Positions 1 to 64,000 of a stretch of 64,000 nt of DNA are shown one piece after another. The notes beneath the pieces are model-generated. The model was not told where the DNA came from. It saw only the letters and a list, made by a program, of their open reading frames with translations, and made no database searches. Made by a program: the position numbers and the translations under genes. Numbering within the stretch: position 1 is the first letter of the stretch; every line of letters begins with the position of its first letter. Origin of the DNA: Dehalococcoidia bacterium (lineage in GTDB: Bacteria > Chloroflexota > Dehalococcoidia > Lucifugimonadales > UBA1123); the NCBI GenBank assembly GCA_965116405.1, contig OZ220685.1, positions 2,007,751 through 2,071,750 on the forward strand, given 5' to 3'.

Positions 1-402
1 CTGGCTGACCGACTCGAAGCTGTCCACCTGGAGCATGGCGCCTATCATCAGCGTCGGTGCGAAGACGGGGTCGGTAGGAGCCAGTATCCCCGCCACGGCA
101 GGGTCACTCACGATGCTGTCGAGCAGGGCATCCATCTGTGAGAGGCCCTGGGGTGTGAGCGCGTCTCCACGGAAGAGGATCGTTGAGACTCGGACCTCGC
201 CGGACTCCCCGAAGCGTTCTTCGATCTCAGCAATCGCGTCGGTAATGGGGCTCCCATCGGGAAGCGCCGCCGCTGCGTCCGGCGGGGGCTCACGCAACGC
301 TGCCCCGGAAGCAAGCGCAACGGTAACCAGCAGGAGGACAAGAAGCGTGACCCATGGGCGAACCGTGACTGCCCAGCTAAACCTGTTAAGAAAGTTGTTC
401 AT
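1..402 (-). CDS. MMPL/RND-superfamily exporter, N-terminal fragment (the gene continues past the window start)
   Basis: This gene is absent from the ORF track because it has no stop in the window. My reverse-strand translation from ATG (400-402) stays open to base 1. It reads MNNFLNRFSWAVTVRPWVTLLVLLLVTVALASGAAL... followed by a soluble loop, which is the usual short N-terminus plus first TM plus periplasmic loop of COG1033/MMPL-type exporters. The + strand ORF 35-409 is low-complexity antisense. Confidence 0.4.
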   Translation of the reverse strand, partial: MNNFLNRFSWAVTVRPWVTLLVLLLVTVALASGAALREPPPDAAAALPDGSPITDAIAEIEERFGESGEVRVSTILFRGDALTPQGLSQMDALLDSIVSDPAVAGILAPTDPVFAPTLMIGAMLQVDSFESVSQ

Positions 403-688
403 GACCTAATCTCTTCCTGTTCGGTTCTGGTGAGGCTTCAGATGCCGTCAACCAGATTGCTGACAGCGCTACTTTATCTATTGTGGCTATTTATCATAAT
501 CACAGTATATGTTTCTGCGCAATGAGATTAACGCCTCACCAATTCGTGATTGGCCTTCCAGGCTGGGAAGTCAGCGTTAAGCTAAGGTAAGACTTCTGAC
601 TGATTCTACCCTGAGCGGGGATTTCTAAGCAGACGGTCCCGGCCTGTATACCAGGGCCTTTCGATTACCTGTGACTATGACAGTTCCC

Positions 689-758
689 CGTTCGCCCTGA
701 CCTTGTCGAAAGGCCGCCCGCTCATGGTTCGACAAGGCTCTCGTGAGCTGGACGAACG
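689..758. repeat. Palindromic REP-like element (family 3, TTCGACAAGG type)
   Basis: A perfect 10-bp inverted repeat, CCTTGTCGAA (701-710) / TTCGACAAGG (728-737), is flanked by an outer pairing CGTTCG (689-694) / CGAACG (753-758). A related half-copy lies at 50334-50356. Confidence 0.55.
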
Positions 759-916
759 ACTCACCACGAACGAACTTCCTGGCATCATGGGACAATCGAG
801 AGACCCCGGCCCTTATCCAGAGTACGGTTGCGGCGATTGACGGTCTTCCTTCCGGTGCGTACTATCCCAGCAGCAGTTGAGGGCGCCACGTTAGAGTCAT
901 ACCCAGGAGGCAGGGA

Positions 917-2482
917 GTGAAGTACGACTACATCGTCATCGGCGCGGGTTCGGCGGGGGCGATACTCGCCACAAGGCTTTCCGAGGACCCCAACACCTCG
1001 GTGCTGCTCCTGGAGGCGGGCCCAGACTACCCGGACATCGACAGCCTCCCCGAGGAGGTCAAGTACGGCTACAAGTCGACCAAGCCCATCTGGGACAGCG
1101 ACCACAACTGGCAGTTCACGGCAAGGGGCACCGAGGAGGCGGAGATCGAGATCCCCAGGGGCAAGGTGACCGGTGGGTCCAGCGCCATCAATGGGCAGAT
1201 CTTCCTCCGAGGCATACCCGAGGACTACGACGACTGGGCAGAGTGGGGAAACGACGAGTGGAGCTTCCAGAAGCTGGTGCCGTACTTCAACAAGGTGGAG
1301 ACCGACACCACCTACCAGGACGACCCTGGAGACTTTCATGGCTCAAGCGGGCCCATCATCTGTCACAGGTTCCCAGAAGAAGAGTGGCGGGAAGGCAACC
1401 GGGCATGGTTCGAGGCCTGGCGGGACAACGGTCACCCGTACTGCGAAGACCACAACGCTCCCGGCACCGCGGGGGTGGGCCCGACGCCTCTGAACAACCC
1501 GAACGGCATCCGCTGGTCCACGTCCATAGGGTACCTGGGCCTTTCACGTCACCGGCTCAACCTGACCATCAGGGCCAACGTGACGGTCAAGAGGATAATC
1601 TTCGACACAACCGGGGAACGCCCGAGGGCTACTGGTGTCGAGGCGGTTTCCGACGACGAGACATTCGTGGTCGAGGCCGACGAGGTCATCCTCAGCGCGG
1701 GCGCGATCGGGTCGCCGCAGATACTGATGCTGTCCGGGGTCGGTCCGAGCGACCACCTCAGCGAGCACGGAATTGCGACCGTCGTCGACTCTCCTGGTGT
1801 CGGCCAGAACCTGGCGGACCATCCCCTCATCAGCATACTGTGGGCCACGAATCCGGAAGTGGAACTGCAGCGCTTCGTGCCCAACGGACAGCTTGTGGTG
1901 AGGTACACGGCCGAGGGCTCGGCGCTGAAGACCGACATGATCGTCTACCTGAGCGCCGGTGCCGGGAGGAATCGACGCATGGGCGGCCAGCATGGCGACC
2001 TCGTGGGCCTTGGTGCAGGACTCGGGCTGAACTTGGCGATTTCCAAGGGCGAACTAAGGCTGCGCTCGAACGACTACAGGGACCAGCCCTATCTCGACTA
2101 CAACCTCCTCGATCACGAGGAGGACCTGCGCAGGTACCGGGACGGGGTTCGCCTCGTGGTTAGCCTGGAGGACCACCCCTCGATGGCCGCCATGATCGAC
2201 GAGAGGGTCTACCCTGAGGACTCAGACCTCGAGTCGGACGAGGCGCTCGACCTGTGGATCAAGAGAAACGTGGGGACCGGGCACCACATCTCCTGTACCG
2301 CCAAGATGGGGCCCAGCTCAGACCCGATGGCCGTAGTCGACCAGTACGGCAATGTGTACGGAGCGGACGGCCTGAGGGTCGTGGACGCCTCTATCATGCC
2401 CGAGTGCGTCCGCGCCAACATCAACGTCACAGTCCTGATGATAGGCGAGCGCGTCGCAGACATGATTAAGCAGGGGCGGTGA
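917..2482 (+). CDS. GMC-family FAD oxidoreductase (choline-dehydrogenase-like)
   Basis: 521 aa. It has the N-terminal FAD fold YDYIVIGAGSAGAILATRL..LLLEAG, the GMC motif GKVTGGSSAINGQIF, and the C-terminal region GHHISCTAKMG...GLRVVDASIMP. It uses a GTG start. It is a paralogue of 18425-19978. Confidence 0.9.
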   Translation: MKYDYIVIGAGSAGAILATRLSEDPNTSVLLLEAGPDYPDIDSLPEEVKYGYKSTKPIWDSDHNWQFTARGTEEAEIEIPRGKVTGGSSAINGQIFLRGIPEDYDDWAEWGNDEWSFQKLVPYFNKVETDTTYQDDPGDFHGSSGPIICHRFPEEEWREGNRAWFEAWRDNGHPYCEDHNAPGTAGVGPTPLNNPNGIRWSTSIGYLGLSRHRLNLTIRANVTVKRIIFDTTGERPRATGVEAVSDDETFVVEADEVILSAGAIGSPQILMLSGVGPSDHLSEHGIATVVDSPGVGQNLADHPLISILWATNPEVELQRFVPNGQLVVRYTAEGSALKTDMIVYLSAGAGRNRRMGGQHGDLVGLGAGLGLNLAISKGELRLRSNDYRDQPYLDYNLLDHEEDLRRYRDGVRLVVSLEDHPSMAAMIDERVYPEDSDLESDEALDLWIKRNVGTGHHISCTAKMGPSSDPMAVVDQYGNVYGADGLRVVDASIMPECVRANINVTVLMIGERVADMIKQGR

Positions 2483-2503
2483 GGGGCGGCTCCCAAGCGT
2501 CGC

Positions 2504-3448
2504 CTAGCGATCGTCGACTTCGATCAGGACGAGGCTGTACAAGGCCCGCGCCTTGTCGGAAGGGTAGGCTTCGCTGCCCTCGTAGGTGATGTTGTCCAGC
2601 CCGAACTTCGCCATGTCCTCGAGGGTGAATGCCCAACCACCTGAACCCTGAATGGCCGCCCAGCGCTTGGGAAAGTGACCATAGACGGAGATATCGGCGT
2701 CCACCCCGATTCTTTCGTAGAAGGCCCGTTCCAGTTCGATGACCATCTCTTGTTCGGCGACGAATCTCGCGACCATTCTATTGAACCCTACCTGGTCAAG
2801 GAATTGGACCTCATCTGGAGCAGCAGAACGGAGGAGAGAGCCAGCAGTAGTGTCGACGATCAACTTGCGGACGCTGATTCCATTCCGTTCAGCAAAGAAG
2901 TAGTCCTGGCGGGCAGAACCGTGCCAGCCAACGATCCCGCCGTCCTCGATGACCTTGTTTCTGCCCGCCGGGAAGACGTAGTTGGCGCAGGACGAGAAGC
3001 ACAGACCACGTACGTGCACGTCCCAGCTGTTTTCGTAGACAAGTTCTCCGATCTTTATTCCCCAGAACACCGTGCCGCCAGGCGACGTGATCGCGAGTTC
3101 TGTAATGCTGCCCTGTTCCGCAAGCCGCGTGAGCTTGTCGTAGCCCGCTGTGTTGGTCTCACCAATGTAGATGACTGACGAGCCTTCGACCCTTATCGAA
3201 GGCTCGCTGTGGATGGAGCGCCGCGATGCTTCCAGATGGCTTTCGCTTATGGTCGGGATAACAAGCTCGTCCGGGTCCGGGATGACCAGGCCACCCGTCC
3301 TGGAAGTTGCCTCAGGTCCTGGTGAGGGTGTTTCCTGAGTCCCCGGAGTCGGCATCGTCGTGGATGAGTCGGGACTGTCGCCGCCGCCGCAGCCGGCAGT
3401 TGCGAGCACCACCACGAGCGGTAAAACGAGAAGGATGGCTCTCTGCAT
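2504..3448 (-). CDS. Lipoprotein with a ClpP/SppA-like (S14/S49-type) fold
   Basis: The likely start is MQRAILLVLPLVVVLATAGC (signal peptide plus lipobox), internal to track ORF 2504-3514. The core LAITSPGGTVFWGIKIGE...GLCFSSCANYVF...GIVGWHGS parallels the INSPGG / G.AaS / H motifs of ClpP and SppA. Confidence 0.5.
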   Translation of the reverse strand: MQRAILLVLPLVVVLATAGCGGGDSPDSSTTMPTPGTQETPSPGPEATSRTGGLVIPDPDELVIPTISESHLEASRRSIHSEPSIRVEGSSVIYIGETNTAGYDKLTRLAEQGSITELAITSPGGTVFWGIKIGELVYENSWDVHVRGLCFSSCANYVFPAGRNKVIEDGGIVGWHGSARQDYFFAERNGISVRKLIVDTTAGSLLRSAAPDEVQFLDQVGFNRMVARFVAEQEMVIELERAFYERIGVDADISVYGHFPKRWAAIQGSGGWAFTLEDMAKFGLDNITYEGSEAYPSDKARALYSLVLIEVDDR

Positions 3449-3663
3449 GGGATGCCCTCTACAAGACGGACTGGGCGCTTGGCAGCGAGAAGGCCAGACA
3501 CTTAACCTCGCCAATCCAGTTGTGAGCCTGTTTAAGGTCTTACGCTGCTACGTGATAACTCGGATTCGCCACGTCATTGGGTAAGTAGACGCAGTTTGGG
3601 CTCCACGTAGATCGAACTAATAGCATAATCAATGCCCTAACCTGGCGGCGAGACGCTCACTCG

Positions 3664-5634
3664 TTAGTCACCGGGGTCTGACAGACTAACGTATCCTTCA
3701 TTGGCCAGTCCCTGGAAGAGATTGAGGATGTGCTGGGGGTCGAGGTCGAAGTCGAACTCGGCGGCCACGGCGTCGGTGATGTCGTTTACGGTTCGGTGTC
3801 CATCGGTGAAGTTCCAGATCTCGTCGCCGATGATGCGCAGCGAGTCGTATCTCATGTTGGGATCCCTGGCGTGCATCTCCTCGGCCATGCGAACGAGGTC
3901 CCAGTAGCCGGTGCCTGCCAGACCGGGGGCATCACGCTCTATCAGGCGTCTGGGCACCACATTGCCGGGGGCGAATTCGTCAGAAACGGGGCTGTCGTCC
4001 TGCAGCCAGCCCAGCGTCTGCTGCAGCCGGTCTGCGATCTCCTCCTGGACATCGTCCCTTGTGGACTCCAGCTCCGGGAGCTGCCTCCGCTCTTCAGAAC
4101 TGGTCAGTACCATTGTGGACTCCACTGCCTGCATGTCTCTCAGGGCAAACTTTAGAAGTCGTTTACGTGTCCGGGCGTCATCTGTGCTCTCCAGAGCTAT
4201 GCGTCCCAGCCGGAACTGGCTGCGGTTGCCCACGTCTCGCATTATGGACTGGACCTCGGACGGCCCGGCATATGCCAGCTCCAGGGCCGCCAGAGCGGTG
4301 GTGATACCGCACCGGCGGAAGACCTTTGGGTCGAGGTTGTCTGCTGTGAGGTAGTCGGTGTGGAAGTAGAGGTCAGGCCAGGACATGAGGAGGGGCGACG
4401 GCACTCCAAAGGCGGGATAGTAGTGGTTGTCGCTCCAAGGGGTGTAGGGGAGGTCGGTGAAGTTTACGAATGGAATGCGGTCGCCTTCGCTGAATACCCA
4501 TCGGGTCTCCTTCGGCGTCGACTCCATCAGGCTCACGTAGTAGTCGTTGATGAATGTCGGTACGGAGTCGGGAGAGTGATAGAAGAGGAGGGCCGACTTG
4601 CACTTCTCCTGGTCGTGTCCGACGCTGTCGAGGGCTATCGCGGCAATGGTACGTTCGACTTCCGCCCTGTGGTTCTGAATGTAGTGCTTGGTGCCGTGAC
4701 CCTCGACGTTGATGAGGAAGCGGATCGTTCGCTTGGGGCGCGGGATGCGTCCGCTGGAGATGAGGGCAGATATGACGCGACCCATTTCAGCCATCAGCGC
4801 GGGGCCGGATGCGCAGTTGGCTCCGGGTTTCGTGCCCGCCGTTGAGTGGGCTACGAACTGGATGATCTGCCCGCCTTCGTCAGTGCCGGAGATGTCCGCC
4901 AGCAGGTTCTGGGCCTCTCCCTCGAACGTCTTGGCCTGGATGTCCGCCCAGATGTTGACGCTACCCTGATTTGCCAGGGAGGCCAGTTGCTCCGCCGCAT
5001 GGTAGTTGACCACTATGGCCCAGGCGCTTGGCAGGTTGGAGGGCATTCGCAGGAGTTGCACCGGATCGGGAAGCGATTCGCGAGTGCGGAATGGCGCTGT
5101 CTGGTACAGGAGGTAGTCGGTGATGATTCCAGCGGCGCCGTGCTCCATTGCCAAGTTAGCGGCATGGGCGAATCCAGTGGGGCGCGTTGTGCCCCTGATT
5201 AGGACTGCTTTGCCTTGCACTTCCTTGTCTTTATAGTCCTCAGCGCGTTCGCCGGTGCCTACGTCGACCAGTTCCAGCGTCGCACCACCGTCCGGAGTGG
5301 ATGGCGTCCACCATGGGAGGCATGACGGGGCAGTCTCGTAGGAGACGAGCAGCCTACCAGTGGGTGAGCCGATTCTCAGCTCAGCGCTGATCGGCTCCCA
5401 CGCCAGGGGCATGGTGACGTTCATGAACTGCGTCTCGCCGTCCAGGGGATACCGCTCAACCCACACTTCATCAAGATTGTTGGATCGCAGGAGGTCCGCC
5501 ACGAAGTCGGTGGCGCGGTGGTACCCGGTAGCGCCGGGAGAGCGGTAGAACTGGGTGATGTGGGTAGCGGATTCCAGTGCCCTCTCGCCGGAGAGTTCCT
5601 GCTCCAGCCTCTGTACAAGCTCTCGGCGATTCAT
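3664..5634 (-). CDS. M28/DUF4910-like aminopeptidase-like protein with a C-terminal winged-helix-like tail
   Basis: The likely start is MNRRELV (ATG at 5632-5634). The body is PA-domain-like plus M28-like (FVAHSTAGTKPGANCASGPAL...NVEGHG). The C-terminus is ...DGHRTVNDITDAVAAEFDFDLDPQHILNLFQGLANEGYVSL. The family assignment is from memory of the DUF4910/M28 architecture. Confidence 0.5.
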   Translation of the reverse strand: MNRRELVQRLEQELSGERALESATHITQFYRSPGATGYHRATDFVADLLRSNNLDEVWVERYPLDGETQFMNVTMPLAWEPISAELRIGSPTGRLLVSYETAPSCLPWWTPSTPDGGATLELVDVGTGERAEDYKDKEVQGKAVLIRGTTRPTGFAHAANLAMEHGAAGIITDYLLYQTAPFRTRESLPDPVQLLRMPSNLPSAWAIVVNYHAAEQLASLANQGSVNIWADIQAKTFEGEAQNLLADISGTDEGGQIIQFVAHSTAGTKPGANCASGPALMAEMGRVISALISSGRIPRPKRTIRFLINVEGHGTKHYIQNHRAEVERTIAAIALDSVGHDQEKCKSALLFYHSPDSVPTFINDYYVSLMESTPKETRWVFSEGDRIPFVNFTDLPYTPWSDNHYYPAFGVPSPLLMSWPDLYFHTDYLTADNLDPKVFRRCGITTALAALELAYAGPSEVQSIMRDVGNRSQFRLGRIALESTDDARTRKRLLKFALRDMQAVESTMVLTSSEERRQLPELESTRDDVQEEIADRLQQTLGWLQDDSPVSDEFAPGNVVPRRLIERDAPGLAGTGYWDLVRMAEEMHARDPNMRYDSLRIIGDEIWNFTDGHRTVNDITDAVAAEFDFDLDPQHILNLFQGLANEGYVSLSDPGD

Positions 5635-5756
5635 GGCTGTGCTCCTTTGGGGATGGGCCTGAACACACGGATGTGTGATAACTTGCACTCTATCAGCCTG
5701 TCCGATCATTTAGGTATGAAGTCAGCTTTGCAACTCGCTAATGGAGGAAAGTCACC

Positions 5757-6518
5757 ATGCCGTTTTACGAAAGAGGCTCTACCAGCATCTACTACGAGGA
5801 AGTCGGGTCCGGGTTCCCGTTGATGATCATTTCGGGCGGGGGACTGAATTCCAGCATCGCATCCCTGAGCACTGCGGTGCCGTTCAATCCCATGGAGACC
5901 TACAAGGACGACTTCCACTGCATCGCCGCCGACCTTCGCAATGCCGATGGGGGGCAGTCCAGCGGCCCGCTGGAGATCGACCGTCCATGGGACGCCTACT
6001 CTGAGGACCAGCTAGGGCTGATGGACCACCTCGGCATCGACAAGTTCCTGGTCATGGGCTTTTGCATCGGCGGGCCGATGATCCACAACCTGCTCAGGCT
6101 GGCCCCTGACCGCGTTGTGGCGGCTGCGCTGATGCAGCCCAGCGGGTTCAACCCGGACGCGCCCAACATCTTCTACGAGAACAACACGGAGCGGTGGGCG
6201 CCGCCCCTATGTGCGAGACGTCCTGACGTCTCGAAGGAGATGGTCCACGACTTCCTGACCAGCATGTACACCAGCCGCGCCGACTTCGTCTTTACAGTGT
6301 CGCGAGACTTCGTACGAACGCTGCAGACGCCACTGCTGATTGCCCCCGACGACGTGCCGGCGCACCCGTACGAGTGCGCGATGGAGGTTGCCAGCCTGGC
6401 GCCGAACGCTGAGGTGACCATCTATCCCTGGAAGGACACGCAGGAGAACATCGACAACGTGGTGGACCACGCCCGACGCTTCCTGAAGGCACACCAGCCG
6501 GTAGCCGCGAAAGCCTAG
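5757..6518 (+). CDS. Alpha/beta-fold hydrolase (nucleophile elbow G-F-C-I-G)
   Basis: 253 aa. The N-terminus is YYEEVGSGFPLMIISGGG, the elbow is FLVMGFCIGGPM, and an SD (GGAGGAAAG) lies upstream of the ATG. Confidence 0.7.
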   Translation: MPFYERGSTSIYYEEVGSGFPLMIISGGGLNSSIASLSTAVPFNPMETYKDDFHCIAADLRNADGGQSSGPLEIDRPWDAYSEDQLGLMDHLGIDKFLVMGFCIGGPMIHNLLRLAPDRVVAAALMQPSGFNPDAPNIFYENNTERWAPPLCARRPDVSKEMVHDFLTSMYTSRADFVFTVSRDFVRTLQTPLLIAPDDVPAHPYECAMEVASLAPNAEVTIYPWKDTQENIDNVVDHARRFLKAHQPVAAKA

Positions 6519-6527
6519 CGATTCGGT

Positions 6528-7625
6528 TCAGGCAACCGGCAGCTCCCTGCCCGTGTCCGACGCCTGCTTGAGGGTGTCGATGAAACGGTGCAGGTCGACC
6601 GCGACATCGAACGTCGGTGCGCGGTTCTGTCCGGTGCGTATCGCCTCTGCGAACAGGGTGTATAGCTGCCCGACGTTGAAGGGGTCGCCGGTGGGGAAGT
6701 CGGACGGCAGGTAGACGAATCGTTCAGGTATCTCAAGGTCCTGGGGCTCGTGGCTGCGCTGTGCGCCCTGCACGCGGAGCATCTCGCCGCGCTGCGACGA
6801 GACGCTCCCTGTGGTGATCAGCGTGCCTTCCCGTCCGAAGATCTCCATCCGAAAGCCGGTACCGGCCCACGGGACAGCGCCAACGTGGACAGAAGCGGCT
6901 GCGCCGCTCTCCAACTGTCCGCTAACCCGCACGTTGTCCGGTGATGTGACATCCACGAACTGCTGGGTGTCGGTCTCGTACCACTGATCTACCTGGGTGG
7001 TGGCCATGCACGCGACCCGGGCGAAGTCGCCTGCCACGAAGCGCAGTGCATCGATGACGTGTCCGTTGGCGATGGTCAGGGTGTTTGCACCCTGGCTGAT
7101 ATCGCCCTGCCAGGTGTCGCCGGAAGGGCGTTCCAGCGCGCCAGCGCGCATCGTGGTCACATGACACGAGATCACCTCTCCCACGTATCCTGTCTCAAGT
7201 AGCTCCTTGACGAACAGCAATGCGGGGCTGACGCGGGACTGCAGACCCACTACGGTCTGCACACCTCTGTCACGGGCGAGATTCGCAAGTTCCACGGCCT
7301 CGGCCGTATTCTGGCCCAGAGGCCACTCGGTGAGGACGTGCTTTCCGGCTTCGATGGCGGCCTTCGTTGGCTCGTAGTGCGACGGCACGCGCACAACCAC
7401 GGCCACAGCGTCGATGTCCGGCGACGCCGCCATCTCTCGGAAGTCATGGAAGGCGAGCTTCGCTCCGAAGGCCTGGCGAGCCTCTTCCGCACTCTCGGCG
7501 CGGGTGGTGCAGACCGCGGTGAACTCGACATCCGGGCTGGCCAGCAGCGCCGGGAAGTGTGACTGCGAGGCCCACGTCGCGTTCACGTTCGCGCCAACAA
7601 ACCCCAGCCTTATCTTGTCTGCCAT
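6528..7625 (-). CDS. Gfo/Idh/MocA-family NAD(P)-dependent oxidoreductase
   Basis: 365 aa. It has the N-terminal Rossmann segment IRLGFVGANVNATWASQSHFPAL and EWPLG in the middle. A strong SD, AAGGAAGGAG, precedes the ATG. Confidence 0.85.
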   Translation of the reverse strand: MADKIRLGFVGANVNATWASQSHFPALLASPDVEFTAVCTTRAESAEEARQAFGAKLAFHDFREMAASPDIDAVAVVVRVPSHYEPTKAAIEAGKHVLTEWPLGQNTAEAVELANLARDRGVQTVVGLQSRVSPALLFVKELLETGYVGEVISCHVTTMRAGALERPSGDTWQGDISQGANTLTIANGHVIDALRFVAGDFARVACMATTQVDQWYETDTQQFVDVTSPDNVRVSGQLESGAAASVHVGAVPWAGTGFRMEIFGREGTLITTGSVSSQRGEMLRVQGAQRSHEPQDLEIPERFVYLPSDFPTGDPFNVGQLYTLFAEAIRTGQNRAPTFDVAVDLHRFIDTLKQASDTGRELPVA

Positions 7626-7670
7626 AATCAGTGCTCCTTCCTTGTTTGACGCTGGGATAGCGATTCCCGC

Positions 7671-8744
7671 TCAGCCGATGGGAGTCTCTGACCCTCTCCG
7701 GTTTGCCAGCGACCTCGGGGTCAACTCGAACAGCGGCTCGTCTCCCTGGAAGAACCGCTCCAGCTCATCGACCATCAGGGTGAAGAATCGCTGGTAAGTC
7801 GTCTCGGTGGCGCTGGCTATGTGCGGGGTCAGGAAGGCGTTTGGGAGTCCTATGATCTCGCTGTCCGCGGGAATCGGCTCCGGGTCGAACACATCCAGTC
7901 CAGCGACGATGTCGCCGCGCTTGAGGCGAGCTATGAGCGCGTCGCTGTCGACCACGGCTCCTCGAGACACGTTCACGAAGGCGGAACCAGAAGGGATCAT
8001 GTCCAGCTCGCGCTGGCCGATCATTCCCTCCGTGGCAGGTGTGTGGGGGGCCAGGCAGACGATGACGTCGGACTTCGAGAGGACGTTTTCGAGCGAGGTC
8101 TTCACGACGCCGATCGCGTCCGGCATCTCGCTGGCCAGGTAGGGATCGTACACGCGAATGTCCACTTCGAACGGTCTGAGGTACCTGACCAGCCTGCGCC
8201 CGATGTGACCGCATCCGATCAATCCAACCCGCTTTCCGGTCAGCTCCCTGCGGGGGAATCCAGCTTCGTCGTGAGCGGGTTGGGACGCGTCCCCAGCCAG
8301 GATTTTTCGGAAGCTCGCTCCTGCATTGCGGAGCGATATCAGGATGAGCGCAAGTGCCCACTCGGCAACCGGGTAGGACGAACCTTGCGTCGTATCGACG
8401 GTGCGAATTCCACGCTCCCATGCGGACTCCACGTCGATGCGGTAGGCGAACCTGTCGCCCTCGAGTTCTCCAATGAGCCTGAGATTAGGGGCGGCGTCCA
8501 TGACGTCGGCACTGATCAGTGGGGAGCCGTGACACACTATGAGGCAGTCGACATCGCTGACACGCTCGATGAGCTGTCTGATCGCATCGGGGTCCTCATT
8601 CGGGCCGAACGGGACACCTCCCTCCAGGTTTAGCCACTCCCATTCCGCCAGCGCAGAGAGCCGTTCCAGGTCCGAAGGCGATAAGGCCCTGTCGCGCACG
8701 CGCTGGTCGCATACAATCAGCACCTTGTGCTCATAAGCTGTCAT
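7671..8744 (-). CDS. D-isomer-specific 2-hydroxyacid dehydrogenase family protein
   Basis: 357 aa. It has the NAD site RVGLIGCGHIGRRLVRYL and a catalytic region ending in AFLTPHIASAT. Confidence 0.85.
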   Translation of the reverse strand: MTAYEHKVLIVCDQRVRDRALSPSDLERLSALAEWEWLNLEGGVPFGPNEDPDAIRQLIERVSDVDCLIVCHGSPLISADVMDAAPNLRLIGELEGDRFAYRIDVESAWERGIRTVDTTQGSSYPVAEWALALILISLRNAGASFRKILAGDASQPAHDEAGFPRRELTGKRVGLIGCGHIGRRLVRYLRPFEVDIRVYDPYLASEMPDAIGVVKTSLENVLSKSDVIVCLAPHTPATEGMIGQRELDMIPSGSAFVNVSRGAVVDSDALIARLKRGDIVAGLDVFDPEPIPADSEIIGLPNAFLTPHIASATETTYQRFFTLMVDELERFFQGDEPLFELTPRSLANRRGSETPIG

Positions 8745-8848
8745 GGCATTTACCTCGAAGAGCGTTGTACAAAGGGCGGCCCGTCACGGGTGCCTCCAGT
8801 ACAGAGAATCTCGGACATTATACGTCTCGATGTCCCTCGCGACCTTCG

Positions 8849-8877
8849 TTGACGGTCTGTAGGGCCGATGCTACACT
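8849..8877 (+). promoter_or_regulatory. Candidate sigma-70-type promoter for the hydantoinase operon
   Basis: TTGACG (8849-8854), a 17-nt spacer, then TACACT (8872-8877), about 70 nt upstream of the hyuA ATG. Confidence 0.4.
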
Positions 8878-8948
8878 CGCGGCGATTTCGCGCACCCTGG
8901 GAACGGTCCGCTTCTGCCACACCCGCTCCCGGTTAGGAACATAAGCCC

Positions 8949-11003
8949 ATGAGTTACCGGTTGGGAGTCGATGTCGGGGGGACTTTCACTGACCTCGCCC
9001 TATACGATACCGAAACCAACCAGCTCGAATTCGCCAAGACCCCTTCCACTCCGGTCAACCAGGCCCTCGGAGTTGCAGCCGGAATCCGCGAACTGATGGA
9101 GCGGCACGCCGTCTCCCCGGACCGTATCGACTTCTTCATTCACGGCACTACGGTAGCGACGAACACGCTACTAGAACGCACGGGCGCGAAGACGGCGCTT
9201 GTCGTTACTGCGGGGTTCCGAGACATCCTGCAGATCGGCAGGCAGGACAGGCCCGACCTCTACGACTGGCGCATTCGCCGTCCCGACCCGCTGGTGCCGC
9301 GCCATCTGCGCTTCGAGGCGCAGGAGAGAGTGGTGCACACAGGCGATGTGCTCAAGCCCATGGAGACGGGCACCCTCGATGATATCGTCGAGCGCGTCAA
9401 GAACTCCGGCGTCGACGCTGTTGCAGTGTGCCTCCTTCACTCCTACGCCAACCCTGCGCACGAGCAGGCCATTGGCGACGCCATCCGTCGTGAGCTGCCG
9501 GGCATCCCCGTCTCGCTCTCGTACGAGATACTGCCGGAGTTCAAAGAGTACGAGCGGATGAGCACGACTACTATCAACGCCTACGTAGCGCCTGTCATGG
9601 AGCGTTACCTGCGGCGGCTCGAAGAGAGCGTCACTGGCGCTGGCCTCAACTCGGACCTGTACATCATGCAGTCCAACGGCGGGACGATGGGCGTGGAGAC
9701 GGCCATCGAGCGTCCCGTACACACGATACTGTCAGGGCCTGCGGCAGGGGTCATCGGCGCAGTCGCCATCGCACAGCAGGCTGGCGAGTCCAACAGCATC
9801 TCCATCGACATGGGAGGCACGAGCTTCGACGTGTCGCTCTCGTACCGGGGTGAAGTGCGCCGGACACAGGAGAGTGAGCTTGAGCGTCTTCCGGTCAAGG
9901 TGCCGATGGTTGACATCCACACGCTCGGCGCAGGCGGGGGCAGCATCGCGTGGATAGATCCGGGCGGAGCGCTCAGGGTGGGTCCGCAGAGTGCGGGAGC
10001 CGAACCTGGACCTGCCTGCTACGGCAACGGCGGCGCTGAGGCAACGGTAACGGACGCGAACCTAGTTCTCGGCAGGCTTGGAGCGACGAGTCTGCTCGGC
10101 GGCACGATGACCCTCGACGAGGAGTTGGCCCGAAGCGTCATCTCTGAGCGAATCGCCAAGCCGCTGGGGCTCAGCGTTGAGGAGGCGGCCGAGGGGATCG
10201 TGCAGGTCGTCAATGCCAGCATGGTAAAGGGCATCCGGGTCGTATCGGTCTCCAAGGGCTACGACCCTCGCGAGTTCTGCCTTGTGGCCTTCGGTGGAGC
10301 GGGACCGGTACACGCCTCTGAGCTTGCCGTCGAGATGGACATTCCCACCGTGCTCGTGCCCGTTGCCCCTGGCGTCACGTCGGCCCTGGGTCTGCTGATG
10401 GCCGACCTTAGACACGACTTTGCGCAGACGGTGCTCCGACCGGGCAGCGAACTGTCTCCGACCGAGATCACCTCCTGGTACGAGCAGCTTGAGATTCAGG
10501 CGCTGGAGCAGATGTCTCGCGAGGGCGTCATGCCTGACGACGTATCTCTCATTCGAGCAGCGGACGCTCGATATGTGGGACAGGGCTACGAGCTAGAGGT
10601 CATTGTGGGGCCCGGCAAGCTCGAACAGGGAGACGTGGAGCAGATGGTGGAACGATTCCACGATGCGCACGTTCGCAACTATGGTTACGCCTCGCACAAC
10701 AACCCTGTCGAGGTCGTCAACCTCAAGGTAACGGCGCTGGCGTCGATGCCGCGTCCCGACCTGCTAAGCGATTCCCAGGGCGGCGGAGACCCCTCGCGCG
10801 CCCGCATAGGTGAACGGAACGTGTACTTCCGTAATGAGCGGAAAGCGACGAGGATCTACGATAGGTCTGGCCTTCTTCCCGGAGATGCAATCGAGGGTCC
10901 GGCAATCGTGGAGCAGCTTGATTCCACGACGGTCGTTTGGGAGGGACAGACGGCTACTGTCGACAACTTCCTCAACCTCGTCATAACCGGCAGACACAGA
11001 TAG
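8949..11003 (+). CDS. hyuA: Hydantoinase/oxoprolinase family, A (beta) subunit
   Basis: 684 aa. It has the N-terminal RLGVDVGGTFTDL and the internal DMGGTSFDV and GFGGAGP motifs typical of HyuA / N-methylhydantoinase A / acetone-carboxylase beta. Confidence 0.9.
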   Translation: MSYRLGVDVGGTFTDLALYDTETNQLEFAKTPSTPVNQALGVAAGIRELMERHAVSPDRIDFFIHGTTVATNTLLERTGAKTALVVTAGFRDILQIGRQDRPDLYDWRIRRPDPLVPRHLRFEAQERVVHTGDVLKPMETGTLDDIVERVKNSGVDAVAVCLLHSYANPAHEQAIGDAIRRELPGIPVSLSYEILPEFKEYERMSTTTINAYVAPVMERYLRRLEESVTGAGLNSDLYIMQSNGGTMGVETAIERPVHTILSGPAAGVIGAVAIAQQAGESNSISIDMGGTSFDVSLSYRGEVRRTQESELERLPVKVPMVDIHTLGAGGGSIAWIDPGGALRVGPQSAGAEPGPACYGNGGAEATVTDANLVLGRLGATSLLGGTMTLDEELARSVISERIAKPLGLSVEEAAEGIVQVVNASMVKGIRVVSVSKGYDPREFCLVAFGGAGPVHASELAVEMDIPTVLVPVAPGVTSALGLLMADLRHDFAQTVLRPGSELSPTEITSWYEQLEIQALEQMSREGVMPDDVSLIRAADARYVGQGYELEVIVGPGKLEQGDVEQMVERFHDAHVRNYGYASHNNPVEVVNLKVTALASMPRPDLLSDSQGGGDPSRARIGERNVYFRNERKATRIYDRSGLLPGDAIEGPAIVEQLDSTTVVWEGQTATVDNFLNLVITGRHR

Positions 11004-11061
11004 AGCCCGGGAACCATAGGCAGCAGCCAGTGGCGAAAACTCACTCTCACCAGGTAGGCAC

Positions 11062-12753
11062 ATGACTTCAACAAACATCGATCCGATCACGCTTGAAGTG
11101 ATGCGCAACGGGTTTTACTCCATCGCGGACGAGATGATCGCCGCGCTGATCCGGGCGAGCTACTCCACGAACATCAAGGACCGTCGCGATACATCGGGAG
11201 CGATCTACACCGGCTCCGGCGACGTGGTCGTGGTGGCGCAGAGCGAGATTGGCACGCCGCTGCACCTCGGGACGATGCACTCCGCCGTCCTGACCGCCAT
11301 GGAGCAGTACCCGTTCGAGGAACTGGAGCCGGGCGACGCCGTCGCGATGAATACGCCCTATCCCGCCGGTCCCGGCCACCTCAACGACCTGGCGCTGATA
11401 TCGCCCGTGTTCTACGAGGGCGAACTCATCGCCATAACCGCCAACCAGGCCCACCACGTCGATATGGGCGGATTCGCTCCGGGGTCGATGCCGTTTGGTG
11501 TCACGGAGATCTTCCAGGAGGGCCTGCAGATCCCCACCGTGCGCCTGTTCCGAAACGGACAGCTCGACCGCGACCTGTGGGCGCTGATTTCCCAGAACGT
11601 TCGCCCCAGGACAGAGGTACGCGGCGATCTCCTTGCCCAGTACGCTGCTAACAACGTCGCCGAACGCAGGCTGACTGACATTGCCTCCCGGTACGGACCT
11701 GACCTGGTGAAACGCTACCTAGACGAGATGCTCAACTACTCTGAGAGGCGGATGAGGGCCGCGCTGAAGCAGATACCCGTCGGTACCTACGAGTTCGAGG
11801 ACGTGATGGAAGGCGACGGCATAACCGATTCGCAGATCACCATCCGCGTCAGGATCGAATCGAAGGGAGACTCGTTCGTCGCGGACTTCACGGCAAGCGA
11901 CGACGCCTGCAAGGGTCCGCTCAACTGCCGCTGGCCATCCGTCGCAGCGTGTGTTTACTACGTGCTCAAGGCCTGCCTCGACCCTGAGCTACCGCCCAAC
12001 GCGGGAGCGTACCGTCCCATCGACGTCAGGGTACGGGAGGGGAGCCTCCTGTCGGCCACGTATCCAACGGCCGTGTGCAACGCCAACATCATCACCTCGC
12101 AGCGCATCACCGACGTGCTGCTCGGCGCGCTTGCGCCCGTGATTCCCGAGAGGGTGCTGGCGGCCTGCTCGGGCACGATGAACCTGCTCAACATCGGTGG
12201 TATCGATCCGCGCAACGGCATCTACTTCAACTACGTGGAGACCTACGCGGGCGGGCAGGGCGCGATGCACGACGCGGACGGGATGGACGCCGTCCAGAAC
12301 CACATGACAAATACCCGCAACGCTCCGGTGGAGTCGATCGAGCTTGCCTATCCGTTGCTAGTCGAGTCCTACGGCCTCGTGCCGGACAGCGAGGGCGCCG
12401 GCAAGCACCGGGGCGGACTGGGGATCCACCGGCACCTGCGGGTGCTGGGCGAGAGCGTCACCCTGACGCTCAGCTCAGACCGGGAACGAGTGAGTCCCTG
12501 GGGCCTGTTCGGAGGCTCGGACGCCGCTAGCTCTGCGTGTGCAATAGAAGCTCCGGACGGCTCCGAGAAGCGACTGCCCTCCAAGGTCACGACGACCGTG
12601 CCGCACGACCACGTCATCAAGACCCAGACTCCGGGCGGAGGCGGCTGGGGCGACGCAAGGGACCGCGATGCCGAGGCCGTCAGCCACGACGTGACCGAGG
12701 AGTTCATTTCGCCCGAGCGGGCCGAGTCGGTGTACGGGGTCTCGGTGGACTAG
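11062..12753 (+). CDS. hyuB: Hydantoinase B/oxoprolinase family subunit
   Basis: 563 aa. It starts IDPITLEVMRNGFYSIADEM and contains HLNDL, then ...TNTRNAPVE..E..YP. It lies immediately downstream of hyuA. Confidence 0.9.
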   Translation: MTSTNIDPITLEVMRNGFYSIADEMIAALIRASYSTNIKDRRDTSGAIYTGSGDVVVVAQSEIGTPLHLGTMHSAVLTAMEQYPFEELEPGDAVAMNTPYPAGPGHLNDLALISPVFYEGELIAITANQAHHVDMGGFAPGSMPFGVTEIFQEGLQIPTVRLFRNGQLDRDLWALISQNVRPRTEVRGDLLAQYAANNVAERRLTDIASRYGPDLVKRYLDEMLNYSERRMRAALKQIPVGTYEFEDVMEGDGITDSQITIRVRIESKGDSFVADFTASDDACKGPLNCRWPSVAACVYYVLKACLDPELPPNAGAYRPIDVRVREGSLLSATYPTAVCNANIITSQRITDVLLGALAPVIPERVLAACSGTMNLLNIGGIDPRNGIYFNYVETYAGGQGAMHDADGMDAVQNHMTNTRNAPVESIELAYPLLVESYGLVPDSEGAGKHRGGLGIHRHLRVLGESVTLTLSSDRERVSPWGLFGGSDAASSACAIEAPDGSEKRLPSKVTTTVPHDHVIKTQTPGGGGWGDARDRDAEAVSHDVTEEFISPERAESVYGVSVD

Positions 12754-13808
12754 AAGAGCCAGTTGGCCGTGTAACCTGCCAGGCAGGCTCCGAGCAGCGC
12801 CAACAGCACATACAGTATGAAGACACGGACTCGCACCACGGCGGCAACGGCCACTGCTGAGTAGAAGCTGACCGCCGCGCCCGAGATCATGAGCGCGAGG
12901 GCTGTGCCGAAGCTCATGCCTTTGTCCATCAATCCGCTGACGAGGGGCAGAGCCGCATAGCCGTCCAGGTACATGGGAGCGCCCACCACGGCGGCCAGGG
13001 GGACCGATGAGCCCGCGTCCGTACCGAACAGGGACGTCACCCACTGGCTGGGCACGAACCTCTGTATGAACACCTCCAGCACCAGGGCGAGTGCCAGCCA
13101 TTGGATCATCGGCCGTGTACTGCCCCATACGGCCGGCCAGAAGCGGATCTCCTCCTGGCAATCGTCCTGGGGTAGCGTCTCACGGCGCATCAGATCGCTT
13201 CCGGCGTTGCGGTAAGTCGGGATCAGGTAGGTTACGCCACCCGCGAGCAGACCAATGCCGAAAGCCGCCACCGTTTTCGCCACGGCGAATGGGACGCCGA
13301 TGATACTGGCGGTTATCAGCAGCATACTCGGGTCGGTAACCGGTGAAGAGATCCAGAATGCCATGACTGGAGCCAGGGGGAGTCCTCGGCGCAGAAGCGT
13401 GGCTATCAGCGGCAGCATCCCCAGACCGCACACTGGCGTGATGGCGCCAATTAAGCTGGCGGTCAGCACAGCGCTGAATTGCCCACCTTTCAGCCAGGCA
13501 AGCGCTCGATCAGACCAGCGGCCCACGGTCAGGACGCCGGCGAGAAGTGCTGCGATGGCGACGACGGGCAGGAGCGAGATCATGCCGCGCCCGACTGAGT
13601 TCACCATTTCCGCGTTGGCCTCAGGAAGTACGGAGCCAGCGACGAGTAACGCTGCTGTGACTGACCAAGTAAGTGCCTCGGCGCTGAAACGCGGACGCAG
13701 GTTCCAGCGGGCTGTGGAGCGTGGTCCGGTTCCTGAAATCGCCATAATCGACATTGTACAGGTCTGGATACCCATCGATGCTGTACGAGTTTGGTCGGTC
13801 ATACACAT
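12750..13808 (-). CDS. Polytopic permease (ArsP/YraQ, UPF0718-like)
   Basis: The protein is hydrophobic throughout and contains ITPVCGLGMLPLIATLLRRGLPL. The start is uncertain. The first ~10 codons of the track ORF lie inside the MITE at 13777-13910, so a start at or below 13775 (M12, M19 or M22) is more likely. The stop overlaps the hyuB stop by 4 nt (convergent genes). Confidence 0.6.
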   Translation of the reverse strand: MCMTDQTRTASMGIQTCTMSIMAISGTGPRSTARWNLRPRFSAEALTWSVTAALLVAGSVLPEANAEMVNSVGRGMISLLPVVAIAALLAGVLTVGRWSDRALAWLKGGQFSAVLTASLIGAITPVCGLGMLPLIATLLRRGLPLAPVMAFWISSPVTDPSMLLITASIIGVPFAVAKTVAAFGIGLLAGGVTYLIPTYRNAGSDLMRRETLPQDDCQEEIRFWPAVWGSTRPMIQWLALALVLEVFIQRFVPSQWVTSLFGTDAGSSVPLAAVVGAPMYLDGYAALPLVSGLMDKGMSFGTALALMISGAAVSFYSAVAVAAVVRVRVFILYVLLALLGACLAGYTANWLF

Positions 13809-13910
13809 GTAGGGGCAATCCCTTGTGGTTGCCCATGTTGGCCATCATGCTCAAGGCGCCCACAAGGGACGCCCCTACGTTTGGGCCTCCGACTAAATTG
13901 ATACAGCCTC
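13777..13910. mobile_element. MITE-like palindromic element, copy A (134 bp) with 9-bp direct repeats
   Basis: ATACCCATC is present directly on both sides (13768-13776 and 13911-13919). The ends are GATGCTGTAC... and ...GATACAGCCTC, an imperfect TIR. The core palindrome is GTAGGGGCAATCCCTTGTGG...CCACAAGGGACGCCCCTAC (13809-13878). The element is colinear with copy C at 62576-62708. Confidence 0.65.
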
Positions 13911-14037
13911 ATACCCATCAACTCACAGTCGGCTCTGATCGATAGTGTTACAATCGGCCCAGGACTCACCTGCCGACCCTGTTCCGATCCGGGACTCAAG
14001 TAACACAGCGGGTAGCACAGACATCGGAGGCAGATCA

Positions 14038-15282
14038 GTGGCGGACAGATCAGCCAATGATACCGATATCGCCGACGAACCTGACGTATACTCCGAAGCT
14101 AGGCTCGTGTGTCGAGACCTGTGGAAGGTGTATGGCGACGGCGCGGAGAACCTGGCCGACTCGATCGACGCCTCCCTGTCACGCGAGGATGTGCTTACCC
14201 AGACCGGTTGCGTGCTCGCCGTTCGGGATGTCTCGTTCGACGTGCGCGAGGGAGAGACCTTCGTCATCATGGGCCTCTCCGGCAGCGGCAAGTCCACGCT
14301 CGTCCGCTGTATATCCCGGCTCATCGAACCGACGCGAGGCCAGGTCCAGATAGACGGCGAGGACCTGCTCGCCATGAACAAGCAGCAGCTTCGGGACATT
14401 CGGCGTCACAAGATGGGCATGGTGTTCCAGCACTTCGGCAACTTTCCCCACAAGCGGGTCTTCGAGAACGTGGTGTACGGCCTACAGATCCAGGGCATCA
14501 ACAAGGCCACGCAGCGCAGCCGCGCGGCCGAGGTCATCGAGCTTGTGGGGCTGTCGGGTTGGGAGGAGCGGTACCCGCACGAACTGAGCGGCGGAATGCA
14601 GCAGCGTGTCGGGCTGGCCCGCGCGCTCGCAGTCGACCCGCAGATACTACTCTTCGACGAGCCGTTCAGCGCTCTCGACCCCCTGATCCGGCGTGAGATG
14701 CAGGACCAGTTGATCGGACTCCAGCAGCTCGTCCAGAAGACGATGGTGTTCATAACCCACGACTTCCTCGAGGCGCTCAAGGTAGGGGAACGGGTGGCGA
14801 TAATGAGGGACGGGGAGTTCGTCCAGGTTGGCACGCCGGAGGAGCTGGTCTCCAATCCGATCAACGACTACGTGCGCGACTTCACGCGCGATGTGCCTCG
14901 CTCCAAGGTGTTAACGGCGCGTTCCGTAATGACCCCGCCCAGAGTCTTCGCAACTCCAGATGAGGGACTGGCCGACCTGTTGAGCAGGCTGTCCGACCAG
15001 GACTGCGAAAGCGCGGTGGTGGTCGGCAGGGAGGAGCGCTTCATAGGGACGGTCCACTCGTCAGATGTTCACGGAGGTGGAGCGGCAAACTCCAGTGTGG
15101 CCTCCGTCATGCGCGACTCCTGTCCCATCGTGGATCCCGGGACACGTCTCGAAGAGCTCATTCCCCTCACAATCTCGGGGGACTCCCCGATCGCCGTTCT
15201 GGACGACGGGCAGTGCATTGGCACGATCAGCCGTGAGGCGGCGGTGGCTGCCCTCATAAGCGATGAGGGTGTGGCGATGTGA
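14038..15282 (+). CDS. proV: Glycine betaine/proline-type ABC transporter ATP-binding protein with a C-terminal CBS pair
   Basis: It has Walker [10 protein letters not shown], the signature [15 protein letters not shown], and Walker [13 protein letters not shown]. The C-terminal CBS-like region is [11 protein letters not shown]... I prefer the GTG at 14038, which has GGAGG 8 nt upstream. The track ORF starts at 13945. Confidence 0.85.
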
Positions 15283-17267
15283 CCATCGCTGAAGCTCTCC
15301 AGACTCGCTTCATCCGGGAACGCCGGTACCAGGGTATCGTGTGGGCCGCGGTGGCGGCTGCCGCGTACATCCTGGCCTATTCACTGGCGACCACCAATGC
15401 GGGCACCGAATTCGGAGACTGGCCGCAGAGCTGGGAACCTCCAATCCAGGAGCCGATCCACGACTTCTTCGAGACTGCCGGCGACGCCTTATCCTGGCTG
15501 TTCAACCCGGTCTCGGACGTCATCGACGCCGGCATCGCAGGCATAGACGGGTTTCTGCTCTGGCTCCCGTGGCCCGTCGTCGTGGCAGGTGTGGCGTTGC
15601 TGGGGCTGAGGCTCGGTGGCAGGTGGCTTGGGCTGTTCTGTGGCGCTGCCGTCCTGTTCATAGGCCTCATCGGGTTCTGGGACTCCGCGATGGTGACTCT
15701 GAGCGTGGTTGGAGTTTCGGTACTCATCAATGTGGGACTGGGCGTACCGATCGGCGTATTCGCGGCCTTCAGCAATCGCTTCGAGTCAATTGTCCGCCCG
15801 ATACTCGATACCATGCAGGTCCTTCCCGCGTTCGTTTACCTCATACCTGCGCTGATCCTGTTCGGAGTGAGCGGCACCCAGGGGGTCTTCCTCACGGTGG
15901 TCTACTCCATCCCGCCCGTCATCAGGCTCACCAACCTCGGAATCCGGCAGGTCCCCCAGGCGGCTATAGAGACGGCCCAGTCGCACGGATCGACGACGTG
16001 GCAGACGCTGTTCCAGGTGCAGCTGCCGCTGGCAAAGAGCACTATCATGCTGGGCATCAACCAGACCATCATGATGGCTGTCTCCATGATCATCGTGACT
16101 GCGCTGGTGGGTGTGCAGGGGCTCGGCCGGGACGTTTGGCTCTCATTGAGGGAGGTGGACGCTGGGAAAGGCCTTGAGAGTGGAATCGCCATCGTCCTCC
16201 TCGCCATCATCCTGGACAGGTTCAGCTATGCCATGGTGAGGTCCGGTCCCAGCTCCGCCGCGGCCATTCCGTCCGCCAGCCCGGGGATCGAGGGCAGGGT
16301 TGGCCAGAGACTTCAGTTCATGGCAGCTCGGTACGCAGTTCCCATTGCTGGCGCGGTTTTGATAGCCGTACTGCTGGTCCTCGGCGCACTGGTTGGGGCG
16401 TTGAGGGACTTCCCGGACGCGCTCACCTTCTCGATGGCGGACCCCGTTAACCGGGTCTTCGACTGGATGGCGGTCAACCTTCACTTCATTACAAGCTGGA
16501 CACGGGACATCCTGTTCCGTGAACTGGGCTACTCGCCCATTCATACGCTGCTCCTCTGGCTGCCCTGGCCGGCGATGATGGTCGTCGCAGCTGTTCTGGC
16601 CTACTTCACCGCGGGTTGGCGAGTGTCGCTTCTCGCTGTGGTGGGACTGGCCTTCGCGGGCATCGGCGGGGTGTGGGACGTTACGATGGACACCCTGAGC
16701 CAGGTGCTTACCGCGGCCGGGTTCACGGTGGTTGTGGGTATCGTGCTGGGAGTTCTCGCTTCTCAGAGCAGGACATTCGAGTCGATTCTGAGGCCGATCC
16801 TGGACACCATGCAGACCATGCCGATCTTCGTATATCTCATCCCGGTCATAATGCTCTGGGGCGTCGGGCCGCTGGTCGGCATCATAGCCACATCGGTGTA
16901 CGCGCTGCCCCCGGTGATCCGTATGACCACCCTGGGGATCAGGCAAGTGCCGGAACAGGTAATCGAGACGGCAACGTCCCACGGCTCGACCGGCCTCCAG
17001 ACTATGCTCCAGGTCAAGATACCTCTGGCCTTCCCGACGATAATGATGGGCGTCAACCAGACCATCATCATGGTTCTGGCCATGGTGATCATTGCCGGAC
17101 TCGTGGGCGGCGGTGGCCTTGGACAGGAGGTCTTCATAAACTCGATCTGGCTCAGGATGGGTCATGGCCTGGTCGCAGGGATGGCAATCGTCTTCATGGC
17201 GATGGTGCTCGACCGCATGACCCAGGGCAAACAGGGCGCTGCGATACCACTTGCAGCAATGAGGTAA
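15279..17267 (+). CDS. proW: Fused tandem ABC permease (two ProW/OpuAB-like transmembrane domains in one polypeptide)
   Basis: 662 aa. Two homologous halves each carry FESI[VL]RPILDTMQ...IPPVIR[LM]T.LGIRQVP...IETA.SHGST...Q[VT][QK][LI]PLA. The GTG start overlaps the proV stop (ATGTGA). Confidence 0.85.
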
Positions 17268-17388
17268 CTGGAATCCGTGACCGGGTTCTCGGCTATGCAC
17301 AAGGAGGGACGCTCCAATGGGAAAGTAGAGGATGGGGCATACCATCAGTACTGTCCAAGTACACTCCGAACCCTGAAAGGAGAGGAAA

Positions 17389-18393
17389 ATGAAATCAGTT
17401 AAGAACAGGTGGATTGGTCTCTCGGTGGCTGTGGCGCTGGCCATGGTCGTTGCGGTGGGAATTGCCTGCAGCGAGACCACAGAAGAGGCTGACGAGTCGG
17501 AGTCCAGGGGCACCCTGGTACTTGTCGACCAGGACTGGAACGGTCAGCTCGTCACGACTGCTGTAATGAAGATCCTGCTGGAACAGGAGATGGACCACAC
17601 TGTCGCGACCATGTTCGCCCCCGCAGACTCGGCGCCCCTCTTCATAGGGCTCGAGACGGGTGTTTTCCACTTCGTGTGCTGCAACTGGCCTTCCTACAGC
17701 GCCGCACTCATCGAGGAGTATGTGGATGCTGAAGGCGATCCCAAGGTGGAGCGCGTGGGGCCGGTTGGCATCACGGGTGAGACGGGCTGGTACGTTCCTT
17801 CCTACGTGGTCAATGGCGACTCCGAACGCGGCATCGACGCCGTCGCGCCAAACCTCAGCACCGTGGGCGACCTGAACCAGTACAAGGACGTCTTCGCCAC
17901 GAGGGATACCGGTAACAAGGGGCGACTCCTGGAGTTCACGGCGGCGTGGGATACGAAGCCCGAGGAGCGGCTTGAAGCTTTCGGCGCCGACTACCAGGTG
18001 GTGTTTGCCGGGTCGGAAGGCGCAGCGCTGGCTGAAGTCGACGCTGCCTTCCAGCGAGGCGATCCCGTGCTCACGTACCTCTGGGAGCCTCACTGGGCGC
18101 ACGCCAAGTACAGCCTGGTGCAGGTGGAAATGCCTGAGTGGACTTCGGACTGCTACCCGGACGGCACGAACTACAACTGCGGCTTCCCAACCGACAGCGT
18201 AGCCAAGCTGGCCTGGCCCGGCCTCAAGGACGAGTTCCCCGAGGCGTACGAGTTCCTGTCCAGGTTCCAGATGACCAACGAGCAGCAGAACGAGATAGTG
18301 CTCAACCTCACCGAGAACGACCTGACCGTGCGCCAGGCCGCTCAGGCGTGGGTCGATGCCAACGAGGCAATCTGGAGGCCCTGGATACCGTAG
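17389..18393 (+). CDS. proX: Glycine betaine-type ABC transporter substrate-binding lipoprotein (OpuAC/ProX family)
   Basis: It has a signal peptide plus lipobox (LAMVVAVGIAC), then LVLVDQDWNGQLVTTAVMKILLEQ. It follows proVW directly. Confidence 0.8.
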   Translation: MKSVKNRWIGLSVAVALAMVVAVGIACSETTEEADESESRGTLVLVDQDWNGQLVTTAVMKILLEQEMDHTVATMFAPADSAPLFIGLETGVFHFVCCNWPSYSAALIEEYVDAEGDPKVERVGPVGITGETGWYVPSYVVNGDSERGIDAVAPNLSTVGDLNQYKDVFATRDTGNKGRLLEFTAAWDTKPEERLEAFGADYQVVFAGSEGAALAEVDAAFQRGDPVLTYLWEPHWAHAKYSLVQVEMPEWTSDCYPDGTNYNCGFPTDSVAKLAWPGLKDEFPEAYEFLSRFQMTNEQQNEIVLNLTENDLTVRQAAQAWVDANEAIWRPWIP

Positions 18394-18424
18394 AGAGAGT
18401 TCCCGGCTGGACCAGTACCGGCGG

Positions 18425-19978
18425 TCACTCCGCCTTGATGAAGTCGGCAGCCCGTTCCGCCATCGCCATGACGGTCAGGTTCAGGTTTGCCCGAACCGTA
18501 TCTGGCATTATCGATGCGTCGACGACTCTCAGGCCGTCGATGCCGTGCACCCTGCCGTACTGGTCCACAACGGCCATCGGATCGTCTGAAGGCCCCATCT
18601 TGCAAGTGCTGGAGACGTGATGCGCGGTGATGACCTCCCGCTTCATCCAGGCGTCGAGGGCATCGTCGTCGGACAGCACCTCGTCTGACGGTCCGATGCG
18701 CTCTTCGACTATCTCTCCGAAGGCATCGTGCCTGAAAAGGTCGGCGCACATCCTGATGCTCTCACGCATTCGGGACCGGTCGAACGGGTCGTCGAGCAGG
18801 TTGAAGTCAAGCTCGGGCGGCTGCCCCGGGTCGCTTGAGCGGAGACGCAGCTCGCCCTGGCTCAGCGCAAGGTACAGGCCCTGGCTCACGCCTACTCCGA
18901 CCGGCTGTGTGTGGTCAACCCGCCGCATTGGGCGCTCCGATGCGTAGTTGCCCATGTAGATCACCATGTCGTTCTCAAATGGCGACCCGGGGGCAGTGAA
19001 GCGCAGTGTCACGGTGCCGTTGCTGATCTGATCGGTGTTCAGCTGGAAGTCCGGTCGCGTGCGCCACGCCATCGGTACGTCGGGATGGTCCCTGAGATTG
19101 CGCCCGACTCCCGGAAGGTCGAGTGTCACGGGGATGGACAGCCTGCGCGACTGCTCCGCCGGGCCGATGCCCGACAGGGCGAGAATGTGCGGCGATCCTA
19201 TTGCTCCCGCGCAGAGTATCACCTCGTCGCCGTAGAACGACTCCTCCTCGTGTCCGTTTCGTACCCGTACGCCGACTGCCTGGCACCCCTCGAAGATTAT
19301 CCCGAGAACGAGACTGTTGGGTCTGACGGTCAGTCCGGGTCGATTTCGGGCAGGGTCGAGATAGCCTATTGCCGTGCTTACTCGAACTCCCTCCGAGATA
19401 TTGAAGGGCAGGGGCCCGACACCTGTGGAGCCGGGTCTGTTGTGGTCGGTGCAGTCCGGGAAGCCCGAGTCCAGGCACGCGCGATAGAACGCGTGCTGCT
19501 GAGGTCCCCACTCGTCGGGCCGGTACCGGCGGCAGCTTATGGGGCCGTCAGCGCCGTGATACTCGTCATGGAAGTCCTGGTCGGACTCCAGCTTCAGCAG
19601 GTAGGGAAAGACCTTTTCGTAGCTCCATTCATGGTTTCCCCACCTGGCCCAGCGGTCGAAGTCATCGGGCATTCCCCGCAGGAACTGCGCCTCGTTCACC
19701 GCGCTGGAGCCCCCGGTGACCCTGCCGCGTGGAATGTCTATGTCGGCCAGGTCTGTCGCTCTGGCGCGAAAGTTCCAGATGTGGCCGCCGTCCCAGATGG
19801 TCGTATCGGTGCCGTAGGGGTACCTGATGTCACCCGGCATCTCATCCCGCGTGGGATAGTCCGCTCCTGCCTCGATGAGCAGGACCGACCTGTTGGGGTC
19901 TTCCGTCAGCCGGGCAGCCAGGATCGAGCCTGCCGAGCCCGCGCCTACGATGATGTGGTCGTACGTCGGTCCGTCCAC
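18425..19978 (-). CDS. GMC-family FAD oxidoreductase (choline-dehydrogenase-like), paralogue 2
   Basis: 517 aa. Motifs are YDHIIVGAGSAGSILAARL, GRVTGGSSAVN, and AHHVSSTCKMG...GLRVVDASIMP. It is clearly alignable along its whole length with 917-2482. Confidence 0.9.
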   Translation of the reverse strand: MDGPTYDHIIVGAGSAGSILAARLTEDPNRSVLLIEAGADYPTRDEMPGDIRYPYGTDTTIWDGGHIWNFRARATDLADIDIPRGRVTGGSSAVNEAQFLRGMPDDFDRWARWGNHEWSYEKVFPYLLKLESDQDFHDEYHGADGPISCRRYRPDEWGPQQHAFYRACLDSGFPDCTDHNRPGSTGVGPLPFNISEGVRVSTAIGYLDPARNRPGLTVRPNSLVLGIIFEGCQAVGVRVRNGHEEESFYGDEVILCAGAIGSPHILALSGIGPAEQSRRLSIPVTLDLPGVGRNLRDHPDVPMAWRTRPDFQLNTDQISNGTVTLRFTAPGSPFENDMVIYMGNYASERPMRRVDHTQPVGVGVSQGLYLALSQGELRLRSSDPGQPPELDFNLLDDPFDRSRMRESIRMCADLFRHDAFGEIVEERIGPSDEVLSDDDALDAWMKREVITAHHVSSTCKMGPSDDPMAVVDQYGRVHGIDGLRVVDASIMPDTVRANLNLTVMAMAERAADFIKAE

Positions 19979-19982
19979 TGGC

Positions 19983-21263
19983 TCACTCCTCCATCGAACG
20001 GTACGAGGTTATGACTTTGCCGTCCCGCATCACCATGGCCATCGTTCGCAGGGCAGAGATGTCTTCGAGCGGGTCCTGCTCCACGACAATCAGGTCTGCG
20101 GCTTTCCCCTCTGCCACGGTGCCGATCAGTTCGTCCATGCCGATGGCCCTGGCCGCGCCACTCGTGGCCGACTTAATGACCTCCATGTTGCTCATGCCCG
20201 CCTGGCTCTGAAGTTCCAGGCCGAGGCAGTAGTCGCCGAATGTCTGGATGGCGTCCGTCCCGGCTACGATCTTGACGTCCCACTCGCTCCACAGTCTGCC
20301 GAGGAACTCCACCTGGCTCTCGCACTTGGCCTGCAGGGCTTCGAGTTGCAGTCTCTCTAATGGATTCAGATGGGAACTCTCCGACCGTTCCAGGAGGGCT
20401 TCCCTGCCGCGGTAGCCTGTTTGCACGGTCGGGCTGACGTACATTCCCTGCTGCGCGATGCGCTCGGCGACCTCTGGTCGGAAGACGTAGGAGCCGTCGG
20501 GTTCAATGAATCCGCCGTGCTCCATCATGTCGACGCCCGCGTCGAGTGCGTTGATCATGCTCTGGGTCGCCAGGCAGTGGGCCGTGGTGAGCTTCCCGTG
20601 AACGTGGGCCTCCTGCACGATTGCGCTCAGCTCGCCGACGCCGTAGGAGTGCTTCCGGTTGTCGGTGATTGCGGTGCCTCCGCCGGAGGCCATTATCTTG
20701 ATGAAGTCTGAGCCCTCCTTGACGAGCTGGCGCACCGCGTCGCGGACGCCATCTTCGCCGTCCGCCTCCCCGTTGCACCAGAAGAAGTGACCGCCGGTGA
20801 TGGTCACGGGGCGGCCTGAAAGCAGCAGCCTCGGGGCAGTGACCAGACCCTGCCTCGCGCCCTCCCGCAGGTCAAACGTGACTCGGTTGCGGGCGCCGCA
20901 GTCGCGCAGGGTGGTCACACCGGCGCTTAGGTGGATGTGGGTGTTGTGCGCCGCGCGAAGCAGCATGATCTCGTCGCTGTCGCGCTCGATCACTGTCTCG
21001 TACGGTCCATCCTGGTATCCGTGTTCCCCAACCGTGCCGAACATGAGGTGAGTGTGCGCGTCGATGAGCCCGGGGAGGAGATGCCCTTCTGGAAACGACA
21101 GCTCGCGGACGTCCGGTCGCCGGGGTGGCTGCACCGCGCCCTGTCGACCTACGGCCGTGATCCTGTCGTCTTCGACAACGACGACAGGACGCTCCAGGGG
21201 CGGGCTGCCCGTGCCGTCGATTAAGGTCTTGGCCCTGATTACAGTCGTCGAAGGTGTGTCCAT
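19983..21263 (-). CDS. Metal-dependent amidohydrolase family protein
   Basis: 426 aa. It has the LPGLIDAHTHL metal-binding motif, with later H and D ligands (VHGKLTTAHC, AGTDA). It lies 4 nt upstream of the GMC gene. Confidence 0.85.
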   Translation of the reverse strand: MDTPSTTVIRAKTLIDGTGSPPLERPVVVVEDDRITAVGRQGAVQPPRRPDVRELSFPEGHLLPGLIDAHTHLMFGTVGEHGYQDGPYETVIERDSDEIMLLRAAHNTHIHLSAGVTTLRDCGARNRVTFDLREGARQGLVTAPRLLLSGRPVTITGGHFFWCNGEADGEDGVRDAVRQLVKEGSDFIKIMASGGGTAITDNRKHSYGVGELSAIVQEAHVHGKLTTAHCLATQSMINALDAGVDMMEHGGFIEPDGSYVFRPEVAERIAQQGMYVSPTVQTGYRGREALLERSESSHLNPLERLQLEALQAKCESQVEFLGRLWSEWDVKIVAGTDAIQTFGDYCLGLELQSQAGMSNMEVIKSATSGAARAIGMDELIGTVAEGKAADLIVVEQDPLEDISALRTMAMVMRDGKVITSYRSMEE

Positions 21264-21371
21264 CGTTAGGCCCTCCTTGCAACCGAGCGTCAGCAGTGAA
21301 GGCTAGTGTAAGCCAAGACGGGTGAATATGGTGCGACTACCTGAAGTACGTAGTGATCGAAAGGTCAGTTC

Positions 21372-22139
21372 TTACAGAGCATCTTTGACACTCTCTAGAA
21401 AATCCTCAGCGCCGATGCGGAGGAGGCCCCAGCCCGAAACGGTCACGAAGTTCGCCCCCTGGTTGATGAACTCGACGACGCCAGCGGTGTCGGCGGGGTT
21501 GTTGCCCCCCACGCCGGCGAACTTGCCGCCTGCGCGGATCCTGGGGATGACCTCGCTCATCACTTTTCGGACCTCGGACACGTCGGGGTTGCCCATGCTC
21601 TGGCCGAGGTCGGAGGCTGCGACGTGGACCACATCGGCGCCGGGAACCTGGAGAATGTCGTCGAGGTTCGCGACGGCTTCGACGTCCTCGACCATCGGGA
21701 CCACCAGCACCTGCGAGTTGACCCAGGCTATCGCCTCGTCGCGGGTCACGCCGATGCCGTAGTCCTGGGCGCGTCCGCCACCCATTCCTCGGTAGCCGTC
21801 GGGGTAGTAGCGCGCGGCCCGCGCTATGGCGGCGGCCTGCTCCCCTGTGTTGACGTGCGGCACGATGATCCCCTGGAGGCCTCGGTCGAGGAACCGCAGA
21901 ATGGTGGAATCGGAGTGGTCTGGAATTCGTGCGATGGGAGTGATTCCGAACGACTCCGCGGCTCGCACCATGTGCTCGACCTGGTCGAGGTCGGCTGGGC
22001 CGTGCTCGCAGTCGATCATCACGAAGTCGTAGCCGAGGGCGCCGAAGATCTCCACCATGTCGGGTGCGTAGCGGGTGATGATGGCGCCGAAGGCGACTCC
22101 GCCGTCGTTGAGCTTGGCCTTGGTGGTGTTGGTGCGCAT
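21372..22139 (-). CDS. HpcH/HpaI-family 2-keto-3-deoxy-acid aldolase
   Basis: The likely start is MRTNTTKAKLNDGG (ATG 22137-22139) with GGAGG upstream. It has DFVMIDCEHGP and a pyruvate-aldolase-type TIM-barrel sequence. Confidence 0.8.
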   Translation of the reverse strand: MRTNTTKAKLNDGGVAFGAIITRYAPDMVEIFGALGYDFVMIDCEHGPADLDQVEHMVRAAESFGITPIARIPDHSDSTILRFLDRGLQGIIVPHVNTGEQAAAIARAARYYPDGYRGMGGGRAQDYGIGVTRDEAIAWVNSQVLVVPMVEDVEAVANLDDILQVPGADVVHVAASDLGQSMGNPDVSEVRKVMSEVIPRIRAGGKFAGVGGNNPADTAGVVEFINQGANFVTVSGWGLLRIGAEDFLESVKDAL

Positions 22140-22314
22140 GGGGGAGACCTCCGGGAGTTCGTGTCTACAATCCTGATGCAATGGCGGCCGGATCAGGAGG
22201 CTTTCAATTGCCGTAGAGGGCGTCGATTAGGGGACATCTCTCCACAACGCATATTCTACTGCCTCACTGACACGACCCGGCAAGTAGCTGTGGCGATAGG
22301 TCCATGTTCGCGGG

Positions 22315-23466
22315 CTATGTGGGGGTGTCCTGGGCGCGGTCTGCGGTGTGGGTTGGCGGACCGGGGAAGCCGGGCGGGCGGTCGTTGCCGGCAGGATAGA
22401 CCAGCTTGCGGACGGGGTAGTTGATGACTATACCCTCATCCCTGAACCGGGTGTGGAGCCCCTTGACCAGCTCGCTCGTCAGGATGAAGCTGCCGATGCG
22501 GTCGGTGGCCTGGATGAAGACCCAGAAGGTGACGTTGGACTCGCCGAACTCCTCGAAGCCGAAGAAGGGCTCGACGCTCTTGACGGCGTGCTCGGAGTCC
22601 TGGATGACGTCCGCAGACGCGGCGACGGCGATCCGCTCGACGGCGGCGAGGTCGGATTCGAAGCTGACTCCGCCGTAGACGATGATGTTCATTGCCGGTG
22701 TCGGCGTGTACAGGTTGGTGATGACGCTGTCGACGAGCTTGGAGTTGGGGATGACCACGGTGTTGTTCATCATGCTCCGCAGCTTGGTGCTCCTCCAGCC
22801 CACGTCGGACACGTAACCGGCGAGGCCGCCTTCCAGCTCGATATAGTCGCCCTCCTCCAGGATGTTCTCGGCGACGATGTAGGTCCCGGAGAGGAAGTTG
22901 TGCAGGCTGGGCTGTATGGCCAGGGCGACGGCGAGGCCGGCGATGCCGAGGCCAGCCAGCAGTGGTGCTATGGACACTCCGAGGCTGTCGAGGGCGACCA
23001 GCGCGCCGATGGCGTAGACGACGAAGGGGAGGATGCGCTTGGCAGTGCGCAGCAGGTTGTCGTCGAGCTGGGTCTCGGTCCTTTCAGCCAGCTGCTGTCC
23101 GTACTCAGTGACCAGAGAGTCCAGCAGCCGGGCGCCAGCGTAGGTGGCGATGGCGATGGAAGCGACGAGCCAGGCCTTGGAGAGCGCAGCGTCCCAGTCC
23201 GTGAGGAACTGCAAGTAGCTCGGCTGCAGCCGGATGAGGGTGAGGTATCCGAGGTAGAATCCCAGGAGTGCCAGCATGAGGACGACGGGGCCGCGGGCGG
23301 TCCTGAGCACCCGGGGGAAGAGAGAGTCGGGCTCACGCTGTTCGCGCAGGGTGGCGAGTCTGCCCAGGACCAGGCTGGCGGCAAGGGCGCCCAGCTGCAG
23401 CGCAACAAAGACGCCGAAGGCGAGCAGCGGCCCGTATTGATCCGGGTGTCTGAGGAACTCTGGCAA
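22315..23466 (-). CDS. Mechanosensitive ion channel (MscS family)
   Basis: 383 aa. N-terminal TM helices are followed by GDYIELEGGLAGYVSDVGWRSTKLRSMMNNTVVIPNSKL, the MscS beta-domain signature. Confidence 0.85.
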   Translation of the reverse strand: MPEFLRHPDQYGPLLAFGVFVALQLGALAASLVLGRLATLREQREPDSLFPRVLRTARGPVVLMLALLGFYLGYLTLIRLQPSYLQFLTDWDAALSKAWLVASIAIATYAGARLLDSLVTEYGQQLAERTETQLDDNLLRTAKRILPFVVYAIGALVALDSLGVSIAPLLAGLGIAGLAVALAIQPSLHNFLSGTYIVAENILEEGDYIELEGGLAGYVSDVGWRSTKLRSMMNNTVVIPNSKLVDSVITNLYTPTPAMNIIVYGGVSFESDLAAVERIAVAASADVIQDSEHAVKSVEPFFGFEEFGESNVTFWVFIQATDRIGSFILTSELVKGLHTRFRDEGIVINYPVRKLVYPAGNDRPPGFPGPPTHTADRAQDTPT

Positions 23467-23758
23467 CGCCTACTCCAACTCGGCCCCGAGGACGGCCCAA
23501 ATATAGGGCGGGCCTCTCCTGGCTGTCAACCCGCAGGGCGCGAGCGTGCCCTTGGATGGTTCGTTGCTAGCATGTGTGCGTTGGTCGGCCGGAGCGTGAT
23601 GAACTGCGAACTTTTCGGTGGGATGTCCTGATATAAGAATGGGACCCATCAGCCCCTTACAGACACTCACGAGCCCTTGCCCACTGACTTGAGGCTCTTC
23701 CAATCCTGCAATTGGCTGGGGATGTGGTTCCTGCCAGCCTGGGGAATCGCCTCTTGAC

Positions 23759-24064
23759 ATGCAACCTTATGGTTGCGTATTGTGTGCATTCATGCACGAG
23801 GACCTGATCTTCAAAGCACTCGCGGATCCAACACGGAGGTTGATGCTGGACGAGCTCTCTGAGCGCAACGAGCAGACGCTTTACGAGCTCACGGCGCGCT
23901 TGATCATGCGACATGAAGTCGCCATCTCGCGACAGGCCATAGCCAAGCACATTGATGTCTTAGAAAGAGCGGGGCTCGTAAGCTCAGAGAAGCGTGGCAA
24001 GTATCGGATGCTTGTCTTCAACAATGAACCCCTCCGGGCTGTCATGGATCGATGGCTCAAGTGA
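23759..24064 (+). CDS. ArsR/SmtB-family HTH transcriptional regulator
   Basis: It contains IFKALADPTRRLMLDELSERNEQTLYELTARL. The true start may be the internal Met at 23792. Confidence 0.8.
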   Translation: MQPYGCVLCAFMHEDLIFKALADPTRRLMLDELSERNEQTLYELTARLIMRHEVAISRQAIAKHIDVLERAGLVSSEKRGKYRMLVFNNEPLRAVMDRWLK

Positions 24065-24091
24065 CAACACAAAAGGAATAGGAGTCCAGAT

Positions 24092-24475
24092 ATGCGCATT
24101 ACACTCACCAGCGTTTTCGTGAGTGACCAGGACGAAGCTCTGAGGTTCTACACGGAGACCCTCGGCTTTGTGAAAAAGCATGACGTGCCTGTTGGGGAAT
24201 TCAAGTGGCTTACCGTCGTCTCGCCTGACGAACCAGATGGAACCGAGCTTTTGCTTGAACCCAATGACAACCCGGTAGCACAGGAATATCAGAAAGGGAT
24301 ATTTGACCAGGGCATCCCAGCGGCGTCCTTTGGCGTTACGGACATCCGTGCAGAGTATGAGAACCTGAAGTCACTGGGCGTAGCATTTACGATGGAGCCT
24401 ACAGAATTGGCCAACGTCACTATTGCGGTCTTTGACGACACCTGCGGCAACCTGATCCAGATAATGCAGACGTAG
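24092..24475 (+). CDS. VOC (glyoxalase/bleomycin-resistance) family protein
   Basis: 127 aa. It starts MRITLTSVFVSDQDEALRFYTETLGF, and an SD (AGGAATAGGAG) lies upstream. It forms a pair with the ArsR gene. Confidence 0.8.
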   Translation: MRITLTSVFVSDQDEALRFYTETLGFVKKHDVPVGEFKWLTVVSPDEPDGTELLLEPNDNPVAQEYQKGIFDQGIPAASFGVTDIRAEYENLKSLGVAFTMEPTELANVTIAVFDDTCGNLIQIMQT

Positions 24476-24539
24476 CTGCGAGCGACCAGACTATCCGATT
24501 TGGAATGCGGGTGCAGTCAGTCTGACCCGACTTGGCACT

Positions 24540-24616
24540 TGGTGGGCCGGCTGGGATTCGAACCCAGGACACCCGGATTAAAAGTCCGGTGCTCTGGCCA
24601 ACTGAGCTACCGGCCC
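24540..24616 (-). tRNA. tRNA-Lys (anticodon TTT), CCA encoded
   Basis: The reverse complement is GGGCCGGTAGCTCAGTTGGCCAGAGCACCGGACTTTTAATCCGGGTGTCCTGGGTTCGAATCCCAGCCGGCCCACCA. It folds as a cloverleaf by hand: 7-bp acceptor, GCTC/GAGC D stem, CCGGA/TCCGG anticodon stem with loop CTTTTAA, and T loop TTCGAAT. Confidence 0.95.
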
Positions 24617-24759
24617 ACGGGGTAGACGCGACTTGCGTCGGTCGATTCATCATAGCGATGTTTGGTTTCGGGCTACAACACGCGCCTGATTTCGATTGAA
24701 GTGGCTGTGGGGAGGGGGTATCGTCACGTACAACCCCTCTATGCTGAAGTGGAATAGGC

Positions 24760-25089
24760 GTGTTTGAGAGCGATGAGCGCGCTCCGGTGTATAGCCGCAT
24801 CCTGGACATGGTGCGGCAGATTCCGTATGGGCAGGTGGCGACGTATGGGCAGATCGCTCTGATCGCCGGGGACTGCACGCCCCGGATGGTCGGGTACTGC
24901 CTGGCGTCTCTGGACTTCGACTCAGACGTTCCCTGGCAGCGTGTCATCAACCACAAGGGCATGGTCAGCCCGCGCAGCACTGGGCACGGAAGCCAGCTCC
25001 AGAGGGAGCTGCTCATAGAAGAGGGCGTGGAGTTCGACGACAAGGGTCGGATCAGCTTCCGGCGGTTCGGATGGATGGAGCCTGAGTGA
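24760..25089 (+). CDS. Alkyltransferase-like (ATL) protein: MGMT DNA-binding domain with Trp in place of the acceptor Cys
   Basis: 109 aa. It has IPYGQVATYGQIA...DVPWQRVINHKG. The canonical PCHRV is replaced by PWQRV, as in ATL proteins. Confidence 0.75.
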   Translation: MFESDERAPVYSRILDMVRQIPYGQVATYGQIALIAGDCTPRMVGYCLASLDFDSDVPWQRVINHKGMVSPRSTGHGSQLQRELLIEEGVEFDDKGRISFRRFGWMEPE

Positions 25090-25104
25090 TGAGGAGGTCT
25101 GCCG

Positions 25105-25923
25105 ATGCCTGAAGCTCCAGAGATGCAGGTGGTCGCGGAGTTTCTTAATTCCCGGCTGCCCGGCAAGCGGGTGAATGCCGCGAAGATCCTGAAGCCGATT
25201 GTGAGGTCGCTCGCCGGCGACTTCGAGGAGGACGCGGTCGACCGCGAGGCCGAGTCGGTAGTACGGCGCGGCAAGTTCCTGCTCATCGGGCTGTCGGGCG
25301 AGAGGCAGATCGTCATCAACCCCAAGCTCACTGGTGGGCTGCAGCACTGTCCGAGCCGGACCCGGGTGCAGAAGCGGACGTGTGTCCGGCTGCGACTGGA
25401 GGGCGACGTCGACCTTCGCTACACGGACGGTCGCCAGATGGGCCAGTTCTACTACGTGCCCGACGACCGGGTGGACGAGGTGCCGGGTCTGGCGGAGCAG
25501 GGGCCGGACGTCCTGAGCGACTTCACGTTCGAGGAGTTCACAGGCAGGCTGAAGAGGTTTCACGGTGAGATCAAGGGAGTGCTGACGAGGGGCAGGGTGA
25601 TCTCAGGGATCGGTAACGCCTATGCCGACGAGGTCCTGTTCGATGCGGAGGTGTACCCGTTCAAGCGCAGGAAGGCGCTGTCGGAAGACGAGATGAGGCG
25701 CGTCTACAAGAGTTCCCGGCGGGTGATCGAGGAGTCGGTCGAAGAGGTACGGGGCAGGATGGGGGAGAAGATCGACCACAAGGTGCGAGACTTCATGAAG
25801 GTCCACATGCGTGGAGGTCAGCCGTGCCCGAGATGCGGGCGAACGCTGACGGAGCTGCGAGCGAACCAGCGGATCACGACGTACTGCCGTGGATGTCAGC
25901 CGGGGATGCTGCTGAAGAATTGA
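25105..25923 (+). CDS. Formamidopyrimidine-DNA glycosylase / endonuclease VIII family (Fpg/Nei)
   Basis: 272 aa. It has the N-terminal MPEAPE (catalytic Pro2/Glu3), an H2TH region GIGNAYADEVLF, and a C-terminal zinc finger CPRCG...YCRGCQ. Confidence 0.9.
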   Translation: MPEAPEMQVVAEFLNSRLPGKRVNAAKILKPIVRSLAGDFEEDAVDREAESVVRRGKFLLIGLSGERQIVINPKLTGGLQHCPSRTRVQKRTCVRLRLEGDVDLRYTDGRQMGQFYYVPDDRVDEVPGLAEQGPDVLSDFTFEEFTGRLKRFHGEIKGVLTRGRVISGIGNAYADEVLFDAEVYPFKRRKALSEDEMRRVYKSSRRVIEESVEEVRGRMGEKIDHKVRDFMKVHMRGGQPCPRCGRTLTELRANQRITTYCRGCQPGMLLKN

Positions 25924-25952
25924 CAGCGTGTCGAGAGGATCTGTCGAGGGTG

Positions 25953-26027
25953 TGGCTCCGCAGGTAGGACTCGAACCTACGACCAATCGGTTAACAGCCG
26001 ACCGCTCTACCACTGAGCTACTGCGGA
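25953..26027 (-). tRNA. tRNA-Asn (anticodon GTT), CCA encoded
   Basis: The reverse complement is TCCGCAGTAGCTCAGTGGTAGAGCGGTCGGCTGTTAACCGATTGGTCGTAGGTTCGAGTCCTACCTGCGGAGCCA. The anticodon loop is CTGTTAA and the cloverleaf folds by hand. Confidence 0.95.
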
Positions 26028-26070
26028 GCGTTCAAGAAGGGGAGTGGCCCGTGCAATAGGCCACTCTGTC

Positions 26071-26100
26071 ATGATAGCACCGGAATTGAACGGCGCTCAA
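26071..26100 (-). promoter_or_regulatory. Candidate promoter of tRNA-Asn
   Basis: On the minus strand: TTGAGC (26100-26095), an 18-nt spacer ending in TGC, then TATCAT (26076-26071). This is an extended -10 type. A leader hairpin GAGTGGCC...GGCCACTC follows. Confidence 0.4.
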
Positions 26101-26145
26101 GTATCGATTAACGCGGGAATCTGGGTCAGGCTGACACCCTAGGTT

Positions 26146-26199
26146 TCACCCTCACCCTAGCCCTCTCCCTTAGGGAGAGGGGATCCCTGACTCCTCAGG
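26146..26199. repeat. Two-hairpin repeat (family 2, CCCTCTCCC type), copy 1
   Basis: The sequence is TCACCCTCACCCTAGCCCTCTCCCTTAGGGAGAGGGGATCCCTGACTCCTCAGG. It has a 9-bp stem CCCTCTCCC/GGGAGAGGG followed by a 5-bp stem CCTGA/TCAGG. It is nearly identical to 34620-34674. Confidence 0.7.
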
Positions 26200-26214
26200 A
26201 TCGTCCCTAGATGA

Positions 26215-26637
26215 CTACTCTTGCGCCTGCTCGCAGTTTACCTGCCAGTTGATGCCGAACCTGTCGGTGCAGGCGCCGAAGTAGGAGCCCCAGAACATCT
26301 TCTGCATCTCCATGGAAACGGAGCCGCCGTCTGAGAGCTTGCCGAACAGGTCGTCGGACTCTTCACGCGTGGTCGTACTGATGCTGATCGAGAAGTTGTT
26401 GCCCTGCTTGTGGTTCCCACCGAACGTCGAGGGCACGTCGCTGCCCATGAGGATGCTCGACCCGATTGGCAACGATACGTGCATGACGTTGTCGAGCTCA
26501 TCCTCGGGCATGGGAAAGTCGGACGGGCCGTTGCGGAACGTCTCCATGACCATGAAGTCGCCGCCGAAGACGGAGCGGTAGTACTCGAATGCCTCCCGGC
26601 AGTTGCCGTCGAAGTTTAGGTAAGTGCTGAGTGTCAT
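26215..26637 (-). CDS. PhnB/YjdN-like VOC-superfamily protein
   Basis: The likely start is MTLSTYLNFDGNCREAFEYYRSVFGG (ATG 26635-26637), the typical N-terminus of this family. It ends ...FGINWQV. Confidence 0.75.
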   Translation of the reverse strand: MTLSTYLNFDGNCREAFEYYRSVFGGDFMVMETFRNGPSDFPMPEDELDNVMHVSLPIGSSILMGSDVPSTFGGNHKQGNNFSISISTTTREESDDLFGKLSDGGSVSMEMQKMFWGSYFGACTDRFGINWQVNCEQAQE

Positions 26638-26845
26638 CTTTCTCCCTGTGCTGTGTGATTTTGCTGATAACGACATTTGGGGAAGGCATGGTGTGTCCCC
26701 AGGGTCAATCGTGGTCCCGCTTCTGACGGGCAGGCTATGGGTTTATGGTTTTCAAAAGCAAAAAATCTCTGTGTGGAGTTCCGAGAGTGGTACCTGCCCC
26801 TGTGCTATAGTCAGGCCAGTTCGAGCAGTTCCAGGAGGTGCGGTC

Positions 26846-28120
26846 ATGGGAGACAGCCGGCTTGCAATTGATGGTGGGACACCGGTCGTGTCGGAGCCTC
26901 TGCCGACGGGCGTGTCGGGGCCGAGCGTCATCGGCGACGAGGAGATAGCGGCGGTATCCGATGTCCTCAGAAGCCAGGAGCTGTTTCGCTATCCCAAAGA
27001 GCAGAGCGAGGCGGCGAAGTTCGAGGAAGAGGTGGCCGGGTACCTGGGCGTCGAGTACGCGCTGATGGTGAACTCCGGCACCAGCGCGCTGATAACCGCG
27101 CTGACCGGTGTGGGAGTCGGCCCCGGTGACGAGGTCATTGTTCCGGGGTACACGTACATCGCCACGGCCGCTGCTGTTATGGCCACGGGCGCGGTGCCCG
27201 TGATTGCGGAGGTCGACGAGTCCCTGGGACTCGACCCAGAAGACCTGGAGCGGAAGATCACGCCGTACACAAAGGCAGTCGTACTCGTTCACATGCGGGG
27301 AGTCCCTGCGCGAATTGACGCCATCCTGGCAGTCGCGCGCAAGCACGGCCTGAAGGTTGTTGAAGACTGCTGCCAGTGCGTCGGCGGGGCCTACATGGGG
27401 CGCAGCGTGGGTACATACGGCGATGCCGGTGCGTGGAGCCTGAACTACTACAAGACGATCTCCTCGGGCGAGGGCGGGCTCGTGTTCACTAACGACCGCG
27501 ACATCTACGAGCGGGCCTGCTTTGCCTCTGACCCCGGTCTGCCCATGTGGACTGCCAACGAAGACGACGTAGAGTGGCAGAACGAGCCGTTCCCCCGGCA
27601 GACGTATCGTCCAAGCGAGGTGCTGGCGGCCATCGCGCGGGTGCAGCTATCCAAGCTGGACGACATCCTGGAGCATCAGCGGTCGCTCAAGAGGGCCTTC
27701 CTGGGGGGCCTGGAAGAGGCGAGAGGGTACCGCCTTCAGCACGTGGACGATCCTGCTGGCGACACGGGTGTGTCGGCCTCAGTCATTGTGCACGACAAGG
27801 AGCTGGCGGTCGGATACTCGCACGCGCTGAACGCCGAGGGCGTGAATGCGGCCACCGTTTACAACGACGGCTTCCCTGACAGGCACATCTACACCTACTG
27901 GGACTCGATACTTGAGAAGCGGTCACACCACCCATCCGGGTATCCCTGGGGCGATCCAAACTACAAGGGCAACGTTGAGTACTCGAAGGACATGTGTCCT
28001 CAGACGCTGGATATCTTGGGTCGCAGCATTCGGTTCGACTTCAACATGAACATGACGGTCGAACACGCTCGGCTGATGGCCGAGGCGCTGAACAAGGTGG
28101 ACGCGGCAGTGGGGGCCTAG
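26846..28120 (+). CDS. DegT/DnrJ/EryC1/StrS-family PLP-dependent aminotransferase
   Basis: The likely start is MGDSRLAIDGGTPVV (ATG 26846) with AGGAGG 8 nt upstream. Motifs are VNSGTSALITAL, VPGYTYIATA, and SLNYYKTISSGEGGLVFTND (PLP lysine). The N-terminal 74 codons of the track ORF are probably not translated. Confidence 0.85.
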   Translation: MGDSRLAIDGGTPVVSEPLPTGVSGPSVIGDEEIAAVSDVLRSQELFRYPKEQSEAAKFEEEVAGYLGVEYALMVNSGTSALITALTGVGVGPGDEVIVPGYTYIATAAAVMATGAVPVIAEVDESLGLDPEDLERKITPYTKAVVLVHMRGVPARIDAILAVARKHGLKVVEDCCQCVGGAYMGRSVGTYGDAGAWSLNYYKTISSGEGGLVFTNDRDIYERACFASDPGLPMWTANEDDVEWQNEPFPRQTYRPSEVLAAIARVQLSKLDDILEHQRSLKRAFLGGLEEARGYRLQHVDDPAGDTGVSASVIVHDKELAVGYSHALNAEGVNAATVYNDGFPDRHIYTYWDSILEKRSHHPSGYPWGDPNYKGNVEYSKDMCPQTLDILGRSIRFDFNMNMTVEHARLMAEALNKVDAAVGA

Positions 28121-28137
28121 TCCAAGACTTTAGGAGT

Positions 28138-28166
28138 GTAGGGGCGACCCTAGTGGTCGCCCCTAC
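28138..28166. terminator. Perfect 12-bp-stem hairpin between convergent genes (REP-like, probable bidirectional terminator)
   Basis: GTAGGGGCGACC-CTAGT-GGTCGCCCCTAC is followed by GTGTTTT on the + strand. It lies 18 nt after the aminotransferase stop and 14 nt after the stop of the minus-strand gene. The arm sequence resembles the MITE core terminus GTAGGGGCAACC. Confidence 0.6.
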
Positions 28167-28179
28167 GTGTTTTAGAGCT

Positions 28180-29817
28180 TTACCTGTACTGGTCGATTCC
28201 GACGGTGGTGATGCCTTCGCCGGTCGGCATGACGAGGGTCTTCGCGCGGTCTGCTCCGACTACGACGATGTGCCAGCGGTCGACGCTCTCGAGCAGCGGT
28301 ACGGTGATGTCCAGACGCTCTTGCTCGGTCAGGCCCTCCAGCCAGCTCCACTGCTTGCCGACGCGGGCGTCGTCTATGGGCATGTACTGGATAAGTTTGC
28401 CCAGGCTGTGGTTGGCGTGGTAGTGGATGAACTGCTTGGCTTCCTGCTTGGAGAAACCCTGTCCGCCCACTGGTCGCGCGACGTCCGGAGGCATGAAGAT
28501 CAGCCGCTCGGAGCCATTCGCTGAGCCGAGTCCCATTGTGCCGAACGTGCTGCCGTAGGCAAGGTTCTTCAACAGAGCCTCGGCATTCGTGTTGCCCTGG
28601 TCCTGGACGTCCAACTCGCCATCGGTGATGAAAACGCTGACCGTGCTCTCATCTGCGCGGTATCCCTGGTCGACGTGGAGCGGCTGCCAGGGGCTCATCT
28701 CCTCGTTCTCGGCGATGCAGTGAACGAACTTGCGAGTTGTGCCGATGGTGTCCATGTCCATCTGACCGGGGTACCAGTAGCCCAGGTTGCGCAGGCATAG
28801 CGAGAAGGCGCGGCCGATGGTGATATTCACCTCGTTGTCGCGGCCGGGTCCGAGTCCTGAGCGTGGGTTGATTCCCAGCTCCTTGGCGATCGGGCCGTTG
28901 ACCACCAGCATAGGCGCGTGCGGGCTGGTGGACATCAGCAGCGACTTTCCTCCGTGCGAGCCGACCTCGGAGAGCGCCTTGACTGCCGCTATGATGACTG
29001 GCATCTGCTCAGGCTTCGCGCCTGCCATCGCGGCGTTGATTGCGATCTTCTCGACTGTGGCGAGTCCAAAGCCGGGCGGCATGTCACAGACCAGCTCGTC
29101 CCTGTCGAGACCGGTGCCGTCTACGAGTTCGGCGACGGCTTCGGGCGTAGGAGGATGCAGAATGAGCGAGTCTCCCCAGTCGCGCAGCAGCCACTGCTCA
29201 TTCATCCTGAGTATTGCGTCCCACCTGTCCTCGCCCTCGAATCGCTCGATGGCCGCGGTGGTGTCGCGCTCCCTGCGTGTATGACCCTGGTCGACCGTGA
29301 GTACCTCGACAATGTCATCAAACACGGCCTCGGTCTGGCTGATACACAGGTCCGGGGCGAGGTTCCTGTAGATCCGGGGGACGATAACGAACTGTAGGTC
29401 CGGCATCGCGAATGCACGCGAGCTTGCGATGGCGTCCTCTTCAAAGCGTCCGGACACGATCGGGATGGCGGGCTTGCCCGTCTTCTCGATCTCAATCATG
29501 TCGTGGACCATCCACGACGCGCACGTCCCTCAATCGGCTGTGGCGCCGATGACGACGTCACACTCCTTTGCTGCCTGCTGGACTATCGGCGGCGGAGTCG
29601 GGTAGTTGCCGCCGGTGTAGAAGTTGACGGTTACGTTGTCGAACCGCTCCTTGATCATCTCTCCGGTGCGGTTCAGGGCGAGGTCGCCGCCGTGTGTGCC
29701 GCTCCAGATAAGACCGACGATCTTGTTGTCGAGCGTGTCCGGTCTGGGACTGATCGGAAGCGAGTTCATCAGCCCGCGCTGCTGACCGATGGGGTTTAGA
29801 ACTTCAAGAAGATGCAT
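28180..29817 (-). CDS. Candidate selenoprotein (545 aa if TGA 29530-29532 is read as Sec): an N-terminal GrdB-like U-G-T-C module plus a ~440-aa domain of unknown family
   Basis: Track ORFs 29530-29817 and 28180-29511 are in the same frame. Only TGA plus 6 sense codons separate them. The junction reads ...KECDVVIGATAD-U-GTCASWMVHDMIEIEKTGKPAIPIV... A strong SD (GGGAGG) precedes only the upstream ATG (29815-29817). A hairpin lies downstream of the TGA, and selB is at 46261-48123. Confidence 0.6.
29500..29532 (-). promoter_or_regulatory. UGA codon plus candidate bacterial SECIS hairpin
   Basis: The mRNA reads UGA GGGACGUGCGC GUCGUGG-AUGGU-CCACGAC. An 11-nt spacer is followed by a 7-bp perfect stem (8 bp if the A-U pair closes, 29518-29500). 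The apical loop contains GGU and starts about 19 nt after the UGA. Confidence 0.5.
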
Positions 29818-29968
29818 TAAGGACCTCCCTACTGTCTGTTTGCTGGTCGTCAGCAGCGATTATATAGCAAGCGCCGTCAGCTGTTCTGTAAAGGCCGAGA
29901 GTTCGGTGCCGTGTATAATTGGCTGTAGCTGGTTGGGCTGATAGCCCATGTAACCTTGGAGAATTCTG

Positions 29969-30202
29969 ATGAAGACGCTGACCGTTGATGACACTCTCTA
30001 CTCTGCTATGGAAGCGGAATCAGCCAAGTGTGGCAGGCCGGTACACGACCTGGTTAACGAGGCTATCGAGACATGGTTGGCCGAGTCGGAGATGGATCTG
30101 GCGGAACGTGCCGAGATTGAGGCATCCCGTGTAGAAGCAGCCGAAGAGGGCGGAGTCGAGGTTGACCAGTTCTTTGACGATCTCCTCCGAGATGATGCCT
30201 GA
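29969..30202 (+). CDS. Ribbon-helix-helix (CopG-like) antitoxin
   Basis: 77 aa. It starts MKTLTVDDTLYSAMEAESAKCGRPVHDLVNEAIETWL and has an acidic tail. It lies directly upstream (6 nt) of a RelE/ParE-like reading frame. Confidence 0.6.
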   Translation: MKTLTVDDTLYSAMEAESAKCGRPVHDLVNEAIETWLAESEMDLAERAEIEASRVEAAEEGGVEVDQFFDDLLRDDA

Positions 30203-30208
30203 CCCATA

Positions 30209-30474
30209 ATGTCACATCGTGTGGAGTTGTCACCGGCGGCCCAGCGACAACTTAGACGAATCTCGCGGGGAGACCTTCCCGGAATACGGGATGCCTTAAG
30301 GAGACTGGCAGATGATCCTCGCCGTCTGGTAGTTCCAAGCTAAGAGGATTCACGGCAGTGTGGCGAATTCGTATAGGGCAGTACCGCGCGATCTACGAGA
30401 TACACGACCGCGAGGGCAGTGTAATGGTGCTTCGTATTGCCCGTCGCGATGAGCGCACGTACAGGCGGCTCTGA
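30209..30474 (+). pseudogene. RelE/ParE-family toxin disrupted by a frameshift
   Basis: Frame A (ATG 30209) gives MSHRVELSPAAQRQLRRISRGDLPGIRDALRRLADDPR.. and stops at TAA 30341. A shifted frame from about 30337 gives KLRGFTAVWRIRIGQYRAIYEIHDREGSVMVLRIARRDERTYRRL*, the RelE/ParE core. A 1-nt indel near 30310-30337 separates the two frames. Confidence 0.65.
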
Positions 30475-30507
30475 CCATCCAAGCCTGTGAGGGCCTTGCG
30501 TCGCTGC

Positions 30508-31347
30508 TTAAATCCCCCGCCAGTAGCGCTTGCCTTCGAGCCTGACGAAGCGGCCGATGTGGCGGTCGGGATGGAAGTGACCGGCGGCCACGACCATCTC
30601 CTCACGCTCGGCGCGGTCCATGAAGGCCTTTCGGGAGCGGCGAGTGTCGTCCGGGCTGGTGTCCACGAAGGCGCACCAGTCGGGTTCGTAGATCTGTACC
30701 GGGTTGTGGATCAGGTCGCCGATGATGGCGGCCTTCTCCCCGTTTGAGCTAATGAGTATCACCTGGTGACCCGGGGTGTGCCCCGGCGTCTCCAGGGTGG
30801 TTACCTCGTCGGTCACGTTGTGGCCGTCGTCGATGAACTCGATCAGCCCAAGCTCGTCCAGCGGAATGACGTTCTGGGAAATGTGGGGAGCAGTCGGCAG
30901 CACGTCGGCCTGCATGAAGTGCTCCCAGTCCTTGCGGGGACCGAGGTACCGGGCCTTTGGGAAGTACGGCCTGGCCGCGTCGCCGGAGCTGTCGACGTTC
31001 CAGCCGACGTGGTCGGGATGCAAATGGGTATGAATGACGATGTCGATCTCTTCGGCCTTGGCGCCCGCGTCGCTGAGCGCGCCAAGCAGGTTACCGGTGC
31101 GGTTCTCAAGGTGCGCGTGAGGGCCGGGACCCATGCCGGTGTCGACCAGTATGGTCTGGCCTCCCGACCTGACGAAGAAGCTGCCGTAGTAGAGCTGGAG
31201 CATTCCGTTCTCGAGCACCTCGTCTTCGTACGGCTCCCACGCCTCTCTAGGGTGGTCCGTGATGAATACCGTGGGGTCGCGTGCGGGCGGTATCATGTCC
31301 AGCACGGCGACGATTTCGACGTTTCCAACTGTGATCATGTCAGTCAT
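30508..31347 (-). CDS. MBL-fold metallo-hydrolase (lactonase-like)
   Basis: 279 aa. It has the HTHLHPDHVGW metal motif, and later TPGHTPGH and H..D ligands. Confidence 0.85.
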   Translation of the reverse strand: MTDMITVGNVEIVAVLDMIPPARDPTVFITDHPREAWEPYEDEVLENGMLQLYYGSFFVRSGGQTILVDTGMGPGPHAHLENRTGNLLGALSDAGAKAEEIDIVIHTHLHPDHVGWNVDSSGDAARPYFPKARYLGPRKDWEHFMQADVLPTAPHISQNVIPLDELGLIEFIDDGHNVTDEVTTLETPGHTPGHQVILISSNGEKAAIIGDLIHNPVQIYEPDWCAFVDTSPDDTRRSRKAFMDRAEREEMVVAAGHFHPDRHIGRFVRLEGKRYWRGI

Positions 31348-31406
31348 GTGTCGTCCATCCTTACGTTCGGGAGACCCAAGCAGTTACGGCCGCGGGTCCT
31401 GGGAAA

Positions 31407-32078
31407 CTACTCGCCAAGCTCGAAGGTCTTGCGCCACACGCCGGGTGACTCCGGGAGGTGGATCATCGCCTCGCGCATCCGAGCGTTGTCAGGGTGGGCG
31501 GTCTGCTGAGTGAGCCACTCCTGGCCCTTGGAGACCTCTGTGTGGTCGAACTCGTACATCGTCAGGTACGCAGGCGTGCCGGTGACTGCGGTGTAGCGGC
31601 GTCCTCGTCTCACACCGGGCACGGTCTCGTAGTTGGGAACGTAGACGGTGTCGTACCAGTGGTTCCACTCGTCTTCGGCTTCTGCCGGAATGTCCATTCT
31701 GCCGATCTGAAGGGCAGGAGCCATTGGGCTGGACGCGATCTCGTCGGTCAGCTCCGAAGGATGGATCATCTCGTACACGTTGCGGACGTAGGTGGTGGCG
31801 GAGAACTCTGGCGACATGCGCTTGGACCACTCGGTCGGATTGGACCTCACCCTGAGATACTCGTCGGACTCCATCACGGCCGAGTTTTCGAGCTCGTAGA
31901 CAGCGAGGTGCTTCGGCCCGCTCATCACGGCCTCGTAACGCGCCGCACTGAGAATGCCGGGGATGGACAGTCGCTCCTCGATGTGCTCCTCGTTGTACCA
32001 GCGGTTGAACTCGTCCTCCACGTCGTCCGGGACCTCGCACCAGACCATGAGCAGACCAGTGCCCTTCTTCTTCGCCAT
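31407..32078 (-). CDS. Internally duplicated small alpha+beta protein (EthD/DUF4286-like impression), function unknown
   Basis: 223 aa. Two similar halves are present: LMVWCEVPDDVEDEFNRWYNEEHIEERLSIPGILSAARYEAV and LQIGRMDIPAEAEDEWNHWYDTVYVPNYETVPGVRRGRRYTAV. Confidence 0.5.
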   Translation of the reverse strand: MAKKKGTGLLMVWCEVPDDVEDEFNRWYNEEHIEERLSIPGILSAARYEAVMSGPKHLAVYELENSAVMESDEYLRVRSNPTEWSKRMSPEFSATTYVRNVYEMIHPSELTDEIASSPMAPALQIGRMDIPAEAEDEWNHWYDTVYVPNYETVPGVRRGRRYTAVTGTPAYLTMYEFDHTEVSKGQEWLTQQTAHPDNARMREAMIHLPESPGVWRKTFELGE

Positions 32079-32220
32079 ATTGCGCTCTCCTCCAACCTCG
32101 ATGCGTTGCTATTGGGGTGGCTGTCTGGAAGTGGAAGCCAGCCACGGGCGGATTGTATCACGCCTGTGCATATGGTCGATTCATCGGTGTTGGGAGTGGC
32201 GCGAGTACCCTGATACGACA

Positions 32221-32253
32221 GTGCGCCAGCGACCTCGGTAGCCGCTGGCGCAC
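32221..32253 (-). terminator. Hairpin downstream of the SBP gene (weak terminator candidate)
   Basis: It has an 11-bp perfect stem GTGCGCCAGCG / CGCTGGCGCAC with an 11-nt loop, 32 nt after the stop. The U-tract is poor. Confidence 0.3.
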
Positions 32254-32284
32254 TTAATCTCTATGGCCCCGAAGGGCTATCGGG

Positions 32285-34051
32285 TCAGCCGGAGAACTTG
32301 ACGTGCCTTAGCTTTGGAATAGTCATCGGCGTGAGGCGGTAGTCCTCGATGTGGTCCTTTATCAGAACGTATTGCTCACCCGTGTACCACAGCGGCAGCA
32401 ATGGGGCGTCCTGCACTATCAGGTCCTCGGCCAGGTGGTAGAGCTCGACGCGCCGTTCGACGTCCGGCTCGGTGCGGGCCTGCTCGAGAATCGCGTCCAG
32501 TTCAGGGTTCGAGTAGGAAGTGTGGTTCTGCTTGCTGTCTGTGTGGAACAGGATGTCCAGGAAGTCCTGCGGGTCGGGATAGTCGGCCTGCCAGCCGCTG
32601 CCTCCGAAGGCCTGGAACTTGTTAGCGTTGAGGTCCTGGAGGTACGTGGCCCACTCCACCTGCTGGATCTCGACCTCGACCCCGAGTTCCTGTCTCCACA
32701 TTTCGATGACGACTTCCATGTCCAGTCCGATAGAGCCACCGGTGCCTGGTACGGTTACGACGATCCTGGGCCTCGTCTCAGCATCGGGGTACTTGGACTC
32801 GCTCAGGAGCTCACGTGCGAGGTCTGGGTCGTACTGCAGCCCCACGAGGTCTGCGTTGTAACCGGGGAATCCGGGCGGAAGCACGCCATAGGCGGGCGTG
32901 ACCAGCGTGGAGAGTACCTCGTTTGCGATGAGGTCCTTATCGACGGCATGGGTCAGGGCCTGCCTGAACTTAGGGTCGTCAAAGGGCGGCTCAGTCGCGT
33001 TGAAACCGATGTAGAACGTGGTGAAGCTCGGTGGAGCTATTACCAGCTCCTTGTTGAGCGGCTCGGTGGGGTCCAGTACCCGATCGAGTTCGAACAGTCC
33101 CACTCCGGTTATGTCGATCTCATCGTTCTCATACATGGCCATGGATTGGCCGCCCGCCAGGTTCATGATGACGGAGTCCAGGTGCGGAGGTTCGAGGTAG
33201 AAGTTCTCGTTTCGCTCCAGCACGATTACCTCACCCACACGGTACTCGGCAAGCCTGAACGGACCGGAGCCATTTGGAGCATCGGTCCAGCTGTCTCCGC
33301 CAGCCTCGACGTTATCCCTGTCGAGGACGTAGGCGGTGGGATAGGTCATCTTTGCGAGGAAGTACGCCTTGGGAGCATCGATCTCGATCTGAAGCGTGCG
33401 GTCGTCAATGACCCGTACCCCGGCGATGTCGGTGTTCCTGCCTTCGAGTACGTCATCGACCCCGATTATGTCGCTCAGATAGGTATCCGCGACCGGCGAG
33501 GCGGTGTCGGGACTTGCTGCACGTTCCAGGGACCACTTGAAGTCACTAGCGGTAATCGGCTTGCCGTCCTGGAACCTGGCGTTGTCCCTGATGTAGAAGG
33601 TGTAGATCTTGCCGTCCTCGCTGATCTCCCACCTGTCGGCAACGTCAGGCACCAACTGAAGGTCGGTGTTCAGTGCCACCAGACCGCTGTAGATCTCCAC
33701 GACCACGCCGGCCGACGTGGTATCTCCTGACAGGTGAGGGTCGAGCGTTGGGGGATCGGACCACAGCCTGCGTAGTACGCCGCCTGTGCGCTCTTCAGAA
33801 GGTTGAGGCTTCTCGGCCTCAGTGGTGGCGGGCGCTTGTGCCGGAGCTGGCTGCTGGCTTTTGGTCGTCGCAGGGGCAGGTGTCGCCTCTGCTTGCTGCT
33901 GGGCTGCTGAGGTATCCGCGGCAGGAGCCTCGGTCGGCGACACGGCCGCTGTTTCAGGTACAGGCTCGCTGCCCTCATCCTCACCGCATGCAACGGCAGC
34001 AATTGAGACAAGTGAGACCAACGCTATCAGCAGTAGTAAGAGTCTTGTCAT
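32285..34051 (-). CDS. ABC transporter substrate-binding lipoprotein, family 5 (peptide/nickel, DppA/OppA-like)
   Basis: 588 aa. A lipobox (IAAVAC) is followed by an Ala/Pro/Thr/Gln-rich linker, then the family-5 core (LRRLWSDPPTLDPH..., ...GWQADYPDPQDFL). Confidence 0.85.
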   Translation of the reverse strand: MTRLLLLLIALVSLVSIAAVACGEDEGSEPVPETAAVSPTEAPAADTSAAQQQAEATPAPATTKSQQPAPAQAPATTEAEKPQPSEERTGGVLRRLWSDPPTLDPHLSGDTTSAGVVVEIYSGLVALNTDLQLVPDVADRWEISEDGKIYTFYIRDNARFQDGKPITASDFKWSLERAASPDTASPVADTYLSDIIGVDDVLEGRNTDIAGVRVIDDRTLQIEIDAPKAYFLAKMTYPTAYVLDRDNVEAGGDSWTDAPNGSGPFRLAEYRVGEVIVLERNENFYLEPPHLDSVIMNLAGGQSMAMYENDEIDITGVGLFELDRVLDPTEPLNKELVIAPPSFTTFYIGFNATEPPFDDPKFRQALTHAVDKDLIANEVLSTLVTPAYGVLPPGFPGYNADLVGLQYDPDLARELLSESKYPDAETRPRIVVTVPGTGGSIGLDMEVVIEMWRQELGVEVEIQQVEWATYLQDLNANKFQAFGGSGWQADYPDPQDFLDILFHTDSKQNHTSYSNPELDAILEQARTEPDVERRVELYHLAEDLIVQDAPLLPLWYTGEQYVLIKDHIEDYRLTPMTIPKLRHVKFSG

Positions 34052-34446
34052 GGCAAATCCCTCTGCAGGTCCTGGGAAGCTTCGGAGTGTTTCGAAGCTG
34101 GAACTTTAACAGCCGTCCATCGCTCTGGGCTCGCCGTGTGCGCGCATATCTCAGGGAGCCCGTCCAGTCCGTTGAATTCACGGACGATTGGACTATTCGT
34201 AAGGTACAACGCCACGCTTCCCAGAAAAGTTATCAAAGCACTTACAGACTATATGAGTATAGCGTCGGGTTTCCAATGGCGGGGGAGGCACGAAAACGTC
34301 GAAAACGCTCAGGTCTGGCGTCGGACGAACAGGAGGTCTCAAACAGGGAGGGGGCATACCTGCGTACCAGCCACCGAGCAAGAAGCGTCACGCTTGGGAG
34401 GGACGGGCACAAGCAAGTCTGGCCGGGGTGACGAGTCTGCGTGTGG

Positions 34447-34523
34447 TGGTGGGCGGTACTGGATTTGAACCAGTGACCTCTGCGATGTCAACGCAGCGCT
34501 CTAGGCCTCTGAGCTAACCGCCC
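34447..34523 (-). tRNA. tRNA-Val (anticodon GAC), CCA encoded
   Basis: The reverse complement is GGGCGGTTAGCTCAGAGGCCTAGAGCGCTGCGTTGACATCGCAGAGGTCACTGGTTCAAATCCAGTACCGCCCACCA. The anticodon loop is TTGACAT. Confidence 0.95.
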
Positions 34524-34544
34524 GGGTATGCTAGGCAGGTTTCA

Positions 34545-34573
34545 AGTCTAGCAAGCGTACTAAACACGGTCAA
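34545..34573 (-). promoter_or_regulatory. Candidate promoter of tRNA-Val
   Basis: On the minus strand: TTGACC (34573-34568), a 17-nt spacer, then TAGACT (34550-34545), 21 nt upstream of the mature 5' end. Confidence 0.5.
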
Positions 34574-34619
34574 GAAATGAAGGCCTCTCGAGACTAGGTC
34601 AGTTTGGTAGGCAGTGCTT

Positions 34620-34674
34620 TCACCCTCACCCTAACCCTCTCCCTGAGGGAGAGGGGATTCCTCGGTTAGCGAGG
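34620..34674. repeat. Two-hairpin repeat (family 2, CCCTCTCCC type), copy 2
   Basis: The sequence is TCACCCTCACCCTAACCCTCTCCCTGAGGGAGAGGGGATTCCTCGGTTAGCGAGG. The first stem matches copy 1. The second stem is CCTCG/CGAGG, a different sequence but still paired. Confidence 0.7.
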
Positions 34675-34710
34675 TTACGCCGTGCTGAACCGACAAAGTT
34701 ATCCACTGAG

Positions 34711-34749
34711 AGAAGAAAAAGGGGCGGACTCGGTTGAAGAGTCCGCCCC
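34711..34749 (-). terminator. Rho-independent terminator of rpoC
   Basis: On the minus strand: GGGGCGGACTC-TTCAACC-GAGTCCGCCCC followed by TTTTTCTTCTC, 50 nt after the rpoC stop. Confidence 0.8.
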
Positions 34750-34799
34750 CTGGCTATTCGGTCGATAGCAGCGACTGCGGTCAGCCTTGCTGTCTTGGG

Positions 34800-38891
<4,092 letters not shown>

Positions 38892-38983
38892 ATTCGCTCT
38901 CCACTACTTTCAGTGTTGCGGGCTTTCGGATTTCAGCCTGGTTCGAGTCGGGACTCCAAGGGTTTCAATCTTGCGTAACTACC

Positions 38984-42898
<3,915 letters not shown>

Positions 42899-43079
42899 AC
42901 GCTCTCACACTCCTAAAATGCAAATACAAAAGCGACGACTAACTGGAAATGGCCTGAGATGACGTTACGACGGGGTAAAGCGTCGGAGGAAAGGGGGAGG
43001 TTTGGACGTACGGGTAGTAGGGTTTCGTAATTGCGGGGAATTGACGAATAAAACGAAGCGCATAGGGCGACTTGTTACG

Positions 43080-43109
43080 ACCCTACCACAATCCCTTCCA
43101 ATGTGTCAA
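43080..43109 (-). promoter_or_regulatory. Candidate promoter of rpoB-rpoC
   Basis: On the minus strand: TTGACA (43109-43104), an 18-nt spacer ending in TGG, then TAGGGT (43085-43080). This would give a leader of about 175 nt before the rpoB ATG. Confidence 0.35.
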
Positions 43110-43182
43110 ATCTAATCCTGCCGCGAATAGACCTAGTCTCCGCAGCTTTGGATGATTGACAGCCGGGACCGGCTAGGTTGCC

Positions 43183-43431
43183 CTAGTCTCCGCTTGCCAA
43201 GCTTGTGATGCTGTCCAAATGCGATTCGATGTAACAGTAGCCGAAGTAATGCACCTCATATTCCGACTTGTCCCTGGTCTCACGGTATATGCGTTTGGGC
43301 TCGAGGCCATTGCTGTCCAAGTACGTCTGCACCTGTTGGTCGTCGCCCGTCCTGTTGTCAGGATCGAACATGAGTAGGACCCGCTGCTCACCCGGCGACA
43401 CGGTAATGGTCTCCATCTTCACTGGGCACAC
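43183..43431 (-). CDS. Small hypothetical protein (about 77-82 aa)
   Basis: The ORF has a non-repetitive, charged composition (…METITVSPGEQRVLLMFDPDNRTGDDQQVQTYLDSNGLEPKRIYRETRDKSEYEVHYFGYCYIESH…) in a lower-GC stretch. GGAGG lies upstream and the start codon is ambiguous. I recognise no family. Confidence 0.35.
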   Translation of the reverse strand: MCPVKMETITVSPGEQRVLLMFDPDNRTGDDQQVQTYLDSNGLEPKRIYRETRDKSEYEVHYFGYCYIESHLDSITSLASGD

Positions 43432-43567
43432 ACCTCCGAGACTTGTGGCCGCATCATATCAAGGAGCGCGCCGGAAATGAAGTGGTCCGACAGCGCAGTT
43501 TGCAATCTCGGAAATCTCGTGCTATCTCTGGGGATACTATTGAAGGTGGTGGTGCACAATCCCAGTT

Positions 43568-44269
43568 ATGGACACACTGAACTTAGTCCAGCTTCTGGCC
43601 GACCGGCTGGGGTTAGAGGTCCCACCGGTGGGTATGACGTTCGTGGATGAGAGGCCGGAAGGCGTAGCGCCCCTGTACAGGGATCCTCCCTCATTCTGTT
43701 CGCTGTGGAGACTGGCAGAGCTTAGAGTCTTCTACGCGACTGCCGAGCAGCACGACGGTTGTGGAATCGGTGGTGTGGTATCGGGATTCAGTTCGTCCGA
43801 GGGGCGCGAGGATGAACTCGCCATGCTCTTGACGGAGTTGTGCGAGGTCGAAGTCGGCACTGCCGAAGAGATTGAGGAGACGGCACGTTTCCGGAGGTCA
43901 AATGGAGGGGCTGTTTATGGTCCCCTGTGGAAGATGCCGATCGAGCCCGATCTCGCACTGATGTGGGCGACACTACCCCAGATGGGCGTGGTGCAGGAAA
44001 TTGTCGGGAAGATCATGTGGCGCAACAACCCGCAGGGAGCAGTGTTTACGCGGCCTGCCTGCGGTGTGCTCCCCATAGCCCATGAGCACCAGAGGACAGC
44101 GCTGTCACTCGGATGCATAGGCATGAGACTCTACACGGAGATGCCAGCGCACCTGTTCCTGGTTGCCATGCCGCCCAGTGAGCTCCCCAGGTTGGAGCAG
44201 GGACTGGAGTCCAGGGACGACATCGGTGAGCGTCTCCAGCACTACGGGGCACGCCTGTCTGGCGGTTGA
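43568..44269 (+). CDS. DUF169-family protein
   Basis: 233 aa. The N-terminus LADRLGLEVPPVGMTFVDERPEGV....FCSLW....F.....GCGIGG matches my memory of DUF169 (COG2043). Confidence 0.55.
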   Translation: MDTLNLVQLLADRLGLEVPPVGMTFVDERPEGVAPLYRDPPSFCSLWRLAELRVFYATAEQHDGCGIGGVVSGFSSSEGREDELAMLLTELCEVEVGTAEEIEETARFRRSNGGAVYGPLWKMPIEPDLALMWATLPQMGVVQEIVGKIMWRNNPQGAVFTRPACGVLPIAHEHQRTALSLGCIGMRLYTEMPAHLFLVAMPPSELPRLEQGLESRDDIGERLQHYGARLSGG

Positions 44270-44362
44270 CGTGGCCGGGAAGTCTCTCGAGTTCTCCAGT
44301 GAGGAGCGGTCGGGGGCGCGTGCTACAATTCTTCGACTTTAACTTTCGGGAGTACAATAGCT

Positions 44363-45355
44363 ATGGCATCAGAAGCAAAGTTCACTGTCTATTCACTGGG
44401 AGCCGGCGAGCACGCTGACACGGTCGAGGAGCTGGATAAGGTTGGCGCTCGACTAATCCCGCTGGAGCGGCTGGAGAGTGAAGACGAGATCATCGAGCAG
44501 ACGAAGGACGCGGACGCGCTGATAGTGACCGAGTCGCCGATCACGAGGCGGGTGCTGTCGTCTCTGGAGAACTGCAAGGCGGTACTCAGGACGGGCGTAG
44601 GGTTCGATTGCATAGACGTTCCAGCCGCGACGGACTGCGGCATCGCGGTGATCAATGTCCCTGATCTGTGGACGCGCGAGGTGGCCAATCAGGCGATGAT
44701 GCTTCTCCTGGCGGCCAACCGGAAGCTACTCGAGCAGGAGTCCAGTGTCCGGGAGGACCGGTGGTCGCCTAGAATCTCGGCGCCGGTGGGCCCACTGCAT
44801 ACCGAGACGGTGGGGGTGGTCGGCCTTGGCCGGATAGGCAGCGCCTTCGCACGGCGCATCAAGGCGTTCGAGGTCGAACTGATTGCGTACGACCCGTTTA
44901 TCTCGGACGAAGGGTTCGAGGCTGTGGGAGCTGAGTCGGTCTCGTTCGACGAGTTGCTGGAGCGCTCGGACTACATCTCGGTACATACGCCTCTGGACGA
45001 GGGCACGTTCCACCTCATAGATGAAGAGGCGCTGCGGAAGATGAAGCCGACGGCCATTCTCATCAACACGTCACGCGGTCCCGTGGTGGATGAGGCGGCG
45101 CTAATCAAGGCCCTACAGGAGGGCTGGATTCTCGGTGCAGGTCTGGACGTGCTGGAGCAGGAACCTCCTGACACCGATAACCCGCTACTGGGCATGAGCA
45201 ACACCGTTCTCACGCCCCACGCCGCCCACTACTCAGAACTGTCGATGGAGCTGCGCCCGAGACGATATGGGGTCGAGGTGGCTGCGGTGCTCGACGGTCG
45301 CAGGCCTATGAACCTTGTCAACGGGCCGGTGCTGGAGGTACTACCACTGAGGTAG
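44363..45355 (+). CDS. D-isomer-specific 2-hydroxyacid dehydrogenase (CtBP/PGDH-like)
   Basis: 330 aa. It has the NAD site VGVVGLGRIGSAFARRI, then INTSRGPVVDE and VLTPHAAHYS. Confidence 0.85.
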   Translation: MASEAKFTVYSLGAGEHADTVEELDKVGARLIPLERLESEDEIIEQTKDADALIVTESPITRRVLSSLENCKAVLRTGVGFDCIDVPAATDCGIAVINVPDLWTREVANQAMMLLLAANRKLLEQESSVREDRWSPRISAPVGPLHTETVGVVGLGRIGSAFARRIKAFEVELIAYDPFISDEGFEAVGAESVSFDELLERSDYISVHTPLDEGTFHLIDEEALRKMKPTAILINTSRGPVVDEAALIKALQEGWILGAGLDVLEQEPPDTDNPLLGMSNTVLTPHAAHYSELSMELRPRRYGVEVAAVLDGRRPMNLVNGPVLEVLPLR

Positions 45356-45363
45356 GAAGAGAA

Positions 45364-45744
45364 ATGGGCACATTCACTGTAGAGATAGAGGTCGGTGACC
45401 GGGCAAGTGGTAGGTTCGAGCCGGTTGAGGCGTTGGTTGATACGGGCGCCACCTATTCATTGATACCCGCGTCGCTTCTTGACAGCTTGGGGATAGTCCC
45501 TGCCGCTCAGATGAATTTCATCCTTGCGGATGGACAGCGAATAGAGCGTGATGTTGGCGAGGCTTCGCTACGGATTCTGGGCTCGACTTTCCACAGTCCA
45601 GTCGTGTTCGCCAACGAGGACTCGAACGTTCTTCTGGGTGCAGTCACGCTTCAGATATTTGGGCTCGGAGTGGACCCATTGAACGAGCGTCTTGTACCTG
45701 TCGACGGTCTGTTAGTAAGCCCAATTCTCATTGAGGACGACTGA
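45364..45744 (+). CDS. Retropepsin-like (clan AA) aspartic protease domain protein
   Basis: 126 aa. It has the ALVDTGATYSLIP active-site-type motif and a single-domain size. Confidence 0.7.
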   Translation: MGTFTVEIEVGDRASGRFEPVEALVDTGATYSLIPASLLDSLGIVPAAQMNFILADGQRIERDVGEASLRILGSTFHSPVVFANEDSNVLLGAVTLQIFGLGVDPLNERLVPVDGLLVSPILIEDD

Positions 45745-45747
45745 GCG

Positions 45748-46251
45748 CTACTTGATCTCCATCTGGTCGCCGTCGAAGGTGATGGACCTGGAGCGGTGAC
45801 TCAGGACGGCCTTCCTGAAGTGACGGAGTTCGACTCGTAGTTCGTCCAGCCTGCGGGCGGCCTCTGTCTGGAACCTGCTCGCGGCTGACTGCCGGGCCAT
45901 ACGCCCCCACAGACCGCGTTGCGGCATCTGCTTGAGCAGGTCGCCGAACTCCTCCATGAACGGCCCAAACGCCCTGATCGAGAGATCGGGCATGGGCGTG
46001 TCATCTGCCGGGTCGGCGAAGTACATGCTGAACGCGATCTCGGACTCGTTCAGGAACGTGATGTCCAGAAGCAGGGACGGCTGGGGCTGGCCTTCGAACA
46101 TCTCGCCGCCGTCCTCGACTCCCCTGGCTGCATCCCGCACAGAGGCCTGTATAACCCTGAGCGTCCTGGAAACGTAGGAGACAGGGAGCGCGCGGGACTC
46201 GACAACAAGGATCAGGCAGTATTCGGAGGTCGCGATGCTTTCGGATGCCAT
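45748..46251 (-). CDS. Hypothetical protein directly downstream of selB
   Basis: 167-aa ORF starting 9 nt after the selB stop on the same strand. I recognise no motif. Confidence 0.45.
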   Translation of the reverse strand: MASESIATSEYCLILVVESRALPVSYVSRTLRVIQASVRDAARGVEDGGEMFEGQPQPSLLLDITFLNESEIAFSMYFADPADDTPMPDLSIRAFGPFMEEFGDLLKQMPQRGLWGRMARQSAASRFQTEAARRLDELRVELRHFRKAVLSHRSRSITFDGDQMEIK

Positions 46252-46260
46252 GGGAGGCCC

Positions 46261-48123
46261 TTACCTGAGTACGCGTACGTCGCCGACTCGGCGCGTGATT
46301 CGCACGTGGTCGAGGTGGTCCATCAGCGCGAGAGCGTACTTGCGGCTGGTGCCGAACAGGTCCCTTACGTCGGCCACGGTGATCTCGCCACGCTCGGACA
46401 GGTGTCCGGTTATCCCATCCACCATCTGCTGGTAGGCCGATGATGCGAAGACGACGGACTCGCTGACCTTAACGACCTGCCCCTCCGCGTCCAGCAGGTT
46501 CACGACTTCGGGGTCGATTGGGAAGTCTGTGGGGGGAGAGAACGGGTCCGAACTGAGCTGGCGCAGGTACTCGTCGACGGTCTCCTTCTGAGAGTCGCCT
46601 AGACTGGGGGAGTGATTGGGCAGCCTGACGGTGGACCCCTGCTCGACGGTGATGCCACCCCTGTTAAGAAGGTTAAGAACGTCGTTGAAGACCTGTGGAG
46701 TGAGTCGCAGCCTCGACCTCAGCTCCTCCTTTGGCGCTGCGAGGCGCAGCGGGAACTGGCGGTGGTAGTCGCCCAGGGCGGCGCGCGTTCGGTCCTCCAG
46801 AGCGCGCCATCCGCCTGCGGTGTAGAACCTGGTGGCCTGTGTGATCCCGCCGCTTCCGAGGATGACCACCTGGTTGTCCTCGATCATCCCCTGCAGTTCG
46901 GTTCGGGCAGTCTCGCCATTGAGATTGGCACGATTGACCACGGCTCGGAACTCTGCGGGCTCGATGCCTTCGATGGTCTTTAGCAGCACGTCCCGGTCGG
47001 AGCCGCGCTCCATGATCTCAAGTCGTTCGATTGTCGGGATGTGACGACGCCTGGGACGTGGCGCGTGGGTGTCTACTATGTTGCCGCCCCCGAGGGTCGT
47101 CATGTTGGACCTAATGACGAAGTAGTCGCCCTTGGCGATTGCCACGGGGGAGTCCAACTTAAGCTGCGCCCAGGTCGTGTCGCCCGGATGGGCGCGGTCG
47201 CCTTCGAACAGTCTCAGTCGCGCGACAGACTCGCTGGAGCCCGTGTGCACGGTCACGTACATGTTGTGACGTAGCTGATTTGGCGCGTCTTCCAGGACGC
47301 GCAGGTGAACGTCGAACGCTGTAGAGGGCCTGAGCCAGCCAGGACTGGTAAGCACCTCTCCGCGATACACGTCGTCCTGTGACACGCCGATGAGGTTAGC
47401 GGCCACGCGTGTACCGGGTTCGGCGCGGTCAACCTTGTGGCGATGTGTCTGGAGTCCGCGTACGCGGGTGCGTTGCCCGGCGACGGTCAGCTCGACGTCC
47501 TGGCCGGTCTCCAGGTGTCCGTCGATCAGGGTGCCGGTTACCACTGTGCCGAAGCCCGTCAGGGTGAAGGCGCGGTCTATCGGCAGCCTGGGACGGGCGA
47601 GGTCTCGCTTGGCTGGAATGTCCTCGACCATCGTCGAGATAGCGGCAATCAGTTCAGGCAATCCCTCGCCGGTGTGCGCTGACACTGGCATGATCTGCGC
47701 GCCTTCGAGTGCAGTACCTTCCAGAGTGCCTTCAACGTCTGCCATGACGAGTTCTATCCACTCGTCGTCAACGAGGTCTCTCTTGGTAAGGGCAACCAGT
47801 CCTCGAGGTATCTGGAGCAGGTCGAGGATGGCGAGGTGTTCGCGAGTCTGGGGCATGACCGACTCGTCGGCGGCCACTACCAGCAGAGCGATGTCGATTC
47901 CGCCGACACCCGCGAGCATGTTGTTCACGAAGCGCTCGTGGCCGGGGACATCGACGATGCTGACCTCGTTGCCTGACGGCAGCTGGAGCCACGCAAAGCC
48001 GAGGTCAATCGTCAGACCCCGCTCCTTCTCCTCAGCGAGACGGTCTGGGTCGATACCCGTGAGGGCCTCTACGAGAGTCGATTTGCCGTGATCGACGTGT
48101 CCTGCTGTACCAACGACAAACAT
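46261..48123 (-). CDS. selB: Selenocysteine-specific translation elongation factor SelB
   Basis: 620 aa. The GTPase N-terminus is VVGTAGHVDHGKSTLVEALTG...DVPGHERF...TKRD, followed by EF-Tu-like domains II and III. A long C-terminal winged-helix extension ends ...VRDLFGTSRKYALALMDHLDHVRITRRVGDVRVLR, typical of bacterial SelB. Confidence 0.9.
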   Translation of the reverse strand: MFVVGTAGHVDHGKSTLVEALTGIDPDRLAEEKERGLTIDLGFAWLQLPSGNEVSIVDVPGHERFVNNMLAGVGGIDIALLVVAADESVMPQTREHLAILDLLQIPRGLVALTKRDLVDDEWIELVMADVEGTLEGTALEGAQIMPVSAHTGEGLPELIAAISTMVEDIPAKRDLARPRLPIDRAFTLTGFGTVVTGTLIDGHLETGQDVELTVAGQRTRVRGLQTHRHKVDRAEPGTRVAANLIGVSQDDVYRGEVLTSPGWLRPSTAFDVHLRVLEDAPNQLRHNMYVTVHTGSSESVARLRLFEGDRAHPGDTTWAQLKLDSPVAIAKGDYFVIRSNMTTLGGGNIVDTHAPRPRRRHIPTIERLEIMERGSDRDVLLKTIEGIEPAEFRAVVNRANLNGETARTELQGMIEDNQVVILGSGGITQATRFYTAGGWRALEDRTRAALGDYHRQFPLRLAAPKEELRSRLRLTPQVFNDVLNLLNRGGITVEQGSTVRLPNHSPSLGDSQKETVDEYLRQLSSDPFSPPTDFPIDPEVVNLLDAEGQVVKVSESVVFASSAYQQMVDGITGHLSERGEITVADVRDLFGTSRKYALALMDHLDHVRITRRVGDVRVLR

Positions 48124-48146
48124 TACGAACCGCGCATTTAGAATGT

Positions 48147-48201
48147 AGAATTGTGAAGAGCGGATGGACCAGCTTCGCTATTCTATATCATTCACAATTC
48201 T
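48147..48201. promoter_or_regulatory. 11-bp perfect inverted repeat in the selB/ugd divergent intergenic region
   Basis: AGAATTGTGAA (48147-48157) and TTCACAATTCT (48191-48201) are separated by 33 nt in an AT-rich spacer. The repeat ends 24 nt before the ugd start. Confidence 0.4.
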
Positions 48202-48225
48202 CTAATCCCCTGGAGGGCGAAGGAT

Positions 48226-49581
48226 TTGAAGATAACCGTTGTAGGACTTGGATACGTTGGTACCGTCGCGGCTGCTGCTCTCGCCGGTACAGGCCACGAT
48301 GTGCTTGGAATCGATATCGACCCGGGTCGAACCGAACTGTTGAGCAAGGGCGAGGTGCCCTTATACGAGCCGGGGCTCGAAGAGCGCATAGTCGCGGGGC
48401 TTGGTTCGGGCACGCTTCGGTTCCTTCATCGCGACGACGTTGCCGAGCCGCTTCGGGATATCGCGCTGATCGCTACCGGCACGCCTCCGACCCACGGGGG
48501 CGGAGCCGACCTTCACCAGGTCAGATCTGCGGTGAGTTGGGTCAGGTCGAAGGTTTCGAGCGGTCTGACCGTCGTGATGAAGAGCACCGTCCCTCCAGGA
48601 ACGGGCCGGAAGCTGTTGGATACCGAACTCAGCGGCACGTCCATCAAGTATGCGTCCAACCCGGAGTTCCTGCGCGAGGGCCGCGCAGTCGATGACTGGG
48701 AGAAGCCGGACCGGATCGTCATCGGAGTCGAGCCGGATGACGCGCGTTCTGTTGAAACCGTCCAGCGCATGTACACGGGTATTGATGCGCCATGCATGGT
48801 CACGGACATCACGAGCGCGGAGATGATCAAGTACGCCAGCAACGCGTTTCTCGCTACGAGAATCTCCTTCATAAACGAGATCGCGTCCCTGTGCGACACC
48901 GTCGGGGCGTCAATCGACGACGTCAGCGACGGGATGGCGATGGACTCCAGAACAGGAGCGAGGATCCACGCCGGAGTGGGCTATGGCGGGTCGTGTTTCC
49001 CTAAGGACGTTCGCGCGCTCGACCATCTCGCTCTAACCAGCGGTGCAAGCGTCGACCTTCTGAGGTCGGTAATCAACACGAACAACAGGCAGCGGCTGCT
49101 GCCTCTTCACGCCCTCCGGCAGAGGTTCGGTGGCGCGATCGACGGCCTGCGGGTCGGCATACTCGGCCTGGCGTTCAAGCCCGGCACCGACGACGTGCGG
49201 GATGCCCCGTCGCTCGACCTCATACGTGCCCTGGTTGACGAGGGCGCGGAGGTGCAGGCGTACGACCCGGAGGCTATTGAGTCTGCGCGTCCAAACCTGC
49301 CGCCGTCGGTGCAGCTAGTCGACGGGGTCGAGGAGGCGGCAAACAGGACACAGGCGCTGGTACTGCTGACGGAGTGGGACTCGATCGTCCAGTCCGATTG
49401 GCGCGTCGTATCTCGTTGCATGGTTCCCCCGCGACTGGTGTTCGACGGCAGGAACGCGCTTGAACCCTCAGAAATGAGCAGGCTTGGATTCGAGTACGTC
49501 GGAGTGGGCAGGGGGCCAGTCCGTGGAGCCATCCAGGACGGCGCTTCACCCTGGTCGGCCACGCAGGGATTGGCAGTCTGA
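48226..49581 (+). CDS. ugd: UDP-glucose/GDP-mannose dehydrogenase family protein (UDP-glucose 6-dehydrogenase-like)
   Basis: 451 aa with a TTG start. Motifs are KITVVGLGYVGTVAAAALAGTGHDV, the catalytic GYGGSCFPKD, and GLAFKPGTDDVRD. Confidence 0.85.
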   Translation: MKITVVGLGYVGTVAAAALAGTGHDVLGIDIDPGRTELLSKGEVPLYEPGLEERIVAGLGSGTLRFLHRDDVAEPLRDIALIATGTPPTHGGGADLHQVRSAVSWVRSKVSSGLTVVMKSTVPPGTGRKLLDTELSGTSIKYASNPEFLREGRAVDDWEKPDRIVIGVEPDDARSVETVQRMYTGIDAPCMVTDITSAEMIKYASNAFLATRISFINEIASLCDTVGASIDDVSDGMAMDSRTGARIHAGVGYGGSCFPKDVRALDHLALTSGASVDLLRSVINTNNRQRLLPLHALRQRFGGAIDGLRVGILGLAFKPGTDDVRDAPSLDLIRALVDEGAEVQAYDPEAIESARPNLPPSVQLVDGVEEAANRTQALVLLTEWDSIVQSDWRVVSRCMVPPRLVFDGRNALEPSEMSRLGFEYVGVGRGPVRGAIQDGASPWSATQGLAV

Positions 49582-49609
49582 AGGCGACTCAAAGTCTAGC
49601 GACGGCTAA

Positions 49610-49852
49610 TCAAGCTGTAACCTTGATCCTCTCGTAAAGGAACTCTGGGGCAAAGTCCGCGCCGTTCGGCCAGACGACGGTCTTCAGTTCTGGGTGGATT
49701 TCGAACTGCTGGAAGTACTCGAGCTCCTGGAGCGGTTCGAAGACCGGGCCGAATAGTCGATCGGACAGGTCGACTTCTCCGGCTGTTCCATCCTCAAACC
49801 GCAGCCAAATCGCGAATTCGTCCACGTAGCGGGCCTCTACGATGTTGAACAT
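49610..49852 (-). CDS. DUF2442-domain protein
   Basis: 80 aa. The pattern ...VEARYVDEFAIWLRFEDGTAGEVDLS...VWPNGADFAPEFLY is the family pattern as I recall it. Confidence 0.6.
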   Translation of the reverse strand: MFNIVEARYVDEFAIWLRFEDGTAGEVDLSDRLFGPVFEPLQELEYFQQFEIHPELKTVVWPNGADFAPEFLYERIKVTA

Positions 49853-49858
49853 GTCTGC

Positions 49859-50116
49859 CTACTCCAAGGGTGGAATTCGATGCATCGGGGAATGGTCCTC
49901 CGCAGCCTGCCAGTTCGCCAAGAGTTCATCACGATGGATTTCAAGCCATTCTAGCACGAGACCTCGAGCTCGCCTCGGAAAGTCTCCCTCAACAGCACCG
50001 TCGGCGATCCTGATCGTCGCTTCCGATCCTCCATACTTGGCGTGAAAGTGAGGCGGAGGGTGGTCATCGTAATAGATCGCGATGATGATGCCAAAGAATC
50101 GGCTCAATTCGGGCAT
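49859..50116 (-). CDS. DUF4160-domain protein
   Basis: 85 aa. It starts MPELSRFFGIIIAIYYDDHPPPHFHAKYG, the hallmark N-terminus of DUF4160. It lies 6 nt upstream of the DUF2442 gene. Confidence 0.65.
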   Translation of the reverse strand: MPELSRFFGIIIAIYYDDHPPPHFHAKYGGSEATIRIADGAVEGDFPRRARGLVLEWLEIHRDELLANWQAAEDHSPMHRIPPLE

Positions 50117-50156
50117 GGGTGGAACTGCGCCTGGAAGCCGGAGGAGGGAATTAAGG

Positions 50157-50233
50157 TGGCGACCCCGACCGGATTCGAACCGGCGATCTCTGCCTTGACA
50201 GGGCAGTATGTTAAACCGCTACACCACGGGGCC
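50157..50233 (-). tRNA. tRNA-Asp (anticodon GTC), CCA encoded
   Basis: The reverse complement is GGCCCCGTGGTGTAGCGGTTTAACATACTGCCCTGTCAAGGCAGAGATCGCCGGTTCGAATCCGGTCGGGGTCGCCA. The anticodon loop is CTGTCAA. Confidence 0.95.
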
Positions 50234-50245
50234 GCGTGACAAAGA

Positions 50246-50274
50246 ATTGTAGCGGCGTGTTTCTCGCAGGTCAA
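50246..50274 (-). promoter_or_regulatory. Candidate promoter of tRNA-Asp
   Basis: On the minus strand: TTGACC (50274-50269), a 17-nt spacer, then TACAAT (50251-50246), 12 nt upstream of the mature 5' end. Confidence 0.55.
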
Positions 50275-50333
50275 CGCGAATCGGCCAAGCGAACCTGTGC
50301 CAGATTGATGGTAGATCCAGAAAGCCACCGTCA

Positions 50334-50373
50334 TTCGACAGGCTCAGGACGAACGGATACGGGCAAGATGCCC
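50334..50373. repeat. REP-like remnant (family 3 half-copy plus GGGCAAGATGCCC hairpin)
   Basis: TTCGACAGGCTCAGGACGAACGG resembles the right arm of the element at 689-758. A small hairpin GGGCA-AGA-TGCCC follows (50361-50373). Confidence 0.45.
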
Positions 50374-50516
50374 GCGCTCCAAATTGGGGCGTCAACCAAT
50401 CCGGGACGGGCTTGACACGGTTCCTGTAAGCGGACGCCCCCTGTTAGACCCTGATATACTTGTCCCCCGTAGAAACTTCCCCCTCACACTTGTCGTGTGG
50501 GACTTAAGGAGCCTTA

Positions 50517-51197
50517 ATGGCACTTGATCGGGCGCGTGCTCAGAGCGCGAGCGAGGAACACGAACTGGTAGCACTGCTGAGGCGTCAGGGTATGAGTTGC
50601 GTGCTGCTGTCGTCGGACGAAGATCTCGTCGCGCTGGACGATGGTACCGGGGAAGGTCCGCAACTGGTGCTGCTCGATACTGCATACATGACCTCGATGG
50701 AGATCACATCCTGCCTCCAGGCCTGTGAGGAGTACGAGTCATACACGATTGCCCTGGTCCCTCGCAGTCGGGTGCCGGCCCTCGACGTAACGTTCCGGCT
50801 AACCGACTTCATAGTCAGCCCACCTGACCCGGACGAACTGGTCGTACGCGCACAGAGGGCGCTCAGGTCCGGGGAGCAGGAGGCCGAAGAAGACAGCCAC
50901 ATCATCCGGGCCGGTGACCTTCAGATCGATACTTCTAGCTATGAAGTTACGATCAAGGGCGACAGGGTTGGCCTGCGCTTCAAAGAGTACGAGCTGCTCA
51001 AGCTGCTGGCTGAGAACCCAGGTCGGGTATTCTCCAGGGATGCTCTGCTCAACCAGATCTGGGGGTACGAGTACTTCGGAGGCACGCGAACTGTCGACGT
51101 TCACATTCGCAGACTGAGGAGCAAGATAGAGGACGCCGACCACAACTTCATCGAGACGATCTGGAACGTTGGTTACAGGTTCAGGGAGTCCAACTAG
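50517..51197 (+). CDS. OmpR/PhoB-type winged-helix regulator with a degenerate (atypical) receiver domain
   Basis: 226 aa. The C-terminus is a clear wHTH (LRFKEYELLKLL...TVDVHIRRLRSKIE...IETIWNVGYRF). The N-terminal domain retains LVLLD but lacks the N-terminal acidic pair and has S where the conserved Lys normally sits (DFIVSPP). The SD TAAGGAG precedes the ATG. No kinase gene is adjacent. Confidence 0.75.
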   Translation: MALDRARAQSASEEHELVALLRRQGMSCVLLSSDEDLVALDDGTGEGPQLVLLDTAYMTSMEITSCLQACEEYESYTIALVPRSRVPALDVTFRLTDFIVSPPDPDELVVRAQRALRSGEQEAEEDSHIIRAGDLQIDTSSYEVTIKGDRVGLRFKEYELLKLLAENPGRVFSRDALLNQIWGYEYFGGTRTVDVHIRRLRSKIEDADHNFIETIWNVGYRFRESN

Positions 51198-51212
51198 ACA
51201 GGGGAGCGAAAC

Positions 51213-52118
51213 ATGGCAAATGAGAGAGTCGCTTACGTAAACGGCCAGATAGTACCTGAGAGCCAGGCTGTCATATCGATCAAGGACAGGGGCTTTCTCC
51301 AGGGTGACGCGGTGTTCGACACGACGCGGACGTTCGGCCACCGCATCTTCAGGCTGGACGAACACCTGGACCGCTTCTTCCACTCGCTGAAGTACATGCG
51401 CCTCGAACCGGACCTGTCAAAGGAGGACTTCAAGCGTCTGACGATGGAAGTTCTGGAGGCGAATCTGCCACTGATCGACGGCGACGATGACTACTGGGTA
51501 ACGCAGCGTGTGACCCGTGGTGTCACGGTGGACGGTGAGGAAAAGCCGTCCATCATCATCGAGTGCGTGCCACTGCCATTCAGGGCTAGGGCTCGGTACT
51601 ATCGCGATGGAATTCCGGTAGTCGTGCCGTCGGTAAGGCGGACGCCACCGGAGGTCCAGAGTCCCCGCGCAAAGGTCCACAACTATGTCAACCTGGTCCA
51701 GGCTACCATGGAGGTCACTTCGCAGCACCCGGACAACTGGGCGATCCTGCTGGACACCAACGGCAACCTGTCAGAGGGCCCTGGAAGCAACATCTTCATC
51801 GTCAAGGACGGCATAGTCATGACCCCCAAGGAGCAGTTCATACTCTCCGGGATCAGTCGCCGTGTGACCATTGAGCTGGCCCAGGAGCTCGGCATCGAGG
51901 TGCAGGAGGCAGACATAGACCTGTATGACGCATACACGGCGGATGAGGCGTTCGTCACGTCGACGAGCTTCTGCATCTGCCCGGTGTCGTCGTTCAACGG
52001 GTCGTCGGTAGCAGACGGATCGGTGCCCGGTCCTGTGACCGATAGGCTCACCCGCGCATACAGTGGCATGGTCGGGATCGACGTTGCCGCCCAGTACCTA
52101 GCCCGCCTGGAAGAGTGA
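51213..52118 (+). CDS. Class IV (branched-chain / D-amino-acid) aminotransferase family protein
   Basis: 301 aa. The fold-type IV pattern is GFLQGDAVFDT.R....R.F.L..HL.R...S, then ...PRAKVHNYVNLV... and ...GISR. The precise substrate cannot be told from the sequence. Confidence 0.8.
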   Translation: MANERVAYVNGQIVPESQAVISIKDRGFLQGDAVFDTTRTFGHRIFRLDEHLDRFFHSLKYMRLEPDLSKEDFKRLTMEVLEANLPLIDGDDDYWVTQRVTRGVTVDGEEKPSIIIECVPLPFRARARYYRDGIPVVVPSVRRTPPEVQSPRAKVHNYVNLVQATMEVTSQHPDNWAILLDTNGNLSEGPGSNIFIVKDGIVMTPKEQFILSGISRRVTIELAQELGIEVQEADIDLYDAYTADEAFVTSTSFCICPVSSFNGSSVADGSVPGPVTDRLTRAYSGMVGIDVAAQYLARLEE

Positions 52119-52423
52119 AAGAGCACCCTCGAGACGTTCAGGAGCCGCCATTGCATGCAGTACGCGTATTGAGCGACTACATTGAGCAGGCCATGGAGCA
52201 GGCCGAGTACGACAAGCTCGAAGATGGGACATACGGAGGGAGCATCCCGCCCTGTCCCGGAGTGCTGGCGTTCGGAAGCACTCTTAGAGAATGCGAAACT
52301 GAATTGAGGTCAACACTTGAAGACTGGATACTGGTTGGGTTGAAGCTGGGGCATGCCCTTCCTGTAATCTGCGGTGTCGACCTTAACGCGGAGCCAAAAC
52401 GTGAACCGGTGGACGCCTTGTAG
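52115..52423 (+). CDS. hicB: HicB-family antitoxin
   Basis: 102 aa. It has LSDYIEQAMEQAEYDKLEDGTYGGSIPPCPGVLAFGSTLRECETELRSTLEDWILVGLKLGHALP. The GTG start overlaps the aminotransferase stop (GTGA). Confidence 0.7.
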   Translation: MKEHPRDVQEPPLHAVRVLSDYIEQAMEQAEYDKLEDGTYGGSIPPCPGVLAFGSTLRECETELRSTLEDWILVGLKLGHALPVICGVDLNAEPKREPVDAL

Positions 52424-52631
52424 TCGAAGGGTATTCGTCGGCAAGCTTCGCAGTCTCGGGTTCGATGGCCCTCTCTCTGGTTCCCGACATCAGTTCATGG
52501 TATTAAGGGATCACCGTCTTGCGATTCCATCGAACTCTGAGTATTCCGTGCCGCAGCTTCGAATGATGCTTCGCCAGGTAGAGGCGATTGTTGGACGCCG
52601 AATCAGCCTCCGGGAGTGGGGTAATCTGTAA
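52374..52631 (+). CDS. hicA: HicA-family toxin (mRNA interferase)
   Basis: It has ...KLRSLGFDGPLSGSRHQFMVLRDHRLAIPSNSEYSVPQLRMMLRQ (HicA/YcfA pattern with the conserved G-S-x-H). The start is uncertain (GTG 52374 or 52401) and overlaps the hicB 3' end. Confidence 0.7.
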   Translation: MSTLTRSQNVNRWTPCSRRVFVGKLRSLGFDGPLSGSRHQFMVLRDHRLAIPSNSEYSVPQLRMMLRQVEAIVGRRISLREWGNL

Positions 52632-52632
52632 C

Positions 52633-53547
52633 GTGGAAGTCGTTCGCGAGACTAAAGTCACCGTAAGAGCCCCGGCTACCTCGGCGAATATGGGTCCGGG
52701 CTTCGATTGCCTGGGGATCGCGCTGGATATCTGGAACACGGTGACGGTCTCGGTCGGCGATTCGGGCTTTGAGATCTTGGGACAGGGCGAGGACGAGCTA
52801 CCGAGAGACGAGTCTAATCTGGTCTTTCGGAGCATAGCGCGTGTCTTCGATGAATGCGGCACGGCCCTGCCACCCCTGTCTGTGCGGTGTCACAACGAGA
52901 TACCCACGACACGGGGCCTGGGATCGAGCTCAGCAGCGCTGGTGTCAGGGCTGACCATCGGAAATGAGCTGTGCGGCAGACAGCTCGACAGGGACGACCT
53001 GCTGCAGATCGCGGCATCCATAGAGGGTCACCCTGACAATGTCGCCCCCGCTATCTTTGGCGGGATGCAGGTGGCGGTCAGCCACAGCGACAGGGTAGTT
53101 GCGGCCCCCGTGCCCGTGCCTGAGGCGTTGTCGGCGGTGCTGTATGTGCCAAATGTTCCGATGCCAACGGAGGAAGCACGGGGATTGCTGGGCAGCGAGG
53201 TGCCTCGCTCAGATGCCGTATTCAACATGGGTAGGGTGGCGCTTCTTGTACGAGCAATGGCGACCGGTGACCTCGAGGGCTTGGACATAGCCACCGACGA
53301 CCGGCTGCATCAGCCCGCGCGGCAGACGATATTCTTCCCGATGAACAACATCATCCGGGCTGCGCTTGGTGCCGGAGCACTGGGAGCGTTTCTGTCCGGC
53401 GCGGGATCCACAGTACTGGCCTTAGCCACCGAGAAGGAATTCACCATCGGGTACGAGATGGCGGACGCGGCGGTGAAGTCGGGGCTGGATGGCGAGGTAG
53501 TGATAACGCGTCCGACGCCCACGGGCGTCCACATAGTCCGCCAGTAA
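52633..53547 (+). CDS. thrB: Homoserine kinase
   Basis: It has VRAPATSANMGPGFDCLGIAL and the GHMP motif PTTRGLGSSSAALVSG. I prefer the GTG at 52633, 1 nt after the hicA stop. The track ORF starts at 52588, inside hicA. Confidence 0.9.
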   Translation: MEVVRETKVTVRAPATSANMGPGFDCLGIALDIWNTVTVSVGDSGFEILGQGEDELPRDESNLVFRSIARVFDECGTALPPLSVRCHNEIPTTRGLGSSSAALVSGLTIGNELCGRQLDRDDLLQIAASIEGHPDNVAPAIFGGMQVAVSHSDRVVAAPVPVPEALSAVLYVPNVPMPTEEARGLLGSEVPRSDAVFNMGRVALLVRAMATGDLEGLDIATDDRLHQPARQTIFFPMNNIIRAALGAGALGAFLSGAGSTVLALATEKEFTIGYEMADAAVKSGLDGEVVITRPTPTGVHIVRQ

Positions 53548-53638
53548 CGCCAGTTATTTGACATTGACGGACTGACCGCGCTAAACCATTACAGTTGAGT
53601 CCCAAGGGCAAATCCTTACTAGCAGGCTAGTCTGAATC

Positions 53639-54868
53639 ATGGCGCTGGTTGTCCAGAAGTACGGCGGGAGTTCGCTCGCCGACGCGGAAAAGATAAACAA
53701 TGTCGCGGGGCGAATTGCTCGTGCCAAGAAAAATGGTCACAGGGTTGTGGCCGTCGTCAGTGCCATGGGAGATACGACCGACGAGCTGATAGAGCTTGCG
53801 GGGCAGGTCTCCGACATCCCCGACCGGCGCGAGCTCGACGTGCTGCTCTCCACCGGCGAGCTGAGGTCGTGCGCGCTGGTCGCGATGAGACTCAAGTCGC
53901 TTGGATACCCTGCCATCAGCCTTAGCGGCGCGCAGGCCGGCATTCGTACAGACAGCCAGTATGGAATGGCCAAGATCTCGAGCCTCGAGCCTCAACGTAT
54001 CGTGGATGAACTGGAAGAGGACCGTATCGTGGTAGTAGCCGGCTTCCAGGGAATCACTCCAGGAATGGATACGACAACTCTCGGAAGGGGAGCATCCGAC
54101 CTCACTGCAGTGGCACTCGCGGCCGGACTGGGAGCGGTGCGTTGCGAGGTGTACACTGACGTCGAGGGGATATACACGGCCGATCCGAGACTGGTGCCGA
54201 AGGCTTGGAAACTCGATGAGATCAGCTTCGAAGAGATGCTGGAGCTCGCGAACTACGGCGCGAAGATGAACCCCCGGTCGATAGAGTTGGGTATGGCCTA
54301 CAACACGCCCATTCTGGTGGCCTCCAGCTTCTCAGACGTACCGGGCACGCTCATACATGGTGATGTTGCTATGAACAAGAACGTTGGCGAGATGCGAAAC
54401 CGGGTGTCGGGAATAGCTACCGATACTAACGTCGCGAAGATCACCGTGCAGGGTGTGAAGGACCGTCCCGGAATCGCGGCCAGCCTGTTCGAGCCCCTGG
54501 CCGACGTTGGGATCAGCGTAGACGTGATCGTGCAGAACGCGAGCGTCGGCGGAACGACCGACCTGACGTTCACCGTAAAGAAGGACGACCTCAGCCGTGC
54601 AACAAAGGTCGTCGACAAGGTGGCTGAGGAACTGGGCAGCGATGGTCTCGTAACTTCACTGGGGCTCGCAAAGGTCAGCATCGTCGGCACCGGAATGCAG
54701 GATGCCCCTGGATACGCGAGCACAATGTTCCGCACCCTCGCCGACGCCGGCATCAATATAGAGATGATCACCACGTCAGAGATCAGGATCACATGTCTCG
54801 TCTCTGAAGACTCTATCGGCCCCGCCTCGCGGGCCCTCCATACCGCGTTCGACATGGACGTGGCATAA
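53639..54868 (+). CDS. lysC: Aspartate kinase (monofunctional, with two ACT domains)
   Basis: 409 aa. It has VVQKYGGSSL, VVSAMGDTTDEL, GRGASDLTAVALA, and a C-terminal ACT pair. Confidence 0.95.
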   Translation: MALVVQKYGGSSLADAEKINNVAGRIARAKKNGHRVVAVVSAMGDTTDELIELAGQVSDIPDRRELDVLLSTGELRSCALVAMRLKSLGYPAISLSGAQAGIRTDSQYGMAKISSLEPQRIVDELEEDRIVVVAGFQGITPGMDTTTLGRGASDLTAVALAAGLGAVRCEVYTDVEGIYTADPRLVPKAWKLDEISFEEMLELANYGAKMNPRSIELGMAYNTPILVASSFSDVPGTLIHGDVAMNKNVGEMRNRVSGIATDTNVAKITVQGVKDRPGIAASLFEPLADVGISVDVIVQNASVGGTTDLTFTVKKDDLSRATKVVDKVAEELGSDGLVTSLGLAKVSIVGTGMQDAPGYASTMFRTLADAGINIEMITTSEIRITCLVSEDSIGPASRALHTAFDMDVA

Positions 54869-54881
54869 CACTTGGTCTCGA

Positions 54882-55613
54882 GTGAATGAGTCCGAAACCC
54901 CTCTGCTGTCAGTAGTTATACCTGCGTTCAACGAGTCCGCCCGGATCATTGGAACACTCGACGAGCTTGCGCGATACCTCGACGAGCAGGACTATACTTC
55001 GGAAGTCCTCGTCATCGACGACGGCAGCGCTGACGGCACGGCGGACATGGTTCGACGATGGGCCGCCGACAGGTCCGACACCTTTGTAATCGGGATTCCC
55101 CATGCGGGCAAGGGCTGGGCGGTGAGGGCCGGAATGCTGGCGGCACGGGGCTCGTACAGGTTCATGTGCGACGCCGACCTGGCCATGCCCGTCCATTGGA
55201 TAGGCGCGTTCATAGAGAAGATGGAGGCCGGCCTCGACATAGTGATCGGCTCCCGTGAAGCAGCTGGCGCACGTAGGTTTGACGAACCCGCATATCGTCA
55301 CGTGATGGGCAGGGTGTTCAACAGGGTTGTCCGCCTGCTGGCAGTCAGAGGGTTTCAGGATACTCAGTGCGGCTTTAAGTGCTTTCGAGCCGAGGTTGCC
55401 GATCAGCTCTTCAGACTTCAGCGGACGAGGGGAATGGGCTTCGACGTTGAGATCCTCTTCCTTGCCAGAAAGCGAGGTCTCAGCATAGAGGAGATGCCAA
55501 TCGACTGGTACCATCAGGACGTGAGTAAGGTCCGCCCCGGCGCGGATACGATCGACATGCTAAAGGACACAATCGTTATCAGGCTGAGGGACCTCACGAG
55601 GAAGTACGGCTGA
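54882..55613 (+). CDS. Family-2 glycosyltransferase (polyprenyl-phosphate glycosyltransferase-like)
   Basis: 243 aa with a GTG start. It has LSVVIPAFNESARI and VIDDGSADGT...CDADL. Confidence 0.85.
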   Translation: MNESETPLLSVVIPAFNESARIIGTLDELARYLDEQDYTSEVLVIDDGSADGTADMVRRWAADRSDTFVIGIPHAGKGWAVRAGMLAARGSYRFMCDADLAMPVHWIGAFIEKMEAGLDIVIGSREAAGARRFDEPAYRHVMGRVFNRVVRLLAVRGFQDTQCGFKCFRAEVADQLFRLQRTRGMGFDVEILFLARKRGLSIEEMPIDWYHQDVSKVRPGADTIDMLKDTIVIRLRDLTRKYG

Positions 55614-55623
55614 CCCAGGCGCA

Positions 55624-56379
55624 ATGAGCAGCAGCACGCACGAGCACCAGGGAGAATCGCGGATTTCCGGCCGCGTGGCGGTCGTGGTCCCCACGTACAA
55701 CGAGGCCGAGAACCTGCCGGAGTTGTCAAGCCGGCTGTTTGCGCTCGACCTCGACGACCTCTGGCTTTACATCGTCGACGACGGCTCGCCGGACGGGACT
55801 GCCGACGTAGCTCGAGAGCTTTCTGGAGGATACGACGGCAGGATCGAGGTGATCTCCAGGAGCGGTAAGCTGGGTCTGGGCACTGCCTACACGACGGGCT
55901 TTGCCAGGGCACTATCTGAAGAGATCGACTACGTGGTGCAGATGGACGCGGACCTGTCCCACGTGCCTGAGGAGATCCCGCTTATGCTGGCGAAGCTGGA
56001 CCGCTTCGATGTTGCGGTCGGGTCAAGGTACACCAGCGGCGGCGGCCTGGACCCGGAGTGGAGCGCCAAGCGCAGGTTGCTCAGCGGAGGGGGTAACCAC
56101 CTGATACGGGCGGTCACGGGTGTGAAAGTCCGGGACGTAACGTCAGGATTCAAGGCGTACCGGGCCAGTGCGCTGCGTTCGCTGGACCTCTCGAGGATCC
56201 GTTGCATCGGGTTCGGCTTCCAGGCCGAGATTGCACACTACTGCCAGGCCAACGGGCTGTCAGTCACCGAGCATCCGATAACGTTCATGGAGCGGACTCG
56301 CGGCGAGTCCAAGATGTCGGTCAGGATCATTGCCGAGGCAATGTGGAAACTAACTTTACTCAGGATTAGAACAATATAA
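55624..56379 (+). CDS. Family-2 glycosyltransferase, polyprenol-phosphate mannose synthase-like (Dpm1/Ppm1 type)
   Basis: 251 aa. It has VAVVVPTYNEAENL, IVDDGSPDGT, VQMDADLSH and SGFKAYR. Confidence 0.85.
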   Translation: MSSSTHEHQGESRISGRVAVVVPTYNEAENLPELSSRLFALDLDDLWLYIVDDGSPDGTADVARELSGGYDGRIEVISRSGKLGLGTAYTTGFARALSEEIDYVVQMDADLSHVPEEIPLMLAKLDRFDVAVGSRYTSGGGLDPEWSAKRRLLSGGGNHLIRAVTGVKVRDVTSGFKAYRASALRSLDLSRIRCIGFGFQAEIAHYCQANGLSVTEHPITFMERTRGESKMSVRIIAEAMWKLTLLRIRTI

Positions 56380-56392
56380 GATAACAATTATC
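56380..56392. promoter_or_regulatory. Fur-box-like 6-1-6 palindrome
   Basis: GATAAC-A-ATTATC lies in a short AT-rich spacer about 70 nt upstream of the TPR gene ATG. It matches GATAATnATTATC in 12 of 13 positions. Confidence 0.25.
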
Positions 56393-56462
56393 ACTTATTT
56401 TGCCTTGTGTGGCTTCTGAGCTATCGGCTAGTATTCCCTAACCTTTGCAGAGGCGAGTGCAA

Positions 56463-57320
56463 ATGAACGCACACGGATTCGAAGACAGAGACAAGATTCG
56501 CAAGGACCGTGCCAAGAGGGCTGTGGCCTTCGCAATGCGCGGAAAGTGGGAACAGGCTGCGGCGATGAACACCTCTATCGTCCGCGAATTCCCCGACGAC
56601 CTCGAAGCCTACAACCGGCTGGGCAAGTCGCTGAGCGAGCTTGGCCGCAACAGGGAGGCGAAGGCCTCGTTTGAGGCCGTGCTGCAGAGGTCGCCCTATA
56701 ACTCAATCGCAAAGAAGAACCTCGCCAGGCTGACCAAGCTATCTGACGAGGCTTCCCCGCGTGTTGCCAAGCGCGCGAGCCGGAGCGTCCACGCGTTCAT
56801 TGAAGAGAGCGGCAAGGCTGGCGTCACCACGCTGACCAACCCGGCTCCGACGAGCATTCTGCTCGAGCTGACCCCAGGCGACCTAGTCAACCTCAGATTG
56901 ACGGGTAAGGCGTTGACGGTGACCGACGAGTCCGGCGCTTACATAGGCCAGGTGGAGCCCAGGGTCGGAACCAGGATCGCCAGGCTGATGAAGGGCGGGA
57001 ACCGCTACGAAGCGACTGTGACAAGCGCAGAAGGCCAGCGGCTGGACATCATCATCAGGGAGACATACAAGAGTCCGTCCCAGTTGGGTGTCGTGTCGTT
57101 CCCGCTGCGCGGCAGCGCGGAGTATGGCGGATACCTGCCCAGCCAGGCCGTGGCATTTGACGCCGACGACGAGATGGAGGTCCCGGTCGCTGAGAAGATC
57201 GCCGTAAAGGACTGGTCTAACGACGACACCGAGCCGGGCGATGACGAGGCCTTCAGCCCCGTAATCCACCGGATCATCAACTCGCCAGGCGACGAGGTGG
57301 ACGACGATGACGACTACTAG
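56463..57320 (+). CDS. TPR-repeat protein with an uncharacterised C-terminal domain and a poly-acidic tail
   Basis: The N-terminus is TPR-like (GKWEQAAAMNTSIVREFPDDLEAYNRLGKSLSELGRNREAKASFEAVLQRSPYNSIAKKNLARL). The C-terminus ends DEVDDDDDY. The track ORF begins at TTG 56445. Confidence 0.6.
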   Translation: MNAHGFEDRDKIRKDRAKRAVAFAMRGKWEQAAAMNTSIVREFPDDLEAYNRLGKSLSELGRNREAKASFEAVLQRSPYNSIAKKNLARLTKLSDEASPRVAKRASRSVHAFIEESGKAGVTTLTNPAPTSILLELTPGDLVNLRLTGKALTVTDESGAYIGQVEPRVGTRIARLMKGGNRYEATVTSAEGQRLDIIIRETYKSPSQLGVVSFPLRGSAEYGGYLPSQAVAFDADDEMEVPVAEKIAVKDWSNDDTEPGDDEAFSPVIHRIINSPGDEVDDDDDY

Positions 57321-57332
57321 GCATCGGTCGGC

Positions 57333-57602
57333 CTAGTCAGAGTCATCTCCTTCGTCCGTCGCGAGTGGGCGGGGTCGGAAGTATAGCCCCCAACGCTGCA
57401 TCAACTCGTACACGCGCTCGTCGTTCAGTTCCGTAAGCTGCCTGAAGAACCCCGCCATCGCGTGCGCGTGCATCAACTCTGGTGAGCAGACCCAACTCGA
57501 CTCCGCTGGCACGACGTACAGCAGTCCGTTCTGGTGTTCGCACTCCAGTTCGACGCGCTTTCCGCCCTGGTCTGCCTTGACGTTCAGGCCGAACTGTCCC
57601 AT
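57333..57602 (-). CDS. Small hypothetical protein (89 aa)
   Basis: The ORF has non-repetitive composition and is convergent with the TPR gene. I recognise no family. Confidence 0.4.
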   Translation of the reverse strand: MGQFGLNVKADQGGKRVELECEHQNGLLYVVPAESSWVCSPELMHAHAMAGFFRQLTELNDERVYELMQRWGLYFRPRPLATDEGDDSD

Positions 57603-57730
57603 TGACTGCTCCTCTTCTCAACTCCGTCCGGAGACGTCATACGTATGTGGTTCACAAGAGCCTCACGACCTGCCCAGAACCCGGCCCAAAGCATTATATG
57701 GGCCTCAGTCTGGTTGATGATATATGCCGT

Positions 57731-57739
57731 TGCTATAAT
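57731..57739 (+). promoter_or_regulatory. Extended -10 promoter element (TGCTATAAT)
   Basis: A perfect TATAAT (57734-57739) is preceded by TGC. It lies about 35-50 nt upstream of the MBL hydrolase start codons. No convincing -35 is present. Confidence 0.45.
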
Positions 57740-57771
57740 CACTCGGAGCCAGGGCCGTTCGGCCCGGGGAA

Positions 57772-58428
57772 ATGCAGGAGGAACCGATGGAGGCCCACTT
57801 CCAGGACGAGACAATAACGATTCAGAAGATACAGTGCGGGCCATACGGTAACAACGCTTACATACTGGTGTGCCCGCAGACCAACGAGAGCATCGTGATC
57901 GACGCACCGCCTGACCCAGGCGCAATGATCGAGGCTGCCAGGCAGACTGACGTCAAGGTCATACTGATCACGCACAACCACTTCGATCACATCGAGGGTC
58001 TGCCCGAGGTAAAAGAGGCGCTGGGCGCTCCCGTCGCAATCGGCACGGCTGACGCCGACGGACTCCCGGAGCCGCCCGACATCTGTGTCGACGACGGTGA
58101 CGAGATAAAGGCCGGGTCAATCACGCTGAAGGCGATCTACACTCCCGGGCACACCGACGGCTCAACGTGCTTCGAGTTCGGCCCGCACCTGTTCACCGGC
58201 GACACGCTGTTCCCGAATGGACCGGGCAGGTCGCGCAGCCCTGAGGCTCTGGCGCAGTTGCTCGAGAGCGTAAGCACCAGGCTGTTCGTGCTGGACCACA
58301 TCAACGACTTCTTCCCAGGTCACGGGGACGACGGCAACCTGGCGACCGAGAAGGCCAAGTACGAGGTCTTCGCATCCAAATCGCATCCAGCAGACCTTGA
58401 AGGGGACGTTGACTGGCTGAACAGCTAA
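57772..58428 (+). CDS. MBL-fold metallo-hydrolase (glyoxalase II-like)
   Basis: It has ILITHNHFDHIEG, TPGHTDGS and FPGHGD. The ATG at 57787 (MEAHFQ...) has GGAGG 6 nt upstream and is the more likely start. Confidence 0.85.
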   Translation: MQEEPMEAHFQDETITIQKIQCGPYGNNAYILVCPQTNESIVIDAPPDPGAMIEAARQTDVKVILITHNHFDHIEGLPEVKEALGAPVAIGTADADGLPEPPDICVDDGDEIKAGSITLKAIYTPGHTDGSTCFEFGPHLFTGDTLFPNGPGRSRSPEALAQLLESVSTRLFVLDHINDFFPGHGDDGNLATEKAKYEVFASKSHPADLEGDVDWLNS

Positions 58429-58474
58429 AGATCAGCCACAGGCGAGACCTGACTCTCAAACAAGGTAGTCTGCT

Positions 58475-59170
58475 GTGACGGAACATGGGATCCGCTTTGT
58501 CCGATGGCGAATGCGCGACGTCGTGCAGGGTACGGCTGCGCTAATAGTCATTTCTGTCGCACTGGTACCAATTACCCTTGCCGTGCATGTGTCGGGTCGA
58601 GAGGACCTTGGTCCGGTTGTGATACTTGCGGCAGCGGCGGCTGAGGCGCTGATCGTCCTGGTTGTCTGGCGGCTCGCTATACGAAGGTACGTGCAGGGCG
58701 GGTGGGCCGCAGTTGGAGTTCGCTCCCCCCAGAGTGTCCTTGCCTACCTGCTGATTCCGGTTGTCTTGATCGGCAGCCTGGCGTTCACGGCTCTATACGA
58801 ACTCGTCGTTACGTCGCTTGGGGCGGAGTCGCTGGTGCCGGAGGAACTACCTTCGGAGATGTTCGGCGACGGCCTTTTCAGGGTAATGACGGTCTCGGCA
58901 ACCGTACTGGTGATACCCTTCGTCGAAGAGCTGTTCTTCAGGGGGTTCCTGTTCACTGGACTGGCCGCGCGGTTCGGCGTGTTAACAGGGCTGGCCATTA
59001 GCGCCGCAGTGTTCGCAGCCGCGCATCTCGACGTGAGGACCATGATCCCCATCTTCGTCGCGGGTTTCCTGTTCGGCTGGGCGTACCATGTGACGAAGTC
59101 GCTGTGGGTACCGATCGCCGCCCACGCTTTTCAGAACCTGGCGGCGCTGATGCTCCTGGACATAATGTAA
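58475..59170 (+). CDS. CPBP-family intramembrane glutamic endopeptidase (CAAX protease-like)
   Basis: 231 aa and polytopic. It has the motifs EELFFRGFLF and AAHAFQNL. It uses a GTG start. Confidence 0.85.
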   Translation: MTEHGIRFVRWRMRDVVQGTAALIVISVALVPITLAVHVSGREDLGPVVILAAAAAEALIVLVVWRLAIRRYVQGGWAAVGVRSPQSVLAYLLIPVVLIGSLAFTALYELVVTSLGAESLVPEELPSEMFGDGLFRVMTVSATVLVIPFVEELFFRGFLFTGLAARFGVLTGLAISAAVFAAAHLDVRTMIPIFVAGFLFGWAYHVTKSLWVPIAAHAFQNLAALMLLDIM

Positions 59171-59200
59171 ACACCCCTAACAGAGACGAGGTTAGCGGAG

Positions 59201-60010
59201 ATGGCGAACAGAATAGACACCGTTCTCGGCAGGCTGCGGGAGTCAAAACAGACTGCGCTGGCACCGTACCTTACGATCGGCTTCCCGGACGTGCCCACAT
59301 CTGAGGAGCTCGCCCGGACAATCCTGGAGTCCGGCGGTGACTTGCTGGAGCTGGGCGTGCCTTTCAGCGACCCGCTGGCGGATGGCCCGACGGTCCAGAT
59401 GACAACCTACCGCGCGCTGCAGAACGGCGTGACGGTCAGGAAGTGCCTCGATGTGATACGACGCCTCCGCGCCTCTGGAGTCGATGCCCCCCTGGTCTTC
59501 ATGGGCTACTACAACCCTTACCTCCGGTACGGACCTGAGAAGTTCCTCGATGAAGCCGCTGACGCTGGCGTGGACGGGATGATCGTGCCGGACATGCCGA
59601 CTGAGGAGGCGGTGCAGTTCGGGGAGATGTCCGCGAACCGGGGAATTCACCTGATCCCAATGCTTGCGCCGACCAGCTCCGACGAGCGTATCTCGAATGC
59701 TTGCAAAGGCGCAGGTGGGTTTATATACTGCGTGAGCCTCACCGGAGTGACGTCCGCAAGGAGAACGCTTTCACGCGCGACCGCTGGACTTGTCGAGCGC
59801 ATCCGGCAACACACCGATCTGCCTTTACTCGTGGGGTTTGGTGTGTCCAGGGCGGAGCATGTCGCTGAGATAGGGGCCTACGCTGAGGGCGCAGTGGTTG
59901 GGAGCGCTCTACTGGACGCCGTAGACATCGCCCCACAGGACGGCAAGGTGGAAGCGGCTCGGGACTTCATCCGCGCTCTTAAAGGAATCGATAGCAAGGG
60001 CAGCAACTAG
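59201..60010 (+). CDS. trpA: Tryptophan synthase alpha chain
   Basis: 269 aa. It has LAPYLTIGFPD, LELGVPFSDPLADGPTVQ and GFGVS. No trpB is adjacent. Confidence 0.92.
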   Translation: MANRIDTVLGRLRESKQTALAPYLTIGFPDVPTSEELARTILESGGDLLELGVPFSDPLADGPTVQMTTYRALQNGVTVRKCLDVIRRLRASGVDAPLVFMGYYNPYLRYGPEKFLDEAADAGVDGMIVPDMPTEEAVQFGEMSANRGIHLIPMLAPTSSDERISNACKGAGGFIYCVSLTGVTSARRTLSRATAGLVERIRQHTDLPLLVGFGVSRAEHVAEIGAYAEGAVVGSALLDAVDIAPQDGKVEAARDFIRALKGIDSKGSN

Positions 60011-60385
60011 ATGACCAAAGTGAGAGGACTGCGAGGGGCCACTACCGCCGACAGCAACACCAAGGACGCCATACTCGAGGCGACGCGTGAGCTGTTGGAG
60101 GCCTTGGTTGAAGCCAACGACGTAAACGCAGATGACATAGCCGCGGTCACGTTCAGTACCACCAGGGACCTCAACGCAGAGTTTCCCGCAGTTGCCGCAA
60201 GAGTAGATATGGGCTGGACGGAAGTAGCGATGATGTGCGGCCACGAGATGGACGTTCCCGGCGGGCAGGAGCGCTGCATCCGGGTGATGATTCTCATAAA
60301 CACCGACAAGGAGCCCCACGAGCTGGAACGAGTCTACCAACGAGAAGCCGCCAGCCTGCGAGCCAGGGGCGGTAGGGGAGGCTGA
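60011..60385 (+). CDS. aroH: AroH-class chorismate mutase
   Basis: 124 aa. It has VRGLRGATTADSNTKDAILEATRELLEAL..., the B. subtilis AroH-type N-terminus. The ATG immediately follows the trpA TAG. Confidence 0.8.
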   Translation: MTKVRGLRGATTADSNTKDAILEATRELLEALVEANDVNADDIAAVTFSTTRDLNAEFPAVAARVDMGWTEVAMMCGHEMDVPGGQERCIRVMILINTDKEPHELERVYQREAASLRARGGRGG

Positions 60386-60454
60386 GCCTCGACCCTAAAG
60401 TGCCCATCTGCAGGGCACAGACACAATTAATGGCAAGCAAGGAGGACAAGATAA

Positions 60455-60826
60455 ATGGTGGAAGTCATCAAGAACGGATCGGTGCCCGAGGACGACGCGA
60501 CAGACGCTCCTCTATTCTACGGAGGTCCCGTGTCGCGGCAGCCGCTGGTAGCAGGAGGCAAGAGCCAGAATTTCAACTTCAGCTTGGTCAACTTCTACGA
60601 CGGTGCGAAGAACAAGTTCCACGCCCACACGTCTGACCAGATCCTGTTCGTCACCAGTGGAGACGGAATCGTCGCATCCGAGTCCGAAGAGATCAACATC
60701 TCTGAGGGCGATACTGCCTTCATCCCCGCGGGTGAAAAGCACTGGCATGGTGCCCAGGACGGCAAGGACTTCACTCACATCTCCCTGACCGGAGCCGACA
60801 GCCAGACCACCCAGTACGACGACTAA
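60455..60826 (+). CDS. Cupin-domain protein
   Basis: 123 aa. The cupin motifs are ...HAHTSDQILFVTSGDG... and ...GEKHWHGA. The SD AAGGAGG lies upstream. Confidence 0.75.
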   Translation: MVEVIKNGSVPEDDATDAPLFYGGPVSRQPLVAGGKSQNFNFSLVNFYDGAKNKFHAHTSDQILFVTSGDGIVASESEEINISEGDTAFIPAGEKHWHGAQDGKDFTHISLTGADSQTTQYDD

Positions 60827-60850
60827 GACACACTCTGTCCAGTCGATAGA

Positions 60851-60889
60851 GCGACCGCCGCGCCAGTAGCGGCGGTCGTTTTTTGTTTC
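60851..60889 (+). terminator. Rho-independent terminator after the cupin gene
   Basis: CGACCGCCGC-GCCAGTA-GCGGCGGTCG is followed by TTTTTTGTTT, 25 nt after the stop. Confidence 0.8.
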
Positions 60890-61022
60890 TGGAAGAGTGC
60901 GGGGTACAGTTCCATGGGACATGGAACCAATTGGGAGTCGCAGGCGTCTTGTTGTTACAGAGGGGGCTCCAGTCAGGGGGTGCCCCCTCAGATCCATCTG
61001 CAGTGTACGAGGAGTGAATGCG

Positions 61023-62483
61023 ATGAGCAGGTCCTCACTTGTCAAGGCGACATACCTGTCGGCGGTTGTGACTTTGCTCGCTGTGCTCGGGTGTGGAGAG
61101 CCGCCGACTGATCCTACGGCGACTCCAGTTGCTGGAGAATCACGGAGAGGGGAGCAGACGGTCGTTCGGCCTGAGGCAGCGAGGCAGGTCGAGCAACCAG
61201 CACCCGTGGATACTGCAACCGTTGAGGCAGGTACGACCCGAGCTGCCGCACCTACCACTGCCAAAGCGCCGGTTGCAACCGGGCCTCCACAGAGAAGTCC
61301 GGTGCCTCCACAGGTCTTTCCCATGCCGATGCACGTTGATTACGTGACTGCTAATACCCTCGGAGACCTGGTCGCGGAGTCATCACTGATAGTCATAGGT
61401 ACGACCGCAGATGCCGAACCTCGTGAGGAGCGAGTCCCAGGCAGGCTCCCGGGCGATCCGTCCAAACCTGACCCGAACTACACGATGATCGGCAACGTCT
61501 ACGAAGTCGCGGTCGAGCGTCATCTGAAAGGCGAAGGGGACACGACGCTGCGGATCATCCAGTCCATAGGCTTCGATGCCATTGTGCCGGGCCCTCCGAA
61601 TATGCCAGACAGGCTGACACAAGGCAGGAACGCCAGCCCCGGTGTGCGTTTGGGCAAGGGCAGTCGATACCTGCTACTCCTGAAGGAATTTGAAGACGTC
61701 CCCGAATATTGGACGGGGACGGTGGAGCCGTACAGGTTTCTGCTGAAGGACGGCAGGGCGCAAGTCGAGAGTCCGGTCGGTAACGTGGGAGGCGAGTTCG
61801 GATCCCGCACTGAGGAAGAGCTCGTCAGCCTCGTGGAGGCGTTGATCTCGGGCAGGAGTGGGGCTTTGTCTCACACGATGCCAGCGGCCGAAGTATCAGG
61901 CGGCCCTACATGGGAACTGGAGTCGAACTCAGGTACGAATGCGACATCATCCCCACCGGCGCCCTCTGCGACGTCTTCTCTGGCCTCACCAGCCCCGAGC
62001 GCGACAGTCAGTGAAGCGCTGCTTCAGGATGCGCGGCACTATGCAGCCGACGTGGGCGTCGACTTGGACGAGGCGGTGCGCAGGCTGCAGGCCCAAAGCA
62101 CGATCGGGGAACTGGGGGCAGAGTTGGAAGCGAATGAGCAACCCACGTTTGGAGGACTCTGGATTCAGCACAAGCCTGAATTCAAGGTCGTAGTGGCCTT
62201 CACCCGGGACGGTGAGGAGACTGTTCGTCCGTACATTCAGGGCACCCCACTGGCCAACATGGTCGACGTGCGGGAGGTGGAGGCCACGCTTGCGGAGCTT
62301 CGAGAGGCGCAGAGCGAGGCCGGCGAAATCCTGAGACAGTTAGGGATCCGCGCATCGTCTGGGATCGATATAACCAACAACGTGGTGCAACTCTACCTCT
62401 CCGAAGTGGATAAGGAAGAGCTTGACGCGGACTTGAAGAGGTCCGGCCTAAAGCTCCCCGACAATGTGGAAGTGGTCAGTTAG
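61023..62483 (+). CDS. Secreted lipoprotein of unknown function
   Basis: The likely start is MSRSSLVKATYLSAVVTLLAVLGC (lipobox). It has a Pro/Ala/Thr-rich linker and two globular regions separated by a Ser/Pro/Ala linker. The C-terminal region (…FGGLWIQHKPEFKVVVAFT…) faintly recalls protease pro-domains. The track ORF starts at 60897. Confidence 0.55.
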   Translation: MSRSSLVKATYLSAVVTLLAVLGCGEPPTDPTATPVAGESRRGEQTVVRPEAARQVEQPAPVDTATVEAGTTRAAAPTTAKAPVATGPPQRSPVPPQVFPMPMHVDYVTANTLGDLVAESSLIVIGTTADAEPREERVPGRLPGDPSKPDPNYTMIGNVYEVAVERHLKGEGDTTLRIIQSIGFDAIVPGPPNMPDRLTQGRNASPGVRLGKGSRYLLLLKEFEDVPEYWTGTVEPYRFLLKDGRAQVESPVGNVGGEFGSRTEEELVSLVEALISGRSGALSHTMPAAEVSGGPTWELESNSGTNATSSPPAPSATSSLASPAPSATVSEALLQDARHYAADVGVDLDEAVRRLQAQSTIGELGAELEANEQPTFGGLWIQHKPEFKVVVAFTRDGEETVRPYIQGTPLANMVDVREVEATLAELREAQSEAGEILRQLGIRASSGIDITNNVVQLYLSEVDKEELDADLKRSGLKLPDNVEVVS

Positions 62484-62575
62484 TCTCTTTCATCGCCCAG
62501 ATAAAGCTGCCTTGGGCTGACCGAGGGGGCGCCGGTTGAGCCACATGCAGAGTCGATGTGTGTTCCGGGCAGATT

Positions 62576-62708
62576 GGCCTCGTGTCAATTCAGTCGGTCA
62601 AATGTATGTAGGGGCAACCCTTGTGGTTGCCCGTGTTGGTCAGTGTGCCCAGGGCGCCCACAAGGGACGCCCCTATGGACCGATCACCTACCTGACTGAC
62701 ACAGGCTC
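62576..62708. mobile_element. MITE-like palindromic element, copy C (133 bp) with 9-bp direct repeats
   Basis: GGGCAGATT lies directly on both sides (62567-62575 and 62709-62717). The core is GTAGGGGCAACCCTTGTGG...CCACAAGGGACGCCCCTAT (62608-62676). The right end ...GACACAGGCTC parallels copy A's ...GATACAGCCTC. The element is colinear with and the same length as 13777-13910. Confidence 0.65.
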
Positions 62709-62829
62709 GGGCAGATTGGGTTCGTGTTCCGGCTTGTGGGCTTGTGTTAGTATGCACCTGCCATGGGAGCTTGGCTGTAATCTAATTCTGTTTCACTTGG
62801 GTCGTAAGCAGAGTACAAGGAGAGAGTGG

Positions 62830-64000
62830 ATGGTTGCGCAAGAGGGAAGACTGACTGGCGAAGAGATTGAAGAACTAAAGCAACTTGGCGAGGCCCACTT
62901 CTGGCCTCACTCAAGGCCGATTGCGGACATGTCCGAAGAGTCGGGCATCAAGCTGGCCACGAAGGCTGAGGGAGTATGGGTCGAAGACGGCCAGGGCAAC
63001 CGCTGGCTCGATGCACTGTCCGGGATGTGGCTCAAGAACATAGGCCACGGACGCAAGGAGATCGCTGAGGCGGTCTTCGAGCAGATGCAGGAGGTGAGCT
63101 ACTCACCCGGCGGCACGGTGAGCCCGTCGACCGTCAAGTTGGCGGCGAAGGTGGCGAGCCTGGCCCCCGACAAGGAGTCCAGGGTCTACTTCACCAGCGG
63201 CGGTTCGGAGGCCGTGGAGACGGCTCTGAAGATCGCCAAGGCATACCACAAGAACAACGGTGAGACCTCCCGCTGGAAGGTCATCAGCCGTCGCGGGTCG
63301 TACCACGGCGCCACGCACGCGTGCATGGCCCTCGGAGGAAGCGGGGCAGCCGGTGGCGTGGACTACGGCCCCTTGCAGCCTGGGAATATCCATATCTCCA
63401 ACCCGAACAGCTACCGCGGACCACACTCCGACTTGGAGTGCGCCGAGGAACTTGAGCGGACCATACTGCACGAGGGTCCCCACACGGTCGCCGCGTTCAT
63501 CGGCGAGCCGGTCTCGGCGGCGAACGGCATCATGCTACCTGATCCAGGCTACTGGCCTCGCATCCGCGAGATCTGCGACAAGTACGGTGTGATCATGATC
63601 TGCGACGAGGTTATAACTGGCTTCGGGCGCACGGGCAAGATGTTCGCCACCGAGCACTGGGACATCAAGCCCGACATCTTCACCGTGGCCAAGGCCCTCA
63701 CGAGCGGCTATCTTCCCATAGGCGCCGCCGTGGCCAGCAAGACCGTTGCAGACAACTTCCTGGGCGAAGAGAAGATGCTCAGGCACCTGATCACGTTCGG
63801 AGGCAACCCGGCGTCCTGTGCCGCGGGACTCGCGAACCTCGAGATCATGGAGAACGAGGGCGTCGTCGAGAACTCGGCCGAGATGGGCGACTACCTGTAC
63901 GAGCAGCTCCAGACGCTGTACGAGCACCCCATCGTGGGCGACGTTCGCGGCGGCATGGGCTTGCTCGCAGCGGTCGAACTGGTCCAGGACCGCGACACCA
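62830..64000 (+). CDS. Class III (omega-type) PLP aminotransferase, 3'-truncated by the window end
   Basis: This gene is absent from the track because it has no stop in the window. My translation from ATG 62830 (SD AAGGAGAG) gives MVAQEGRLTGEEIEELKQLGEAHFWPH...FTSGGSEAVETALKIAK...ICDEVITGFGRTGKMFA...FTVAKALTSGYLP... Confidence 0.85.
   Translation, partial: MVAQEGRLTGEEIEELKQLGEAHFWPHSRPIADMSEESGIKLATKAEGVWVEDGQGNRWLDALSGMWLKNIGHGRKEIAEAVFEQMQEVSYSPGGTVSPSTVKLAAKVASLAPDKESRVYFTSGGSEAVETALKIAKAYHKNNGETSRWKVISRRGSYHGATHACMALGGSGAAGGVDYGPLQPGNIHISNPNSYRGPHSDLECAEELERTILHEGPHTVAAFIGEPVSAANGIMLPDPGYWPRIREICDKYGVIMICDEVITGFGRTGKMFATEHWDIKPDIFTVAKALTSGYLPIGAAVASKTVADNFLGEEKMLRHLITFGGNPASCAAGLANLEIMENEGVVENSAEMGDYLYEQLQTLYEHPIVGDVRGGMGLLAAVELVQDRDT

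What the first reader, a model, noticed from the sequence alone, without database searches (positions are those of the whole stretch)
28180..29817. An in-frame UGA fuses two ORFs into a 545-aa candidate selenoprotein with an A-D-U-G-T-C motif and an unassignable C-terminal domain
Seen directly:
- ORFs 29530-29817 (95 aa) and 28180-29511 (443 aa) share strand and frame. Only TGA (29530-29532) plus six sense codons separate them.
- Read through, the junction is ...AAKECDVVIGATAD-U-GTCASWMVHDMIEIEKTGKPAIPIVSGRF..., a U-x-x-C redox-type motif.
- Only the upstream piece has a good SD (GGGAGG 7 nt before ATG 29815-29817). The ATG the ORF caller chose for the 443-aa piece has no SD and sits in the loop of a hairpin.
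- selB is encoded in the same window (46261-48123).

From memory, to be verified: the junction resembles the Sec region of glycine/sarcosine/betaine reductase component B (…TST-U-GTC-TRCGATMVKEIE…) and the 'UGSC' (seleno)protein family first noted in marine metagenomes.

Inference: I cannot place the remaining ~440 residues (…ATVEKIAINAAMAGAKPEQMPVIIAAVKAL…STSPHAPMLVVNGPIAKELGINPRSGLGPGRDNEVNITIGRAF…) in any family. This may therefore be an uncharacterised Sec-dependent oxidoreductase that standard gene callers split into two hypothetical proteins.
Basis: partly seen in the sequence, partly recalled or inferred. Interest (0 to 1): 0.85.

Follow-up and report, generated by a model that had tools for sequence, protein, structure and literature searches.

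The report
Split selenoprotein gene, UGSC family fusion
The two adjacent "hypothetical" ORFs are one 545-residue selenoprotein gene of the known but uncharacterised UGSC family, fused to a large, widespread domain that no database describes; it probably forms a thioredoxin-driven reductase whose substrate is unknown.

Summary
Window 29817..28180 (- strand) is one reading frame of 95 codons, TGA, 449 codons and TAA.

**Evidence that the TGA encodes selenocysteine**
- The Pfam UGSC domain (PF24696) spans the TGA.
- All 82 close Dehalococcoidia/SAR202 relatives carry TGA at this codon. So do 70 of 80 diverse metagenomic homologues; 8 carry Cys.
- A hairpin 11 nt downstream is kept by silent-site conservation and compensatory changes, as expected for a bacterial SECIS.
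- selB lies in the window.

**What the protein looks like**
- The N-terminal domain models as a flavodoxin-like alpha/beta fold. U-G-T-C sits at a strand-to-helix junction, weakly resembling the Sec loop of GrdB/PrdB.
- The C-terminal 365 residues give a confident model but no Pfam, NCBIfam or PDB match.
- This C-terminal domain also occurs alone next to a separate UGSC gene, as tandem copies, or fused to redoxin or ferredoxin-thioredoxin-reductase modules.
- Thioredoxin reductase genes are adjacent in several lineages, for example a trxB-trxA-domain-UGSC operon in Arthrobacter.

**Novelty**
The family has been in the literature since 2007. A "UGSC/Unknown_1" fusion was reported in 2008. This is therefore a new member of a known kind, with function still unknown.

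The parts
28180..29817 (-). Complete selenoprotein coding sequence: 545 residues with Sec at 96, including the TAA stop
   Evidence: One frame with a single internal TGA. It is colinear and in frame with 82 genomic loci and 80 metagenomic loci.
29824..29829 (-). Shine-Dalgarno-like GGGAGG, 6 nt upstream of the ATG at 29817
   Evidence: Read directly from the sequence.
29296..29805 (-). UGSC domain (residues 5-174), flavodoxin-like alpha/beta fold
   Evidence: Pfam PF24696 scores E 4.5e-27 and 95.7 bits against a cut-off of 25. The AlphaFold model of the Cys homologue P0124 has pLDDT 92.8. Foldseek finds only flavodoxin/WrbA-type matches.
29530..29532 (-). UGA codon 96, read as selenocysteine
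   Evidence: TGA in 82/82 close loci and 70/80 distant loci; Cys codon in 8. Cys in the fused homologues P0124, P0126, P0137, P0139 and P0144.
29521..29523 (-). Cys99, the partner of Sec96 in the U-G-T-C motif
   Evidence: Conserved in 68 of 70 Sec-form loci.
29497..29521 (-). SECIS-type hairpin. Core stem 29518-29511 pairs with 29507-29500, and the loop UGG is at 29510-29508. It starts 11 nt after the UGA.
   Evidence: Predicted fold. Synonymous codon entropy is zero or near zero (0-0.1 bit) at codons 100-106, against a gene mean of 1.21 bits, in 81 sequences. The stem is kept in 57/74 diverse sequences, with compensatory variants.
28183..29277 (-). C-terminal domain (residues 181-545) with no catalogued family or fold
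   Evidence: AlphaFold pLDDT 94.1, pTM 0.93. The best PDB match has TM 0.23-0.27. No Pfam or NCBIfam hit in 10 members at E up to 10. No PDB sequence relative.
28141..28163 (-). G+C-rich hairpin (GGGGCGACC-ACTA-GGGTCGCCCC) 17 nt after the stop, between convergent genes. Possibly a terminator, but it has no U tract.
   Evidence: Read from the sequence. The consensus scan did not call it a terminator.
46261..48123 (-). selB, the Sec-specific elongation factor needed to decode the UGA
   Evidence: Pfam hits: GTP_EFTU, Beta-barrel_SelB, SelB-wing_2 and SelB-wing_3.

Best explanation
Window 29817..28180 (- strand) is a single gene for a 545-residue selenoprotein.

**Decoding.** SelB, encoded 17 kb away in the same window, recognises a SECIS hairpin that begins 11 nt after UGA-96. 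It delivers Sec-tRNA there, so translation continues.

**Architecture.** The product has two domains.
- A flavodoxin-like UGSC domain carries Sec96-Gly-Thr-Cys99 at the end of a beta-strand and the start of a helix.
- A 365-residue domain of uncatalogued fold carries near-invariant Asp216, Thr254, Asn261, Asn331, Arg336, Glu370 and Trp377.

**Inferred mechanism (not shown).** The C-terminal domain binds a small polar substrate, probably one bearing a carboxylate. The selenol of Sec96 attacks or reduces it. Cys99 resolves the intermediate to a selenenyl-sulfide. That bond is re-reduced by thioredoxin/thioredoxin reductase, or in some relatives by a fused ferredoxin-thioredoxin-reductase module. 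This would be a thioredoxin-system-dependent reductase built like glycine or D-proline reductase protein B, but with a different substrate domain.

The selenoprotein identity is shown. The reductase chemistry and the substrate are inference.
For: **Sec decoding**
- Pfam UGSC spans the UGA.
- 82/82 close loci and 70/80 distant loci have TGA at this codon. 8 have Cys and 1 has Ser.
- Fused Cys homologues at 27-41% identity align D-C-G-S-C with D-U-G-T-C.
- Hairpin codons 100-106 show no or almost no synonymous variation (0-0.1 bit) in 81 sequences, against 1.21 bits gene-wide. The lowest-scoring windows of the whole gene lie at codons 96-111.
- The hairpin is kept in register in 57/74 diverse sequences with compensatory changes. 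Pairing is 0.75 against 0.23-0.49 for slid controls.
- selB is in the window.
- TGA serves as an ordinary stop in 6 of 18 genes checked in the window (17 Pfam-supported genes plus this CDS), so the genetic code is standard.

**The two domains work together**
- They are fused here.
- They are separate adjacent genes in L084, L091, Natrinema and Arthrobacter.

**Redox role**
- Cys99 is kept in 68/70 Sec forms.
- The C-domain is alternatively fused to an AhpC/TSA-redoxin module (P0214). In P0267 it is followed by a ferredoxin-thioredoxin reductase beta module.
- Arthrobacter has a trxB-trxA-Cdomain-UGSC operon.
- Variovorax has a TrxR-like gene, TctC and the fused gene in a row.
- TrxR-like genes lie beside the gene in L084, L085, L087-90, L108, L133, L136 and one SAR202 subclade.

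**GrdB/PrdB-like Sec loop**
- hhalign gives E 4.2e-4 with U-x-x-C and the following E..G-[IV]-P-T-V strand in register.
- P0124 gives a weak TIGR04483 PrdB hit at the same loop.
Against: - No experimental evidence of selenium incorporation exists.
- selA, selD and tRNA-Sec are not in the window, and the rest of the genome could not be searched.
- In this window, and in most close relatives, no thioredoxin or thioredoxin reductase gene is adjacent. TrxR-like genes occur within the flanks in only 10 of 72 close loci and 3 of 28 long metagenomic loci.
- Neighbours vary widely, so context does not fix a substrate.
- The GrdB/PrdB similarity is local and below a confident threshold: probability 34%, and no Pfam GRDB hit.
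- The NCBIfam UGSC equivalog cut-off is not reached (89.8 against 125 bits).
- The commonly conserved Cys of the C-domain motif AMAG-C is Ala in this protein.
Confidence: 0.8

Rival explanations
1. It is a genuine selenoprotein, but not a net reductase. Sec96 would act as a catalytic nucleophile or acid-base group in a non-redox reaction on an organic acid or CoA ester: an isomerase, racemase, lyase or transferase. Alternatively, the UxxC pair would only regulate the C-domain by redox state.
For: - Many homologues sit in organic-acid or CoA-ester clusters: PrpD, PrpF, MaoC, aconitase, isocitrate lyase/PEP mutase, family III CoA-transferase, HMG-CoA lyase and TctC.
- Forms with Met, Ile, Thr or Ser at the Sec position exist, with UxxC lost. 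Examples are Sporomusa, Vibrio, P0172, P0179 and P0195. So the C-domain can function without the redox pair.
- TrxR adjacency is not universal.
Against: - Sec/Cys-x-x-Cys is kept in the great majority of homologues (68/70 Sec forms keep Cys99).
- Operonic trxB-trxA, TrxR-like neighbours in at least six lineages, and fusions to redoxin and FTR-beta modules all point to stoichiometric electron supply.
Confidence: 0.15
2. The UGA is a real stop. Two separate proteins are made: a 95-residue N-terminal fragment, and a 443-residue protein started at the internal ATG.
For: - Gene callers and public records annotate it this way. Both halves are 'hypothetical protein' or unnamed.
- The UGSC domain and the C-domain can be separate genes in other lineages.
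Against: - The break falls in the middle of the UGSC domain rather than between domains.
- The stop is always TGA, at the same codon, in 152 loci.
- Cys replaces it in homologues.
- The internal ATG has no Shine-Dalgarno sequence and lies inside a conserved hairpin.
- The frame is preserved in all loci.
Confidence: 0.03
3. It is a pseudogene or a sequencing/assembly error that created a stop.
For: None beyond the presence of an in-frame stop.
Against: The feature is identical in 82 independent genome assemblies and 70 metagenomic contigs. The flanking protein sequence is under strong purifying selection: VIGATAD*GTCASWMVHD is invariant in 81 of 82 loci.
Confidence: 0.01

Closest known systems
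UGSC-containing (seleno)protein family (Pfam PF24696, NCBIfam NF041046; Zhang & Gladyshev 2007-2008, PMC1976440, PMC2398784)
   Same: - The N-terminal domain matches PF24696 above its threshold.
- It has the U-G-x-C motif, and Cys homologues exist.
- Sec forms greatly outnumber Cys forms. The 2008 GOS paper found 255 Sec against 21 Cys; here the count is 70 against 8.
- Function is unknown in both cases.
- A 'UGSC/Unknown_1' fusion was already reported in 2008.
   Different: - The typical family members named by NCBI are small stand-alone proteins. This protein scores 89.8 bits, under the 125-bit equivalog cut-off, and carries an extra 365-residue domain.
- The motif here is U-G-T-C rather than U-G-S-C.
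- The 2008 paper guessed a thioredoxin-like fold. The model here is flavodoxin-like.
- Whether 'Unknown_1' is this same C-domain could not be checked, because Figure S1A is held only as an image.
Selenoprotein B of glycine/sarcosine/betaine reductase and D-proline reductase (GrdB/PrdB; Pfam PF07355, TIGR04483)
   Same: - The local layout is shared: hydrophobic strand, U-x-x-C, helix, then E-x-x-G-[IV]-[PS]-T-V strand. This aligns in register by hhalign (E 4.2e-4).
- From established knowledge of those enzymes, Sec acts as a nucleophile with a resolving Cys, and electrons come from the thioredoxin system. That parallels the trxB/trxA linkage seen here.
   Different: - No PF07355 hit at E up to 1.
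- hhalign probability is only 34% over 57 columns.
- No sequence match (Pfam/NCBIfam) between the C-domain and the pyruvoyl partner subunits GrdE/PrdA was found; the window and related loci were not searched for separate grdE/prdA genes.
- There is no grdA, grdC or grdD context.
- The hosts are mostly aerobic or marine Chloroflexota, proteobacteria, actinobacteria and haloarchaea, not amino-acid-fermenting anaerobes.
Thioredoxin-dependent Sec/Cys reductases in general (for example MsrA, ArsC and peroxiredoxins with Sec variants)
   Same: A Sec/Cys pair is recycled by a thioredoxin system, and Sec and Cys forms are interchangeable across lineages.
   Different: The fold and the substrate domain are unrelated. 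No sequence or structural similarity was found.

Membership tests
UGSC family (PF24696 / NF041046) | Match to the Pfam family model above its gathering score | tested here: met
   PF24696 scores 95.7 bits against 25, covering residues 5-174 and profile positions 1-171 of 172.
UGSC family (PF24696 / NF041046) | NCBIfam equivalog cut-off (125 bits) | tested here: not met
   NF041046 scores 89.8 bits at E 1.7e-25. The fused Cys homologues P0124 and P0139 also fall below the cut-off.
UGSC family (PF24696 / NF041046) | U/C-G-S/T-C motif at the conserved position | tested here: met
   D-U-G-T-C here; D-C-G-S-C or D-U-G-S-C in homologues.
Bacterial selenoprotein gene (SelB/SECIS-dependent UGA decoding) | In-frame UGA conserved among orthologues and replaced by Cys in some homologues | tested here: met
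   82/82 and 70/80 loci have TGA; 8 have Cys.
Bacterial selenoprotein gene (SelB/SECIS-dependent UGA decoding) | Stem-loop shortly downstream of the UGA, with G/U in the apical loop, under RNA-level selection | tested here: met
   An 8-bp stem starts 11 nt after the UGA, with loop UGG or GUG. Silent sites are conserved and compensatory variants occur. No Rfam model matched. bSECISearch was not available.
Bacterial selenoprotein gene (SelB/SECIS-dependent UGA decoding) | selB in the genome | tested here: met
   Window 46261-48123 carries the SelB-specific domains.
Bacterial selenoprotein gene (SelB/SECIS-dependent UGA decoding) | selA, selD and tRNA-Sec in the genome | not testable with these tools
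   None is in the 64-kb window.
Bacterial selenoprotein gene (SelB/SECIS-dependent UGA decoding) | Selenium found in the protein | not testable with these tools
   This needs 75Se labelling or mass spectrometry.
GrdB/PrdB selenoprotein B (PF07355) | Match to the family model | tested here: not met
   No PF07355 hit at E up to 1. Only P0124 gives a TIGR04483 hit, at E 0.16.
GrdB/PrdB selenoprotein B (PF07355) | Profile-profile similarity with the Sec residue in register | tested here: inconclusive
   hhalign of A1 against A4 gives probability 34% and E 4.2e-4 over 57 columns, with UxxC aligned.
GrdB/PrdB selenoprotein B (PF07355) | Pyruvoyl partner subunit (GrdE/PrdA) and GrdA/C/D context | not tested
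   The C-domain has no Pfam hit of any kind, and none of the window ORFs scanned matched these families. The window and related loci were not searched specifically for grdE, prdA or grdACD.
Thioredoxin-fold proteins (2008 suggestion for UGSC) | Thioredoxin-like fold of the Sec domain | tested here: not met
   The model is a beta-alpha-beta sandwich. The domain-sized structural matches are to flavodoxin and WrbA (TM relative to target 0.42-0.53), and no thioredoxins appear among the top 50.
UGSC/Unknown_1 fusion (PMC2398784, Fig. S1A) | C-terminal domain identical to 'Unknown_1' | not testable with these tools
   The figure is held only as an image, and the UGSC part of Dataset S1 was cut when stored.

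The most novel reading that the evidence does not exclude
The C-terminal domain is a new enzyme fold. Together with the Sec-bearing UGSC module and the thioredoxin system, or a fused ferredoxin-thioredoxin-reductase module, it would form a previously unrecognised class of reductases. These would resemble glycine or proline reductase mechanistically: Sec attack, resolution to a selenenyl-sulfide, then recycling by thioredoxin. They would act on an unidentified small organic acid or an N- or S-substituted carboxylate. The class would be widespread in SAR202 and other marine and soil bacteria and, as Cys forms, in haloarchaea.
Probability: 0.35. Interest if true: 0.7.

Novelty: new member of a known kind. 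Interest (0 to 1): 0.45.

Why it matters
- UGSC-containing proteins were among the most abundant selenoprotein families in ocean metagenomes (PMC2398784), yet their function is still unknown.
- The fused form is mis-annotated everywhere as two hypothetical proteins.
- Correct gene models, the pairing with a large uncatalogued domain, and the thioredoxin linkage turn "unknown function" into a testable proposal. The uncatalogued domain family has 3,965 cluster representatives at E <= 1e-3.
- Cultured carriers are available for experiments: Arthrobacter sp. ERGS1:01, Variovorax, Natrinema, and an IncP plasmid of Acidovorax sp. T1 that carries a Sec form.
- The result also bears on selenium demand in SAR202, a dominant deep-ocean lineage.

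Tried and rejected
- **Rfam.** Neither the gathering scan of the whole window nor the permissive scan of 27900-30600 matched an RNA family at the hairpin. A curated match for this bacterial SECIS was not expected, so this says little.
- **PDB sequence search.** A profile of the fused family gave only noise. A profile of GOS PrdB/GrdB-like sequences found no match among solved structures, so no structural test of the GrdB link was possible.
- **Foldseek on the C-domain.** The best hits are class I fumarate hydratase, cyanuric acid hydrolase/barbiturase and CyuA, at TM 0.11-0.27 with rmsd about 10-18 A. I treat these as no match, not as a lead.
- I therefore modelled a Cys homologue (P0124) and the window's C-domain separately.
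- **Checking 'Unknown_1' from the 2008 paper.** The figure is an image and the dataset was truncated.
- **Context statistics.** My first impression that family III CoA-transferase and TrxR-like genes always accompany the gene was wrong. They are recurrent but present in a minority of loci. Gamma-glutamyltranspeptidase (20/82) and metallo-beta-lactamase (16/82) neighbours in close relatives reflect shared synteny, not function.
- **Other Sec genes in the window.** A scan for same-frame ORF pairs joined by TGA gave only chance pairs typical of a 61% G+C genome.
- **Pyruvoyl proenzyme idea.** I considered that the C-domain might be a GrdE/PrdA-like pyruvoyl proenzyme. I set this aside because there is no Pfam/NCBIfam match to any family and no invariant Ser or Cys.
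Full report
**1. The observation**

On the minus strand, the ATG at 29817 is preceded by GGGAGG and a 6-nt spacer. It opens a frame of 95 codons that meets TGA at 29532-29530. Six codons follow (G-T-C-A-S-W), then the ATG at 29511 chosen by the ORF caller. The same frame runs on to TAA at 28182-28180. The junction reads VVIGATAD-U-GTCASWMVHDMIEIEK. The internal ATG sits at the stem/loop boundary of the hairpin GUCGUGGA-UGG-UCCACGAC. selB at 46261-48123 has the SelB-specific beta-barrel and winged-helix domains.

**2. Is the UGA read as selenocysteine?**

With Cys placed at position 96, Pfam UGSC (PF24696) matches residues 5-174 at E 4.5e-27. It covers profile positions 1-171 of 172, so the stop lies in the middle of one domain.

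A protein search returned more than a thousand relatives. The best 120, at 69-89% identity, are all ~440-residue fragments that begin just after the stop. In their contigs a 95-residue UGSC fragment lies immediately upstream.

A genome scan brought in 80 loci from Dehalococcoidia/SAR202 metagenome-assembled genomes at 75-97% identity. Together with two loci fetched earlier, all 82 align to the joined protein as one uninterrupted in-frame match. Each has exactly one internal stop, always TGA, always at codon 96. The flank VIGATAD*GTCASWMVHD is invariant in 81 of them.

A metagenome scan with a family alignment gave 80 further loci at 28-74% identity. Of these, 70 have TGA at the aligned codon, 8 have Cys, 1 has Ser and 1 was not aligned.

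An exhaustive search of 1.84 billion cluster representatives found 3,965 relatives. They include unsplit proteins of 540-580 residues with D-C-G-S/A-C aligned to D-U-G-T-C (P0124, P0126, P0137, P0139, P0144 and others). A few have lost the cysteines.

TGA is an ordinary stop for 6 of 18 genes checked in the window (17 Pfam-supported genes plus this CDS), so the genetic code is standard.

**3. The SECIS element**

An 8-bp stem with a 3-nt loop starts 11 nt after the UGA (window 29518-29500). Across 81 distinct close relatives the mean synonymous codon entropy is 1.21 bits. Codons 100-106 (GCG TCG TGG ATG GTC CAC GAC) show zero or near zero (at most 0.1 bit). The least variable six-codon windows of the whole gene cluster at codons 96-111.

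Among 74 distinct, more distant Sec forms, including stand-alone UGSC genes, the stem is kept with at least 7 of 8 pairs in 57. Variants change both arms together:
- GUCAUGGA/UCCAUGAC
- GUCCUGGA/UCCGGGAC
- GUCGUGCA/UGCACGAC
- AUCGUGCA/UGCACGAU

Pairing is 0.75, against 0.23-0.49 when the 3' arm is slid. Part of this conservation reflects the conserved peptide S-W-x-V-H-D. The silent-site result in close relatives cannot be explained that way.

No Rfam family matched. tRNA-Sec, selA and selD are not in the window, and the rest of the genome could not be examined.

**4. What the protein is**

*N-terminal domain.* It is a member of the UGSC family by Pfam, although below NCBIfam's equivalog cut-off (89.8 against 125 bits). 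An AlphaFold model of the closest fused Cys homologue, P0124 (574 residues, 136-sequence alignment), is confident: pLDDT 92.8 and pTM 0.93. The N-domain is a repeated beta-alpha unit. The Sec-equivalent Cys lies between strand 100-106 and helix 109-124. Foldseek against the PDB gives weak matches only; the domain-sized ones are flavodoxin-like, such as WrbA and flavodoxin, with TM relative to the target of 0.42-0.53. This does not fit the thioredoxin-like fold guessed in 2008.

*Similarity to GrdB/PrdB.* I aligned nine GOS GrdB/PrdB-like sequences taken from the 2008 supplement. The two that were scanned are confirmed as Pfam GRDB. hhalign against the fused family gives E 4.2e-4 at probability 34%. 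U-x-x-C aligns with U-x-x-C, and the following helix and E..G-[IV]-P-T-V strand are in register. P0124 also gives a sub-threshold PrdB hit at this loop.

*C-terminal domain.* A model of window residues 181-545 is confident: pLDDT 94.1 and pTM 0.93. It has no convincing structural neighbour in the PDB: the best hit has TM 0.23-0.27 and rmsd 17.6 A. A profile search of PDB sequences found nothing. There is no Pfam or NCBIfam match for it or for nine stand-alone homologues at E up to 10. It is a large uncatalogued family. Near-invariant residues are Asp216, Thr254, Asn261, Asn331, Arg336, Glu370 and Trp377. The frequent Cys in the motif AMAG-C is Ala in this protein.

**5. How it probably works**

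Three lines of evidence tie the two domains together and to electron supply.

*(a) Domain architecture.*
- The C-domain occurs fused to UGSC, as here.
- It occurs alone, next to a separate UGSC gene, often itself a split Sec gene. Examples are L084, L091, Natrinema zhouii and Arthrobacter sp. ERGS1:01.
- It occurs as tandem copies (P0173, P0201, P0248, P0269).
- It occurs behind a ResA/AhpC-type redoxin domain instead of UGSC (P0214).
- It occurs as Sec-UGSC + C-domain + ferredoxin-thioredoxin-reductase beta-like domain (P0267/L086).

*(b) The redox pair.* Cys99 is kept in 68 of 70 Sec forms.

*(c) Neighbouring genes.*
- Arthrobacter has trxB-trxA-Cdomain-UGSC as overlapping, co-directional genes.
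- Variovorax has a TrxR-like gene, TctC and the fused gene in a row.
- A ~300-residue TrxR-like flavoprotein lies next to the gene in L084, L085 (with thioredoxin), L087-90, L108, L133, L136 and one SAR202 subclade.

The linkage is recurrent but not universal: 10 of 72 close loci and 3 of 28 long metagenomic loci. It is absent from this window. Other recurrent neighbours point to small organic acids or CoA esters but differ between lineages. They include TctC-type binding proteins, family III CoA-transferases, PrpD/PrpF/aconitase, isocitrate lyase/PEP mutase, HMG-CoA lyase and phosphosulfolactate synthase.

My best reading is a thioredoxin-system-dependent reductase. The C-domain binds the substrate, and the Sec96/Cys99 pair carries out and resolves the reduction, by analogy with glycine and D-proline reductase protein B. 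The selenoprotein identity is shown. The chemistry is inferred.

Forms with Met at the Sec site (Sporomusa, Vibrio) show that the C-domain can also work without the redox pair. This keeps a non-redox role as a serious rival.

**6. Comparison with what is known, and novelty**

UGSC-containing protein was listed as a selenoprotein of unknown function in 2007 (PMC1976440). [quoted passage not shown] The same paper noted a "UGSC/Unknown_1" fusion to a conserved domain that is also found alone in a few aquatic organisms (PMC2398784). Reviews from 2022 and 2026 still list the family without a function. The fusion described there is very probably the one found here, but the figure is held only as an image.

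Public records call both halves of this gene hypothetical or leave them unnamed. On an Acidovorax IncP plasmid, the PLSDB gene table lists only the 96-residue N-terminal fragment as a gene.

The finding is therefore a correct re-annotation and a new member of a known, uncharacterised selenoprotein family, not a new kind of system. What this analysis adds:
- the predominance of Sec in the fused form;
- the SECIS evidence;
- the flavodoxin-like fold with a GrdB/PrdB-like Sec loop;
- the absence of any catalogued relative for the C-domain;
- the thioredoxin linkage;
- a list of cultured organisms in which the function could be tested.

**7. Verdict**

- Observation: confirmed.
- Interpretation: supported.
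- Confidence that this is a genuine Sec-decoded single gene: about 0.95.
- Confidence in the reductase mechanism: about 0.45-0.5.
- Interest: moderate, 0.45.

Noticed in passing
window 46261-48123 (-): selB is present, but no selA, selD or tRNA-Sec lies within the 64-kb window. The 167-residue ORF just downstream (45748-46251) has no Pfam match.
   Followed up: partly
window 28141-28163: A 9-bp G+C-rich hairpin sits between the convergent selenoprotein gene and the DegT-type aminotransferase gene (26624-28120, +). It has no U tract and was not called by the terminator scan.
   Followed up: partly
L086 1894-3858 (protein P0267): A three-domain Sec protein: UGSC with an in-frame TGA, the C-domain, and a C-terminal domain matching 'FtrB family double-selenoprotein' / ferredoxin-thioredoxin reductase beta. 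Whether it holds further Sec codons was not examined.
   Followed up: partly
proteins P0173, P0201, P0248, P0269 (710-741 aa): These proteins consist of two tandem copies of the uncatalogued C-domain, with no UGSC or other redox domain.
   Followed up: no
L172 (Acidovorax sp. T1 plasmid p2-T1, NZ_CP021650.1) 7995-9527: A conjugative IncP plasmid of a cultured bacterium carries a Sec (TGA) fused form. The PLSDB gene table lists only its first 96 codons, as a hypothetical protein. It lies next to IS1071 and IS91 transposases, an isocitrate lyase/PEP mutase gene and a TctC gene.
   Followed up: partly
L175 (Sporomusa termitida pSPTER) and L177 (Vibrio europaeus pVEu): Fused homologues with Met at the Sec position and no U/CxxC motif. 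Both lie beside aconitase X and DUF126 genes; in Vibrio an enolase gene follows directly. This may be a non-redox branch of the family.
   Followed up: partly
L017 9292-9672: A second, partial copy of the last 127 codons of the gene (85% identity) lies about 2 kb downstream of the full gene in one Dehalococcoidia genome.
   Followed up: no
L174 4656-5444 and L173 5497-5964: Phosphosulfolactate synthase-family genes lie close to the UGSC/C-domain pair in two unrelated hosts, Arthrobacter and Natrinema. This hints at a sulfonate-related substrate.
   Followed up: no
window 13945-19978: A glycine-betaine-type ABC transporter (ATPase with CBS domains, permease, OpuAC binding protein) is followed by a GMC (choline-dehydrogenase-like) oxidoreductase, about 10 kb from the selenoprotein gene.
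   Followed up: no
window 6528-8783 (-): Two long ORFs (357 and 365 residues) share a frame and are separated by a TGA and 15 codons. No Cys lies near the junction. They look like two ordinary adjacent genes, but this was not examined.
   Followed up: no
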